A DNA stretch of 64,000 nucleotides from an uncultured Hormoscilla sp. (GTDB lineage: Bacteria; Cyanobacteriota; Cyanobacteriia; Cyanobacteriales; Desertifilaceae). The stretch spans positions 4,448,001 through 4,512,000 of the forward strand of contig OZ001293.3 of the NCBI GenBank assembly GCA_963921275.4. Reading direction: 5' to 3'. Of this stretch, positions 1 to 64,000 are shown one piece after another. The first letter of the stretch is position 1. Each line of letters opens with the position of its first letter. The notes beneath the pieces were generated by a model that ran no database searches, had not been told where the DNA came from, and saw only the letters and a program-made list of their open reading frames with translations. The translations under genes were made by a program, and so were the position numbers.

Positions 1-86
1 ACAAGGGGGCACCCCCTTTGGTAAAATACACTTCTGTGTTCATCATCCATACAAACTGCGTACTTCATATATAGAGGTTGATTGTC

Positions 87-920
87 ATGAGGTATCGTGC
101 CTTAATTGTTGCCATTCTGGTATTGTGTTTGACTGCGATCGCGGCTTGTAGTGAAGGTCCTACAGCTGACAGTACAAAGCAACTTACCTACGACGATATC
201 AAAAACACAGGTCTAGCCAATAACTGTCCAGAATTGCTGGGACCAGGCCGTGGTTCAATTGCCATCGATCGGGGCCAGACCTATATCATGAGCGATCTGT
301 GCTTGCAGCCGACCAGCTTCTTCGTCAAGGAAGAAGCCTCTAATCCCCGGCAAGAGACAGAATTTGTTCCGGGCAAACTATTGACCCGCTACACTTCCAC
401 CCTAACCCAGATCCTGGGCACGGTGACATCTAACCCCGACAATAGCCTGACCTTTGTCGAAGAAGATGGTATCGATTTCCAACCAGTTACTGTGCAACTG
501 CCTGGTGGCGAGCAAGTGCCTTTCTTCTTCACGATTAAAGGACTCGTGGCCAAAAGCCAACCGGGTATGGAGAGCATCAATAGCTCGACTGACTTTGAAG
601 GGGGATTTTACGTGCCTTCCTATCGGGGTGCTACATTTTTGGATCCCAAAGGTCGCGGCGTAGCCACCGGTTATGACAATGCCGTGGCTCTGCCAGCAGG
701 TGCGGATGCTGAGGACTTAACTCTTGCCAATGTCAAGCGGGCTGAGATCCGCAATGGCAAGATTTCCCTAGGAATCAACAAGGTTGACAGCACCACTGGC
801 GAAGTTGCGGGCACCTTCGAGAGCGAACAGCCCTCAGATACAGATTTGGGAGCCCAAGAACCTGTGGATGTGAAGATTCGCGGCAATTTTTACGCCATTG
901 TGCAACCAGAAGAAGTGTAA
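87..920 (+). CDS. psbO: Photosystem II manganese-stabilising protein
   Basis: Signal peptide MRYRALIVA; LTYDDIKNTGLANNCP, DGIDFQPVTVQLPGGE, VPSYRGATFLDPKGRG, SEQPSDTDLG motifs; ATG at 87 preferred to TTG at 78. Confidence 0.97.
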   Translation: MRYRALIVAILVLCLTAIAACSEGPTADSTKQLTYDDIKNTGLANNCPELLGPGRGSIAIDRGQTYIMSDLCLQPTSFFVKEEASNPRQETEFVPGKLLTRYTSTLTQILGTVTSNPDNSLTFVEEDGIDFQPVTVQLPGGEQVPFFFTIKGLVAKSQPGMESINSSTDFEGGFYVPSYRGATFLDPKGRGVATGYDNAVALPAGADAEDLTLANVKRAEIRNGKISLGINKVDSTTGEVAGTFESEQPSDTDLGAQEPVDVKIRGNFYAIVQPEEV

Positions 921-950
921 ATCATCATCTATAACTCCCAAATAAGTAGG

Positions 951-1078
951 CAGGGCGAACGCATCTTATTCTTGAAATGCTTACAGGGCAAGGGTTTCAG
1001 GATTTAAAGTATTTATACTGATCAAATTCTCAAACCCTTGCTGGGAAAGGCTTCCGGAATTTAGATGCGTTTTCCCTG
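951..1078. mobile_element. 128-bp MITE
   Basis: Inverted ends CAGGGCGAACGCATCT / AGATGCGTTTTCCCTG; 10-bp direct repeat AATAAGTAGG on both sides (941-950, 1079-1088). Confidence 0.85.
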
Positions 1079-1175
1079 AATAAGTAGGTGAACCGACTTA
1101 TTTACACATTACTTTCTTGCAGGATATGGCGCTTCGCGCTACGCTAATTTTCAAGAAAATTTCGGGGGGCAGCAG

Positions 1176-1859
1176 ATGGAGAAAGTATCGGATATGATAT
1201 GGGTAGGGATACTGGCTGTGTTAATGGGTGGCTGCGGTTTGTTGGATGGTGGCGATCGCAAACTAGATGCAGCAAGCTCGCCAGCACTGGCTCCAAAGAA
1301 AGCAGCAGCAAAATCTGAGCCAGAGCCAGAACCAGAGGAGACTGTAGAGCCTTTGCCTTCAGCACCAGATTTGATTCAGTCCACAAATGCAGAACAGCGA
1401 ATTAGAGAGATAGAGCAGTCTGAAGGACAGCAACGGGACCCATTTAATGTCGTGAGCTTGCCGCCGATAGTCGAGCTTCCTGAAGCTCCTCCTACAACAA
1501 GAAACCCTGGTGAGGAAGTGCCGCCCAGACTGGAACCGATAATATTCCCCACTCTCCCGCAAATGGAACCACTGCCCCCGATCGGGAAGTTATCGATAGC
1601 ACCAGCAAAAGCGGAAATAGCGACGGCGGTGACGGTTTCGGGAGTGATGGAATTAGGGGGTGAAAGATCGGCAATTGTGACGGCACCGGATGAACCGAAC
1701 AGACTGGTGAAAGTTGGCGATCGGTTTGCTTCTGGAGCAGTCCTAGTTAAGCGCATAGAAATCAGCAGATTTGATAAGCCAGTGGTAATTATAGAGGAAA
1801 ATGGGTATGAGGTGGCAAGAGAATTGGGAGAAAAACCCTCATCCGAAGAGCAGCCATAG
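1176..1859 (+). CDS. Proline-rich putative lipoprotein, possibly type IV pilus accessory (PilP-like)
   Basis: Hydrophobic N-terminus with GGC lipobox-like Cys, RDPF motif, C-terminal VTVSGVMELGGERSAIV...VKVGDRF domain. Confidence 0.55.
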   Translation: MEKVSDMIWVGILAVLMGGCGLLDGGDRKLDAASSPALAPKKAAAKSEPEPEPEETVEPLPSAPDLIQSTNAEQRIREIEQSEGQQRDPFNVVSLPPIVELPEAPPTTRNPGEEVPPRLEPIIFPTLPQMEPLPPIGKLSIAPAKAEIATAVTVSGVMELGGERSAIVTAPDEPNRLVKVGDRFASGAVLVKRIEISRFDKPVVIIEENGYEVARELGEKPSSEEQP

Positions 1860-1907
1860 GAGTTATGGGCTTGGAGGCAATTAGAAATGAACAATTATCG
1901 ATGAACA

Positions 1908-2635
1908 ATGAACAATTACCATCGAAAATTAGAGCTCGCCATATTGCTAGCTTTAAGTTGGGAGATTGCTAGCTATTTTACTAATGGGATGCCAGTTTGG
2001 GGGCAAGCAGGAACGGAAGAGTTGACCCCTACTTGTCAACCTAACATTCTTACGGGTAGGGTGAAATGCAATTATCCCATTGGCGACAATTTTGAGGGAG
2101 ACCTGGTGAATGGGATAATCGAGGGTAGGGGAGTGTATGTATACGCCAATGGGAACCGCTACGAGGGAGAGTTCCGCAATGGCAAGCTTCATGGCAGGGG
2201 ATTATTTATCAGTGCAGATGATGCCCGCTTCGAGGGACTGTTTGAGAATGGCACGATTAAAAACGGGACAGTTGTTTTTCCTAATGGCAACCGCTACGAG
2301 GGTGAATTCGTTCAAGAAGTTGGCACTGATATAATCATGAGTCAACCAAGTGGTAAGAGGAGATTTATATTTAACGATGGCAGTCGCTACGAGGGTGAAT
2401 TATTCGCTGGTCAAATTTTTGGCATGGGGGTACTCACGCGCCCAGATGGGACTAGCTGCACAGGACGGTTCTTTAATCAGAATCTGGACGCGAGAGTGGT
2501 TTGTACATTCGGAAACGGGAGTAGCTATGAAGGGGAGAGTTGCGCAGAGGACTACCTCATGGAGAAGGGACGATGATAGATGCCAATGGTCGGCGCTTTT
2601 CAGGATATTTTCGTGATGGTAAGTTGGTTGAGTAA
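1908..2635 (+). pseudogene. MORN-repeat protein with frameshifted C-terminus
   Basis: YxNGNRYEGEF repeats; after ggggagagttg (~2536) the last repeat continues in another frame (LRRGLPHGEGTMIDANGRRFSGYFRDGKLVE*, stop 2633-2635). Confidence 0.75.
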
Positions 2636-2716
2636 GATTACGGCCAAGTCAAGCTTGAGACAGTCTGAGGCTGTAAGCGCTAAGGTGGAAAAATACCTTG
2701 ATTAAGTGGTGATGCC

Positions 2717-3119
2717 ATGACTAATGCGGCTTCTGTTGAGGAAAATACTGGTGGGTTTGTACCTGATGCCAGACAGGATGCTGATTTGCTTAGAGAACTG
2801 GGCTTTATCCCAGGCTTAAAGGAAATCCTGATGTTGCGACAGGTTCATGCTTTGGAACATGCTACGGTTTGGGTACTGAGTGAAGGTGCTGGATCTTCTG
2901 ATTCTGTCCGGACAGCAGATAATCAGCTGTTGGGTGGGATGTCTACGGAGAGGGGCTTCTATCTTTACGGTGATGTGGCTACAGCTGACCTGCAGCGGGC
3001 CGTGCATGGGGCTTTAAGGCGGATTACTACCGATGGCTACGACCTGGCGGTGCATCCCCGCTGTGGCACGAATCTGTCGATGTTGATGCTGCTGACGGCG
3101 GGTATGGGTTTTGGTATAA
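2717..3119 (+). CDS. DUF6391-like protein, exon 1 (split by group II intron)
   Basis: RQVHALEHATVWVL and LAVHPRCGTNLS motifs; ends GGT ATA A directly before the intron start GTGCG. Confidence 0.85.
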
Positions 3120-3357
3120 GTGCGATTCGTTTAGCGTAAACTAACTTGACACAAGTCAAGGAGGGGGACCGCTACCGGGATTTCGTAAGTCCCGAGAACT
3201 TACAGGTGATGGTGGTGAAAGCCCGCCCCTCCAGGTGCAGGAGTGACAGCACCCTCCCCACGGTAGCGATGGCATCAATCCGTGAAGCGGGAAGGAAAGG
3301 CGCTATGGCTGGGAGCCTAGACCGGTCATCGTCGAGCAAGTAACTATGATGAGCGTA

Positions 3358-4191
<834 letters not shown>

Positions 4192-4554
4192 TAAGCGAAG
4201 GTTTGCAACGTCGTAAAGCCTATCCAGTGTAATAAGGCTGATACACTGGCCCAAAAAGGGAAAGGATACTGGTCATTGGCGGATGTATACCCGACCAATA
4301 AGCACTGACAATAAACCCGGCGTAGAGAACCCGTCTAAGGTTACGACCAATCATCTGTAGGAACGAAGTAACCCGGTTGTAGCACTCTCCATCACCGGTC
4401 GATAGATGGAGTAGCCACCACAGGCGTAACATCTGCTCTCCGGAAGGCAGGACGCAACTGGGGGAGATTGAGTGGAGAAGCAAATGCCTGTCTGTAATGG
4501 ATAGGATAAGCTGACGCCCTCACGGTCTCGTCAATTGTGAAGTTGTAAGTAGTA

Positions 4555-7222
4555 GTGAATATGTCACGGAACTTAGTCGAAAGACAAGAGTATGAATGGA
4601 AGACTGTCGCCTGGCGAAAGCTGGAAAGGATAGTTTTTAAGCTGCAAAAGCGAATTTACAGAGCGGCACTGGAAGGTAATAAGCAGAAGGTTCGTAAGCT
4701 CCAAGGATTACTAAATAGGTCATGGTCCGCGAAGATGATAGCGGTACGGCAGGTAACACAACAAAACCAGGGAAAGAAGACGGCTGGTGTGGATGGTGTG
4801 AAAGCACTGACCCCAAAAGAACGTATCGAACTGGTAGGTCAAATCAAAGTTACTCGAAAGGCGAAGGCAAAAGCCACACGAAGAGTGTGGATACCGAAGC
4901 CACGAAGGGAGGAGAAGCGGCCATTAGGAATACCAACGATGCACGACCGCGCACTTCAGGGATTGGTTAAAGAAGCGCTAGAGCCTGAATGGGAAGCGTA
5001 TATGGAAGCCAATTCCTACGGGTTTAGACCAGGTAGGGGATGTCATGATGCAGTTGCAGCGATATTCGCTAGCATCAGTCAAAAATCGAAATGGGTGTTA
5101 GATGCGGATATTGCGAAGTGTTTCGACGAAATTGACCATTCCGCGCTCCTAAAGAAATTGAATACTACGTCACCAATCCGTAAACAAATACGGGCATGGC
5201 TAAAAGCTGGGGTGATGGACCGGGGAAGGATGGAATCCACAGAAGCCGGAACTCCCCAAGGTGGGGTTATATCTCCATTACTAGCCAATATAGCTTTACA
5301 TGGGCTGGAAGGGGTAGTAATGGGTCTCGCTCACACAAAAAGAGAGAAGGAGAAGTTAACCGTAGTAAGATATGCGGATGACTTTGTGGTAATACATAAT
5401 GACCGGTCGATGATTGAGGAAGCTCAAGGAGTGATTGAGGAGTGGTTGAAGGGAATAGGGCTGGAGCAAAAAGCCGAGAAAACGAAGATATCCCACACAT
5501 TGGAAGGAGAGAGCCCTGGATTTGACTTCTTAGGGTTCAATATCCGACAATATAAAGTAGGGAAACACAGAAGCGGCAAACTCTGTAACGGAACCCCCCT
5601 AGGATTCAAGACCCTAATCAAGCCTAGCGATAAATCCATAAGGAATCATAAAGAGCAGCTATCAGAGATAGTTCGCCGCCATAAAGGGGCACCGCAAACG
5701 GCCTTAATAGCAAGACTAAACCCGATGATAAGGGGATGGAGCAACTATTATAGGACGGTGGTAAGTAAAGAAACTTACAGCTCTATGGATAACTACTTAT
5801 GGAAGTTGTTATGGCGATGGGCAAAGAGAAGACATCCTAACAAAACGGGCAAATGGATTGCTAGTAAGTACTGGGGTATGACCGGGAAAGACCGGTGGAG
5901 GTTCGCTGGCAAGTCTAAAGAAGATGGAGGAATGAAGCTAAACCGATACTCTGAAACTGAAATAATCGGATGGGGTCGAGCCGGGAATCGCTTCCCGACC
6001 CTCCCTTTCGGAACCGGACTTGCGATTTTCACCGCATCCGGCTACTGGGTACTAGGCCCTTTTCATAGGTAGACTTAATAGGAATTACTTCCGTTAGCCC
6101 TTGCCGCCTGTCTTTTCTTCCCTTTCCTGGTTTAGCGAGTGGTTGTTCTGATAACCGTTAGTATCACCATTTTCAAGTCAGTTTTACCAGTTATCCATAC
6201 CTTATCCTCCACTTGCGTTTCGGATTAGTTCCGTGGCTTTTTAGGATTACTCATTCCAGCAGCTTCCTAGTATCACCGACCCACGTCAGCGCTGGCTACC
6301 CAGCATCATCTACATTACTGTAGATGTTATCCCAGGAATTACCCCGGGCATTCGCTTCTTGGGCCATCCCTCCCCCCGTGGCTTGCGCTTAACATCTAAC
6401 TTGTCCTGATGGACAGCACACGAGAGGTTACTTCGTTCCCTAACAACATTTCGCGATACCTTTAGGTCCACACTATACCCCGGGAGCTATTTGAGTACTA
6501 TATTAGCCAGAGTCTAAAACTAATACTAGCTACCATTTCCTTTTTAGGCCAGCGCATATAGCCTTATTTCGCTGGTTCCTTATAACGAGGCTTGCACATG
6601 TTTGCCTGCTCTAACCTTGGATATCTTTCCTAGCGGCGTCACCGGCTTAGGCTGCCAGTTATCCTACATTTGAGTCCTCGCTTAGCACCACGATGATGTC
6701 GCTTCGTAGCACCGAGGACCGGTATCACCCCCGTACCTGGGGGGAGGGGAATTTAACCCCCATGCGGTCAGAGTTCCCGGCTAATGAAACCGGGCTAGCG
6801 TTCCGTGTTTGACCACGTTAGGCTAGAACGAATCGCACAGACACGTAAAGGTTAAGGGGACAGCTAGCCCGTTTGACGGTAATCTGGTTTATTGGAGCAA
6901 AAGACTGAGAAAAAGCCCGGATGTGAGCGCTAGAGTTATCAGACTGCTAAAAGAGCAGGATGGTAAGTGTGTGCACTGCGGACTGAAATTCAAAGATGGC
7001 GACAAATGGGAGGTTGACCATATTCTACCAGTTTCTAAAGGAGGTAAAGACTGGTATACCAACCTACAGTTGCTGCATGATTATTGCCATGATGTAAAGT
7101 CTGCCAGAGATGGTGACAAAGGCCGTATCCATGACAAGGATGGCGAAACTGAGGAGCCGGATGAGGTGAAAGTCTCACGTCCGGTTCTGAAGACGAGTCG
7201 GCGGGGTGACCCGTTGGCTTAG
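4555..7222 (+). pseudogene. Group II intron-encoded protein (RT, X, D, HNH endonuclease) interrupted by an antisense intron
   Basis: RPLGIPT, SYGFRPGR, GTPQGGVISPLLANI, RYADD, GFDFLGF, GWSNYY; after 6838 the frame resumes RHVKVKGTASPFDG...CVHCG...EVDHILP...NLQLLHDYCH. Confidence 0.95.
5968..6838 (-). mobile_element. 871-nt ORF-less group II intron, copy A (antisense inside the RT ORF)
   Basis: Reverse complement of 60792-61662; removal restores ATA ATC|AGA CAC (ETEII-RHVKVK). Confidence 0.95.
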
Positions 7223-7228
7223 TTTAAT

Positions 7229-7443
7229 CTATGTTGCTGCCTAAAGGTCCGATGGATCAATTGTTGGGTTTTGGCATTGCGGCTACGGCGGCGGCCTTGC
7301 TGACTCCGGATCTGGGTGTGGTAGCTCAGCGATACGTGACGACGGCGATTCCTTTTAATCTGGAAATAGCCCAAATCTTGGCAAGACAGGACTTCTGGGG
7401 GCGCCCTACCCATTTTGTGGAGGTGCGATGGCAGGAAAGTTAA
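7229..7443 (+). CDS. DUF6391-like protein, exon 2
   Basis: In frame with exon 1 after splicing; QRYVTTAIPFNL...DFWGRPTHFVEVRW. Confidence 0.85.
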
Positions 7444-7532
7444 CAAAACTTAAAATAGGGAATGCTCCCAGAGGTACCTTCGAGTAGTAGGCTGAAAAAC
7501 AAACCATCAAGTTCAATAAGGGAAAGGCACTC

Positions 7533-7757
7533 ATGGTTCAACGTGGTTCTAAGGTGAGGATTCTCCGGAAAGAATCTTACTGGTATCAGGATGTAGGCAC
7601 GGTGGCTTCGATCGACAAGAGCGGTATTAAGTATCCAGTGATTGTCCGGTTCGACAGGGTAAACTATACTGGCTTTAGTGGCAGCCCCTCTGGCGTGAAC
7701 ACTAATAACTTTGCGGAGAGCGAACTGGTTGAGGTTGCACCTCCGAAGAAGAAATAA
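7533..7757 (+). CDS. psaE: Photosystem I subunit IV
   Basis: [28 protein letters not shown]...GVNTNNFA. Confidence 0.98.
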
Positions 7758-7772
7758 AGACGAGACGAAGTC

Positions 7773-8627
7773 GTGCCGGAACTGCCGGAGGTAGAAACGG
7801 TCCGCCAGGGCCTCAATCAGTTGACCCTGGCTCAGCTAGTATTGGGTGGGGAGGTTTTGCTCGATCGCGCGATCGCCCACCCAATTTCTGTGGCCAGTTT
7901 CCTGAATGGACTCCAAGGAGTGGCGATCGCTCATTGGCATAGGCGCGGCAAATATTTACTAGCAGAGTTAAAAATAGAACAGAATAATGGGGAAGAAGGA
8001 GGGTGGTTGGGGGTTCACCTGCGGATGACGGGTCAGCTGTTGTGGGTGGAGAGAACGGAACCGTTGCAGAAACATACGCGGGTGCGGCTGTTTTTTGCTT
8101 CGGAAAAGGAATTGCGGTTTGTGGATCAGCGTACTTTCGGTCAGCTGTGGTGGGTATCCCCGAGGGAAAAGCCGGAAACAATTATTACAGGACTGCAAAA
8201 GTTGGGACCAGAACCTTGGGCCGCAGAGTTCTCAGTAGCATATATGACAGAGAAATTGGGAAAGAGTCGGCGTCCGATTAAAACGATGCTGCTGGATCAA
8301 GGATTTGTGGCAGGTATTGGTAATATTTATGCAGATGAAGCTCTGTTCCTGAGTGGGATCCCACCCCTGAGGAGTTGCCAGGATTTGATTCCAGAGCAAA
8401 TTGAGGGCCTGAGAAGGGCGATCGTGCAGGTTTTGGAAGCAGCGATGGATGCTGGAGGCACTACTTTTAGTAATTTTCTCAATGTGCTGGGAGTGAATGG
8501 TAATTATGGGGGAGTGGCCTGGGTGTATAATCGGGCGGGAAAACCTTGTCGGGTCTGCGGAACGCTAATTCAGCGACAAAAGTTGGCGGGGAGATCGACT
8601 CATTTTTGTCCCCAATGTCAGAAATAG
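7773..8627 (+). CDS. mutM: Formamidopyrimidine-DNA glycosylase
   Basis: MPELPEVE, HLRMTG, GIGNIYADE, C-terminal zinc finger CRVC...FCPQCQ. Confidence 0.98.
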   Translation: MPELPEVETVRQGLNQLTLAQLVLGGEVLLDRAIAHPISVASFLNGLQGVAIAHWHRRGKYLLAELKIEQNNGEEGGWLGVHLRMTGQLLWVERTEPLQKHTRVRLFFASEKELRFVDQRTFGQLWWVSPREKPETIITGLQKLGPEPWAAEFSVAYMTEKLGKSRRPIKTMLLDQGFVAGIGNIYADEALFLSGIPPLRSCQDLIPEQIEGLRRAIVQVLEAAMDAGGTTFSNFLNVLGVNGNYGGVAWVYNRAGKPCRVCGTLIQRQKLAGRSTHFCPQCQK

Positions 8628-8719
8628 TCAGTGGTTAGTGGTTAGTGGTTAGTTGTATTGATGGTTGCAGTATGTCAAAATGCGTAAGTATAGTGATTTA
8701 GAGAATAGATCGAGAAGTA

Positions 8720-8941
8720 ATGGCAGATACAATCAAGAAGGGTTCGTTGGTTCGCGCCGTTCGCGAAAAGTTGGAAAATAGTCTGGAAGCTAAGGCTAGC
8801 GACTCGCGCTTCTCGTCTTATATCTTTAAAACTAAAGGCGAGGTGATGGATACGCGGGGAGACTATGCCTTGGTAAAGTTTGGGTTCGTGCCGACGCCGA
8901 ATATTTGGTTGCGCATCGACCAGTTGGAAATATTTGAGTAA
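8720..8941 (+). CDS. ndhO: NDH-1 subunit O
   Basis: [27 protein letters not shown]...[13 protein letters not shown]. Confidence 0.95.
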
Positions 8942-9110
8942 ATTTATGGCCAAAGCCCACAGACAGCAAGTCTGGGGCTAGGGGCCAATCGGGCCTGGGA
9001 AGCACTATTCGTGCTTACTACGAACGGTTTTGAGACTTGACTCAGTTCACAAACCAGTTCAGATGGATTATGATTAGTTTATACTAAAACAATCAAGCAA
9101 GAAAATTGAT

Positions 9111-9800
9111 ATGGCATCAACGACAGGTCTACAAGGCACTGAATTACAAGCCAAAACCCGCGTCCTGCTGACATTGTGGCAGATGGGAGGGGCTGAGGAG
9201 AAAGTGAAGAAAAGTGAACTGACGACTCGAAGTAAGCGGAGTAGGGAGAAGGCTGGAGATTATAAGGACATTTTTAACGATTTACAGGAAGCTGGGGCGA
9301 TCGCGATCGTCACGGAAAAGCGAGTGGCGAAGGTGTCCCTGACAGAGAAAGGTAAGCAAATTCTCGGGGAAGGACTGAAAAACCCTGATTTGAGCTTTGA
9401 TGGCAATAAAGTTGGCTCAAAGGTGGTGAATGCGAGGGTGGTGAATGCGTTGCTGAACTGGCATCGCCAGTCCGATGCTAATGTACCGACTGCGCTGGTG
9501 ACAGAGAAAGAGGGGGCGATCGCCTCTTATGAAGACTTCAAGTCGAAAGTCCTGGCCCTGTTCGAGAAACTGGACAAAGGCTACAACTACGGCGGTCTTG
9601 TCCCCATCTGGCATCTGCGTCGGGAAATAGGAGAGGGCGTCGGTCGCGAGCAATTTAACGAATGGATGATGGAAATGCAGGCACAGAAGTTGTTCTATCT
9701 GCAAAGCGGCGAGGCCCGTGGAGCTACTGATGACCAGAAACAAGATTCAATTACCAGTGAAGTTCGAGGACTTTTGTTTTACGCTAGCCAACCATCTTGA
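9111..9800 (+). CDS. Hypothetical protein, probable winged-helix DNA-binding protein
   Basis: 229-aa ORF; helix/wing-like LQEAGAI...VSLTEKG; C-terminal GLVPIWHLRREIG; first gene of a three-gene run. Confidence 0.6.
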   Translation: MASTTGLQGTELQAKTRVLLTLWQMGGAEEKVKKSELTTRSKRSREKAGDYKDIFNDLQEAGAIAIVTEKRVAKVSLTEKGKQILGEGLKNPDLSFDGNKVGSKVVNARVVNALLNWHRQSDANVPTALVTEKEGAIASYEDFKSKVLALFEKLDKGYNYGGLVPIWHLRREIGEGVGREQFNEWMMEMQAQKLFYLQSGEARGATDDQKQDSITSEVRGLLFYASQPS

Positions 9801-9816
9801 ACTACGGAGAGAAAAC

Positions 9817-11630
9817 ATGACTGAACCCTATCAGTTGTTTGCAGAGGCCCGTCAGCAAGGACCAAATCCTTTCAGACTGGAAACGGTTATCTCCGATCAA
9901 GAGGTTTGGGGTAAGGTGTTGACGGACCTTCCCAACCTAAATCAGCATATTGATGAAACGATATACCAGGCAATTTCTGAGGTTCGCCAAAAGGATTCCC
10001 GCAAGATTGGCATTGCCATTGAGGGCGATCGCGGAACGGGAAAAAGCCATGCAATCCATCGGATATGGAAAAATATTGAAGGGGAAGGCGGGGCAGTATT
10101 TGCCTACATACCTCCCTATACAAATCCCCGTTTCATTAACTCTCATGTCCGGTTTTATCTGTGCGAGAGTTTCAAGCATCAAGACCGACAGGGTGCCAGT
10201 CAATGGCAGAAGCTGTCTACCGCAGTCATCGCTACCTTAAAAGACACGGACTTTGAACAAGAGTATCAAGAGTACTTGGAAATTGTCGATCGACCAGAAA
10301 ACCTCAGAAAATACATTAAGAAAAAGATCGCCAAGGACAATTTGCTGAATTGGATAATGGATCTGGTTGATATTGTATTGTGGAAATAAAACCGGAACTG
10401 GATCCTGATTTTGTCAAGGCAGTCTTGTTCTTGCTGTTCAAGAACGATCGCCACGGCACGGCAGCGTTAGCATGGATTAAAGGGGAAGATCACCCCAATA
10501 TTAAAGATTTACTGGGTTTGCCCGAATATTCGGTACAAGATGAAAGGTCTATCTGGATGATGGAGCAGATTTGCAAAGTTGCTGAAGTTGCTGCACTACC
10601 TGTACTGATTTGCTTTGACCAGTTAGATAGTGCCCAACCAGATGCTGAAACTGGGGATAGTCCGGCATAAACAGTGGCTAGGTGTATCGATCGCATTTAT
10701 ATGCAGTGCAGTAATTTGATTGTCATCTGTTGCGTCATCAGCGATACCTGGAGGGAAATTAAGCAAATGGGAAGTGGTATCCCCGATCGGGTGGGTCAAC
10801 GGTCGGTAATGGCCAAACCTCCGACAGACGAACAGATAATAGAGATTGTCCAAAGCAGGTTGAATTGGTTTTACCTAAAGCACAATCTTCAGGCCGAAGA
10901 CTATCCGGATTTATATCCTTTAGAGTCAAGTCAAATTAGGAATCTTGCCCGGGAAAGTGCCAGCGTTCGCTCTCTGCTGGAAAAGTGCGCCCAAATATTT
11001 GAGGCAGTCGAAGTTGATAAGCAAAGCCAAGTCAGAAATGAAGGAGAAAATAGACAGCAAAAATTAATGGATATTTATCACGATCTCCTCGATAGAGTTG
11101 ATGATTGCCAGCTAAATGATGACAATTTAGCAGCAATTATCGCTCAAAACATCAGAATGCTGCCGGAAGGAGGAACGGCCTTCGTGGTCGTCGATCGAGT
11201 TGAAGAGGTTAATAATTCATCCCACGATATCCAGTTCACTATATCTGGGTACGATCAATTTCGTCAAAAGGAAGTAAAAATTGGGGTGAAAGTTTGTGAG
11301 GCGGAAAATGGGAAGACCTTTAATGCAGTCATGAAGCGACTGCTGAACTACGAAAAACATCAGATGACCCGTGGTTGCTTAGTGCGTTATCATGAAGTGC
11401 CGAAAAACTGGAAGAAAGGTAAACAGCTAGAGCAGGAACTGGTGGCGGAAAAAGGCGGAAAAGTGGTTCTTTGGGAACAAGAAGGAATCTTGCCTTTAGT
11501 TGCGCTCAAGAGAATCTACGATGAAGCAGAGGAATATGGCTTTGCAAAAGAGGAGGTAAGCAATCTCGTCAAGGATTTAAAATTAGAGGTTGACAATCAA
11601 CTAATTCATCAGATTCTCAGGGATGGGTAA
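9817..11630 (+). pseudogene. P-loop ATPase with two lesions
   Basis: Walker A GDRGTGKS, Walker B LICFDQLD; frameshift at ~10380 (ATTGT apparently duplicated) and in-frame TAA at 10668-10670. Confidence 0.85.
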
Positions 11631-11632
11631 AG

Positions 11633-13090
11633 ATGAGTATCCAAATCAGCAGAGGAATTCAACTGTCAGCTTTTGATGTGGAAATGCTGACCTCGGGCCA
11701 GCTAATTGCTGTGCCGTTCAAACAGTACAGGCAGAATGGCGAAATATTCTGGCTTTATCCCAGTCATCAACTACCAGATGCTCTCAGTTTGGAGCAATAC
11801 TATCAGCCGGAATATTTAATTAAGGTTGAGATGTCATTAGCAAAATGTCAAACCTATCCCCTCCAAATTGAGGTTTGGGGACGTTGCGAAGAACATTGGC
11901 ATGTTACGCCAGAGCAAAGGCATCTTTTACCTCAGATTGCTGCGTCAACGGTCTGGAATTTGAGTGCCTTGGAATATATGTTTGAACAGCATCAAGTTCT
12001 CAAGCTGTTGTTTTTGCGAGTCTATCGTTTGTCCAGTCCTTGTCTGGTTAATGTGCCGCCTAAACCAGCTCCTTTCTTCTTCCCTCAGTCGGAGGATGTA
12101 ATGACGATCGCAAATACTACGGATATTCCAGTGGTCTCGGAAGCCAGTTTTAACAGGCGTAAAGCTCTTTTGTTGGCGGGAGAGGTTCATCCCGATCGGG
12201 ACTTGGAGATGTTGCAACTGCAAGTTTCGGAAATTAACTGTGATAACTCGGCTGCTGGACAGCTACAGTCGGATATTAATGTATTTTTGGGATGGACTGG
12301 GGAGGCGGTAACCTTGAAACCCGATCGGGATTTAGATTGGATTAAGCAAATTGCTGCTGTGGGCAATTCTAGCGATGGCAATGAGTTTGAAAAGCTAGTC
12401 CGCAAAGGTTTGATTCTGCTGGGATTTTCTAATGATAACAGTAATCCCCAAATCAGTCTGGACCCAGAGGCAACGGGGGGCGCTGGGGGTTTAGACTTTT
12501 ATTGTGCATCTCCTTATCCTGTGGTGGGAGAATGTAAAGCAACGAAAACGGAAAAGGTGCCGGATGGAACGGCTGCACAGTTAATTAAGCTGGGCTATAA
12601 GCACCTTCAGGAAAGGTATGATGATTGTGTTAAGTTAATTATCGCCGCTGGGGAACTAACGCCAGCGGCTCGCCAAACTGCTGAGGGGAACAAAATAAGC
12701 GTGATTAGTCCGGAAATTCTGCAACGTATGGTAGAAATGCAAGCTAAGTATCCAGGTTGTATTGATTTGATGAAGCTTAAGGAATGCTTGCAAGGTGCTT
12801 ATGGTTTGGCTGACGAACAGGTGGCACAATATCTGCAACAGGTGCGCGGCGAAATTGAGTTGCGATCGCGCATTGTGGACTTAGTGAAAAACTACCTGGA
12901 AAACTCAAAGTCTGATAGTGCGGGTGTAGAAAGTTTACATGGTGCTTATTTTAGTTCTAACCCGCCTCAGTCATTAACCCCAGAACAACTGCAGGAAATT
13001 TTGATTGAACTTTCGTCCCCGCTGACCGGTTATTTGGGTAGGAAGGGCGATCGCTTTTATTTCCTGCGCCCTTTGCTGATGGATGCTTGA
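11633..13090 (+). CDS. DUF1802-like protein with C-terminal PD-(D/E)xK restriction-endonuclease-like domain
   Basis: FWLYPS and LFLRVYRL N-terminal motifs; FEKLVRKGL...GGLDFY...VGECKA nuclease motif. Confidence 0.7.
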   Translation: MSIQISRGIQLSAFDVEMLTSGQLIAVPFKQYRQNGEIFWLYPSHQLPDALSLEQYYQPEYLIKVEMSLAKCQTYPLQIEVWGRCEEHWHVTPEQRHLLPQIAASTVWNLSALEYMFEQHQVLKLLFLRVYRLSSPCLVNVPPKPAPFFFPQSEDVMTIANTTDIPVVSEASFNRRKALLLAGEVHPDRDLEMLQLQVSEINCDNSAAGQLQSDINVFLGWTGEAVTLKPDRDLDWIKQIAAVGNSSDGNEFEKLVRKGLILLGFSNDNSNPQISLDPEATGGAGGLDFYCASPYPVVGECKATKTEKVPDGTAAQLIKLGYKHLQERYDDCVKLIIAAGELTPAARQTAEGNKISVISPEILQRMVEMQAKYPGCIDLMKLKECLQGAYGLADEQVAQYLQQVRGEIELRSRIVDLVKNYLENSKSDSAGVESLHGAYFSSNPPQSLTPEQLQEILIELSSPLTGYLGRKGDRFYFLRPLLMDA

Positions 13091-13115
13091 GGGCGACGAT
13101 CTAATGGCGCGACCC

Positions 13116-14152
13116 AGAAACCGGGTTTCTTAATTCAACATCGAGATGCTAACAGGCGATCGCCCCCCATAACAGAAATTATCAAATATCTTGACCTGAC
13201 CAGTATTGTAGGGGCACAGCGCCAGCGTATCCATAACATAACTATATTAACCAAAAGATATCTATTGCCATGCCCCGGCTGGACATTGGCGATCGCATCC
13301 CGGCAGTTCCGAAGCGATCGCCTCCTGGCCGGGGCACGGCGGGGTTTGAGTAACTGTCACTCCTCACGTTGGGATAAGCGTAGAAATCCGGTTTCTTCGA
13401 TCGCCTCTACCACTCTCGCTAGTACCCCCCTGTGAAGGTGTGGTCATGCGTCAGTTGGGGGTCAGAAACCGGGTAAGGGAAGTTTATGGCTGCTTTTTGC
13501 CCCTAATTTGATATCGAAGAAACCCGGTTTCTTGTCTGCTGACTATCAACTACTTGTGACCACCCTCGCACATGGGGTGGCGATCGCATGTGGCCGGGGC
13601 ACAGCAAGCTTGGCAACAAAAACTTTCTGAGGTTCTTATCCTCAACCGTGTCCTCAACCGCGACCTCAACCGCGACCTCAACCGCGACCTCAACCGCGAC
13701 CTCAACCAGAAAATTGAAGCAGACAAGGCTAGTGATTTACTCTTGATCTACTTTCGTTTACTGTTCGTGATTGTCATCTATCATCTGCTATCAGAAATTT
13801 TCGAACAGGTATCTAAAAATAGAAAGGCACGCAAATCTATTAATTTAGATAGTAGAGAATGCAAAGCTATCCGTATTAAGTATGCAGATAGGATAAATGA
13901 AGTTTTCCCGCTTTATGCTTTCTTGGCTTTGCTAGATGAGCGACAGCAAGGGCGAATGCCAGCGTGGGAGGGTATTCGGATAGTTCGGGAGAGGGTGGAA
14001 TGACAGTGACCAGTTATCAGTTACCAGTTACCCGGGAGTGGGGAATATAAACGTGAGAGTCCTGGAACATCGGTCGCGTGAGGGCTAGAAACCGGGTTTT
14101 TCGTCAGGCGATCAACGAGAGATCAATGCTTTTACCAGAGAAACCCGGTTTC
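13116..14152. repeat. Cluster of AGAAACCGGGTTTCT-type palindromic (REP-like) repeats
   Basis: Copies near 13116, 13382, 13464, 13518, 14088, 14140; also near 46987 and 47007. Confidence 0.75.
13620..14003 (+). pseudogene. C-terminal fragment of a larger, probably NACHT-associated, protein with a 12-bp tandem repeat
   Basis: CCTCAACCGCGA x4-5 encoding LNRD; ends MPAWEGIRIVRERVE; no credible N-terminus. Confidence 0.4.
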
Positions 14153-14190
14153 TTTACCGACGTTCTAGGTTCGGTTTTGATTGAGGAGGG

Positions 14191-14316
14191 ATGATGATAG
14201 AGAAAGGAGACTCTTGGCAGGCGGGGATTGAGATATTGAAGCAAAATCGAGATAAACTAGAAGCTCAACTAGGGAAAAATCAAGTAGAGCGACTACTGTT
14301 TAATCTGGAAGAAATT
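14191..14316 (+). pseudogene. Truncated duplicate of 14897-15226
   Basis: First ~42 codons nearly identical to the 14897 ORF, then replaced by a palindromic element. Confidence 0.8.
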
Positions 14317-14388
14317 GTAGGTTGGGTTGAGGCACGAAACCCAACAGCACCAACAGGTTGGGTTAAGCGCCAGCGAAACCCAACCTAC
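14317..14388. repeat. REP-like doublet palindrome
   Basis: GTAGGTTGGGTT...AACCCAAC...GTTGGGTT...AACCCAACCTAC. Confidence 0.8.
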
Positions 14389-14490
14389 GGGGATAAGGGA
14401 TGATGGGGCCCGATCGCCTCTTCCCAAAGTGAGAATGGCAGGCGATCACGCTTTATGCTATGCTATAATTAAGGAGAAATAAAAACCAAC

Positions 14491-14880
14491 ATGATTAGCA
14501 GATTCACATTAGAGATTCCGGTTCACTGGCAGGTTTGCTATAATCTGCTCAGCCTTGTGAGCACTGTATTCAAGCTTGCTCAGCGGGTCAAGAAAAAAGT
14601 CAAAGCACTTTTTGAAGAAATGACCGTGCATCTGGCGAGGCTACTGGGAGAGACGGTTGCCGGAGAACCCCCCGATCATCAAGATAATCGCGATCAGGAT
14701 CTTTCCCACTGGTGGAAGGAAATTAAAAACTTTGCTATGCAAATCAAAAGAGAAAGTCTTTCTGAAGCTCAACTACGGAAAATTATTGAAGACCGTTCAG
14801 AAGATGTAGATGCCGTTATAGAAGCTTTAGAGAAAGCATCTGAGATAATGGAAGAGTCTACACCAACTTTGTTTAAGTAA
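14491..14880 (+). CDS. Hypothetical protein, weak DUF29-like resemblance
   Basis: HLARLL...HWWKEIKNFAMQI helical motif. Confidence 0.45.
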   Translation: MISRFTLEIPVHWQVCYNLLSLVSTVFKLAQRVKKKVKALFEEMTVHLARLLGETVAGEPPDHQDNRDQDLSHWWKEIKNFAMQIKRESLSEAQLRKIIEDRSEDVDAVIEALEKASEIMEESTPTLFK

Positions 14881-14896
14881 AATTGATTAAAGAGGG

Positions 14897-15226
14897 ATGA
14901 TGATGGAGAAAGGAGACTCTTGGAGAGCCGGAATTGAGATGTTGAAGCAAAATCGAGATAAACTAGAAGCTCAACTAGGAAAAAATCAAGTAGAGCGACT
15001 ACTGTTTAATCTGGAAGAAATTAGCTTAGACATGACAAAATGCGTTAACCGCCTAATAAATTGTGCTAGTCAGGATGCTAAGTTAGAGGAGCTGTCAGAA
15101 ATATTTGACTGGTTTCAATATGGTTCTATTCCTCATATTTTAGGACATCTGGAAACCATTGAGGAAATCCTCGATCGTCATCGGGTTGGCGAAGATCCTG
15201 AAAGTATGGTTCAGTTGAAAAATTAG
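14897..15226 (+). CDS. Hypothetical protein
   Basis: 109-aa ORF with GAGG ribosome-binding site, 16 bp after the previous gene. Confidence 0.6.
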   Translation: MMMEKGDSWRAGIEMLKQNRDKLEAQLGKNQVERLLFNLEEISLDMTKCVNRLINCASQDAKLEELSEIFDWFQYGSIPHILGHLETIEEILDRHRVGEDPESMVQLKN

Positions 15227-15281
15227 GGATGATGGGGCCCGATCGCCTCTTCCCAAAGGGGGAATAACAGGCGATCGCCTC

Positions 15282-15926
15282 TTACAAAGCCTGAAATTGT
15301 TGCCACAACCAAGTCCCCACTTGAGATTGATCCTGTTCTCGACTGCGGCGTAAAGCTTCTGCCAACAACTCGACGGACAACCCAGGCAAAACCTGAGACT
15401 CAGTAATGCTTCGACTGCCACCACCAGCAACTGCAAATGCCCTCAACTGCGCCGACTCCACATCCACCACCCAGTATTCTCCCACTGAGACTTCTTCATA
15501 TAGTAGCCGCTTATTGCCTAAATCGTGAGAAAGGGTAGTATCGGCAACTTCGATCGCCAAAGAAGGCGGCGGATATTGGTTTAAGTCTACAACCTTAGTC
15601 CCTCTAGGAACTACCCGGGCAAGTTCGCCAATATAATAAGAAACATCTGGCTGACATTCCAGCACCCCAGCCTGACGAAAGCTACAGTTAATTAGCCCAT
15701 TGAGAGGAATGCCTTTAATCGTACCAAACAAGTTGACAGCCAAAAAAATTATGCCTTTATCGCACGAACGATCGTATCCTGTAGCCATGGTTTCAATCAG
15801 CATCCGTCCTTTGTAATAATAACCACGAGCCTTTTCATAAGCCCGATCGTTAATCAACTCTATATACTCTTCCCAACTTGCGATCGCCCATATGTCTGTG
15901 GGTAATTGTGTGGACGTGGTTTTCAT
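15282..15926 (-). CDS. Uma2 family endonuclease
   Basis: QPDVSYY, PPSLAIEVADTT, KRLLYEE, EYWVVDV. Confidence 0.9.
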   Translation of the reverse strand: MKTTSTQLPTDIWAIASWEEYIELINDRAYEKARGYYYKGRMLIETMATGYDRSCDKGIIFLAVNLFGTIKGIPLNGLINCSFRQAGVLECQPDVSYYIGELARVVPRGTKVVDLNQYPPPSLAIEVADTTLSHDLGNKRLLYEEVSVGEYWVVDVESAQLRAFAVAGGGSRSITESQVLPGLSVELLAEALRRSREQDQSQVGTWLWQQFQAL

Positions 15927-16184
15927 GTACTACCTCCTCCTGGTTCTTTGACTGACTCCCTTCGCTGTTAGCCCGCAGGGGGTTCAAACTGCTAATAGCT
16001 AAAGTCGGTTAAAAACCGACTAAAAATAATATAGAACAATATTGCGATCGCTCTCAATCAATTATATGATTTATCCAGGGGGGGAATGCGATCGCCTCTT
16101 TTTTATGATTCCCCCGATCGCCCGGACTGGATATTTTTGTTGAGTCATACTTCAACTTTATCCTGTCGATCGAGCAGAACACAA

Positions 16185-16838
16185 TTATAGCAAACCCGGA
16201 GGTGGCGCTATCTCCATTCTCCGATTGTCCAAGTCTACTACCGGCACAATTTCCTTGACAAAGGGAATCAAAACCGTAACTGGTTTCCCTGGTTTTTGCC
16301 GCTTTTTTTTAATTTTACTCTTTCTATTCGGAATGGGGGCATTTGATTTATCCGACTGCGATATCTTCTGGGTAGTGCGGGTAGCGCTCCCAGAAGATAT
16401 CGCAGGTTCTGGTTGTTTGTGCCACTGCACTTCTAGGAGATCGTTCCCCGCTGGTATTATATCTACTACAACCCCGATCGCCTCTCCTGTCAGTTGGTTA
16501 AATACTTCCAGCTTCAGCAAGTCTCTCACGTGATATTCGTCCTCTTTTAGCAGGGGGCGATCGCTATCTGGCACCAACAGTTTTGCATCTCGCAAAGCTT
16601 CTGCTTGGTCCCGATATTCTATCCCTGCCAATTCTACCACATATAAACCCTTCCCCGGAATATAGCGTCCCCCCAGCAATTCTACCGGTTCCGGTTCCCG
16701 ATCGCCCTGTTGTAGCCATCTCCTGCCGGGTTCGAGAAACCGTTCGGGAAAGTCAGTATTAGGATAAACTCGCACTTCCCCATCCAGGGCGTGGGGCGCA
16801 ACTATTGTACCAATTTCTATCCATTCTTCATTGCTCAT
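16185..16838 (-). CDS. rimM: 16S rRNA processing protein
   Basis: IGTIVAPHALDGEVRV, TDFPERF, GNDLLEV, LIPFVKEIVPVVD. Confidence 0.95.
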   Translation of the reverse strand: MSNEEWIEIGTIVAPHALDGEVRVYPNTDFPERFLEPGRRWLQQGDREPEPVELLGGRYIPGKGLYVVELAGIEYRDQAEALRDAKLLVPDSDRPLLKEDEYHVRDLLKLEVFNQLTGEAIGVVVDIIPAGNDLLEVQWHKQPEPAISSGSATRTTQKISQSDKSNAPIPNRKSKIKKKRQKPGKPVTVLIPFVKEIVPVVDLDNRRMEIAPPPGLL

Positions 16839-16848
16839 TTGTTAATTC

Positions 16849-16918
16849 CGTTTGTAGTGAGGACTTTAGTCCTCATCCGCGAGTTAGGGAGATAAGGACT
16901 AAAGTCCTTACTACGAAC
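16849..16918. repeat. Palindromic intergenic element
   Basis: GTTTGTAGTGAGGACTTTAGTCCTCATC...GATAAGGACTAAAGTCCTTACTACGAAC inverted repeat. Confidence 0.7.
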
Positions 16919-16924
16919 CTTTAT

Positions 16925-18196
16925 TTACGAACCTTTATTATTATACACTTCTTCTACGACTTTTGCCAAGCGACCCATTCCCGTTACAATTTCATCATTC
17001 GTCGCTGTCAGGCTAATTCTCATGCACTCTTGCTTGTGTTGCCATTCTGACCGCAAACCTGGGAAAAATGGACTCCCTGGCACTACTATCACTCCTACTT
17101 TCTTCAGCTTTTGGTAAAATTTCCAATCAGTTATTGGTAAATCTTGCAACCACAACCATGCAAATATTGCCCCTTCGCCCCGATGCAGGAACCAGGGTAA
17201 TTCTTTGGGCATTACTTCATCCAATGTCGATTCTAAAACATCGAACTTTTTATGGTAAAATGGACGAATTACCTCATCTGATATCTTCCCGAGTTTACCA
17301 GACTTAATCGCCCTTGCCGCGATCGCCTGTCCGTAGCGCGAGGAATGGATGCACAAATTTGTCTGAAATGACTCCAACACTCGCAGCACTTTCGACGGTC
17401 CGATCGCCACTCCAATCCGTTCTCCTGGCAGTCCCGCCTTTGATAAACTCAGACAATGGACGATATTATCTCCAAATACTGGCGTCATACCCCTGAAGTT
17501 CAGGGCCGGATAGGGCGGGCCATAGGCCGAGTCGATGAACACTGGTACATTAGAGGCGATCGCGCCAATTTTTTTCACCTCATCATCTGTCAAAACATTT
17601 CCCGTAGGGTTGCAGGGGCGAGAGAAGATAACGCAACCCGTATTTTCGGTAATTTGCAGTTGACTGAAGTCTGGGCGATACTTGAACCGATGGGATGTCA
17701 TTTCTATAGTTGGTTTATAGGCATATACTACATCTGGGGTCAAGCTAATCGATCCGTATCCCGTGTAATCTGGACTCAAAGGTAACACAATTTCCTTGAG
17801 AGTGCCATCAGGAGTATAGCCGCCAAAGACATTCGCCGCAAAAAAATAGATTGATTGACTTCCAGGCGTAATCAGGATATTGCGATCGCCCAGTTGCCAC
17901 CCGTAGCGCTGGTTAAAATCATCCTTGACCGCCTCAATCAAAGGCTGATATCCTTGAGATAGGCCGTAGCGACAAACCACCTCACCGTATTCCTGACTAG
18001 ATAGCAGTTCTGCCGTACAATCACGCCACAACTGCTCTACTTCTGGTAATATAACTGGATTTCCCGCACTCAGATTAATAAAATTCTGCCCCTTCCCAGC
18101 TTGTAAAGTTTCGATGATATCTTTCATAATTGCCCGCACCCCGCTGAGGTGGGACATGTTCACGCCAAATTGAGTCAGTACAGGTTCCATAGGCAT
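16925..18196 (-). CDS. avtA: Valine-pyruvate aminotransferase
   Basis: NLSAGNP, SRPCNPTGNV, IDSAYG, SLSKAGLPGERIG PLP-lysine motif. Confidence 0.92.
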   Translation of the reverse strand: MPMEPVLTQFGVNMSHLSGVRAIMKDIIETLQAGKGQNFINLSAGNPVILPEVEQLWRDCTAELLSSQEYGEVVCRYGLSQGYQPLIEAVKDDFNQRYGWQLGDRNILITPGSQSIYFFAANVFGGYTPDGTLKEIVLPLSPDYTGYGSISLTPDVVYAYKPTIEMTSHRFKYRPDFSQLQITENTGCVIFSRPCNPTGNVLTDDEVKKIGAIASNVPVFIDSAYGPPYPALNFRGMTPVFGDNIVHCLSLSKAGLPGERIGVAIGPSKVLRVLESFQTNLCIHSSRYGQAIAARAIKSGKLGKISDEVIRPFYHKKFDVLESTLDEVMPKELPWFLHRGEGAIFAWLWLQDLPITDWKFYQKLKKVGVIVVPGSPFFPGLRSEWQHKQECMRISLTATNDEIVTGMGRLAKVVEEVYNNKGS

Positions 18197-18592
18197 AAGT
18201 AGTTCGTAGTTTGTAGTTCGTAGTTAGTTTTTAAGTCCTCTGATGCCGATGGCGCTACGCTGGCAGCCATGTGCCAGAATGTTTCACCATTTTTGGCAAA
18301 ATTGACCGAATAGGCAATTTAAATGCACGACAGCTTATTTTTTTATAGCACCGGTTCTTTGAGCTGAGTTTTCCCAACTCTTTCTCCATTCTAGTATCTG
18401 CTGAGTACATCATCCCAATATTTGAGGAAACCTGAGCTATGATGGTGTTATAGTAACATAACGTCGCAATAACCCGCAGAGGGTTAAAACCGGAGGCTAA
18501 AAGCTCAAGTCCACAAAGCTTGGACTAAACACTTTCTCTATCAGGCTTTCAGTCGGTATAACACCGACTTTAGCTATTAGCCGGGGGTTTGA

Positions 18593-18725
18593 AGATACTG
18601 TGGGGTAATTAACTGGGGGGTATGACCCCTTATCAGCTTCAAATGCTGATTGCGCTTGACTTTCCCCCCCCTCCCCCCCTCACCCCCTCAGAACGCCTTG
18701 AATTGGTAATTCGCCCACAGCATCT
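18593..18725. mobile_element. 133-bp MITE inserted in a hairpin repeat
   Basis: Inverted ends AGATACTGTGGGGTAATTA / TAATTCGCCCACAGCATCT; TTGA duplicated; removal restores the hairpin CCGGGGGTTTGAACCCCCGG. Confidence 0.8.
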
Positions 18726-18819
18726 TTGAACCCCCGGCGGGTCATGAGGCAAATCGAGAAGGATAATGCTGCAAAATATCATTGTCAAATATCCACATTA
18801 TATTGGCTGAGTCTACTTT

Positions 18820-19722
18820 ATGCAACCGATAGCTACTGAATTTTACTCTTGGCAGAATTATCGCTGTGCCTACTCCGTGCATTACCCAACTGCCCCCACT
18901 GCTGCTACCGGCATTCCCCTACTGTTAATTCATCCCATCGGGGTGGGATTATCGGGGCAGTTTTGGCGCAGATTCTGCTCCCAATGGTATCATCAAGGTC
19001 ACCGCAATCCCATTTACAATCCGGACTTACTAGGATGCGGTCAAAGCGATATGCCCCGCCTAGCTTACGATCCTACCGATTGGGCAGCTCAGTTGCAACA
19101 TTTTTTGCAGACTGTCATCCAAAAACCCGCCATTGTCTTCGTCCAAGGTGCCCTCTTACCAGTGGCGATCGCCTTAACCCAAAGCCAACCTAATTTGATT
19201 CGAGGACTGGTTTTATCTGGTCCTCCAGGTTGGCCGATAATGACCAAAAAGTCAAGCCCTTGGCAGCAACTACTTCTCTGGAATCTATTCTTTGATTCTC
19301 CTCTTGGTAATGCTTTCTATCGCTACGCCCGCCGTCGGCAATTCCTTGAATCTTTTTCTATACGCCAACTGTTTGCTGAGGTCTCCGGAGTCGATGGGTC
19401 CTGGTTAGATACCTTGGAAGCAGGTGCAGAAAATCCTGCTAGTCGCTATGCCGTGTTTTCCTTTCTCGCTGGGTTTTGGCGACAGGACTACGAAAGCGCG
19501 ATCGCCGCTATTTCTCAACCTACGTTGGTAGTTATCGGAGAGATAGCATCAAATATTAGCCCAGAAGGTAAGACAGAAACACCCGCTCTACGTCTAGCTG
19601 CTTATTTGCAATGCTTGCCAAATGGTCGCGGGGTGAAAATTCCCGGTCGGAACGTGTTACCTTATGAATCTACTGCGAAATTTGTGCGCGCGATCGCCCC
19701 ATTTGTCGCGGAGTTAAACTAA
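18820..19722 (+). CDS. Alpha/beta fold hydrolase
   Basis: LLLIHPIGVG, PDLLGCGQSD, PTLVVIGE, GRNVLPYE. Confidence 0.85.
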   Translation: MQPIATEFYSWQNYRCAYSVHYPTAPTAATGIPLLLIHPIGVGLSGQFWRRFCSQWYHQGHRNPIYNPDLLGCGQSDMPRLAYDPTDWAAQLQHFLQTVIQKPAIVFVQGALLPVAIALTQSQPNLIRGLVLSGPPGWPIMTKKSSPWQQLLLWNLFFDSPLGNAFYRYARRRQFLESFSIRQLFAEVSGVDGSWLDTLEAGAENPASRYAVFSFLAGFWRQDYESAIAAISQPTLVVIGEIASNISPEGKTETPALRLAAYLQCLPNGRGVKIPGRNVLPYESTAKFVRAIAPFVAELN

Positions 19723-20060
19723 CTCCCGGGAGGAGTATCCTGCTGAAAGTAAAGAGAGGATTTATAAAGCACTTGTTCTTGGTGAGTCAGCAGGGTACAA
19801 TCAGATAAAGGATAAGCTACGCATGTGACAATGTATCCTGCTGCCATCTCCGATGGACGGAGAAATTTTTGTTCCCTTTGATTCACTTCCCCACTCAAAA
19901 GCTGGGCAACACAAGCAGAACATTCTCCTTGCTTGCATCCAGAGGGTAAGCGGATCCCCGCCGACTCTGCTATGTCGAGGATATACTCGTTCTCGGGAAC
20001 CTCGATCGCGCGATCGAGATTAATTTTCTCATTCACGAGACGCACTTGATAAGCTGCCAT
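19719..20060 (-). CDS. 2Fe-2S ferredoxin
   Basis: LPSGCKQGECSACV...TCVAYPLSDC. Confidence 0.92.
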   Translation of the reverse strand: MAAYQVRLVNEKINLDRAIEVPENEYILDIAESAGIRLPSGCKQGECSACVAQLLSGEVNQREQKFLRPSEMAAGYIVTCVAYPLSDCTLLTHQEQVLYKSSLYFQQDTPPGS

Positions 20061-20382
20061 ATTAGATCTCCAGCGGATTTAATTTATCGGGCGATCGCCC
20101 AGAAAACTATTCAAACATAGATGGGAAATCTTATCAATGGCAAATGGCGCGATAATTCTCAATTCTCAATTCTCCATTCTCCATTAGCAATTAGCAAACT
20201 TAAACTATGCTACTCTCAGGCTACCACCAATGACACAGATAGCCGCCCGAGTGCGATCGTCTGAATAATCAACTATATCGAGTGTTAATTAGCACATTAA
20301 TTAGGCGAAAATCGCCGAGGATGTTAAATTTTGTAACGATTTTGTAACGAGCGTTCATCCTAGAGACAATAAATTTAGTAGA

Positions 20383-20664
20383 ATGAAGATCCAGAGACGA
20401 TCCATCCCCTGGGCTCGGCATGGTTCAGTCGAAATCTTTGTGGTTATGTTAATGTAACCAATGAAATTCTGATTGCTCAGATTACGAATATTCCCGGTTG
20501 GTACTTTGAGCGGGTTGTGTTCCCCAAGGAATATCTGTTGTTTGAAGCGCCCAGAAGCGACTCTGGAAATAGATCATGGGGAAATAAGCGGTGTTACCCT
20601 CCTGGATAAAATAGCCTGCGATCGCCTGCAAGTTGCGGAAGCATCAGAGCCAGTATTGGCATAA
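20383..20664 (+). pseudogene. DUF1830-like protein, frameshifted
   Basis: LCGYVNVTNEILIAQITNIPGWYFERVVFPKEYLLFEAP then a frame change (~20550) to PEATLEI...LDKIACDRLQV; start approximate. Confidence 0.7.
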
Positions 20665-20711
20665 GATAGGGAAAATTGTTAATTGGCAATTAACAATTTT
20701 CCAGTGGGAAA

Positions 20712-21188
20712 CTAGCAGTTAGTACCAACCGCTTCACAAGCTCCAATACTCACCCAACTGCTGGAACCATCGGCCCAATGTTCCTTTTTCCAGATGGGAG
20801 CGTTGTGCTTCAAAGTATCGATCGCGTACTGACAAGCTGCAAAAGCTTCGGCCCGGTGGGGACAACCCACAGCTACCAGGACGCTAATTTCTCCAAGCTG
20901 CAAGCGTCCCGTGCGATGGTGGATCGCCACCCGATTCACATCAGGCCAAGTCTCGCGAATCTGGGCGGCAATGTTACGAAATATCTGAATTGCCATTGGT
21001 TCGTAAGCCTGATATTCCAAGGCTACTACGGGTTTACCATCCGTCTGATTCCGTACCGTGCCACTCATCACGACTACCGCCCCGTTGGCCAGATCGTCTG
21101 CCAAGGCGTAGACTTCCTCTAGGGACAAGGGGGCAAAAGTAATGGCAAAACTGTCTTGAGAATGCGGTTGACTGGGGGCTACGATCAC
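20712..21188 (-). CDS. moaE: Molybdopterin synthase catalytic subunit
   Basis: GAVVVMSGTVRN, LEYQAYEPMA, HRTGRL, PIWKKEH. Confidence 0.95.
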   Translation of the reverse strand: MIVAPSQPHSQDSFAITFAPLSLEEVYALADDLANGAVVVMSGTVRNQTDGKPVVALEYQAYEPMAIQIFRNIAAQIRETWPDVNRVAIHHRTGRLQLGEISVLVAVGCPHRAEAFAACQYAIDTLKHNAPIWKKEHWADGSSSWVSIGACEAVGTNC

Positions 21189-21225
21189 GGTTGTGACTCC
21201 TTAATTCATCACTGCCATTTTCTAA

Positions 21226-23916
21226 TCATATCTCCAGTCCAGCACGACGGGCTAGAGATAAAACCTTAGCGCGACCAGCATTCTGGGTAAATTTTAATCC
21301 AAAACGATAGATTTCAGCCAGATAATACTCATCTCCTTCGCGAAGGATGGCACCGTGAGCTGACAATGTCTTGATTTCTGCTAAAGTTAATTCAGCATCT
21401 TCCTGCGTGAATGGGATTTTGCGATTTTCTACTGGCAGGTTAACCAGTTTAGTAAAGATATTTTCCAAGGCTGTGTTTTCGATCTCAATTTCCTCTATTT
21501 TCTTGTGGCTACATTCAGGTAACGCTTCCCTCATTGCTGTAGGAACGAGGAGCCGATCTTGCCAATAAGTATCATCGATAGACTTCTTTGCTGCTATATG
21601 TAAAAACCGTACCAAGTCCCGCGACTGAATTTGTCCATTGTAATCAGAAAGTGCGGCAATAACAAACCGATCGGACATAGCTTCACGAGAGCGATCGCTA
21701 CCCAATTTCTTCCCCCATAAAGGTACTAGAGCTTTACTCAGTTTTTCTTTACTCATATCGGTAAGTTTGGCAGCATTATCAATGCTTGGCATAATACCGG
21801 CCTGTTTCATTATCCAAGCAACCAATCGCAGTGCTTCTTCCCGATTCCATTTTAAGGCATAAGACTGATAACGAGCCATCATTTGGGCAGCATTTTGGTG
21901 AATAGCAGCCAGCACCATATCTTGCCGCACAAAAATCAAAATTCCCAAAGGACGCCCCGGTTGCTGGGACAACCACTCCGGTACTTCCTGAAGTAAAGCC
22001 CGTAAAGCTGTCTGTTCAGTTTCCTGACTAGCAAAGTTTTGAAACAGGTCTTCGAGACCATCAAGGACCACAACCAATTGCTGTTGCTTCTTAACCAGAT
22101 GAGCAGTCAAATCTTTACCAGCACCTTCTGTGTTAGGTTGAAACCCAACATTCCAAGCAATTAAATCTAGCCAGCGATCGCGCCATTGCCCTTCATGCAG
22201 ATTTTCCTGATAACGATCTCTAATATAATCCCGAATCGTGCTAGCTGCTTGCGGCTCGTCAAACCCCAAGTCCTTTGATGTCTTGCTGCGAACTTTTTCC
22301 ACTATATTCTGAGCGTTATCCCCAAGGTTTTTTGATGACATCATTGGCGATATCACAGCCTTTACCTGAACGTTTATGACCAGAGCAGCATTAGCAAAAG
22401 TCTGCCAATTGTATCGGCGCACTATCTGTAAGAAGCTGTAAGTCTTGCCCGCACCTTTCGCACCCACAATTACCGCGATCGGGACTTGTAGTCGGTAATC
22501 GGATGCCAAGTTACGTAAGGGCATGGTAGCCAAAAAATTATCAACTTCTGCCCCCTCTGCATACACCAGTTTTTCAGATAGTTCGGCGAGCTTTTCTCTT
22601 TGAGACCTTAAACTCGGAATATTTTCACGATCGGGTTCAACTCCCAGACTTGGCAACCACTCCATTACAGGTCGTATAGCATCCACAATTCCCGCACGTT
22701 GGATCCGCATAATTACATCTTTCCAACTGGAAGGTAAAACCACCAAACTCCCATCGAAGGGAGTGGTTACTCTCAGAATGTCACGGTCTTCCTCTAGAAA
22801 TGGCTGGGCGGCTTCTAGCAGTTTATTTTCTTGTGACACTATATTGTGTTGTTCATCTTCTGGCACTTGGGCGAAAATTAAGGCAGGTAGTGGATCTTTT
22901 TCACGAAGGAAAGGCGATCGCTCTGAGAGCAGTTCTAAGAGTTTAATCGTGCCAGAAACAGACTGTGCGCTCAAAGTAGTAACAAAAATCCGGTAGACTC
23001 GCGGGTCTAAAATTAGACCAGAGGCAAGTTCCGAGAGTCCAGCCCGCAAATCGATCAATACCACATCTACACCGAGAGCTTTCCCCAGACTGGCTAAGAT
23101 GTTTGTCAAAATAAACGCATCTTTAGAACCCTGGATTAGGTGTTCTGGTTTGATTGCCAACAAACTAAATCCAGCCTTGGAGGTAACTCCAGCGCTGGAA
23201 CGGAATGAAGGCAAAACATAAATTCCGTCAATTCGGGTATTGGCCAGTCGATCGGCTACCAATTCAATCGCCGACTCTGCTTCCGGAGAAAAATCTCCAT
23301 GAGCGAGGGCGATCAGGTCGGCAAACGATACCGGTGGTAAGGGAAATCTCTGCTCAAACAACCAACTAATTCCCGGTGCCTCTAAGTCTCCATCTACCAG
23401 CAGAACTCGCGGTTTTTCCGTGAGGGAAAAATCAGCAGCGATCGCTTGTGCCAAAGCCAGAGCGTGAGTTGTCCTGCCCACGCCTCCCTTGAAGGAATGG
23501 AAAGCAACTACTGGCGGACAATCTGCCGGTAAAACTTCTGGAGGTTCCATATCTTGACGGGGAGGCCAAAGGACTGTTGGTCTGGACAAACTGGGGCTCA
23601 GTCTGGGAGTATAGGGTTCTTCGTCTGTTTCTTCAAAACGTACTGCCAGAGTCCGTTGATTGACTGAGACAGCTTCTAAAATAATTAAACCTTCTGGCAT
23701 TTCCTGTTCGGAATCAATTTGGAACCGAGGATCGTATACTTCCCCCAGCCACTTGAGTGCCGCCTCTTGAGTGCCGGGACGAATTCCCATCGTTACTTCA
23801 TCCCAATAGGCTCTCACCCAAACTAACCATTCTGGCCACTCACCTTGCTGTTGCTTCCGGAGCAACACCTCTTCTACGTCAACCCACGTGTACAGACGAA
23901 TATCTGATGGAATCAT
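21226..23916 (-). CDS. ParA/MinD-like domain fused to a second P-loop NTPase (KGGVGR variant)
   Basis: FHSFKGGVGRTT, LVDGDLEAPG, IDLRAGLSE; second Walker A GAKGAGKT and Walker B VVVLDGLED. Confidence 0.85.
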   Translation of the reverse strand: MIPSDIRLYTWVDVEEVLLRKQQQGEWPEWLVWVRAYWDEVTMGIRPGTQEAALKWLGEVYDPRFQIDSEQEMPEGLIILEAVSVNQRTLAVRFEETDEEPYTPRLSPSLSRPTVLWPPRQDMEPPEVLPADCPPVVAFHSFKGGVGRTTHALALAQAIAADFSLTEKPRVLLVDGDLEAPGISWLFEQRFPLPPVSFADLIALAHGDFSPEAESAIELVADRLANTRIDGIYVLPSFRSSAGVTSKAGFSLLAIKPEHLIQGSKDAFILTNILASLGKALGVDVVLIDLRAGLSELASGLILDPRVYRIFVTTLSAQSVSGTIKLLELLSERSPFLREKDPLPALIFAQVPEDEQHNIVSQENKLLEAAQPFLEEDRDILRVTTPFDGSLVVLPSSWKDVIMRIQRAGIVDAIRPVMEWLPSLGVEPDRENIPSLRSQREKLAELSEKLVYAEGAEVDNFLATMPLRNLASDYRLQVPIAVIVGAKGAGKTYSFLQIVRRYNWQTFANAALVINVQVKAVISPMMSSKNLGDNAQNIVEKVRSKTSKDLGFDEPQAASTIRDYIRDRYQENLHEGQWRDRWLDLIAWNVGFQPNTEGAGKDLTAHLVKKQQQLVVVLDGLEDLFQNFASQETEQTALRALLQEVPEWLSQQPGRPLGILIFVRQDMVLAAIHQNAAQMMARYQSYALKWNREEALRLVAWIMKQAGIMPSIDNAAKLTDMSKEKLSKALVPLWGKKLGSDRSREAMSDRFVIAALSDYNGQIQSRDLVRFLHIAAKKSIDDTYWQDRLLVPTAMREALPECSHKKIEEIEIENTALENIFTKLVNLPVENRKIPFTQEDAELTLAEIKTLSAHGAILREGDEYYLAEIYRFGLKFTQNAGRAKVLSLARRAGLEI

Positions 23917-24554
23917 CGCTTTATGTTCTCCTTAATCCAATTACAAACATTTTTTAACCATCCTACCACTACTTTTTCATCCTCTGACTTCATCCCAATG
24001 CCATAACGCCACGCCTGATGAGCTTTTTCTATATCTAAATTTGCACCCCCACCGGCTAAATATAAGTTGGGAGTATTACAACTTATACTTGGAGCTACCT
24101 TGAGTTTTTTTACCCATTTATCTAAATTGTGACCGTATTTTGAAAGAAAACTTTTGTCTTTTACTTGATTAGTATTTCGGAGATTTTTCCTCTGTAACCA
24201 GATACTCTTTAGACCACATTCTACAGCATAAAACAGCAGCCAGTAATCTGAAATACTTTTTTCTTCTCTAATTGCATCCTTATGAGCATTAAATGCTTTT
24301 CGTAGTTCACTGACACCAGCATGGAGCATCCCATCTCCCAGCTTTTTTTGACTTTTGAGTTTGATTATCTCATTTTTGAGCTTGATTATCTCATTTATCT
24401 CATTTTTGAGCTTGTATAAAGACGCGATCGCTGCCGGTTCCTGGCTGGGGTCGATCCTAGACTCAATGTAATCGAGCAGTTGCTCGAAGGATTTCAGGGT
24501 TTGCAGGTCCGGTTGCACTCCCGAAAGGTCGATATTTGGAAAATCTGCCGTCAT
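23913..24554 (-). CDS. Protein with HEPN-like C-terminal domain
   Basis: LLFYAVECGLKS...YGHNL...WRYG; 4-bp overlap with the ATPase start; may start at internal MLHAG. Confidence 0.6.
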   Translation of the reverse strand: MTADFPNIDLSGVQPDLQTLKSFEQLLDYIESRIDPSQEPAAIASLYKLKNEINEIIKLKNEIIKLKSQKKLGDGMLHAGVSELRKAFNAHKDAIREEKSISDYWLLFYAVECGLKSIWLQRKNLRNTNQVKDKSFLSKYGHNLDKWVKKLKVAPSISCNTPNLYLAGGGANLDIEKAHQAWRYGIGMKSEDEKVVVGWLKNVCNWIKENIKR

Positions 24555-24619
24555 CTTGGCTTCAGCAATACAAGTTAAGACAAAGGGTTGCCTTTCTTCC
24601 AGATCTTTAAGCCATTTTA

Positions 24620-25482
24620 GGGCGTGTCATCAGTTAGAAGAAGAGAGGATAGAATAGATGAACTGAAGAAAAGGAAAGAGACAGAAAAATAGATATGCAC
24701 CCTTGAATGACCAGTGGGAAAAAATCAAGGATTTCCTACCGGGAAGAGAAGGCCATGTAGTCCGAACAGCAAAAAATAATCGACTATTTGTGGAAGCAGT
24801 GCTGTATCGGTACAAAGCGAGAATCCCGTGTCCAGACTTACCCGAGAGATTTGGAGACTAACGAGATGTACATACGAGGTTTAGCCGAGGGAACAAAAAC
24901 AGAGTGTGGGAAAAGATCTTCTTTGTGTTGGCGGAAGATGCAGATAACGAGTATGGAATGATTGATGCCACAATAGTCAGAGCCTATCAACACAGTGCCG
25001 GTGCGCCAAAAAAAAGAATCCTCTGTCGCCAGGAGTCTGAACACAATAACGACCAAGCCATTGGTAGAAGTCTCCTCCGATTAAGTACTTTGATTCATAC
25101 CACTTATGACGCTCTTTTTAATCCGGAGGGCTTCTTTTTGACAGTCCGACAAGCCCACGAGCTCGATAGCGCAGATGTCCTGCGCCATCGAGCTTGAAGC
25201 TTCCGCCATGTTGGCTTCTAAGGCTGATGATGCTGATGAACGAGTCCGTCAGAAACTTCACCCTCTTTGTTCCATAGCGGTTATTCCCTCTCAGGGGAAC
25301 CGGAAAGAACCTCACTCCTACGATCGGCATCTCTACAAAGCTCGCCATCTGCGCCAAAAACTTTTTTGCCAATCTTATGCTGTATCTTGCTATTGCCACC
25401 CGTTACGATCAAACCGCTCGCAATTTTTTAGGGGCGATTTATCTGGTGGCTTGTGTCATCTGGCTTAACTGATGACACGCCT
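24620..25482 (+). mobile_element. IS5 family element, degenerate
   Basis: Ends GGGCGTGTCATCAGTTA / TAACTGATGACACGCCT flanked by TA; transposase fragments (IDATIVRAYQHSAG, YDRHLYKARH) with stops and frameshifts. Confidence 0.9.
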
Positions 25483-26034
25483 TAGATATCGAAGGGGACG
25501 AAACTGGACAACAGTTGGTCGGGCGTCACTTTACTCACGATGCCTAAGATGCGATCGGACTCAGCAATCCCAATTATAGTATTAGTGCCCCGAGCCGACA
25601 AAGTCAAATCATAAACAGTTAATCCTCCCGTCAGTCCTATCCGATCTTCACCAACTACCAAGTCTACGACTACATCTGCTTGTCTCCTGTCAACTACATC
25701 TGCTGATGCTGACAACACAAACAGATCGCTACCATCACCGCCCAGGAGAATATCCCGACCAGCATCTCCACTAAGGGTATCGTCTCCTGCATCTCCTCGC
25801 AGCAGGTCATCTCCCCGACTGCCAAACATAATGTCACTCCCCATGCCCCCAGTCAAGGTGTCAGCACCGAGATCGGCAAAGAGGATGTCATCGCCCTGGG
25901 TACCCGTCAGATTATCATCAGAGTACGAGCCAAGGATCAGAGTCACTGTTTGTGGGGGCGCTGGCGGACCCGCGATCGCCACCGTTACGGTAGCACTGGA
26001 TGTACTACCATTAGCATCAGAAATACTATAAGTA

Positions 26035-27046
26035 ACTCAAGTTGCGACCTATAAAAATTGGATACAAAAAGCTATGATAAAGAGAATTATTTTCAACTCT
26101 AATCCCTTAGATGTAACAGCATGAATTGACTTGGGAAACAAATTGGTGATTCGACTAAAACAGGTTTCAACTTGTTTTCTTGTTACTTTTTGTATATATT
26201 CAAAACAAGAATATTCTTTTCTTTTTGAGTTCTTTTTTCGCAAAGGTTTTAACATTATACTTGACGACTCTTTTAGTAAATCCTCTAATTGATAATCATT
26301 ATAAGCTTTATCTCCATAAACTATTGAATTTGATGGTAAGTCAAAGCCAAAAGATTGCAAAACTTTAAAATCATTATAACTACCAGGATCTAGATAAAAT
26401 TCTATTGGCTTTCCATTTTTGTTTACCAACATATGAACTCTTAATCCATAAAAATAACGTTTTTTACTGGCAATATACCCTCGATATTCTTCCTTGTTAT
26501 AAATTTGGCATCTATCAATCCTAATATTATCACATACTGGCACCGGGAAACTATCAAGAATATATTCTTGACCCGGATTGAGCTCTTTAAATGTTTGAGC
26601 TATAACTTGGAAGAAAAACATCCAAATTGGTTCGTCAATATTGTGTAATCGACGATTGAACCTACTTTTACTTAACAGATTTTTTATATACTTGTGTTGG
26701 ACCATAAATTGACAAGAGCGATCGTGGTGTCCTCCGAAAAAATATGCAGCAACTAATCCGACTGTCATCACTTCGGCATTGTTCATTTTTACTTGTGGAT
26801 CTTCTTTTATATTTAACGCTTTTAGTAGCTCGTCACAAAGAACAAAAATTGTTGTAATTATATCTTCCATCATCTACATCCCCCAGCAATTAACTATTAT
26901 TTTAGTACATTATAACCTATAAACAGCCAACCCGCCGTCTAGCACAAAAAAAATATAATTTTGTATCAAAAGCTACGAAATATCCCAAATATCTGTAAAG
27001 TATAAGTGGGTAATTCATATTTTTTTTAATAGGTCGCAACTTAGGT
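26035..27046 (-). mobile_element. IS982 family element, intact transposase 26049-26873
   Basis: Ends ACTCAAGTTGCGACC / GGTCGCAACTTAGGT; 8-bp duplication TATAAGTA; LDSFPVPVC, GYIASKKRYFYG, GDKAY. Confidence 0.93.
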
Positions 27047-28726
27047 TATAAGTAAAGCGGTCAAACCCAATGAATTCCGCTTCTGGAGTGTAAATTACCG
27101 CCGTACCACTATCATCAAGAGTGACAGTACCATTGCTAGGTTGAGTAAAGTCTTGCAGTAGGATATCCTCGTTATTGGTATCGCTGTCGTTCCCAAGCAC
27201 ATCAATGGTAATGGATTGATTTTGCTCGGTAGTAACCCGATCGGCGATCGCCAGAGGAGGGATGTTACCGAAGACAGTACTGCCGAACACCACATAGCTA
27301 GAGCCTGCACCATATGCCCCGATAATCAGGTCAGAGATGCCATCGCCGTTTACATCTCCACCACCGCTAACTAAGCTGCCAGAGAAGTCAAACGCTCCAA
27401 CACCATTGAGGACGAAGCCATTCAATCCGTTTAGTTCGCTCAAAGATAGGGTCGCTGGAAATCGATCTGCGCTCCCAAATACCACATAGCTCTTGCCCGC
27501 ATCAACAACATCTGCTCTTGATGCCCCGACGATCAAGTCATCAATGCCATCACCATTAATATCTCCCACACCGCTAACTGAGTCGCCAGAGTAGTCAAAT
27601 GCCTCAGCACCATTCAGGACGAAGCCATTGTTGCCGTCTAGGTCACTCAAAGATAGGGTTGCTGGAAATTCTTCTGACGTCCCGAATACCACATAGCTAG
27701 AGCCAGCATTGTTGCCACCTGTATCAACACCAACAGCCCCCACAATCAGATCATCTATCTCATCACCGTTGATATCTCCCGCACTACTGACTGAGCTACC
27801 TGATAAGTCATACTCATTAATGCCGTTGATGACAAAGCCATTGCTGCCGTCCAGTTCGCTCAAAGACAGCGTCCCTGGAAATCCTTCAGAACTGCCAAAC
27901 AACACATAGCTAGAGCCTACATCAAAAATCTCGCCTGCGTCAGCAAAGGGTGCCCCAATAATTAGGTCATCAATGCCATCGCTATTAATGTCTCCGGCAC
28001 TGCTAACCGCCAAACCTGATAAGTCAGAACTATTAATCCCATTCACGACGAAGCCGTTGCTGCCGTCCAGATCACTGACAGAAAGCGTCGCTAGAAATTC
28101 CTCTGAGCTGCCGAACAATATATAGCTAGCACCTGCATCAATGTTATCACCTGCTTCAGCAAAAATAGCTCCGATAATCAGGTCATCAATGCCATCGCCG
28201 TTAATATCCCCGGCACTGCTAGTTGAGAAACCTGATAAGTCACCTTCATTAATGCCAGCGATCGCGAACCCGTTGCTGCCATCCAGGTCATTCAGGTCAA
28301 GGGTCGCATCAAATACCTCATTTGAGCCAAACAGCACATAACTAGAGCCTGTATTATATATGCCGTTGGCGTCAACTCTTGGGGCCCCGATAATCAGGTC
28401 ATTGAAGCCATCGCCGTTGATATCCCCCGCACCACTAACTGAGCTGCCTAAGTTGTCACCTGCATTGATGCCAGAGATCGCGAACCCATTGCTGCCATCC
28501 AGGTTATCCAGGTCAAAGCTGGGAGGGTATTCCGACTGAGTGCCGAACAATACATAACTAGAGCCTGCCTGATAATTGCCGTTGGGGCTAGCGCCGTCTG
28601 CTCCAACAATCAAGTCATCAATGCCATCGCCGTTGATGTCTCCGGCAATGCTGACCGGGTCATAAGCATTGATGCCGGAGATAGCGAAACCATTGCTACC
28701 ATTTAAGTCAGAGAGATTGATAGATA

Positions 28727-29737
28727 ACCTAAGTTGCGACCTATTAAAAAAAATATGAATTACCCACTTAGACTTTACAGATATTTGGGATATTTCGTAG
28801 CTTTTAATACAAAATTATATTTTTTTTGTGCTAGACGGCGGGTTGGCTGTTTATAGGTTATAATGTACTAAAATAATAGTTAATTGCTGGGGGATGTAGA
28901 TGATGGAAGATATGATTACAACAATTTTTGTTCTTTGTGACGAGCTACTAAAAGCGTTAAATATAAAAGAAGATCCACAAGTAAAAATGAACAATGCCGA
29001 AGTGATGACAGTCGGATTAGTTGCTGCATATTTTTTCGGAGGACACCACGATCGCTCTTGTCAATTTATGGTCCAACACAAGTATATAAAAAATCTGTTA
29101 AGTAAAAGTAGGTTCAATCGTCGATTACACAATATTGAGGAACCAATTTGGATGTTTTTCTTTCAAGTTATAGCTCAAACATTTAAAGAGCTCAATCCGG
29201 GTCAAGAATATATTCTTGATAGTTTCCCGGTGCCAGTATGTGATAATATTAGGATTGATAGATGCCAAATTTATAACAAGGAAGAATATCGAGGCTATAT
29301 TGCCAGTAAAAAACGTTATTTTTATGGATTAAGAGTTCATATGTTGGTAAACAAAAATGGAAAGCCAATAGAATTTATCTAGATCCTGGTAGTTATAATG
29401 ATTTTAAAGTTTTGCAATCTTTTGGCTTTGACTTACCATCAAATTCAATAGTTTATGGAGATAAAGCTTATAATGATTATCAATTAGAGGATTTACTAAA
29501 AGAGTCGTCAAGTATAATGTTAAAACCTTTGCGAAAAAAAAACTCAAAAAGAAAAGAATATTCTTGTTTTGAATATATACAAAAAGTAACAAGAAAACAA
29601 GTTGAAACCTGTTTTAGTCAAATCACCAATTTGTTTCCCAAGTCAATTCATGCTGTTACATTTAAAAGATTAGAGTTGAAAATAATTCTCTTTATCATAG
29701 CTTTTTGTATCCAATTTTTATAGGTCGCAACTTGAGT
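28727..29737 (+). mobile_element. IS982 family element, frameshifted transposase
   Basis: Same ends; duplication TAGATA; 1-bp deletion near 29375 splits the ORF. Confidence 0.93.
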
Positions 29738-30367
29738 TAGATACTGGCGCTACGGTTACGTTGACATTCACTGTCGCAGTAGCAGTGTCACTCCCGTCCG
29801 AGATCGAGTAAGTAAAGCTGTCATCGCCAAGGAAACCAATGTCCGGGGTGTAAATCAACTTGTCATCGGTCAGATCGTCCGGGGTGCCGCCGTCATCGCG
29901 CGTCACCGTACCGTTGCTAGCAGTGCCAAAGTCTACAAGTAAGATGGGGTCGCTATTGTCATCTCCGTCGTTGATGAGAACGTCGATCGTCACAGGCGTA
30001 TTTTGTGTGGGGTTGGCACGATCGGTCATCCAGGCGATCGCCATTTATATCCCCAGCACCACTGACTGCGAACCCTGAGTTATCGCGCTCATTAATACCG
30101 TTAATAGCGAAGCCATTGCTGCCATCTAGTTCTGAAAGATTTAGAGATATGATGCCCATTGCGAATTTTTCCTTGCTAATCTTTGCTATTATCCTACAAA
30201 AACTAATTTACCACACGCTGCGCTGTTTTTGGGAAGTTACCTGAGTAACGATACCCAAGATTATATCAGACTCAGCAATGCGGATCCCAATTCCAGAATC
30301 AGATATTCCTCAACACCGGTAATATCTACGACCGATCTACTCACAATTATCATAGAAACGGAAGAGT

Positions 30368-30726
30368 CGTGCTCAGACACAGAGTATTCGTACTCAGACT
30401 TCGTGCTCAGGCATAGAGTATTCGTGCTCAGACACAGAATATTCGTACTCAGACACAGAGTATTCGTGCTCAGACACAGAATATTCGTGCTCAGACACAG
30501 AGTATTCGTGCTCAGACACAGAATATTCGTACTCAGACACAGAATATTCGTGCTCAGACACAGAGTATTCGTGCTCAGACACAGAGTATTCGTGCTCAGA
30601 CACAGAGTATTCGTGCTCAGACACAGAGTATTCGTGCTCAGACACAGAGTATTCGTGCTCAGACACAGAGTATTCGTGCTCAGACACAGAGTATTTGTGC
30701 TCAGACACAGAGTATTCGTGCTCAGG
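30368..30726. repeat. 21-bp tandem repeat array (~16 units)
   Basis: Unit CGTGCTCAGACACAGAGTATT with minor variants and no spacers. Confidence 0.95.
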
Positions 30727-31091
30727 CGTCGTGTAGGGCCGGTAGATATAAAAGACCGCTTTTCAGCAAGTGATTCATTTCGTATACGAATCGTAGACGA
30801 AGAAAGCCAGCGTCGGAGGAAACCTGCTGGGGTATGAGGTTGCGAAATATGGGTTAAATTGAAAGACACCCAACTCCGACGGTATAGTAGCAAATAAATT
30901 TGATAATTTCCGTAAAATATGTTTTAATGACTGTAGTTAAAGCAGGAAATGTTACCAATGTCGCCGGTAACCAACACTTGAGTTATAATAGACAAACGTG
31001 CGACTCGTTCCCGCGTAAGTCGGAAATATGACGATAGTCGGGCTAGTATTACACCAGCATTTTTACAGAAAAATACAAGAGAAACCAAAAA

Positions 31092-34000
31092 ATGAAGCAT
31101 AATACCAATGCCAACACCATGGTATTAGTGGATGCCTCCCTAGAAAACTACCAGCAGCTTATAGACGGCATCCGGCCTGGGGCCAAATCTTTCCTCTTAG
31201 ACCTTCGGTCCGATGGCATCAAACAGATCGGCGAACTTCTCCGCCTCTACCCTGCAGAAGTGGAAAGTAAAACAACTCCTACTCTACGGCTGTAACGTCG
31301 CCGCCGGAGATGCAGGAAAGGAGTTGATGACTAAGCTACAGGCCCTGACCGGGGCATCCCTCGCCGCCTCTACTACCCGGACAGGGGCAGCAGCCCGGGG
31401 CGGAAATTGGAAGTTGGAGTGGCGAACTCCGGGGATGAAAACTCCCTTAGCATTGTCCGCAGAAGCTCAGATGGCCTATGGGGGCATATTGACCATCTCC
31501 CAGCAGGAGTATCAGGCCTTAAGGGCTCTCTATCAAAGCACCAATGGGGCTTTTTGGAGTAACAATACAGGCTGGCGGGACTGGAATTTCAACAGCCCAA
31601 CTCCCCCCGATGCTTCTGTTGTTAATGGTTGGCATGGAGTGACGGTAACTAACAACAGGGTGATTAGGCTCCGGCTGGACTTCAACGGACTGACTGACAG
31701 CATCCCGACGGAGTTAGGGAATCTTTCCAATTTGGTGCAGCTCTTCCTGAACTCCAACCAACTGACTGGCAGCATCCCGACGGAGTTAGGGAATCTTTTC
31801 AATTTGGAGGAGCTCGAGCTGTACTCCAACCAACTGACTGGCAGCATTCCGAAGGAGTTAGGAAATCTTTCCAATTTGGAGGAGCTCTGGCTGGACTCCA
31901 ACCAACTGACTGGCAGCATCCCGAAGGAGCTAGGGAATCTTTCTAATTTGCAACTTCTCTTGCTGAACTCTAACCAACTGACTGGCAGCATCCCGAAGGA
32001 GTTAGGGAATCTTTCCAATTTGGAGAATCTCCGGCTGTTCTCCAACCAACTGACTGGCAGCATCCCGACGGAGCTAGGGAATCTTTCCAATTTGGAGGAG
32101 CTCGAGCTGTACTCCAACCAACTGACTGGCAGCATCCCGAAGGAGTTAGGGAATCTTTCCAATTTGCAACTTCTCCAGTCGTAGGGACTTTGTCTACTAC
32201 CGACCCCGACGAGGGAGATAGCTTTACCTACATGCTTGGATCGGGCAACAATGCCTTTACTATAGTAGGGGACCAACTGCTAACTAACAGTTCTTTGGAC
32301 TTTGAGACTCAGTCCAGTTACAGCATCCGCGTCCAGACTACTGACTCTGCTAATAACAGTTATTCGGAGGTCTTGACTATTAACGTGAATGATGTTCCCG
32401 AACCTCCTACCTCCATAGTCTTTAGCAGCAGCAGCATCAACGAAAACTCTCCATTGGGTGCAGTCGTAGGGACTTTGTCTACTACTGACCCCGACGAGGG
32501 AGATAGCTTTACCTACATGCTTGGATCGGGCAACAATGCCTTTACTATAGTAGGGGACCAACTGCTAACTAACAGTTCTTTGGACTTTGAGACTCAGTCC
32601 AGTTACAGCATCCGCGTCCAGACTACTGACTCTGCTAGTAATAGTTTTGAGGAGGTCTTGACTATTAATGTGAATGATGTCGGCGAGTCTCCTACCGACC
32701 TAGTCCTTAGCAACAGCAGCATTGATGAAAACTCTCCATTGGGTGCAGTCGTAGGGACTTTGTCTACTACCGACCCCGACGAGGGAGATAGCTTTACCTA
32801 CATGCTTGGATCGGGCAACAATGCTTTTACTATAGTAGGGGACCAACTGCTAACTAACAGTTCTTTGGACTTTGAGACTCAGTCCAGTTACAGCATCTGC
32901 GTCCAGACTACTGATGCTGGTGGGCTTAGTTACTCGGAGGCTTTTACTATTAATGTCAACGATGTCAACGAGTCTCCTACCGATCTAGTCCTTAGCAACA
33001 GCAGCATTGATGAAAACTCTCCTGATAATGCAGTCGTAGGGACTTTTTCAACTACCGACGAAGATAATGGAGATACCTTTACCTACCAGTTAGTCGGAGG
33101 CGACGATGCCTTTACTATAGTAGGGGACCAACTGCTAACTAACAGTTCTTTAGACTTTGAGACTCAGTCCAGTTACAGCTTCCGCGTCCAGACTACTGAT
33201 GCTGGTGGGCTTAGTTACTCGGAAGCCTTGACTATTAGCGTCAACAATGTCAACGAGTCTCCGACCTCCATAGTCCTTAGCAACAGCAGCATTGATGAAA
33301 ACTCTCCATTGGGTGCAGTCGTAGGGACTTTGTCTACTACCGACCCCGACGAGGGAGATAGCTTTACCTACATGCTTGGATCGGGCAACAATGCCTTTAC
33401 TATAGTAGGGGACCAACTGCTAACTAACAGTTCTTTGGACTTTGAGACTCAGTCCAGTTACAGCCTCCGCGTCCAGACTACTGACTCTGCTAGTAATAGT
33501 TTTGAGGAGGTCTTGACTATTAATGTTATTGATGAAGCAGAGAATTCTTCTCCTACCGATATAGTTCTTAGCAGCAGTAGTATTGATGAAAATTCTCCAT
33601 TGGGTGCAGTTGTGGGGACTTTCTCTACTACTGACCCCGACGAAGGAGATAGCTTTACCTACATGCTTGGATCGGGCAACAATGCCTTTACTATAGTAGG
33701 GGACCAACTGCTAACTAACAGTTCCCCTGACTTTGAGACCCAGTCCAGTTACAGCATCCGCGTCCAGACTACTGACTCTACTGGGAACAGTTACTCAGAA
33801 GCCTTGACTATTAGCGTCATTGATGTTCCCGAACCTCCGACCTCCATAGTCCTTAGCAACAGCAGCATTGATTCTAACTCCCCTGATAATGCAGTCGTAG
33901 GGACTTTCTCAACTACCGATCCTGACTCTTCCGATCCCTTTACCTACCAGTTAGTCACAGGCGACGGTGCCGATGATAACGACGCCTTCACCATAGAAGG

Positions 34001-36850
34001 GAACTCACTGCTAACTAACAGTTCCCCTGACTTTGAGACCCAGTCCAGTTACAGCATCCGCGTCCAGACTACTGACTCTACTGGGAACAGTTACTCAGAA
34101 GCCTTGACTATTAGCGTCATTGATGTTGCTGTAGAGAACTCCGATCCTATCGATATCGACCTCAGCAACAGCAGCATTGATGAAAACGTCTAAGTCAATA
34201 CTGTCGTAGGGACTTTCTCAACTACCGACCCTGACATTGGAGATACCTTTACCTACCGGTTAGTCGGAGGCGCTGGTGCCGATGATAACGCCGCTTTCAC
34301 CATAGTAGGGGACCAATTGCGAATTAATAGTTCTCCGGACTTTGAGACTCAGTCGAGTTACCTCATCCGCGTCCAAACTACCGACTCTGTTGGGGCCAGT
34401 CGCGAGGAGGCCTTCATGATTAACGTCAATGATGTTGCCGAGTTTCCTACCGACCTAGTTCTCAGCAACAATAGCATTAATGAAGACTCTCCATTGGGTG
34501 CAGTTGTGGGGACTTTCTCTACTGCTGATCCTGACGATGAAGATAGCTTTACCTACGAGTTAGTCTTCGGCAACAATGCTTTTACTATAGTAGGGGACCA
34601 ACTGCTAACTAACAGTTCTTTGGACTTTGAGACTCAGTCCAGTTACAGCCTCCGCGTCCAGACTACTGACTCTGCTAGTAATAGTTTTGAGGAGGTCTTG
34701 ACTATTAATGTCAACGATGTCGGCGAGTCTCCTACCGACCTAGTCCTTAGCAGCAGCAGCATTGATGAAAACTCTCCATTGGGTGCAGTTGTGGGAACTT
34801 TCTCTACTACTGACCCCGACGAGGGAGATAGCTTTACCTACATGCTTGTCTCCGGCAACAATGCCTTTACTATAGTAGGGGACCAACTGCTAACTAACAG
34901 TTCTTTGGACTTTGAGACTCAGTCCAGTTACAGCCTCCGCGTCCAGACTACTGACTCTGCTAGTAATAGTTTTGAGGAGGTCTTGACTATTAATGTTATT
35001 GATGAAGCAGAGAATTCTTCTCCTACTGATATAATTCTTAGCAGCAGCAGCATCAACGAAAACTCTCCATTGGGTGCAGTTGTGGGGACTTTGTCTACTA
35101 CTGACCCCGACGAGGGAGATAGCTTTACCTACATGCTTGTCTCCGGCAACAATGCCTTTACTATAGTAGGGGACCAACTGCTAACTAACAGTTCTTTGGA
35201 CTTTGAGACTCAGTCCAGTTACAGCCTCCGCGTCCAGACTACTGACTCTGCTAGTAATAGTTTTGAGGAGGTCTTGACTATTAACGTGAATGATGTTGCA
35301 GAGAATTCTTCTCCTACCTCCATAGTCCTTAGCAGCAGCAGCATCAACGAAAACTCTCCATTGGGTGCAGTTGTGGGGACTTTGTCTACTACTGACCCCG
35401 ACGAGGGAGATAGCTTTACCTACATGCTTGTCTCCGGCAACAATGCCTTTACTATAGTAGGGGACCAACTGCTAACTAACAGTTCTTTGGACTTTGAGAC
35501 TCAGTCCAGTTACAGCCTCCGCGTCCAGACTACTGACTCTGCTAGTAATAGTTTTGAGGAGGTCTTGACTATTAACGTGAATGATGTTGCAGAGAATTCT
35601 TCTCCTACCTCCATAGTCCTTAGCAGCAGCAGCATCAACGAAAACTCTCCATTGGGTGCAGTTGTGGGGACTTTGTCTACTAGCGATCCCGACGAGGGAG
35701 ATAGCTTTACCTACATGCTTGTCTCGGGCAACAATGCCTTCACCATAGTAGGGAACCAACTGCGAATTAACAGTTCCCCTGACTTTGAGACTCAGTCCAG
35801 TTACAGCCTCCGCGTCCAGACTACTGACTCAACTGGGGCCAGTTACTCGGAGGTCTTGATTATTAACGTCAACGATGTCGGCGAGTCTCCTACCGACCTA
35901 GTCCTTAGTAGCAGCAACATCAATGAAGATTCCCTATTGGGTGCAGTCGTGGAACTTTGTCTACTACCGATCCCGATAATGGAGATACTTTTACTTACCA
36001 GTTAGTCTCGGGCGACGGTGACGATGATAATGCTGCTTTCACTATAGTGGGGGACCAACTGCGAATTAACAGTTCTCCGGATTTTGAGACTCAGGAGATT
36101 TACAGGATATTCGTTCAGACTACCGACTCGACTGGGAAAAGTTACTCGGAGGCTTTGATTATTAATGTGAACAATGTTGCTGAGTCTCCTACTGATATAG
36201 TTCTTAGTAATGGCAGCATCAATTCTAATTCCCGCGCGGGTGCGATCGTGGGGACTTTCGGAACTAGCGATCCGGACGGGGGAAATACTTTTACCTATGG
36301 GTTAATCTCTGGTTTTGGTGACGATGATAACGCTGCTTTCACTATAGTAGGGGACCAACTGCTAATTAATAGTTCTCCGGCTTTGGAGATGAGGTCGAGT
36401 TACAGCATCCGCGTTCAGACTACTGACGTTACTGGGGCCAGTTACTCGGAGGCTTTGATTATTAATGTGAACGATGTTGCCGAATCTTTTACTGACCTTA
36501 ACTTCAGCAATACTCGTCAACCCCTAACTCTCAACCCCCAACCCCTAACTTTATCACTCTTTGAGAAGGAGGAGGAGGACACTCTGATCGGCGGGGAGGG
36601 AAGCGATCGCTTCTACGGAAACCATGGAAGCGATCGTCTCTACGAAGGATCAGAGGCCAATATTTTTGTTCTGGAGTCGGACATGATGGGTACTATCATA
36701 GACTTTGAAGATTATACGGACTTTATCAGGCTAGCAGGAGGTTCTCAGGGCCTCGATACCTGGATTAATTTTGAATCGAAAACCATGGCCACCCTGCAGG
36801 GGATTGATGAGACCCTGATTAATGTCGATGATTTCACTGTGGTTAATTGA
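31092..36850 (+). pseudogene. Giant surface protein: DUF4347-like, 7 LRRs, ~15 cadherin-like repeats, RTX-like tail; disrupted
   Basis: LLLYGCNVAAG...GGNWKLE; NQLTGSIPxELGNLSN; STTDPDEGDSFTY...LDFETQSSYSIRVQTTD; breaks at ~31255, ~32180, TAA 34191-34193 and ~35955. Confidence 0.88.
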
Positions 36851-36962
36851 AGTTTACCACGATTGGGGGAACCGCGAGGCGATCTAGTTGAAAACTCCGA
36901 CCCTCTACCTCCTACTTTGGCAATCTTCTGCGATGGGGAGGACATCGATAGAAAAGAAGCAC

Positions 36963-37030
36963 GGGGAAGTGCCTGACTACTGAGGTAAAGTGCCGCACTC
37001 AGTCGGGGAAGTGCCTGACTCAGTCGGGGG
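36963..37030. repeat. Three degenerate ~21-bp repeats
   Basis: GGGGAAGTGCCTGACTCAGTC-like units. Confidence 0.6.
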
Positions 37031-37305
37031 ACTCTATGTATGGGAAGCGTGAAACAAATGGGGCGGGTAGATATAAAAGACCGCTTTCAGCACGTGATTC
37101 ATTTCGTAGGTTTCACTGTAGTAAATGTCACACGCCTGGCAATGGTGGATGGTGCGGCTACCGTTGTGTTGAGTCTCAGGGAGGATCGCACTACCCCCGA
37201 GATATCGTAGTCGCACAAAAGGGGAGACACAGCTCTCTGGCTATTCAAGCGATCTTCGTCTCTTCCCTTGGTCCCATTCCTCTGTCCCCACTTGTTCGCC
37301 ATCTA

Positions 37306-38949
37306 TCAACTCCATCTTTTCTCTGAGTCAATCACTGCGGGTTCATCAGCAATTAAGTTTTCCACCCCTACGCCTTCATCTTCTAGTTCACTTTCGCGGT
37401 TCACTTGCACGGGGATAGCGTTAATAATGGCATCTAATACTTTACCTACAGGGATAATGTTCATACCCAAATCTGGCAAGGACTGACCTTTTGGTATAAT
37501 TGCTTTCTTAAATCCCAACTTGGCAGCTTCTTTGAGGCGTAACTCTAGCTGGGAAACCGGTCGCACCTGTCCGCCTAAACCCACTTCCCCAATGATGACC
37601 ATGCGCGGATCGACAGAGCGATCGCGAAAACTGGCGACCACGGCCACGGCAATTCCCAAGTCAGCTGCCGGTTCTTCAACTCTCAACCCGCCAGCAGAAG
37701 CTACATAAGTATCTAACTTAGACAGGGGAATGCCTACTCGCTTTTCTAACACTGCCAGAATTTGTAGCAGTCGATTGCTTTCCACCCCAGTCGTTGACCG
37801 GCGAGGGGAACCATAGCTCGTGGGACTCACCAGAGCTTGCAATTCCACGACAATAGGGCGGGTGCCTTCCAAGGCCACAATATTGGCCGTTCCCGAGACT
37901 AATTCATCCCGGTTGCCCAGAAATAGCTCCGAGGGATTGGAAATCTCCTTTAATCCCATGGCCACCATTTCAAATACCCCGATTTCGTGGGTAGCACCAA
38001 AACGGTTTTTCATCGAGCGCAGCAGCCGGTGGGAGGCAAAGCGATCGCCCTCAAAATAGAGTACCGTATCTACCAGATGTTCCAGCACGCGCGGACCCGC
38101 GATCGACCCTTCTTTAGTTACGTGACCGACAATAAATAAGTTAATATTTTCCCGCTTCGCCACCTGCATCAGAGCAGAGGTACATTCCCGCACTTGAGCC
38201 ACCGAACCGGGAGCTGAAGTCAGGGAGGGAAAATAGATAGTCTGGATACTGTCAATCACGGCCATCTGGGGTTTGAGAGATTCCAGTTCCCTGAGAATTT
38301 CCTCCAAGTCAGTTTCTGGCAGCAAGTAGAAATCAGTCTCTGATGCCTCTGGAGTAGTGCTCTGGGCGCTCTTCACAGACAGCGGATTTTCTCTTGTCTC
38401 CTGTTTTTCTGTCTCCTGTTCTCCTGTGGGCCCATTGGACCCATTCGTCCAATCGGTCTCCAGTTGAGAAGCTCCTACACCTAAGCGTTGACTGCGCAAT
38501 TTCATCTGCTGACCTGATTCTTCCGCTGATACATAGAGCACCCGATGCTGGTAAGATAATTGGTTAGCTACCTGAAGCAGCAGCGTCGATTTGCCAATTC
38601 CGGGCTCTCCCCCAATCAGTACTAGCGATCCCGGTACAATCCCACCCCCTAACACCCGATCGAGTTCCCCATAACCAGAGGGCCAGCGAGACACAGTCGT
38701 ATCCTTGATCTCCGATAGCTTGAAAGCTGCTCTGGGTTGACCAGATTTTTGGCTTGACTCCTGGTCTCCTCCCATGTCCCGTCTCCAGGAAGAACCGTTC
38801 AAACTCGGTCTCGTCTGGCCAATTGTGCTTAAGCCACCAGCTTGCTCGATCAGGGAATCCCAGCTGTCACAGAATGGACATTTGCCAAACCATTGTGAGG
38901 ACTCCCCCCCGCATTGGTTACATACATATATGGTTTTCGGCTTTGGCAT
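37306..38949 (-). CDS. radA: DNA repair protein RadA/Sms
   Basis: CNQCG...GKCPFC zinc finger, GGEPGIGKST, KNRFG, Lon-like C-terminus. Confidence 0.97.
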   Translation of the reverse strand: MPKPKTIYVCNQCGGESSQWFGKCPFCDSWDSLIEQAGGLSTIGQTRPSLNGSSWRRDMGGDQESSQKSGQPRAAFKLSEIKDTTVSRWPSGYGELDRVLGGGIVPGSLVLIGGEPGIGKSTLLLQVANQLSYQHRVLYVSAEESGQQMKLRSQRLGVGASQLETDWTNGSNGPTGEQETEKQETRENPLSVKSAQSTTPEASETDFYLLPETDLEEILRELESLKPQMAVIDSIQTIYFPSLTSAPGSVAQVRECTSALMQVAKRENINLFIVGHVTKEGSIAGPRVLEHLVDTVLYFEGDRFASHRLLRSMKNRFGATHEIGVFEMVAMGLKEISNPSELFLGNRDELVSGTANIVALEGTRPIVVELQALVSPTSYGSPRRSTTGVESNRLLQILAVLEKRVGIPLSKLDTYVASAGGLRVEEPAADLGIAVAVVASFRDRSVDPRMVIIGEVGLGGQVRPVSQLELRLKEAAKLGFKKAIIPKGQSLPDLGMNIIPVGKVLDAIINAIPVQVNRESELEDEGVGVENLIADEPAVIDSEKRWS

Positions 38950-39217
38950 GGGGTGGTATACAAAAGTTAAATTATCTTAAAATTTTTTCATACTACCATC
39001 GACGATCCAGAAAGGACGGACTTGATGAGAGGAGCGTCAAGAAACCACAAGCTTATAGTTGCCAGATCCTCAATATTTCCTTAAAGTATACTAGAGTTGC
39101 TTGGTTGAAACTGAATACCTGCTTTCTGCTCTCGGCCATCACCTTACTACAGAAAGTGCTGATTATTGTTAAGATAAATCAAATTAGTATGATAAATCAT
39201 TGATAAAGGATTAAGGA

Positions 39218-39958
39218 GTGTTAAGTCCTTTGGAGATTCACAAAGAAAAAATTCTGGTCGTTGATGACGAAGCGAGTATCCGGCGCATCTTAGAGACACG
39301 GTTGTCTATGATTGGCTATGATGTAGTGACAGCAGGCGATGGCGAAGAAGCTCTAAAAACCTTCCGCAACAGCTTTCCCGACCTAGTAGTACTGGATGTG
39401 ATGATGCCAAAGTTAGATGGTTATGGTGTATGTCAGGAGTTACGCAAAGAGTCTGACGTGCCGATCATTATGCTAACGGCTTTGGGAGATGTGGCGGACC
39501 GGATCACGGGTCTGGAGTTGGGAGCGGATGATTACGTAGTCAAACCCTTTTCTCCCAAAGAACTAGAAGCCCGCATCCGTTCGGTGTTGCGCCGAGTAGA
39601 GAAAACCGGAACCTCAGGAATACCGAGTTCGGGAGTGATCTACGTGAGCAGTTTGCGCATTGACACCAATAAGCGACAGGTATATAAAGGAAATGAGCGC
39701 ATCCGGCTGACAGGGATGGAGTTCTCTCTGTTGGAACTGTTAGTCAGCCGCTCTGGAGAAGCATTTTCCCGCTCAGAAATCTTGCAGGAAGTGTGGGGCT
39801 ACACGCCAGAACGTCATGTAGATACCCGGGTGGTGGATGTCCACATCTCTCGTCTGCGAGCCAAGTTGGAAGACGATCTCAGTAACCCAGAGTTGATTCT
39901 GACAGCCAGAGGCACTGGCTACCTGTTCCAGCGAATTATGGACGGGCCCGATATTTGA
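39218..39958 (+). CDS. rpaB: OmpR-family response regulator RpaB
   Basis: KEKILVVDDEASIRRILETRLSMIGY, YTPERHVDTRVVDVHISRLR; radA-rpaB-plsX synteny. Confidence 0.93.
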   Translation: MLSPLEIHKEKILVVDDEASIRRILETRLSMIGYDVVTAGDGEEALKTFRNSFPDLVVLDVMMPKLDGYGVCQELRKESDVPIIMLTALGDVADRITGLELGADDYVVKPFSPKELEARIRSVLRRVEKTGTSGIPSSGVIYVSSLRIDTNKRQVYKGNERIRLTGMEFSLLELLVSRSGEAFSRSEILQEVWGYTPERHVDTRVVDVHISRLRAKLEDDLSNPELILTARGTGYLFQRIMDGPDI

Positions 39959-40033
39959 CTTGCGCCTGGTAAAGGCAGTACACTTATGTCTTACCATAAG
40001 GTAGAATTTGTAAGGTTTTTATGACTTGGATAA

Positions 40034-41062
40034 ATGGGCTCAACTCCAGCAAAACCAAGGATAGCAATAGATGCTATGGGTGGGGACTACGCCCCGGACG
40101 AGATTGTCGCAGGAGCGCTGAGGGCAACTGAAGAACTCGGCGTTGAGGTGCTGCTGGTGGGAGACCCGCAGCTGATTAGAGACTCAATAGCGCAACATAC
40201 TCATTCACATCAGCTGGAAATAATTCCAGCGGACGGTGTGATTACTATGAGCGAAGAGCCTTTGGTAGGTATCAGACGCAAATCTAAAGCCTCCATCAAT
40301 GTGGCAATGGATTTAGTAAAGCGCCAAGAGGCTCGAGCAGTGGTATCGGCAGGTCATTCGGGTGCAGCAATGGCAGCCGGTCTATTGCGCTTGGGTCGTC
40401 TGCCGGGAATAGACCGGCCAGCGATCGGGGCAGTGCTGCCCACAATCGTGGCCAGTAAACAAGTCCTGATTCTGGATGTAGGGGCGAACGTGGACTGCCG
40501 GCCTCAGTTCTTAGAGCAATTTGCCATGATGGGAACAATATACAGCAAGTATGTGCTGGGCATACCAGACCCGAAGGTGGGACTGCTCAATATCGGTGAA
40601 GAATCCAGTAAGGGAGACGATCTGACAGTGCGCACTCACCAGCTACTGCAAGATAATCCGGAAATTCCCTTCATTGGTAACGCCGAGGGTCGAGATGTCC
40701 TCTCCGGCCGCTATGATGTAGTAGTTTGTGATGGCTTTGTGGGTAATGTGCTGCTGAAGTTTGCAGAAGCGATCGGTGCGGTAGTGCTGCAAATCCTTCG
40801 GGAGGAGTTGCCCCAGGGCTGGCGCGGCCAGATGGGTAAGGCACTGTTGAAACCGAACCTAAAGCGGATTAAGCAGCGGATGGACCACGCTGAACATGGC
40901 GGTGGCTTGTTGCTGGGAGTGGCCGGAATTTGCATTATCTCTCACGGGAGCTCTCAGGCTCCCTCGATATTTAATGCGATTCGCTTGGCTGCTGAGGCGA
41001 TCGAAAACCGGGTACTTGATCGCATTGTGTCTCAGTATCAAGAAATCTCGCAGCAATCATAA
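40034..41062 (+). CDS. plsX: Phosphate acyltransferase
   Basis: IAIDAMGGDYAP, VSAGHSGA, LDVGAN, CDGFVGN. Confidence 0.97.
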   Translation: MGSTPAKPRIAIDAMGGDYAPDEIVAGALRATEELGVEVLLVGDPQLIRDSIAQHTHSHQLEIIPADGVITMSEEPLVGIRRKSKASINVAMDLVKRQEARAVVSAGHSGAAMAAGLLRLGRLPGIDRPAIGAVLPTIVASKQVLILDVGANVDCRPQFLEQFAMMGTIYSKYVLGIPDPKVGLLNIGEESSKGDDLTVRTHQLLQDNPEIPFIGNAEGRDVLSGRYDVVVCDGFVGNVLLKFAEAIGAVVLQILREELPQGWRGQMGKALLKPNLKRIKQRMDHAEHGGGLLLGVAGICIISHGSSQAPSIFNAIRLAAEAIENRVLDRIVSQYQEISQQS

Positions 41063-41207
41063 AATTCTCTGATATTAGCGGTCAGCGTTAGTGGTCAGTT
41101 GTTAGTAGTCAGTTGTTAGTGGTCAGTAGCTGGTGCAGTAGCTGATAGCTAATGGCTGATAGCTAATAGCTGTCAAACAGGATGGTGGTGTTCAGTGGAG
41201 AAATAAA

Positions 41208-42206
41208 TTGAATCAATTAAGCGTCGGTGTGGCAATTACCGGGAGTGGCTCGGCAACTCCAAAGGTTACTCTTGATAACGAAGGCTTGTCGAAGATAGTG
41301 GAAACCTCAGATGAGTGGATAACTTCCCGGACGGGAATTAAAACACGATGTCTGGCATCGCCGACTGAGTCTGTGACGGATATGGCGGCGGCGGCGGCAA
41401 GAGAGGCTCTCGCAATGGCTGGAATTACTCCAGCTTCTTTGGATTTAATCATTCTGACAACTTCTACTGCTGACGATCTATTTGGCAGTGCTAGTCTGAT
41501 TCAATCTCAATTAGGTGCATCAAAGGCTGTGGCTTTTGACTTGACAGCTGCTTGCTCTGGGTTTATCTTTGGTCTGGTGACAGGGGCTCAGTTTATCCGT
41601 ACAGGAACTTACTGGAATATATTGCTAGTGAGTGCAGATATTCTCTCACGCTGGGTAGATTGGTCCGATCGCAGCACTTGCGTCCTCTTTGGGGATGGTG
41701 CTGGTGCGGTGGTCATGCAGGCCCATGGGGAGGATCGGCTTTTGGGATTTGAACTCAAGAGTGATGGCAGTCAAAATGAATGTCTCCAACTAGCTTACCA
41801 GTCAGAACCAAAGGAACTGATCTCTGGAGTTGCCGTTGCTCGGGGAACCTATCAACCGATTACCATGAACGGCAAGGAAGTCTATCGCTTTGCCGTGCAG
41901 CGAGTGCCAGAAGTGCTCTCAAAAGCCCTGTTTAGAGCAAACATGAGGACAGATGAAGTAGACTGGCTACTGCTGCATCAAGCTAATCAGCGCATTCTGG
42001 ATGCTGTGGCGCAACGGTTGCAGATTCCCGACCATAAGGTGCTCAGCAATTTGGCTAACTACGGTAATACCTCAGCGGCTTCCATTCCTATTGCTTTGGA
42101 TGAAGCTGTGCGCTCTGGTAGAATTAAATATGGTGACGTTATTGCTGCTTCGGGTTTTGGTGCCGGGTTAACTTGGGGGGCAGCGGTTTTCCAATGGGGA
42201 AGGTAA
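41208..42206 (+). CDS. fabH: Beta-ketoacyl-ACP synthase III
   Basis: AACSGF, LFGDGAGA, HQANQRI, GNTSAAS, GFGAGLTWG. Confidence 0.97.
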   Translation: MNQLSVGVAITGSGSATPKVTLDNEGLSKIVETSDEWITSRTGIKTRCLASPTESVTDMAAAAAREALAMAGITPASLDLIILTTSTADDLFGSASLIQSQLGASKAVAFDLTAACSGFIFGLVTGAQFIRTGTYWNILLVSADILSRWVDWSDRSTCVLFGDGAGAVVMQAHGEDRLLGFELKSDGSQNECLQLAYQSEPKELISGVAVARGTYQPITMNGKEVYRFAVQRVPEVLSKALFRANMRTDEVDWLLLHQANQRILDAVAQRLQIPDHKVLSNLANYGNTSAASIPIALDEAVRSGRIKYGDVIAASGFGAGLTWGAAVFQWGR

Positions 42207-42207
42207 G

Positions 42208-42795
42208 GTGACATTATGGTCGGAGGAGAAAAAACAACGAAAAAACTGGGATTTGTGCTATCAAAAGAAAGTTAAGATGGGATCGAAATTGATTAACCAT
42301 CAAGTTCCTTTAGATTTAATGGATGATGACGATGAAATATGTCACTTGGCTAGAAAATTATCTGCTAGTAGAATGCGCTGTGCGCACGCTGCGCGATCGA
42401 CAGCAGTTTTGGCATTTGTTGTTGATAATGGTTTGCACTAGATTTTCTGTACGAAAATTATCAGTTAGTAGTTGAACTCAAACCCAGATGGATTTAGGCT
42501 TGGCTTTGATGAGGTAAATGATCCGGGACTGGAACGATTTAAGAGAAATCCCCATAATTTTTTACAATCCAGGATCCCGGGTAATAAATGGCAGTATATT
42601 AATCATATTATGACAGCAGGTCGAGCTAGAAATATAGATGACACGGGAGAAGTAGTGCCAGAGCACTTGTCGCTATTATTAGGCATTGATGAAGAGCGTG
42701 CTTTGTCAGGATACCATAAATTGGAAAATGGCTATTGGTCCGATGACACTCCCATTATTGAAGATGCTAGTGAATTTAAGTTAGTTAAACGTTAA
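42208..42795 (+). pseudogene. AT-rich hypothetical gene remnant(s) between fabH and fabD
   Basis: Two same-frame ORFs (42208-42441, 42472-42795) separated by stops; family not recognised. Confidence 0.35.
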
Positions 42796-42808
42796 AGAAA
42801 TCAAAAAA

Positions 42809-43690
42809 GTGATGAAAACTGCATGGGTGTTTCCCGGACAAGGTTCCCAAGAAGTAGGTATGGGAGTGGACTTAAAAGATATACCAGCTGCTAAAGAAAA
42901 ATTCGAGAAAGCTGAGCAAATTTTAGGTTTGTCGATCCTAAAACTATGCCAAAGTGACAAAGAAAAGCTATCTCGGACTCTATATACTCAGCCTTGCATT
43001 TATGCGATCGAAAGCATTCTGGCTGATTTGATGCGGTCCCAGGGACATGAACCTGATTTGGTTGCAGGTCACAGTCTGGGAGAATATGTGGCTCTCTATA
43101 CGGCGGGTGTGTTTGATTTTGTCACGGGATTAAAGCTGGTCTATGAGCGTGCAAAACTGATGGATAGTGCTGCGGGTGGTAAGATGATGGGGTTAATGGG
43201 GTTCTCACGCTCCGAGTTGGAAGCCGCAATCTCACAAACCCCGGATGTGGTGTTAGCGAATGACAATAGTGCGGCTCAAGTGGTGATTTCTGGTACGGAT
43301 GCTGCGGTGGAAACGGTGATAGTCCAGGTGAAGGTGAAACGTGCTGTGCCATTAAAGGTCTCGGGTGCCTTTCATTCTCCGTTAATGGCACCCGTGGCGA
43401 CTGAGTTTCAGCAACTTTTGGAGTCGGTTTCCTTTGCTGATGCTCGAGTACCGGTACTATCTAACGTGGAACCGGTGCCAGCAACAGCGGCAGCCGTGTT
43501 GAAACAGCGTCTGAAACAGCAGATAACGGGTTCGGTGCGGTGGCGGGAAATCTGCCTGCAATTACCCCAGTCCGGAATTGAGCGAGTGGTGGAAATTGGA
43601 CCAGGTAAGGTGCTTACGGGTCTGATTAAACGCACTTGTGCCGAATTGCTCTTAGAAAATGTCAGCGGTCTTGCTGATTTGCCAAGTTAA
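42809..43690 (+). CDS. fabD: Malonyl-CoA:ACP transacylase
   Basis: FPGQGSQ, GHSLGEY, VSGAFHS, EIGPGKVL. Confidence 0.97.
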   Translation: MMKTAWVFPGQGSQEVGMGVDLKDIPAAKEKFEKAEQILGLSILKLCQSDKEKLSRTLYTQPCIYAIESILADLMRSQGHEPDLVAGHSLGEYVALYTAGVFDFVTGLKLVYERAKLMDSAAGGKMMGLMGFSRSELEAAISQTPDVVLANDNSAAQVVISGTDAAVETVIVQVKVKRAVPLKVSGAFHSPLMAPVATEFQQLLESVSFADARVPVLSNVEPVPATAAAVLKQRLKQQITGSVRWREICLQLPQSGIERVVEIGPGKVLTGLIKRTCAELLLENVSGLADLPS

Positions 43691-43718
43691 CCTAACCTTA
43701 ACCTGCGAGCGAGTATCT

Positions 43719-44589
43719 GGATGGGGTCGAGCCGGGAATCGCTTCCCGACCCTCCCTTTCGGAACCGGACTTGCGATTTTCACCGCATCCGGCTACTGGG
43801 TACTAGGCCCTTTTCATAGGTAGACTTAATAGGAATTACTTCCGTTAGCCCTTGCCGCCTGTCTTTTCTTCCCTTTCCTGGTTTAGCGAGTGGTTGTTCT
43901 GATAACCGTTAGTATCACCATTTTCAAGTCAGTTTTACCAGTTATCCATACCTTATCCTCCACTTGCGTTTCGGATTAGTTCCGTGGCTTTTTAGGATTA
44001 CTCATTCCAGCAGCTTCCTAGTATCACCGACCCACGTCAGCGCTGGCTACCCAGCATCATCTACATTACTGTAGATGTTATCCCAGGAATTACCCCGGGC
44101 ATTCGCTTCTTGGGCCATCCCTCCCCCCGTGGCTTGCGCTTAACATCTAACTTGTCCTGATGGACAGCACACGAGAGGTTACTTCGTTCCCTAACAACAT
44201 TTCGCGATACCTTTAGGTCCACACTATACCCCGGGAGCTATTTGAGTACTATATTAGCCAGAGTCTAAAACTAATACTAGCTACCATTTCCTTTTTAGGC
44301 CAGCGCATATAGCCTTATTTCGCTGGTTCCTTATAACGAGGCTTGCACATGTTTGCCTGCTCTAACCTTGGATATCTTTCCTAGCGGCGTCACCGGCTTA
44401 GGCTGCCAGTTATCCTACATTTGAGTCCTCGCTTAGCACCACGATGATGTCGCTTCGTAGCACCGAGGACCGGTGTCACCCCCGTACCTGGGGGGAGGGG
44501 AATTTAACCCCCATGCGGTCAGAGTTCCCGGCTAATGAAACCGGGCTAGCGTTCCGTGTTTGACCACGTTAGGCTAGAACGAATCGCAC
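43719..44589 (-). mobile_element. 871-nt ORF-less group II intron, copy B (intergenic)
   Basis: Near-identical to copies A and C; 5' exon TTTCTTGAGTCT. Confidence 0.95.
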
Positions 44590-44645
44590 AGACTCAAGAA
44601 ATTGGCATAGAATAAGGCTAGAAATTATCCAGCACCGAAAGATAA

Positions 44646-45368
44646 ATGAAGAAGGCAATTTACTGGTTAATGGGCGAAAAGGCTGGACGCACCATAGTCG
44701 GGACTTGGAACTGGCTGTGGGGTATCCCAGTGGAACAAGGCGGCAAGGTCGCTGTGGCAACCGCTGAAGAATCATTGCAGTCGATGCAGGAGTCGGTGCA
44801 AAAGCTGGCAAAGGCGGTGGCGACTCAGGTGGCAGCCTACGAACGGGCAAAGCAAAAGTATCAGGAGAAGGTAAAGGAATTACAGAATGCAGAAAATCAA
44901 GCGGCGATCGCCCAACGTTCTGGTAACTCAGAGGCGGCGCGGATGGCGATGGCGAAGGTGCTGCAAGTGGAGAAATTGCTGCCGCAGTTGGAATCTCAGG
45001 TGAAACAGGCGGAACAGTATGTCAATGCTTCTAAGGATAAGCTGAATCGCGAACGGATGAAGATCGAAGAGTATAAGGCCCAAATGCAAAATATGAAAGA
45101 CCTGGCGGAAATTAACGAAGCCCTGGGGGCGATCGCCAAGGTGAACAACGAGTTTGATATCGGTAGCGCCCGCTCGCAGTTTGAAACCGCCAAAAATGCT
45201 GTGGAACGCCGCAACCTGCAAGAAAGCGCTATTGCAGAATTGTCAGAGAACTCAGCGGAGAAGCTCCAGGCTGAGTTGGAACAAATGACCGCAGACGATG
45301 AAATAGCTCGTAGGCTCCAAATACTGGAAGGTTTCAGTCCTCGACAACTACCTGAAGGAGAAAACTAA
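44646..45368 (+). CDS. PspA/IM30 family coiled-coil protein
   Basis: Long heptad helices, AIAQRSGNSEAARMAM, C-terminal DDEIARRL. Confidence 0.75.
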   Translation: MKKAIYWLMGEKAGRTIVGTWNWLWGIPVEQGGKVAVATAEESLQSMQESVQKLAKAVATQVAAYERAKQKYQEKVKELQNAENQAAIAQRSGNSEAARMAMAKVLQVEKLLPQLESQVKQAEQYVNASKDKLNRERMKIEEYKAQMQNMKDLAEINEALGAIAKVNNEFDIGSARSQFETAKNAVERRNLQESAIAELSENSAEKLQAELEQMTADDEIARRLQILEGFSPRQLPEGEN

Positions 45369-46276
45369 TGGCAACCAGAAGTGGTCCTCCTCCAATTGTT
45401 TACATTCTGGCATTCCTCGTTCTAGCGGGGGTGGGTGGCTGGTTCTTTTTTGGCCGGAAACCAGCTACCAATACTGGCTCAAATACTCCAGTTGCTTCTC
45501 AAGCACCAGCCTCTAATACCTGGAGTAGTCAGTTTCCCCAACTAGCTGCCGTGCCAGGTGGCACGGTGGTGAGAGTTGATGGCTCCACCAGCATGGTGAA
45601 AATTAATTCATTTCTGAGAAATGGCTTTCAAGGGCAGTATCCGGGGACGACGGTGGCAGCTCAAGCCAATGGTTCCTCCGGAGGAATTCAGGCCCTTTTA
45701 GAGGGAAGGGTGGATATAGCCGCCATCTCTCGCCCCCTGAAGCCCCAAGAACAATCAGAAGGCTTGGTGGCAGTGCCAGTTACCAGTGACGCGATCGCCC
45801 TCGTGGTGGGAGTCGGGAATCCTTTGTCAGGCGGCTTAACCCAAGCTCAAGTCAGGGATATATTCCAAGGGCGAATTACCAATTGGTCAGTTGTCGGCGG
45901 CCCGAACAGACAAATTCGGGCGATCAATCGCCCATCCATTAGTGGTACCCATCATGCTTTTAAGCAACTGGTACTGAATGGGGGTAATTTCGGCACCACC
46001 GGGAATATCACCACAATGGATCGAGATGCTACAACTCCCATGCTGCGAGAGTTGCGCGATGATGGGATTGGCTATGCCACCTACGATCAAGTCAAAAACC
46101 AGCAAACAGTTCGTGCTGTTGCTGTTGATGGGGCAACTCCAGCCTTTTCTAGCTATCCCTATCAGCGGACTCTCTATTACGTTTACAAAAATCCACCTAG
46201 CGAGGCTGTTAAAGCTTTCTTAGGTTACGTCTTTTCGCCTCAAGGACAACAAGCTGTGGCAGCAGCTTCCTATTGA
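45368..46276 (+). CDS. PstS-like substrate-binding protein with N-terminal membrane anchor
   Basis: VRVDGSTSM, GSSGGIQAL, VDIAAISRPL, GRITNWSVVGG, YPYQRTLYYVYK. Confidence 0.85.
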   Translation: MATRSGPPPIVYILAFLVLAGVGGWFFFGRKPATNTGSNTPVASQAPASNTWSSQFPQLAAVPGGTVVRVDGSTSMVKINSFLRNGFQGQYPGTTVAAQANGSSGGIQALLEGRVDIAAISRPLKPQEQSEGLVAVPVTSDAIALVVGVGNPLSGGLTQAQVRDIFQGRITNWSVVGGPNRQIRAINRPSISGTHHAFKQLVLNGGNFGTTGNITTMDRDATTPMLRELRDDGIGYATYDQVKNQQTVRAVAVDGATPAFSSYPYQRTLYYVYKNPPSEAVKAFLGYVFSPQGQQAVAAASY

Positions 46277-46501
46277 GGTGCGATCGCATAGCGTGTCCAG
46301 ACTTGTCCATTGGATCAGATCGGATCCCATCGCTCCGCCTCCTATGTTTTTAATCTTGAAATTTGCTGATTTTTGCTAGTGCTGGTTTCACTCAAACCAG
46401 CACGGAAAATTCAGCAACTCCTTATGCTGCAAAGATACTTAATACTTCAGACTTGATTTCGACTACAGACTTTTCACCAGTTGATAAGAAGAGGTCCGAA
46501 A

Positions 46502-46956
46502 ATGTCTACCAGAAAAAGCGGTCCGCCTCCGATCGTCTTTATCCTGTTATTTATAATTCTGGCTGGTGCTGGCTATTACTGGTTTTCTATCAGGAAACCA
46601 GAACAACTGGTGAATACAGCTACTCCAGTTACACCAACAACACCTCCCATCTCCCCACCAACTGCAGATCCCGTTCCACATTCAATATCACCACGATGGA
46701 CCGCGATGCTACCACTCCCATGCTACGAGAGTTGGGCGATGATGGGATTGGTTATGCTACCTACGATCAAGTCAAAAACCAGTCAACAGTCAGGGCTATT
46801 GCCGTTGACGGGACAACCCCCAATATGGGAAATTATCTCTATCAACGCACTCTCTATTATGTTTACAAAAATCCACCTAACCAGGCTGTTGAAGATTTCT
46901 TAGGTTACGTCTTTTCCTCTCCAGGACGACAAGCTGTCGCCGCTGCTGACTTTTGA
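46502..46956 (+). pseudogene. Internally deleted paralogue of the PstS-like gene
   Basis: N-terminus MSTRKSGPPPIVFIL, then a frame jump near 46682 to NITTMDRDATTPMLRELGDDG. Confidence 0.85.
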
Positions 46957-47044
46957 GGTGCGATCGTCATATTCACTCTTTTACCCAGAAACCCGGTATA
47001 AGCAAAAAACCGGGTTTCTTAATGAGCGTCAATTCCCAATTTGA

Positions 47045-48905
47045 TTAAATTTTATATTTGACCACTTTCGCTGGCACAAGTTCGGAAGGATTACTGGGAG
47101 ATTTTATCTTTTGCGATGCTATCTTGAACCCAGTCATTGATATTTTTTCCAACTCTTCCCTGCTTGCCATCGGAATTTTCCGATACTTACTCTCGGGAAT
47201 TATGGCAATAAGTTGAAAGTTTGCTGATGCGTCATAACCTAGGTCAATGTAGTTATAAACATTCAGCGGATTTTCTATCCCCCACATCCCCCTGATTCTC
47301 AAGTATGTTATCCCCATTGGGTCTACTTTATTGACTCTTCCTAGTTCCTTCGTTTCTGAAAACTCTACATCGGGTATTTCTGTAATCTCATTGGCGATCG
47401 TCCTCTTCAGCCTTTGATAAGTCTCCTTTTCGGCCACATAACAATTCCCATAAATCAACCACAGCAATTTTAATTGCTTCTTTTCCACACAGCCTATTGT
47501 ATAGATTATATCTTTTTCTGTCCAATCTTCACCACAAGACTTCGTTATCGTGGGATTATCTGGCAATAGCTTTGATTTTGGATAAGAACTATTTAACTCA
47601 AGTTGCGACCTATAAAAATTGGATACAAAAAGCTATGATAAAGAGAATTATTTTCAACTCTAATCCCTTAGATGTAACAGCATGAATTGACTTGGGAAAC
47701 AAATTGGTGATTCAACTAAAACAGGTTTCAACTTGTTTTCTTGTTACTTTTTATATATATTCAAAACAAGAATATTCTTTTCTTTTTGAGTTCTTTTTTC
47801 GCAAAGGTTTTAACATTATACTTGACGACTCTTTTAGTAAATCCTCTAATTGATAATCATTATAAGCTTTATCTCCATAAACTATTGAATTTGATGGTAA
47901 GTCAAAGCCAAAAGATTGCAAAACTTTAACATCATTATAACTACCAGGATCTAGATAAAATTCTATTGGCTTTCTATTTTTGTTTACCAACATATGAACT
48001 CTTAATCCATAAAAATAACGTTTTTTACTGGCAATATACCCTCGATATTTTTCCTTGTTATAAATTTGGCATCTATCAATCCTAATATTATCACATACTG
48101 GCACCGGGAAACTATCAAGAATATATTCTTGGCCCGGATTGAGCTCTTTAAATGTTTGAGCTATAACTTGGAAGAAAAACATCCAAATTGGTTCGTCAAT
48201 ATTGTGTAATCGACGATTGAACCTACTTTTACTTAACAGATTTTTTATATACTTGTGTTGGACCATAAATTGACAAGAGCGATCGTGGTGTCCTCCGAAA
48301 AAATATGCAGCAACTAATCCGACTGTCATCACTTCGGCATTGTTCATTTTTACTTGTGGATCTTCTTTTATATTTAACGCTTTTAGTAGCTCGTCACAAA
48401 GAACAAAAATTGTTGTAATCATATCTTCCATCATCTACATCCCCCAGCAATTAACTATTATTTTAGTACATTATAACCTATAAACAGCCAACCCGCCGTC
48501 TAGCACAAAAAAAATATAATTTTGTATCAAAAGCTACGAAATATCCCAAATATCTGTAAAGTCTAAGTGGGTAATTCATATTTTTTTTAATAGGTCGCAA
48601 CTTAGGTTATTTAAGGCAATTTTCGTTCTGAGTGACTCAATTTTCTTAATCTCTACTGCATCTCCCTTTTTCAAGATTATATCTGGCGGGTTATTATGAT
48701 TGCCTTGATAGTCAAACACCTCACTATATGCTTCTACCCGCTTTTGCTCATTTTCCTCATTGATGGTATCGGCAAAAGCATCCTTTATAAATACCCCTAA
48801 AGCGCTGCCCACACCGTTGATGCTGCTTTTGCCTTTGTAGTGACCTAGTAAGTCTGTGACTGGATTGTTAACTATTGTCTTGATCGCTTGTAGTATGTTT
48901 GTCAT
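47045..48905 (-). pseudogene. NgoPII-family type II restriction endonuclease interrupted by IS982
   Basis: YQGNHNNPPDIILKKGDAVEIKKIES...IALN|SSYPKSKL...ETKELGRVNKVDPMGITYLRIRGMWGIENP. Confidence 0.85.
47596..48607 (-). mobile_element. IS982 family element with premature stop
   Basis: Same ends; duplication TATTTA; CAA>TAA at 47751-47753. Confidence 0.93.
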
Positions 48906-49174
48906 AACCAGTTGCGTTCGATCACGAACCTCCTGAGAATTTCATTTTAGCGGTTAGCATTCCCTAATACTTCCGGGACTACATCCCATCCGATCGCCCA
49001 TGACGGTGCTAGGCAAGGTTTTGCGCCTAGTTCCCCTGCCCAGTTGCCCAAAGCAACTGGGCACTGATAGAATCGAAGCCTTACGCTTGAGTTCTACAGC
49101 CCGATGCTTGCGGTCTGACAATCTCGCAGACAAGATGCCTGTAAACTGTCAGTAACACTAATACCTTTACCAGT

Positions 49175-49813
49175 ATGCCTAAAAACCGCGAGGCTGTTAA
49201 GAGCTTAATTCTCTATCACCTGTTAAAGTGGTCTGTGGTCAGCCCCATGCTGCATAGCTACTTTCAGGGACGCATCTACGGTGCCCAAAATGTCCCCCTG
49301 TCAGGACCGTTGGTGGTAGTCAGCAATCATGGCAGCTACTTTGACCCGCCTATTCTCTCTAATTGCGTCAGCCGACCGGTAGCTTTCATGGCCAAGGAAG
49401 AACTGTTTCGCATCCCTGTCTTGAAGCAAGGGATTCAACTGTACGGCGCTTACCCGGTCGATCGGGCCTCGGCGGACCGGAGTGCTATTCGTTCGGCCTT
49501 GTCCTTTCTTGAGAATGGCTGGGCCACTGGCATCTTTCTGTCCGGCACCCGCACCGCGTCTGGGCGCATTACATCACCCAAGCTAGGGGCGGCCTTAATT
49601 GCAGCTAAGGCTCAGGCCCCACTACTGCCGGTCTGTTTGTGGGGAACTCACAGGATTTTGTTAAAGGGTTCCTCTGTGCCCCGACCTGTGCCAGTGACGG
49701 TGCGGATCGGTCAGCCGATCGCTCCCCCTCCTGGAAAGGACCGGTCCGAATTAGAAGCTGTAACTGCAAAATGCGTGGCTGCTATTCATGCCCTGCACGA
49801 CTTGGGGCGTTAG
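49175..49813 (+). CDS. plsC: 1-acyl-sn-glycerol-3-phosphate acyltransferase
   Basis: NHGSYFDPP, FMAKEELF, GAYPVDR, FLSGTRT. Confidence 0.9.
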   Translation: MPKNREAVKSLILYHLLKWSVVSPMLHSYFQGRIYGAQNVPLSGPLVVVSNHGSYFDPPILSNCVSRPVAFMAKEELFRIPVLKQGIQLYGAYPVDRASADRSAIRSALSFLENGWATGIFLSGTRTASGRITSPKLGAALIAAKAQAPLLPVCLWGTHRILLKGSSVPRPVPVTVRIGQPIAPPPGKDRSELEAVTAKCVAAIHALHDLGR

Positions 49814-49845
49814 AATGAGCGGAATTGAACTGTCCAGAAGATGTG

Positions 49846-51032
49846 ATGCCAGATTTAAGAGCGAAATTAGCCGAAAATTTAGGGCGTGTCATCAGTTAAG
49901 CCAAACAACAGTAGCAGCTAGGTAGATAGCACCCAAGAAATTCTGAGCCCTCTTATCGTAACGGGTGGCAATGGCTCGATATTGCTTGAGTTTGGCAAAA
50001 AAATTCTCAATCAAATGACGTGCTTTGTATAGATATTTGTCATAACGGCGTTGTTCTTTTCGATTGGATTTAGGCGGAATCACAGGTTCGCATTGCTGGG
50101 CTTCAAGACGTTTCAAAACCCGTTCGTCAACATCAGAAGCTTTGTCTGCGAGTAACGCATCAGCCTTAATATTATCAAGTAACACATCAGCCCCTTCCAA
50201 ATCGTGAGCTTGACCGGCTGTTAAATGAAAACCCGTTGGGTTCCCCAATGCGTCACAGGTCGCGTGAATTTTGGTACTCAAACCCCCTTTACGGCGTCCG
50301 ATGGCTTGGTCGCAATCTTTTTTTTTTGAGCACCTGCACTATGTTGATGAGCCCTTTATATCGTGGCATCAATCATCGCATATTCGTTATCGGCATCGGA
50401 CGCAAGTACCTTGAATACTCTTTCCCATACCCCGGATTTTGACCACCTACTATGGCGCGTATGAATTACCCTCAAGTCCCCAAATCGCTCGGGTAAGTCC
50501 CGCCAAGGTATCCCAGCTCTATATCGATACAAGACAGCATAGACAAATAAGCGGTTATCCTTAGCTGTCCCCCCCACATAACCCTCCCGACCTGGCAATA
50601 GGTCCCTGATTCTCTCCCACTGGTCATCTTTTAAAGCATAGCGACGCATTTCTCAAATTCTCCTGCTCTAACCTTTACCCTCTTAGATCACACCAATATA
50701 TCCTGGTTGTCAACTCAATCATCTGGTTATATATTTTTGGTGGGGACCCATATCGTTAATCTAACTGATGACACGCCCTAGATGAGGCGGAGTGGGAATG
50801 GCTCAAACCTCACGTGACCCGGGATGTAGTGGTAGTTGTCGTTCCACCGTTAGATTTGCTGGAGGTGGGAGAGGCCATAGCAGGCGATCTGGTATCATCA
50901 GTGCAACATTGGATTAGCGAAGAGTTGCTTGCCAAACCCACAGCCGCCCAGATAGCTGATTGGAGCGGACTGAAGCGGTTTCGGGCCTTGATCGTCGAGC
51001 CTTACGTTCTCGTGCAAGAATTGTCCTTATAG
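49846..51032 (+). pseudogene. DUF2288-like protein interrupted by IS5
   Basis: IS removal gives MPDLRAKLAENL|DEAEWEWLKPHVTRDVVVVV...FRALIVEPYVLVQE. Confidence 0.85.
49882..50778 (-). mobile_element. IS5 family element
   Basis: 17-bp inverted ends GGGCGTGTCATCAGTTA, TA duplication; [38 protein letters not shown] split. Confidence 0.93.
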
Positions 51033-51034
51033 TT

Positions 51035-51736
51035 TTATTCTACGGATTGCAGATGAAAATCGGTATAGCGCCGCAAACGGGCCCCCGAGTGACCAGTAGC
51101 GAGCCAAAGCATGGCTCTGACACCATCTCGCACGGCCTTTTCGATCGGTTCGGGTTCCTGCCCGGAAGGAACTGGCACTGGCTTAAACTCGATTGACTGG
51201 CTGCCCAAGACAATCGTACCAATTACCCTGGCCCGGCGCATGTGGTAGTCCGATGTAATCAGATAGATTTTGTCAATTCCTTGCGCTTTCAGGTCATCAA
51301 CCACTGAGGTGAAGTTGGTGACCGTGTCAGTGGCCCGATAATCTAGATGCAGCCTCTCTAGGTCAACTCCCGCCTCAGAAAACAACCATTGAGCATATTC
51401 CCGGTTGCTGCCTCCAGAGATCCATATTTGCACGTTGGGGCGATCGCGCGCAAATTCGGCTGCAAACCGCTCTCGCTCTAATGCGCCACCTAGCACTAAC
51501 ATTGCCTGGGGTGGCCTGAGCAGACTTTTGATTTGCTGGTAGCCAAACCACAGCAATGCTAGCAGCACTAGAAGCCGCCAACCACAAAACATGCTTTCGG
51601 AGCGTTTTTTGGAGTGTTTTTTTCTCTGATGTTGCTTGTAACTACGTTTGTCTGGGCAGATGGGAAACACCATGATCGCAAAAGAATTTTGTTGTCCTGC
51701 TCTGATAAGACGCCATATCTGTCCAGTTGTATCCAT
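51035..51736 (-). CDS. YdcF/DUF218 family protein (start uncertain)
   Basis: LVLGG, LDYRATDTVTNF, LITSDYHMRRA. Confidence 0.85.
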   Translation of the reverse strand: MDTTGQIWRLIRAGQQNSFAIMVFPICPDKRSYKQHQRKKHSKKRSESMFCGWRLLVLLALLWFGYQQIKSLLRPPQAMLVLGGALERERFAAEFARDRPNVQIWISGGSNREYAQWLFSEAGVDLERLHLDYRATDTVTNFTSVVDDLKAQGIDKIYLITSDYHMRRARVIGTIVLGSQSIEFKPVPVPSGQEPEPIEKAVRDGVRAMLWLATGHSGARLRRYTDFHLQSVE

Positions 51737-51840
51737 CTTGCCTGTTTTGGGGGAGCCAAACCGGCGCTCACCCTTATTGCTCGCAGCTTGCGATCGCCTT
51801 GCAGCTTGCGATAACCTTTGACGGACGATCGCTTAAGTAA

Positions 51841-51914
51841 CGGGGCTGATGGGATTTGAACCCATGACCTAGCGCTTAGGAGGCGCTCGCTCTCTCCAAC
51901 TGAGCCACAGCCCC
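51841..51914 (-). tRNA. tRNA-Arg(CCT)
   Basis: GGGGCTG/CAGCCCC acceptor stem, anticodon arm AGCGC-CTCCTAA-GCGCT, GGTTCAAATCC T-arm. Confidence 0.95.
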
Positions 51915-52016
51915 ACATACTCAAGTCTAGCAAGATTTCTCCGATCAGACAAGTTCTTGTCAAATACAATTACTCAGACAACCAAGCTTCGTCCCAAGGA
52001 CCGCCGCCTACTTCTA

Positions 52017-52100
52017 GTTAGGGGTCGAGCTGGGAATCGCTTCGGAACCCTCCCATTCGGAACCTGAAGAGCGACTTTCACCGCACACGGCTACTGGGTA
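52017..52100 (-). mobile_element. 84-nt 3' fragment (domains V-VI) of a group II intron
   Basis: Minus strand TACCCAGTAGCCGTGTGCGGTGAAAGTCGC...CTCGACCCCTAAC. Confidence 0.85.
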
Positions 52101-52617
52101 GTTGGTCTTCGCCATTGGCGATCGCGTGAGGGTCGAGGTTGTTGGTGAAATAGATGTGACCCAGCTCCTGACCATTGTAGGTTCTTTTGCTAAAGCGCCA
52201 ACCTGGATTGAGTTCAATTTTGACGAAATCTTTTTTGACGCCGTTGGTGCGACCAATTTCCAGTTCTGGGGCATTGCGGTCATCGGGAACTCCCAGGAGA
52301 ACCAGATCCCCATTCCGTTCCTGGACGCGGAGACTGTATTTCAAGGCCATGTCAAGACCCGCCGTCCGGATGGAGAAGCCATTACTGTCCACATCGCGTC
52401 CGCAAATCCCAGTGAAGTCAAAATTTAGCAGTAATGGGTCTACAAGGGTTGTCCCGTCAGCTTGTGGCTTTTCACTCCAGCAAGCACGTTGGTTAGATTT
52501 TTTTTCCAGCACGAACAGTTGATAACCAACAATACCGCGAGGTGCAGCAATTGCGATAAAGTTGTCTTGGTCAACTTCCCGTTGGGCAAAAGTTGAAGCC
52601 ACAGATGGGGCGATTAC

Positions 52618-52840
52618 CTGAGGGGGCGACATGAGCACTCAAACGCTTACTAGATAAGGCTTTGAGGCTAATTTGCTCCTACTTGATACAGTCGCCAATT
52701 GACCATTCTTTCATTTTTATGAAGCTCAAACCCTTATAAATACGTCGTCTGTCGGCCCAAAACAGCATGGATATTGTTGGAGATTATGGGCTGGAATCCT
52801 TACGCTCGTAAGGATTTCAGCAGGCATGTCGCCCCCTCAG
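52618..52840. mobile_element. 223-bp MITE, copy 1
   Basis: Ends CTGAGGGGGCGACATG / CATGTCGCCCCCTCAG; 9-bp duplication GGCGATTAC. Confidence 0.9.
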
Positions 52841-52937
52841 GGCGATTACACTAACTGCCGATAGGGTAGCAGCGGTCAGAGCAGCAAAGGGTTTTAGAGA
52901 GGTTTTCATGGTAGATGTTTTCATGGCTTTAAAGTTG

Positions 52938-54050
52938 GGTTCTTCTCAATCTAGTATGCTAAAATAGGTCTTGAAGTTGATGCGCCCGCTCAACGGGAGA
53001 TCCTGAAAACCGGAAAACCTTTCCCAGCTTGACATTCAGCAACTAGTTGTGGTACAATTTAGATGCGCGAAAAAACAGGGAGAATTTATAAGATGCCACG
53101 CTCGAATCTAAAAATACTAACAACATTGTTAAACATTCCAGAGGTGAAAGTTGTCGGGTATACTGAGACTCATTTAACAGAAGTGATGATGACAATTGAG
53201 GCAGAAAAAAAGAAGCAATTTGCCCTAGATGTCATCAAAAAAGTCTTGCATCAGAACCATAATTATTTAATTAAGGATTTGCCTTGGGGAGAAAAAAAAG
53301 TTTTTCTCAAAATCAATCGCCGTGCGCTCGCTGTTTGAAACCGTGAGAAATTGTCATATGTAGAAGGTCGGCGTAAATATACGAAGAGACTGGGAGAACA
53401 AATGGTTCGAGAAGTATTAAATGGGGATATTATTAATGTAGCGCTTCGGTATGACTTAAAAGAATCTGAGGTTCAACAAATGCTATCTGGACAGGTTAAA
53501 ATTAAACCGAACTAAAAAAGCTAGGGATCGATGAAATTGCATTGGTAAAAGGACAAGGTAATTATTTAGCTGTTTTAGCCGTGTCTCCTGGGAGCGCTAT
53601 TCGCACTACCCAGGAGACGTGGATGTTGAGAATAGCAAACTTCTGGAAATAGTGAAGTATCGGCGACAAGAATATCTGCGAGAAGTCTTGCTATCATGGG
53701 GTCCCGAGGTGTTGAATGGTATTGAAGAAGTGAGTATAGATATGTGGAAACCGTATCAAAGTTTAGTGGAAGAATTGATGCCTAATGCTGAAGTTATAGC
53801 TAACCGTGTGACTAAGCAAGTAAATGAAGAGCTAGATAATTGTCGAAAACAAATCAAGAATGAAGCTAAAAAACTTAAGAGAAAGTCAGAAAAAGAAGAG
53901 ATATCATTGGTATTAAATAAAAGTAAAGCTCATAAAAAATTAAGAAAACCTTAAAGAAGAACAAGAGATTAAGCTGAAAGAAATTCAAGAAAAAATTCCC
54001 AAATTGGGAAAAATGCACAATCTAAAGGAGCAGCTACATATATGAGAAGT
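52938..54050 (+). mobile_element. ISL3 family remnant
   Basis: GGTTCTT end; LLNIPEVKV, IKDLPWGEKKVFLKINRR, LGIDEIALVKG, EVSIDMWKPY fragments; right end approximate. Confidence 0.8.
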
Positions 54051-54054
54051 CCGA

Positions 54055-54385
54055 AAAGGTCGTTACCCAATGATTGTTCCACTGATGCTACTTCGACTCG
54101 TATCCCTCTCCTCCTCAGCTTTTCTGCTAGATAGGCAAAATCGGAATCTCCCGTGACTAATACGACTATGTTCGGTTGCACGTCTAATGCCATCTCTATC
54201 GCGTCCATTGCCATGACTATGTCTATGTTGGCTTCATAGCTGTCTCCTTTGGCCTTGCCTTCCTTTGTGACTACTAAAAATCCGTTGCTTTTGGCCCAGT
54301 AGATGAATTTTTCTTTCATCTTCCGCTGCTCTTCAAATCGTTCTCGCGCTGGCGATAATCCTACATAGATTACCAATCTCACCGA
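54055..54385 (-). pseudogene. NYN/LabA-domain protein fragment
   Basis: ANIDIVMAMDA...VLVTGDSDFAYLAEKLRRRGIRVEVAS; truncated at both ends by IS remnants. Confidence 0.8.
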
Positions 54386-54966
54386 TTTTATCCAATAGCA
54401 CGTCAGCGCCTTGTAAGTCGTGGGCTTGGCCAGGGGTAAGATGAAATCCTGTGGGATTGCCTTGGGCAATCGCAAGTGGCATGAATCTTTGTCGATAGTC
54501 CCCCTTTACTACGGCCTATGGCTTGGGTTTCGCACGTATCTGAGGGTGTTTTTTTTGCACCCGCACGCTCGTTGATGGGCACGCAGGATGGTGGCATCAA
54601 TCGCGGCGTATTCGTTATCGGCGTCTGAGGCCAAGACATCGAATACCTGCTTCCAAACTCCCTTTTCAGACCAACGGGTATGGCGGGTATGAACAACCCG
54701 AAAATCCCCAAAACACTCCGGTAAATCCCGCCAGGGAATGCCAGCACGATATCGATATAACACGGCAGAACACGAATAATCTATTGTTCTTGGCTGTAGC
54801 GCCTGGGTCACCCTCTTTACCAGGTAAAAGGTGTTCGATCCGTTCCCACTGGTCGTCTCGCAAGCCATAGCGTCTCATATCATGCCCTCTTGATTGTTAT
54901 TGCTGGATAAGGACTCCATACCGTATCCATCTATTTCTGTCAAGCAATTTGATTGATGACACACCC
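54380..54966 (-). mobile_element. IS5 family element, truncated
   Basis: End ATTGATGACACACCC+[37 protein letters not shown] fragments. Confidence 0.85.
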
Positions 54967-55444
54967 TAAGTAATCGCGGATTTTGTGCCAATCTATTTTG
55001 CGATTGAAACTTTGCGCGCTCAAGAATGTATTGTCGCTATCCGCCAGAATTAGCACCTTTCGAGAAGTTGCCATCGTTTATTCGCCTGTTACCTTTGCTT
55101 TTGCTACTTACGATTAAAACTCATGTGGGGAAAGAGGGTTTTCTCTTCTACACTGGTGCTCGTCTCTCGATGTGCCGGTTGCTTCTGACTGTCTCGCCGA
55201 TCTCCTTACAGGCGGGCGTTCCGTTTCCTGCGGAGACCCAACCTACTGATGGTTTCTCTTCTGCCGGTAGTTTTTTTATTTGCCACCGGTTGCACGGGGG
55301 GCGATCGCCTCCGACGCTCTAGGGTTTCCAGGAGACTGTTTTCTGGGAGTGATCGGTGCTTATTGAAGGCTTTGACGGTTATTTACGTATAGGTATGTTT
55401 TTTAAGTATCTGGTGTAAAAATGGGGTTTCTGACCCCTTTTAGG

Positions 55445-55490
55445 GGCTCGTGGTCGGCTCGTGGTCGGCTCGTGGTCGGCTCGTGGTCGG
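55445..55490. repeat. 11-bp tandem repeat x4
   Basis: GGCTCGTGGTC repeated. Confidence 0.85.
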
Positions 55491-55624
55491 ATTTAAAGGG
55501 ATGCTTGGGAGCGGGAGGTTTACGCAGTATGGGGTCCCAGGAGACAAACAGCACTCCTAAGCCCTGCTGATAGTTCGGTTTGCTCGAGTACAAATACCTG
55601 AGAACTTAAGAACGAAGGATTATC

Positions 55625-56272
55625 CTGCGGGCTTGTGGGTTTATGCTGTAGAGGCACATGAAGTTAGCTCACCTCCAGGAGTAGAACCGATTAATTGGCG
55701 GTTATTAACCACCCATGAGGTCCTTTGCCTCGAACAAGCTCTGCAAGTCATTCAATGGTATTGCTGGGCCCAGAGAGCAACTCTTTGCCACTGTTAAAAC
55801 AGCCGGGTTAAATATTGAAGCCACTCAACTCGAATCGATAGAAGCTATTAAACGCTCTTCGCATTTTGGCCTTATCGGTCGCTGTGCGGACCCTACAACA
55901 GGTCCTTGGGCGAGATAACCCAGCTCTACCTGCTGGAGTTGCTTTCTCTAATCAGCAACCTGAGGGGGCGACATGAGCCCTCAAAAGCTTACTAGATAAG
56001 GCTTTGAGGCCAATAGGTTCGGACAAGATACAGTCGCATCAGTACCATCCTTTCATTTTCATGAAGCTCAAACCCTTTATAACTACGTCGTCTGTCTGCC
56101 CAAAACAGCATGTATCTTGTTGAAGCTTATGGGCTGAAATTCTTACGCTCGTATGGATTTCAGCAGGCATGTCGCCCCCCCAGATCAGCAACAACAATGT
56201 CTCGAACAACTTGCACCTTCCTTGGAAGGACGGACTTCATGGAGAGCAAAACCCTTACCCCCTAGCTTCTTT
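55625..56272 (+). mobile_element. IS4 family transposase remnant
   Basis: PPGVEPINWRLLTTHEV...QVIQWYC...EQLFATVKTAGLNIEATQL; ends approximate. Confidence 0.75.
55960..56183. mobile_element. 224-bp MITE, copy 2
   Basis: Same family as 52618-52840; 9-bp duplication ATCAGCAAC. Confidence 0.9.
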
Positions 56273-56975
56273 GTCGGGTAAGAGAGGACACGTCACCGTG
56301 CCTCCCTCCCCTAAGAACCGGACTTGACAGTTTCCCATCATCCGGCTCAAGCCTCTAAACCTCAGAATGTTTACCTTGACCGTTCTGGGTTGCACGATAT
56401 ATTCTCTGTCTCAGGTTTCTAACAGGCTTCAACACGAGTTTCCAATCAATGGACCCCCAGTCTAAAGAGCGTTCCTTCATTCCGATGTCATTGCTGACCC
56501 TATCTTTCATGTCGGTTCGATTCCTTTACAAGTTTTCTATCGTTGGAGACCTGCTGAAGTCTGCCATCTTTCGATGTAGGGCAAATCTTGAACCCCTATC
56601 CCTAGCATTACCAAGGGCTTTCGCTTTTTCTAGCATCCTTTACCCTCTAGGTAGTTCCGTCTTCCTTAGGGTTGACCTACTCATATCATCGACCTGACCT
56701 GAGAACCTATAGGGTTTACCCTGTTCCGTACATTTAACCTTCAACCGATTCGGATTCCACCTATATTCCGGTGAGGATTTTGCTCTCTCGTTATTAGCCC
56801 AAGGTACTGCTAATAACTTACTCACTTGCCTTTTGGCTAGACTGTATCAGCCTTATTTCACTCTTCAGACATAACGGAATTTGCAGTGATTCACAAATGT
56901 TAACCCTTTTCGGTTTTCCCCTTGCCCTTTTGCCGATTTCGGCTCTCAGTCGGAGGGCTTTCATGCCTTGCATTC
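56273..56975 (-). mobile_element. Group II intron with almost fully deleted IEP, 5' part missing
   Basis: Domain V GAGCCGGATGATGGGAAACTGTCAAGTCCGGTTC, end CTTACCCGAC; residual 41-aa ORF 56355-56480 [34 protein letters not shown]. Confidence 0.85.
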
Positions 56976-57356
56976 ATTAGGGGTCGAGCTGTCCCTCGCG
57001 GGACAACCCTCCCGTTCGGAACCGTGCATGCGACTTTCACCGCACACGGCTACTGGGTACCAGGCCCTTTTCATGGGTAGGATTACTGGGGATTACTCCC
57101 GTTGTCCCTTACTACTTGCATGTTTGCCCCTTTCCTGGTTGGTGAGTGGCGCTGCCAGAAAACCTTTAGGATCACCATTTACACATCCGTTTTACCAGTA
57201 ATACATTCCGAAATCCTCAACTCGCTTGCGCTGACGCTGTGGACGGGCTTATGACATTTTAAGGCTACTTATATCAGTAGTTTCCTGATATCACCGACCC
57301 GCGTCAGCGTATCCGTGGGCATTACCCCAGGCATTAGCTTCTCGGGCCATCTTTCC
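56976..57356 (-). mobile_element. ORF-less group II intron (domains III-VI) nested in the preceding intron, 5'-truncated
   Basis: TAGCCGTGTGCGGTGAAAGTCGCATGCACGGTTC, end CTCGACCCCTAAT; homologous to the 871-nt family. Confidence 0.85.
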
Positions 57357-57445
57357 GTCACACACCTTGGGCAACTTGGGTCATTGCTCGATTGGGTGGC
57401 TGCGGAACGGCTATCGCTCACAACGTCCTCCAGGAATGTCTACCC

Positions 57446-58594
57446 TTAACCATCTTCTTCCCACAGCCGACGCCCAGAAGTTCCCTTCAGACGCTGATGG
57501 GTGTCGAACAGCAGGGTGGGGATATCTAGCTGTTCTGGACATCGGGGTAGACAGTCCCCGCAGCTAGTGCACCGGTTGCCTTTCCTGCCCGGAAACCAAT
57601 GACCTGCATTTTCAAACATTCCATATCTATATTTTCCATACTCGTTCATGTCGTAGGCAACTGCTAAATTCCGCAGCCGCAATACTTCGGGAATGTTGAT
57701 CTTTTCTGGACAAGGTAAACAGCCATAGCATTGAGAGCACTTGCTTGGGCCCAATGCTGTCACTAGCTGCTTTTCTAAACCCTCTAAAACTGCTATTTCA
57801 TCTGTTGTTAACTCTTCTACCCGATCACCCACTTGCGGAGGTGCAGTGAGTTCCTCTGGGGTGGCGGGACCGACGCTGAGGGTGGTTATGCCCCGATCGC
57901 CCAACAAAAAGCGGTAATTCAATTCCAGGGGCGAAAAGGGATAGCATAGCTGTTGTAACCTAGGGGGCGGATTGTAGAGCAGACCTCCTTTATCTGCTGG
58001 TGAAATAATGAAGATGCCCATATCCTTTTCCCGGGCTAATTTCACTGCCCGAGCATTTCGCTGAAAAAATAAGTAATAATGCAGATTGACAAAGGCAAAT
58101 AAATCTGTATTAATTGCCGCCATTATCACCTCAAGGGGGGCGTGAGTAGAAAAGCCCACATGTCCTACCCTTCCAGATGCGATCGCCCTTTCCACAGCTT
58201 GCATACAGCCAGTCGGCGATTCGATCCAGATCAAATGTTCCCAAGTATTTAAGCCATGAATCGCCAGACAATCGATATAATTAACCTGCAAGCGTTCCAG
58301 AGAATCATCAATCCACCGCTCCATTTTAGCAGCCTCAGCAGTTGGCGGCAGCTTAGTAGTGATGTATAGTTGCTGTTTCGGTTTAAGAGTATCCAAGACA
58401 GCACCCAGATATTGCTCGCTTTTCCCGTATCCTCTGGCCGTTTCTAGATGATTAATCCCTAAGGATATAGCCCGTTCTACAGTCGATCGCAGATTTTCCA
58501 AAGATGCTAGAGGTCGCATCGTTCCGAGGGAAAACACTGACAAACGTAGATTTGTTTTCCCAAAACGTCGATATTGCATAACCTTAAAAGTCAA
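57446..58594 (-). CDS. Aldo/keto reductase with C-terminal 4Fe-4S motifs
   Basis: YRRFGKT, ETARGYG, VGFSTH, CSQCYGCLPCP, CTSCGDCLPRCP. Confidence 0.9.
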   Translation of the reverse strand: MTFKVMQYRRFGKTNLRLSVFSLGTMRPLASLENLRSTVERAISLGINHLETARGYGKSEQYLGAVLDTLKPKQQLYITTKLPPTAEAAKMERWIDDSLERLQVNYIDCLAIHGLNTWEHLIWIESPTGCMQAVERAIASGRVGHVGFSTHAPLEVIMAAINTDLFAFVNLHYYLFFQRNARAVKLAREKDMGIFIISPADKGGLLYNPPPRLQQLCYPFSPLELNYRFLLGDRGITTLSVGPATPEELTAPPQVGDRVEELTTDEIAVLEGLEKQLVTALGPSKCSQCYGCLPCPEKINIPEVLRLRNLAVAYDMNEYGKYRYGMFENAGHWFPGRKGNRCTSCGDCLPRCPEQLDIPTLLFDTHQRLKGTSGRRLWEEDG

Positions 58595-58834
58595 TAGTCA
58601 ATAGTTATCAATTAAAAACTATTGATTTTGAGATTTGAGATTTGAGATTTGAGAACGGTAGATTTATTTCTTCATTTCCATTCTCAATAAGCAATTGGGT
58701 CTCCTGGGTTTTTAGCGATAAGTAAAACTTATATGTATGGAAAATCAAGTCTTTCAGCCTTTTTTCTTTATCAAAATTGTATCACAACAAAATACCAAAA
58801 ACCCAGGAGAGCCAAGCACTTTCCCATTCACAAT

Positions 58835-59329
58835 TCAATTTATCTTGCGTCCTCTCTCGATAAAATCCTCTGGTCGGAGGTTGGAAACAAAATCCCGGAA
58901 AGCTTTGCGTTCCGCTTCGTCTGCGTCTTGATCGACCGGAATTGAGGCATCGGCAATCACTTCTTCCATCACCCAGATGGGCGTTCCTGTGCGGATCGCC
59001 AGGGCGATCGCATCACTAGGACGGGCATCGATATCTTTTTTCTCATCACCCTGACGCACCGTCAGGACAGCATAGAATGTGTTGTCCTGGAGGGAGTGAA
59101 CGATCACCCGATCGAGGGCCATCTCCCAGGCTGACATAATATTGACCATCAGGTCGTGAGTCAAAGGTCGCGGGGGACTTTGCCTTTCCAGCGCATTTAT
59201 AATTGCCCTGGCCTGGTCTTGACCGATATAAATTGGTAAGGCCCTGCGGTCCGTGGTATCTTTTAACAGGACGATCGGGCTGCGCGTGCCCGCATCCAAT
59301 GCTATTCCAGCGACTTTCATCTCAATCAT
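58835..59329 (-). CDS. Bifunctional nuclease family (DUF151) protein
   Basis: LPIYIG, RPLTHDL, DARPSDAIALA. Confidence 0.92.
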   Translation of the reverse strand: MIEMKVAGIALDAGTRSPIVLLKDTTDRRALPIYIGQDQARAIINALERQSPPRPLTHDLMVNIMSAWEMALDRVIVHSLQDNTFYAVLTVRQGDEKKDIDARPSDAIALAIRTGTPIWVMEEVIADASIPVDQDADEAERKAFRDFVSNLRPEDFIERGRKIN

Positions 59330-60054
59330 GGGCTGAGCCTCTAGATCCTCCGTTTTACATGTTCTCCTATCTTAGGGAAATACATTAGAACCGTTTTTTC
59401 TCTGACGTGGAAACCGGGTAAAAGCCAAGTTTTTATACCATTTTAACTTAATGATGATACAATTAGTAACTCCTTAAGTATCTCATAATCCTGTTGCCGA
59501 GCCCCCCAACCCCCCTTTCCAAAAGGGCTTATATAAGCCCCCCTTACTAAGGGGGAGCTCTTAACTGTTTCATCACTTTATAAAATTGCGAGCATACGAT
59601 CTCCACCTATTCAGCTAATGTACCCGATCGGGTTGCGGGTGGGGGGATTTCTCCGGCAAATATCCTATACTTAACCGGCTGTCCGGGCTGCTATCACCCC
59701 CCAACAAGAGTGGGTACAGCCTTAGAGGAATTTTAACTATATTTGTCATACTTTTATGCTTCATCCCATCCCGATGACTTTCCGATCTCACTTTTGGCAT
59801 CCCTTGGGAGCGCCTTAAGCACTACCCAAGGGATGCCGCCGAGAGATTTCCCGATCGTCCGGTGGCGGCTAGCGGTTGGACCTGGCGGTTCTAACTTTGG
59901 TTCTAACACAACCATCATCCTTTTGCTCTGATGCGCTGCTATTGTATCATGCGATCGCCATCGACTAGATCGTCGGCTCATATTAGGTGTATTTTGTAGT
60001 GTAACCTTATTTCCCAGCGGGAAATCTCAAATCTCTGTTAAAAAATCATCGATC

Positions 60055-60708
60055 GTGTTTACTGGATTAGTTCAAGCAAGAGGCACCCTGAAGCCTTTCG
60101 GGGAAAACCAGCTACAGATCGAGTCCGAGTCGCACTCGATCTTGCAAGACTTGGCCCTAGGTGACAGTGTAGCAGTAGATGGTGTGTGCCTGACCGTGGA
60201 AAAGATTCTTCCTGCCAGCTTCGTGGTTGCTGTCTCACCCGAAACCCTCCGCCGTACCACTCTGGGACGCCAGCTGCTTGCGCAGGGTCGCGTCAATCTG
60301 GAAACTTCTTTGCGAGTGGGTAGTAAGCTGGGGGGACATTTTGTCACAGGTCATGTGGACGGAACCGGTTGCTTACAGGAGTCGGTATCCACTGCTACAT
60401 CCTGGGAGATGAGTTTTACGGCAACTGCAGCGGAGGTTTCTCGCTACATTGTCTCCAAAGGCAGTATCGCTATCAACGGCGTGAGTCTGACGGTGGCCGA
60501 GTGCAATTCCACTGGCACTTGGTTCAAAATTGCGGTCATTCCCCATACTTTTGCCGAAACTAACCTGCGTGACCTGGGCCTGGGCAGTTGGGTGAATCTG
60601 GAAGGGGATATCCTGGGCAAATATGTGGAAAAATTCCTTCGGTCTGGCCAGTTACCCTCTACAGCTGAGATTACACCCAGTTTTCTGGCAGAACATGGAT
60701 ATCTTTAG
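60055..60708 (+). CDS. ribE: Riboflavin synthase (alpha chain)
   Basis: MFTGLV, GDSVAVDGVCLTV, GGHFVTGHVD, KGSIAINGVSLTV. Confidence 0.95.
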   Translation: MFTGLVQARGTLKPFGENQLQIESESHSILQDLALGDSVAVDGVCLTVEKILPASFVVAVSPETLRRTTLGRQLLAQGRVNLETSLRVGSKLGGHFVTGHVDGTGCLQESVSTATSWEMSFTATAAEVSRYIVSKGSIAINGVSLTVAECNSTGTWFKIAVIPHTFAETNLRDLGLGSWVNLEGDILGKYVEKFLRSGQLPSTAEITPSFLAEHGYL

Positions 60709-60783
60709 GTTGATGAATAGCGAATGGGAAATGGCGATATGATACAATCGTAATTGTACAAAATAGATCGGGAGCTAACATTC

Positions 60784-62227
60784 ATGTCTCTGTGCGATTC
60801 GTTCTAGCCTAACGTGGTCAAACACGGAACGCTAGCCCGGTTTCATTAGCCGGGAACTCTGACCGCATGGGGGTTAAATTCCCCTCCCCCCAGGTACGGG
60901 GGTGACACCGGTCCTCGGTGCTACGAAGCGACATCATCGTGGTGCTAAGCGAGGACTCAAATGTAGGATAACTGGCAGCCTAAGCCGGTGACGCCGCTAG
61001 GAAAGATATCCAAGGTTAGAGCAGGCAAACATGTGCAAGCCTCGTTATAAGGAACCAGCGAAATAAGGCTATATGCGCTGGCCTAAAAAGGAAATGGTAG
61101 CTAGTATTAGTTTTAGACTCTGGCTAATATAGTACTCAAATAGCTCCCGGGGTATAGTGTGGACCTAAAGGTATCGCGAAATGTTGTTAGGGAACGAAGT
61201 AACCTCTCGTGTGCTGTCCATCAGGACAAGTTAGATGTTAAGCGCAAGCCACGGGGGGAGGGATGGCCCAAGAAGCGAATGCCCGGGGTAATTCCTGGGA
61301 TAACATCTACAGTAATGTAGATGATGCTGGGTAGCCAGCGCTGACGTGGGTCGGTGATACTAGGAAGCTGCTGGAATGAGTAATCCTAAAAAGCCACGGA
61401 ACTAATCCGAAACGCAAGTGGAGGATAAGGTATGGATAACTGGTAAAACTGACTTGAAAATGGTGATACTAACGGTTATCAGAACAACCACTCGCTAAAC
61501 CAGGAAAGGGAAGAAAAGACAGGCGGCAAGGGCTAACGGAAGTAATTCCTATTAAGTCTACCTATGAAAAGGGCCTAGTACCCAGTAGCCGGATGCGGTG
61601 AAAATCGCAAGTCCGGTTCCGAAAGGGAGGGTCGGGAAGCGATTCCCGGCTCGACCCCATCCAACCATTGCCGACCTAGAACAACTCCAAACCCAATTGG
61701 CTGATGCCCATCTTGATTACAAGATGGAATTAGTCGATGGTAAAATTATCATTATGGGACTTTCAGATTATCTTTCTGAAGAAATCATCGCTCGATTAAT
61801 CACTTTTCTCAATATCTGGATACTTCCCCGCAAGTTGGGACGAGTCACTGGTTCTTCTGCTGGCTTCAGACTGCCCGATGGCAACTTGCGCGGACCTGAT
61901 GTCTCTTTTGTCCCCGCTGAGAAAATGCGTCAATCTCCTAGGAGTTTTGCGGAAATTGTACCAGACTTGATGTTTGAAGTTAGGTCTTCTACAGATAATG
62001 TTAGACCACTATTACAGAAAATCCAGAGATTTATCGAATTGGGGACGCAAGTTGGCATATTTGTAGACCCCAAAAATTTGACCGTAACTGTTTATCGTCC
62101 TACTGCCGAACCTATTCTGCTCAAAGATGATGATATCTTAACTATACCCGAATTCTTGCCCGGTTGGGAATTGCCCATTGACCAAATCTGGCCTCCAGTT
62201 TTTGCACCAGAAAATATTCAACCGTAA
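60784..62227 (+). CDS. Uma2 family endonuclease split by a sense group II intron (exons 60784-60791 and 61663-62227)
   Basis: ATG TCT CT|A ACC ATT gives MSLTIADLEQLQ...MELVDGKI...GPDVSFV...VPDLMFEVRS. Confidence 0.88.
60792..61662 (+). mobile_element. 871-nt ORF-less group II intron, copy C
   Basis: GTGCGATTCG start; EBS1 hairpin loop AGACTC at 61115-61120; domain V TAGCCGGATGCGGTGAAAATCGCAAGTCCGGTTC; end CTCGACCCCATCC. Confidence 0.95.
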
Positions 62228-62236
62228 AAGCAAAGA

Positions 62237-62357
62237 GGCAGAGCCTCCCAATGGGCGTTACCTGCCGGAGACAGGGAACGAGGGGAACGAGGGGATTTGA
62301 GAGCGGCAGGCAGAGCCTCCCAATGGGCGTTCCCTGCCAGAGACAGGGAACGAGGGG
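62237..62357. repeat. Tandem pair of REP-like units
   Basis: GGCAGAGCCTCCCAATGGGCGTT...AGACAGGGAACGAGGGG twice. Confidence 0.75.
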
Positions 62358-62381
62358 ATGGACAAGCAATAAATGGTAAGG

Positions 62382-63210
62382 TTATGAATCTTTCCTGACT
62401 TTAACAATGGGCATGTCTTCAGGTGCGATCTCCTGGAACCCTAACTTCTTCAGTTTATTGAGGGCTTTTTCTGCTGGAGAATTATCTTCTTCCGCTGGTG
62501 CAACCGCCGCTGTTTCCCAAGTCTGGACGAGTTCAGCTAAGGCGTATTCTAATTGCGCCCCCGGATCTAATGTTACCCAACCTTCGGAGGTCAGTTCCCG
62601 CAGTTCAAAGTGCAGGTGCGGTCCTGTGGAATAGCCGCTGCTGCCCACACTGCCGATTATACTGCCTTGCTTGACTTCTTCTCCAGGTTGGACGAAGATT
62701 TCTGATAGGTGCGCGTACAGGGTTTGTTGAAGGGGTTTCTCTGGTTGGGCATGTTCTAGCACAACTGATAACCCATAGCCTTTCAGGGCGTCCGCGATTG
62801 CGACTTTTCCGGCCAATGCTGCTAACACTGGGGTCCCCGATATCCGTGCCGTGGTGGAACTGTTCCGATCCTGAGATCGGATGGGTCCGCCAACCAAACA
62901 AGGAAGTAATCGGTGAGGGAATTGATAAGGGAAAGATGATGCTATCATTGCCACGATCGGGACGGAGGTTGGGTCGAATCAGCTGATAGTAACTGCGACC
63001 TATGGGCGTTGCATCCCCATATTCGATCTCACTGGGACTGTAACTTGCTGGTCCGAGATTTACTTCCCCCCCTGGTGATTTTTGGCCTTGGCAAGGCCCG
63101 CTGATGCTGCGGCCTCCATACCGGGATGGGAGCTGATTTGGGACGCCAAACCGGTGGCTGGTAACTTGTCCTGGATCTTACGGTCACTGGTGCTGGTGGC
63201 GGGCGGAGCC
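62382..63210 (-). pseudogene. M23 family peptidase, frameshifted and interrupted by an intron
   Basis: FGWRTHPISG..FHHGTDIG (one frame) then TPVLAA...TLYAHLS...GYSTGPHLHFE (another frame). Confidence 0.85.
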
Positions 63211-63821
63211 ACATCGCCGTGGTGCTAAGCGAGGACTCAAATGTAGGATAGCTGGTAGCCTAAACCGGTGACTCCGCGCTTGTTAGATGCCCAAGGTTAG
63301 AATAAGCGAACCTATGTAAACTTCGTAAATGGGAACCGGCGAAATAAGGCTTTATGCGCCGGAGACAAAAGTCAATGTAGTTAGTGTTAGTTTTGTACTT
63401 TGGCTAACATCGTACTCGGATAACTACCGGAGGAAAGTAGGGGCCTAAAGGTATCGTGAAATGATATCAGGGAACGAAGTAACCTCTCGTGAGCTGTCCT
63501 CATATGGACAAGTTAGATGTAAAGCGCAAGCCACGAGGGGAGAGATGGCCCAAGAAGCTAATGCCTGGCGGTGTCTGGAGCATGCCGTATCCCTTGCGGG
63601 AGCGCCAGCCGTTCGCGGCAGCGCGGCGCCAGCCGTGTCCTTCAGGACAAGAGCATGCGGAAGACGCCGGGTAATTCCTATGGATATGCTGACGTGGGTC
63701 GGTGATAGATAGAATCTTTGGGTGAAAGTAGCCTTAAATGTTCTAGACCAGGAGAAATCCTAGGTAGTTAATTTTGGACTAAAGACCTAACCGGGTAAAA
63801 CTTGGAGAACCTAGTAAATTA
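63211..63821 (+). mobile_element. ORF-less-family group II intron, 5'-truncated, interrupted by IS982
   Basis: CGTGGTGCTAAGCGAGGACTCAAATGTAGGATA and GGGAACGAAGTAACCTCTCGTG shared with copy C; no GTGCG start; 3' end not in window. Confidence 0.85.
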
Positions 63822-64000
63822 ACTCAAGTTGCGACCTATAAAAATTGGATACAAAAAGCTATGATAAAGAGAATTATTTTCAACTCTAATCCCTTAGATG
63901 TAACAGCATGAATTGACTTGGGAAACAAATTTGTGATTCGACTAAAACAGGTTTCAACTTGTTTTCTTGTTACTTTTTGTATATATTCAAAACAAGAATA
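63822..64000 (-). mobile_element. IS982 family element (partial, runs off the window)
   Basis: ACTCAAGTTGCGACCTATAAAAATTGG matches the other copies. Confidence 0.92.

Follow-up and report, generated by a model that had tools for sequence, protein, structure and literature searches.

How is a 3' splice site chosen in a group II intron that ends in CC, where the group II consensus is AY (a consensus with published exceptions rather than an absolute rule)? The question is raised by F0, an ORF-less group II intron of 871 nt in an uncultured Hormoscilla sp., found at 60792-61662 (+) of the window, the 64,000-nt stretch of DNA analysed here, which corresponds to C1:4448001-4512000 of a 7.0-Mb genome. 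The intron reads GTGCG...GACCCCATCC; its first bases at 60792 agree with the group II 5' GUGYG, its domain 5 (D5) scores 46.4 bits against Rfam RF00029 (gathering threshold 40), and the longest stop-free frame of the modal copy is 58 codons. About 150 copies are present in the source genome. Three are in the window: at 60792..61662 (+), after the eighth base of a Uma2 gene; at 43719..44589 (−); and at 5968..6838 (−), antisense in the reverse transcriptase (RT) gene of another group II intron. The terminal GACCCCATCC lies at 61653-61662 (+), 43719-43728 (−) and 5968-5977 (−), respectively. A first-pass annotation of this DNA had remarked that the three copies share their end before their flanks diverge, and indeed they are 99.4-100% identical over 871 nt and diverge directly after CC.

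We located F0 3' ends genome-wide with a 56-nt anchor. The four bases after the anchor were ATCC in 146 of 148 copies and ATTC in 2, followed by 123 distinct 3' flanks, in 91 of which the first exon base (+1) is A. The 164 F0 5' ends were preceded by 136 distinct upstream flanks with the consensus GAGTCT at −6 to −1 and CCTTA at −13 to −9. Empty alleles were found in the source genome for 19 of 118 distinct non-tandem F0 sites and all 19 were joined without an extra base; no joins at offsets −2, −1 or +1 to +4 were found for these 118 sites. A slid boundary, with the intron starting 2 nt earlier and ending in AT, was ruled out by the varied 5' flanks together with the empty alleles. Reading frames gave the same answer. 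Over 119 F0 sites, exact removal left a stop-free junction frame of at least 150 codons in 44 site-strand cases (25 sense, 19 antisense), against 9 cases with one base kept (3 sense, 6 antisense) and 8 with two (4 sense, 4 antisense).

The two interrupted genes in the window illustrate this. The Uma2 5' exon runs from the start codon to CT (60784..60791, +; delimited by the frame test, the flanks and congeners) and the 3' exon covers 61663..62227 (+; PF05685, Pfam Uma2 E=1.3e-33, and the frame test). Exact removal of F0 yields a Uma2 protein of 190 aa (MSLTIA...) and an RT of 598 aa (...EIIRHV...), the latter 100% identical over 598 aa to the product of an uninterrupted RT gene copy at C1:2408114-2409907. 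With CC kept, Uma2 falls to 8 aa and the RT to 474 aa, and if an AT end is assumed the Uma2 frame has no upstream Met after the last stop. The earlier claim that only a boundary after CC restores both frames therefore stands. The same annotation had named two observations that would count against this boundary, namely retention of CC at the junction and its presence in empty alleles of relatives. The former is contradicted at the DNA level, since both genes would be frameshifted. The latter is contradicted by the 19 empty alleles of the source genome and by the Uma2 orthologues of three congeners (G002, G003 and G004), which begin with MSLTIA, have no CC and comprise 190, 190 and 191 codons. 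In addition, a contig from run X8 (run type unknown, depth 2, 22 letters on its short side) places the 5' exon directly against 61663. We therefore gave next to no credence to the reading in which the intron ends at a canonical AU and CC is part of the target site or stays in the mRNA. The Rfam model match does stop at 61660, but CC is constant in 146 of 148 copies over the 123 flanks and missing from all 19 empty alleles and all three congeneric Uma2 alleles, its retention frameshifts both genes, and the intron base that pairs with the last base (γ, see below) is a G; the AU-end reading is, by these comparisons, already refuted at the DNA level. We regard the CC boundary of F0 as real and, as far as genomic DNA can tell, confirmed.

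Several further features of the copies and their surroundings were recorded. F0 has inserted into its own domain 4 (D4; site equivalent to window 61560/61561) at C1:1326652, 5180973 and 6411229, and its copies lie head to tail, as tandem and triple arrays, near C1:5447656-5449400 and C1:825000-826700; the three head-to-tail junctions read ATCC|GTGCG. Clustered multi-base changes recur among intron copies (GA to TC, GGA to TCC, GAA to TCC, GCAA to TTGC), several of them equivalent to tiny inversions. Downstream of the Uma2 gene, dispersed short repeats at 62230-62350 are matched by unrelated contigs of runs X1 and X2, and another intron of the same clade, whose match begins with the segment 63204-63568, leaves the end of the window, apparently with an insertion (window about 63200 to 64000).

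The catalytic 3' domains of F0 are well formed. D5 (61587..61618, +), identified by its Rfam score and pair counts, carries the AGC catalytic triad at 61587 and a 2-nt bulge, and 98% of its alignment cells are paired. Domain 6 (D6; 61625..61657, +) has a basal stem of 3 bp (GGG/CCC), an A opposite G-A and an upper stem of 10 bp, and is followed by the tail AUCC (61659..61662, +). A D5/D6 alignment of 12 sequences, drawn from nine genomes, has 99% of its cells paired. Changes on both sides are seen at 11 of 26 pairs overall and at 7 of 13 in D6, but the three basal pairs never vary, so that covariation is silent on the basal stem. The A at 61654 (+) is invariant and unpaired in the folds, as is usual for the bulged A of a group II D6, and is predicted to serve as the branch adenosine, at −9, which puts it 8 nt ahead of the 3' splice site. 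The only other A, 61659, varies across the aligned sequences, which leads to a predicted spacer of 8 nt. The first-pass annotation had placed the branch A about 9 nt from the end, and A61654 is likely to be that base. The branch nucleophile could in principle be this second A of F0, the A of AUCC (−4), or some other base, which we consider very improbable given that sister families carry G, U or A at position 61659, in contrast to the constant, bulged A61654. The predicted spacer falls outside the distances reported in PMC9294222, which are 6-7 nt in group II introns and 7 in subgroup IIB2.

Two other positions around D5 are worth recording. The base before the AGC triad (61586) is U and not G in F0 and its sister families, creating a U-C mismatch at the base of D5; the G is kept in some congeners and in outside relatives. 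The conserved GA after D5 (61621-61622) is TC in most F0 copies and is kept in 20 of 122 full-length copies, the copy at 60792-61662 among them.

The first-pass annotation had also treated the end of F0, with its missing penultimate A, as setting this intron apart from its relatives. The missing A is a fact, the end being CC, but the contrast with relatives does not survive a wider survey. A D5/D6 profile (nhmmer) gave 443 sites in the source genome, of which 48 without a branch motif were set aside, and 390 clade ends carry A-CCCC. The tail that follows is ATCC in 147, GACT in 109, GACC in 69 and TAAT in 41, with 14 rarer forms. Its third, penultimate base is C in 339 ends, A in 47 and T in 4, and its fourth is a pyrimidine in 387 of the 390. 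An A-CCCC followed by a 4-nt tail was seen in every multi-copy family whose end is fixed by several flanks; in single-copy families an end was assumed from the alignment. Relatives had been described as ending in TAAC, TAAT and CCCCGAC. The first two are correct; the third is one base short, since the sister ORF-less family F1, represented in the window at 3358..4192 (+), ends in GACT and not GAC in 70 of 72 copies over 58 distinct flanks, with empty alleles at offset 0 for 7 sites (one of the 7 also fits −1). It follows that this relative likewise has an 8-nt spacer and no penultimate A. Judged from these genomic ends, the penultimate C and the predicted long spacer are clade-wide and not special to F0.

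Given such an end, we asked which bases specify it. The alignment comprised 35 family representatives of 780-1010 nt drawn from 74 clusters, those not represented being nested or truncated apart from one that was dropped, and every intron column was scanned for covariation with tail and exon bases. The last intron base covaries best with 61261, as G-C in 15 families, A-U in 19 and G-U in 1, although these and the other family counts are not independent events because the 35 families are related and mosaic. Position 61261 opens the linker GGA (61261..61263, +) between the D2 and D3 hairpins, which fold on either side, and on this basis is γ in a standard RGA J2/3, a G in F0 with C61662, the terminal base of the tail, as its partner γ'. 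Of the individual elements, 26 that lacked a single motif match were set aside; among the 283 counted, γ is complementary to the fourth tail base in 281, to the third in 171 and to the second in 1. An alternative J2/3 at GC[A/U]GA near 61341, in which γ-γ' would be broken, was ruled out by the covariation scan and the D2/D3 folds. For the first exon base, the column with the highest mutual information is 61155 (+; U), identified as EBS3, which is Watson-Crick with it in 31 of 35 families; its partner here, IBS3, is A61663 (+).

The same scan recovered EBS1 and, through 61051, EBS2, and these serve as a positive control. EBS1 (AGACUC, 61115..61120, +) is Watson-Crick between 61115 and exon −1 in 24 of 35 families and between 61117 and exon −3 in 27 of 35. 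A fold of the EBS1 region by itself was no better than shuffled sequences (z 0.97), so the assignment of EBS1 comes from covariation. It makes 4 of 6 pairs with IBS1 at this locus (60786-60791, +) and 6 of 6 with the IBS1 consensus of the F0 family, GAGTCT. EBS2 (UAAGG, 61048..61052, +) complements the IBS2 consensus CCTTA at −13 to −9, and 61051 is Watson-Crick with exon −12 in 29 of 35. Covariation and flank consensus together show that F0 has the three exon pairings of subgroup IIB (EBS1-IBS1, EBS2-IBS2 and EBS3-IBS3) as well as the group II γ-γ' pair between J2/3 and the last base.

According to Costa 2022 (PMC9294222), γ-γ' and EBS3-IBS3 are the determinants of the 3' site. Since in this clade γ-γ' is Watson-Crick in 34 of 35 families, and pairs in nearly all individual copies, and EBS3-IBS3 is preserved as well, the proposal that 3' splice-site selection differs in this lineage is not upheld. 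That proposal would entail a different device, for example new contacts of the AUCC tail replacing that between the first and the penultimate base. Of the 390 clade ends, 343 lack a penultimate A, with GUGCG unchanged at the 5' end, and the minimum-energy fold allows pairing between the F0 tail and the GA that follows D5. However, most copies have TC in place of that GA, the penultimate base has no convincing covariation partner in any intron column (highest mutual information 0.43, Watson-Crick in 1 of 35), and the two established pairings are intact and covarying, all of which makes such a device quite improbable.

We then considered to which kind of intron F0 belongs. In sequence and fold it has the structural hallmarks of IIB2 (CL2) introns as set out in PMC4649490 and PMC8643678, including the defining feature of PMC8643678 at 60803..60853 (+; fold z −2.7), and the RG motif at the D4-D5 junction, as cited in PMC13026550, is present as AG at 61584-61585. 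Like the cyanobacterial IIB2 (CL2) introns described in PMC8643678 and PMC9294222 it begins with GUGCGAUUC and has two extra stem-loops at the base of D1; EBS1, EBS2, EBS3 and an RGA J2/3 are also shared, and some of these introns have non-AY ends. It differs from them in having no ORF, an AUCC tail, U for G before the AGC triad and about 150 near-identical copies, and in its spacer of 8 nt, found in F0 and many cyanobacterial relatives, where PMC9294222 states 7 nt for IIB2; for this last reason we class F0 as an IIB2 variant and not a standard member. In a quick, unfinished tree, the RTs of other introns with the D6 type of F0, itself ORF-less, group among curated IIB2 RTs.

Curated IIB2 ends were obtained by placing the Table S3 coordinates of Monachello 2021 (PMC8643678) on RefSeq plasmid records, where the 5' ends fall exactly on GTGYG. 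The intron of A. variabilis plasmid A ends in AUC with a 7-nt spacer, N.sp.I4 in AUC with a 6-nt spacer, and that of A. marina pREB6 in AAC, and two uncurated plasmid IIB2 introns have an apparent ACU end with a matching γ A. We also considered that N.sp.I4 might end in AUCC; EBS3 judged by eye favours neither end and the published end stands.

A strict form of the D6 pattern had no match in a set of 400 other genomes from the phylum, and a looser form occurs in 63 of 401 genomes of the order and 25 of 142 genera. Among the groups with at least three distinct flanks (60 regions and 29 loci), 6 of 8 conserve CCCC-UAAY and 2 of 8 CCCU-ACC, and many CCCC-UAAY-type introns of other cyanobacteria carry RT genes. 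The wide distribution of A-CCCC-UAAY suggests that the 8-nt spacer is old and common, and that it usually goes with a normal AY end. Among the matches listed, AUCC and AGCC tails were found only in genomes of this genus, and of at least 16 public records with an AKCC tail pattern, 14 are from Hormoscilla and 2 are actinobacterial with no D5/D6 listed. In the literature that we searched we found neither 8-nt spacers nor introns of this genus, though Simon 2008, Toor 2001, Costa 2016 and the Zimmerly database may record 8-nt spacers or CC/CU ends.

None of the 390 clade ends in the source genome belongs to an intron with its own RT gene; three apparent cases are RT introns nested in D4. The window itself contains a group II RT/maturase gene (4555..7222, +; TIGR04416 355 bits), the one restored to 598 aa when the antisense F0 is taken out. 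It sits in an intron at 3120-7228 that ends in A-GUUU-AAU with a 7-nt spacer, and its product is a candidate for the type of protein acting in trans on F0. RT frames of at least 540 codons number 20, of which 18 are in A-GUUU-AAY introns, 1 is in an A-GCU-AAC intron and 1 has no adjacent D5/D6; in a quick tree, eighteen of these RTs cluster together (support 87) and are separate from those encoded by 8-nt-spacer introns. That no RT gene was found in the 8-nt-spacer introns of this genome, and that 18 of its 20 long RTs are of the other lineage, implies mobilisation in trans across lineages, and on gene content and phylogeny the F0 clade is likely to be mobilised by the A-GUUU-AAY RT lineage, a different lineage of IIB2.

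The RT introns and the overall intron load have features of their own. The intron at 3120-7228 forms a nested trio, holding F1 (3358-4192) in sense and F0 (5968-6838) in antisense orientation. In RNA run X1, which comes from a diverged relative, one contig leaves out precisely the stretch 3120-7228. In 17 of the 20 long RT frames the frame passes through D5 and D6 and stops at a TAG that contains the predicted branch A; the TAG at window 7220-7222 is one such stop, shared in kind by 16 other RT genes of the source genome, and the outlier RT intron has the same overlap of RT frame and D6. The 7-Mb genome holds about 390 ORF-less clade introns and about 60 A-GUUU-AAY ends, an intron load well above 101, the per-species maximum given in bioRxiv 2021.09.28.462093.

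A precedent for the CC end is RmInt1 of Sinorhizobium meliloti, which according to Chillon 2014 (PMC4238363) ends in CC, forms lariats and retains γ-γ' and EBS3-IBS3. F0 resembles it in its CC end, G-C γ-γ' pair, EBS3-IBS3 pairing and mobility, and differs in belonging to a separate lineage and having no RT of its own. In RmInt1, changing the penultimate C to A gives wild-type-like behaviour, U or G impair the second step, and the CC end is associated with aberrant circles (PMC4238363). That paper calls the penultimate pyrimidine of RmInt1 unique among group II introns, a statement contradicted by the genomes studied here. For the unusual spacer, the nearest parallels are B.c.I4, with a 53/56-nt extension, and B.a.I2, with an alternative site 4 nt downstream (PMC9294222). 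The branch-to-3'-site distance departs from 6-7 nt in these introns as in F0, and for B.a.I2 γ-γ' and EBS3-IBS3 are stated still to set the site. F0, by contrast, exceeds that distance by 1 nt, has no additional domain and gives no indication of a second 3' site. The abundance of F0 recalls TeI3 of Thermosynechococcus elongatus (Mohr 2010, PMC2882425), which also has many ORF-less copies in EBS-defined families within one cyanobacterial genome. TeI3 is, however, a IIB1 intron and near kin of ORF-containing introns in the same genome, whereas for the F0 clade no RT-encoding member was found among the 390 ends in the source genome.

Our preferred reading, to which we assign a probability of roughly three in four, is that F0 is a protein-less IIB2-type intron and mobile unit ending in AUCC, with a lengthened D6 tail and a relaxed penultimate base, which is likely to splice and reverse splice in the ordinary way, its 3' site probably set by γ-γ' and EBS3-IBS3 and its branch point predicted 8 nt upstream. 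What the sequence itself establishes is the DNA boundary, the D5/D6 fold, and the fact that EBS1, EBS2, EBS3 and γ complement their partners and covary with them. The lariat would form at A61654. The 8-nt spacer would have been inherited from an A-CCCC-UAAY ancestor with a longer D6 base, and the tail would then have drifted within this genus to GACU, GACC, AACC, AGCC and AUCC, as might be expected because Watson-Crick pairing holds only its last base. RT introns belonging to another IIB2 lineage would provide the maturase and RT in trans.

Counted against ordinary splicing are the 8-nt spacer, beyond the 6-7 nt (7 for IIB2) of PMC9294222, the second-step defects with U or G and the circles of RmInt1, and a contig of run X7 (type unknown) that joins the last base of the intron to its first. 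No contig of the RNA runs X1 and X2, both from diverged relatives, covers F0, an absence that carries no weight of its own. A rival reading keeps the boundary and the choice of the 3' site by γ' and IBS3, but has excision shifted towards hydrolysis or true circles by the long spacer and the weak base of D6; the 8-nt spacer, the 3-bp basal stem and the X7 contig speak for it. Circles and linear forms have been reported in vivo for Trichodesmium introns (PMC4649490), and likewise for RmInt1. On the other hand, the 901-nt X7 contig, which joins 61662 to 60792, has the same last-to-first join as the three genomic tandem junctions and was discarded as a sign of an RNA circle, being indistinguishable from a tandem DNA junction. 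The depth of X7 (32 on F0, about 20-30 on F1 and near zero on single-copy DNA) fits low-coverage DNA. Moreover, neither the bulged A nor its helix varies from genus to genus, and about 150 exact full-length insertions fit lariat reverse splicing, the established chemistry of retrohoming. We thus judge a shift to hydrolysis or circles unlikely, and favour ordinary splicing and reverse splicing of F0.

A bolder proposal is that these introns represent an undescribed, widespread IIB2 branch with an 8-nt spacer, in which GGG/CCCC slips by one base between the two steps, freeing the penultimate base in this genus from its contact with the first base, and whose ORF-less copies spread by the hundreds through the RTs of another lineage. 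Three Gs facing four Cs offer two registers, which on paper would permit a one-base strand shift; PMC9294222 describes such a shift between steps as absent from IIB2 introns. We put this forward tentatively and with more doubt than belief. If the slip were real, the 18 tail variants in one genome would amount to a ready-made set of natural mutants for the study of second-step docking.

The CC end and the 8-nt spacer of F0 are real departures from the textbook, yet both have relatives or precedents, and the determinants of the 3' site look canonical from sequence conservation, with no new way of choosing a 3' site shown. In practice, a tool that stops at AY will call these ends 1-2 nt too soon, as Rfam does at 61660, and intact host genes consequently seem frameshifted; at 25 of 119 F0 sites a long sense frame is recovered once the intron is removed exactly. 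For group II introns more broadly, the published spacer range of 6-7 nt would be widened to 8 if the predicted branch point is correct. A penultimate C is evidently compatible with highly successful and precise mobility, which runs counter to the uniqueness claimed for RmInt1 in PMC4238363.

Follow-up and report, generated by a model that had tools for sequence, protein, structure and literature searches.

Three near-identical copies of an ORF-less group II intron in 64 kb of a Hormoscilla genome: a likely case of recent spread with a borrowed reverse transcriptase

An 871-nt element that occurs three times in the window, by which I mean the whole stretch of 64,000 nucleotides analysed here, is an ORF-less group II intron. 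From the near-identity of the copies, their exact boundaries and the genes they interrupt, I consider it likely that this intron has spread recently and that it is retromobile by way of a reverse transcriptase (RT) borrowed in trans. Two of its details are unusual: it terminates in CC where AY would be expected, and one copy lies antisense inside an RT gene of the helper type.

Three copies of one ribozyme

The copies were compared by MAFFT alignment with 50-nt flanks and by direct base-by-base comparison.

5968-6838, minus strand: copy A, 871 nt, within a larger intron's RT gene, on the antisense strand
43719-44589, minus strand: copy B, 871 nt, intergenic, antisense to both flanking genes
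60792-61662, plus strand: copy C, 871 nt, within codon 3 of a Uma2 gene and oriented as that gene is

Over the full 871 nt, B and C do not differ at all, and copy A differs from both by a single substitution at intron position 115, which is U in A and C in B and C (window positions 6724, 44475 and 60906 for A, B and C). This position lies in a predicted G-C pair, and the change in copy A would leave a G-U pair. An initial annotation of this DNA had described three copies of one length that differ by one substitution in A (GGTATCACC versus GGTGTCACC), with neither a protein ORF nor a target duplication. Alignment and direct comparison return the same length and exactly the same coordinates for all three copies, and the substitution it read by eye is the one at position 115. 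Its other two statements also hold: the longest stop-to-stop frame on either strand of the element is 58 codons, tblastn with three RT paralogues matched the element only in a short stretch overlapping domain V (domain IV gave no ORF remnant in this search), and direct comparison of the flanks found no flanking direct repeats at any of the three copies. The absence of a target duplication is what reverse splicing would leave, for it yields exactly that.

Apart from three upstream bases, TCT, that are common to all, the flanks of A, B and C are unrelated, and thus the element is a dispersed repeat and not part of a segmental duplication. A blastn search of a plasmid collection gave no match to it. 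Scanning genome contigs with a 26-nt pattern from its 5' end gave at least one further locus, L001, in a Hormoscilla MAG; this is a 5' fragment that is 77% identical to the 871-nt intron and has no domain V within 3 kb.

Each copy begins with GUGCG (at 60792 in C, and on the minus strand at 44589 in B and 6838 in A), which fits the GUGYG expected at the 5' boundary, and each scores 46.4 bits with the Rfam model of domains V-VI (RF00029, gathering score 40). Domain V of group II introns is about 34 nt long, carries an AGC triad, a 2-nt bulge and a GNRA loop, and is followed by domain VI. The parts of copy C and of the gene around it are placed as follows.

60784..60791, plus strand: Uma2 exon 1 (ATGTCTCT)
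61012..61018, plus strand: EBS2 candidate (a), AAGGUUA, intron positions 221-227, complementary to exon positions -16..-10
61047..61052, plus strand: EBS2 candidate (b), AUAAGG, intron positions 256-261, in a variable unpaired stretch
61115..61120, plus strand: EBS1, AGACUC at intron positions 324-329, in a hairpin loop whose stem covaries
61587..61618, plus strand: domain V, with AGC triad, 2-nt bulge and GAAA loop, from Rfam alignments
61654, plus strand: predicted branch-point A, bulged in domain VI, from the consensus fold and the Rfam alignment
61661..61662, plus strand: non-canonical 3' terminus CC, from empty-site comparison at two loci
61663-62227, plus strand: Uma2 exon 2

Consensus folding, which took in the relatives R1 (3358-4191), R2 (56976-57351, minus strand) and R3 (63204-63707) as well as locus L001, gave 109 pairs in domain I, 27 of them with compensatory changes, and 93 pairs in domains II-VI, 28 of them with compensatory changes. 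Domain V has two compensatory pairs among three relatives. The predicted branch A stands 9 nt from the 3' end; in the consensus fold a G-A (columns 405-406) is left unpaired on the 3' side of the domain VI helix. Folded as a single sequence, the intron is more stable than its shuffles (MFE z-score -5.8). Taken together, the GUGCG start, domain V, domain VI with its predicted bulged A, the covarying helices and the lack of an ORF identify the element as a group II intron without an ORF. Its resemblance is to the IIB/chloroplast-like lineage, of which the introns of Thermosynechococcus elongatus have been studied best; the class name (IIB1, chloroplast-like class 1, with EcI5 and TeI4h) is a lead, not a result, and the best match among the D1-D4 class models, group-II-D1D4-2, reaches only 22 bits with a threshold of 36.

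Canonical bacterial group II introns run from 5' GUGYG to AY 3', as PMC4424553 gives their boundaries. The 871-nt unit is like them in its 5' GUGCG, its domain V, the predicted bulged A of its domain VI and its EBS1-IBS1 pairing, but it ends in CC rather than AY. More exactly, the mobile unit ends in ...GACCCCAUCC / ...CCCCAUCC, that is, after ...AUCC, and the canonical AU lies 2 nt upstream of this end, at 61660, which is as far as the Rfam model reaches. A length of 869 nt, up to that AU, was considered and rejected, as it leaves both host ORFs out of frame. Only a length of 871 nt restores both, and the end is therefore placed after CC; the junction residues, Arg in the RT and Leu in Uma2, are both conserved and exclude other placements of an 871-nt unit. 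The tail of relative R2 has the same length and ends in AU.

As a separate observation, relatives R2 and R4 both read ...CCCCUAA(U) at the place that matches the CC end of the 871-nt unit (61661-61662).

Host genes, empty sites and target recognition

Copy A sits in a larger intron that has a gene of its own for an intron-encoded protein (IEP), and copy B sits between two genes.

3120..7228, plus strand: ORF-containing group II intron hosting copy A, a 4.1-kb composite that splits a DUF6391 gene in frame
3358-4191, plus strand: R1, a full-length diverged ORF-less relative, 73% identical to copy C, in domain I of the 3120-7228 intron
4555-5967 and 6839-7222, plus strand: the two IEP pieces of the 3120-7228 intron (RVT_N, RVT_1, GIIM, HNH)
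42809-43690 and 44646-45368: fabD-like and PspA/IM30-like neighbours of copy B, which is antisense to both

Excision of 871 nt from the copy A site gives an RT ORF of 598 codons, whereas excision of 869 nt leaves the frame broken. The restored junction, SETEII-RHVKVKG, is that of the RT paralogue P0002 (SETEIIRHTKVKG), with no residue gained or lost. In 27 of the 31 fetched RT homologues the protein runs on across this site, 3 others end before reaching it, and a single one, the window's own, is interrupted there, between the maturase (X) domain and the D/HNH domains. At copy C, removal of the 871 nt brings the ATG at 60784 into frame with a protein that begins MSLTIADLEQ. All six uninterrupted Uma2 homologues that were fetched begin MSLT(I/V)ADLE, and they include those of Hormoscilla sp. 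GM102CHS1 (95%) and SP12CHS1 (100%, both identities over the aligned part). Because removal of the 871 nt restores two host genes, and because Uma2 is intact in relatives within Hormoscilla, the insertions in the RT and Uma2 genes are real and precise, and they are probably young. Copy B is separated by 28 nt from the fabD-like ORF on one side and by 56 nt from the PspA/IM30-family ORF on the other.

Two other accounts of the copies bear on this conclusion. The first is that they are an artefact of assembly or duplication, or were moved at the DNA level by some other recombination route. Assemblers can misplace repeats of this length, although nothing specific to these copies speaks for such an error. 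Each copy has unique flanks, excision at the exact boundaries restores two independent host frames to the residue, a TCT/G pattern complementary to EBS1 stands at all sites, and the window's own proteins are found on a contig of 6.88 Mb (6,879,066 bp); I give this account almost no credence. The second is that the insertions are old and that gene conversion among the dispersed copies has kept them nearly identical. Recombination substrates are plentiful in the window, where other repeat families (IS copies) are 98-99% identical, and three copies alone cannot date a burst. However, proteins of named Hormoscilla MAGs that are 95-100% identical have no insertion at the Uma2 site, 8 listed paralogues attributed to the same genome have none at the RT site, and the diverged relatives in the same window (73-81% identity) have not been homogenised, all of which makes maintenance by gene conversion very improbable.

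The sites chosen by the intron can be compared with the parts of the ribozyme that would recognise them. EBS1 pairs with the last 6 nt of the 5' exon at 5/6 positions for A, 6/6 for B and 4/6 for C, the two mismatches of C being adjacent, and not one of 300 random triples of window sites reached this pairing total with any intron hexamer. The stem of the EBS1 hairpin has compensatory changes at 4 pairs and covaries in four relatives. In L001 the homologous loop, ACCAUU, pairs 5/6 with the 5' exon of that locus, which is an independent check on the assignment of EBS1.

The second recognition element has two candidates. Candidate (a) pairs 7/7 at A, 6/7 at C and 3.5/7 at B, and 3 of 300 random triples do as well; its core is itself paired in the consensus fold, where columns 224-227 covary with 373-376, and its assignment is accordingly uncertain. 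Candidate (b), whose pairings were read by hand, has a counterpart in L001, UGUUG, that pairs 5/5 with exon positions -13..-9, and in the three copies it pairs 4/5 (A), 3/5 (C) and 2.5/5 (B), so that it fits site A alone well. The UAAC that the sites have in common at -16..-13 may equally be read by protein. When the 122,724 sites of the intron-free window are ranked by EBS1 together with candidate (a), A comes 1st, C 47th and B 112th; both elements had been picked from these very sites, which inflates the ranks. None of the insertion sites is perfect at both EBS1 and EBS2, which fits dispersal to near-cognate sites.

The motif CCUAAAGG was also considered as EBS2 and was rejected because relatives with different targets have kept it.

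The three targets had initially been described as unrelated. As genes they are (an RT gene, an intergenic site and Uma2), but as sequences they are not, since an IBS1-type match and a distal 5'-exon motif are common to them. Judged by these matches, the three sites appear to have an RNA-guided recognition motif in common.

Proposed route of spread and the helper reverse transcriptases

In the route proposed here, a copy transcribed in the sense direction would be spliced with the help of an IEP encoded at another place in the genome by a related intron that has an ORF. Once excised, the particle of lariat and IEP would find DNA by base pairing with the 5' exon, to which the EBS1 loop and a second element would contribute; the intron RNA would reverse-splice into that DNA, and the borrowed RT would copy the intron. 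The outcome would be a precise insertion without target duplication. All three copies would have arisen recently in this way, at sites that match imperfectly: one antisense in an IEP gene, one intergenic and one at the start of Uma2. Reverse splicing and cDNA synthesis with a borrowed RT is the route that PMC2882425 reports as demonstrated for ORF-less introns of T. elongatus. Copies A and B, being antisense to local transcription, have probably come to a dead end. Copy C, which runs in the direction of Uma2, could be spliceable; its IBS1 pairing is the weakest of the three.

The initial annotation had gone further and called the element a non-autonomous, SINE-like retroelement in current expansion, on the ground that ORF-less introns can be mobilised in trans by the RT of another intron. 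That ground is documented (PMC2882425 and PMC4424553), and the recent spread of an ORF-less element in need of an RT in trans agrees with what was found. 'Current expansion', on the other hand, is more than can be drawn from three copies, two of which are antisense to their surroundings. One might go to the opposite position and suppose that the burst is over, the family having been mobile recently and its present copies being inert relics. Two of the three copies are indeed antisense to the genes around them, promoter-like sites near copies B and C are no commoner than in shuffles (the promoter and terminator scans there, with counts at or below shuffle level, are uninformative in themselves), copy C pairs just 4/6 with EBS1, and the only RT gene of the window is itself split by copy A. 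Against this, B equals C over 871 nt and the one change in A leaves a predicted G-U pair, full-length RT paralogues attributed to the same genome are listed, and better-placed donor copies may exist outside the window. I regard a finished burst as unlikely.

Help in trans for the 871-nt intron is plausible. At least 11 related RT protein clusters, among 120 listed, are inferred to come from the same genome, as their contig has the length (6,879,066 bp) recorded for that of the window's own protein, and they include three full-length RT clusters with HNH (P0002, P0021 and P0053). The nearest named relatives among the matches listed are Hormoscilla MAGs, at 78-79% identity. One related IEP-encoding intron of this genome is the 3120-7228 intron of the window, and the others are presumed from these clusters. 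The closest solved relative of the window IEP is the TeI4h IEP of T. elongatus (6ME0 chain C, E 1.9e-95).

The 3120-7228 intron falls between positions 1-86 and 92-134 of the DUF6391 Pfam domain. Beyond domain V it has little RNA sequence in common with the 871-nt intron. R1, nested within it in sense orientation, makes it a twintron. Copy A is on the opposite strand, so that it does not form a twintron of the same-orientation kind, and it cannot be spliced from the transcript of the outer intron. A DNA similarity between the 871-nt intron and the start of the outer intron's ORF, considered as a possible ORF remnant in domain IV, was rejected as not significant (local alignment score 23; shuffles had a mean of 18.8 and a maximum of 28). 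As an observation on the outer intron itself, its IEP reading frame continues through domains V and VI.

Among targets in the window, the best match falls on the antisense strand of the codons for the conserved RH(V/T)KVKG motif, where the D/En region begins in this IEP family. This raises a further reading, in which the 871-nt intron is a hyperparasite of its own helpers, by preference disabling IEP genes from the antisense strand, and its family splices at a 3' site that lies 2 nt beyond the canonical AY. I hold this to be unlikely. One further hint in its direction comes from P0062, an RT paralogue outside the window that is attributed to the same genome. Right after its HNH motif, DKWEVDHI, P0062 ends in about 21 residues, and this tail matches the 871-nt intron when its antisense strand is translated, at about positions 448-510 (67% identity, E 5e-4). 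It would be a second case of antisense ORF-less intron sequence in an IEP gene. If such antisense hits were systematic, ORF-less introns would throttle the pool of IEPs on which they depend.

Comparison with known introns and other features of the window

The closest precedent is the ORF-less TeI3 introns of T. elongatus BP-1, for which mobilisation in trans by the IEPs of related introns was shown experimentally (Mohr, Ghanem & Lambowitz 2010, PMC2882425). Like the intron described here, the TeI3 introns of that account are cyanobacterial, ORF-less and a few hundred nucleotides long, and they have identical or nearly identical copies at several sites with EBS/IBS complementarity. They also coexist with related ORF-containing introns, some of their copies are inside other introns, and it is to TeI4h that the window IEP is closest among solved structures. 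Unlike them, so far as that account describes them, the 871-nt intron has no detectable ORF remnants flanking a domain IV deletion, copy A is antisense in the D/En part of an RT gene whereas the TeI3 counterpart inside another intron has the sense orientation and lies between the first two ATGs, the terminal bases are CC and not AY, the host is mesophilic (Hormoscilla-like), and mobility here is deduced from sequence.

Two other systems are comparable in part. Nested group II introns of Methanosarcina acetivorans home into the ORFs of related introns (Dai & Zimmerly 2003, as described in PMC4424553); in that description, too, introns with and without an ORF are found together, and the sites of insertion lie in other group II introns. 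The M. acetivorans arrays, however, are archaeal and nested and arise by repeated site-specific homing, whereas there is one antisense insertion here and 27 of the 31 homologous RT genes examined are unoccupied. Trichodesmium has a cyanobacterial genome with many group II introns and a twintron (PMC4649490). The latter is an intron within an intron, as is R1 (3358-4191) inside the 3120-7228 intron; unlike the twintron presented in that source, copies A-C concern the dispersal of a non-autonomous intron and not sequential splicing.

Surveys such as that of PMC8919778 already record ORF-less introns, and very numerous introns of the CL type, in Cyanobacteriota. A literature search found no report joining Hormoscilla and group II introns, and the papers it gave for Hormoscilla and reverse transcriptase are, by title, unrelated. 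Trans-mobilised ORF-less introns are already known, and the 871-nt intron would work like the TeI3 family and opens no new category. T. elongatus, as PMC2882425 presents it, is one well-studied case of ORF-less intron proliferation. To this the window adds a clean mesophilic example from a Hormoscilla-like cyanobacterium, in which the boundaries are exact, EBS1 is defined and the empty site could be reconstructed at two loci. Older diverged relatives, a twintron in sense orientation and intron fragments occur in these 64 kb as well, which makes them useful material for the study of how non-autonomous introns spread, decay and interact with their helpers. The CC 3' end and the antisense hit on the RT gene are small oddities that can be tested.

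Three intron fragments of the same lineage are present in the window besides the full-length copies. A second composite, at 56273-57351 (minus strand), has the 3' half of an R1-like ORF-less intron (57351-56976), which is followed by part of another intron, with apparent first codons of an RT ORF (by eye) and then a domain V/VI of its own at 56273-56350 (RF00029, 58.5 bits). The whole has the look of a twintron in decay. At 52018-52100 (minus strand), a domain V/VI fragment that stands alone is 85% identical to the 3' end of the 871-nt intron, scores below the Rfam gathering score and overlaps the 3' end of a DUF3747 gene. R3, at 63204-63707 (plus strand), is a partial relative with 81% identity over positions 133-495, and its domain II is enlarged by an insert of about 100 nt; it is followed by the beginning of an IS copy (63817-64000).

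Other repeats in the window are unconnected with the introns. A gene for an NgoPII-type restriction endonuclease (47045-48905, minus strand) is split, with Pfam positions 1-99 and 109-262 on either side, by an IS with a DDE transposase at 47590-48613, and further copies of this IS, at 98-99% identity, lie at 26033-27049 and 28721-29743. Long in-frame tandem repeats occupy 30337-30788, 31596-32243 and 32118-36480, with 21-nt units, 72-nt LRR units and cadherin-domain units of 285-291 nt, the last of which span three adjacent ORFs; the repeats suggest one very large, possibly broken, surface-protein gene. Finally, positions 857-887 in the flank of L001 match window positions 55978-56008 exactly over 31 nt, away from the introns, and this match is probably a short dispersed repeat.
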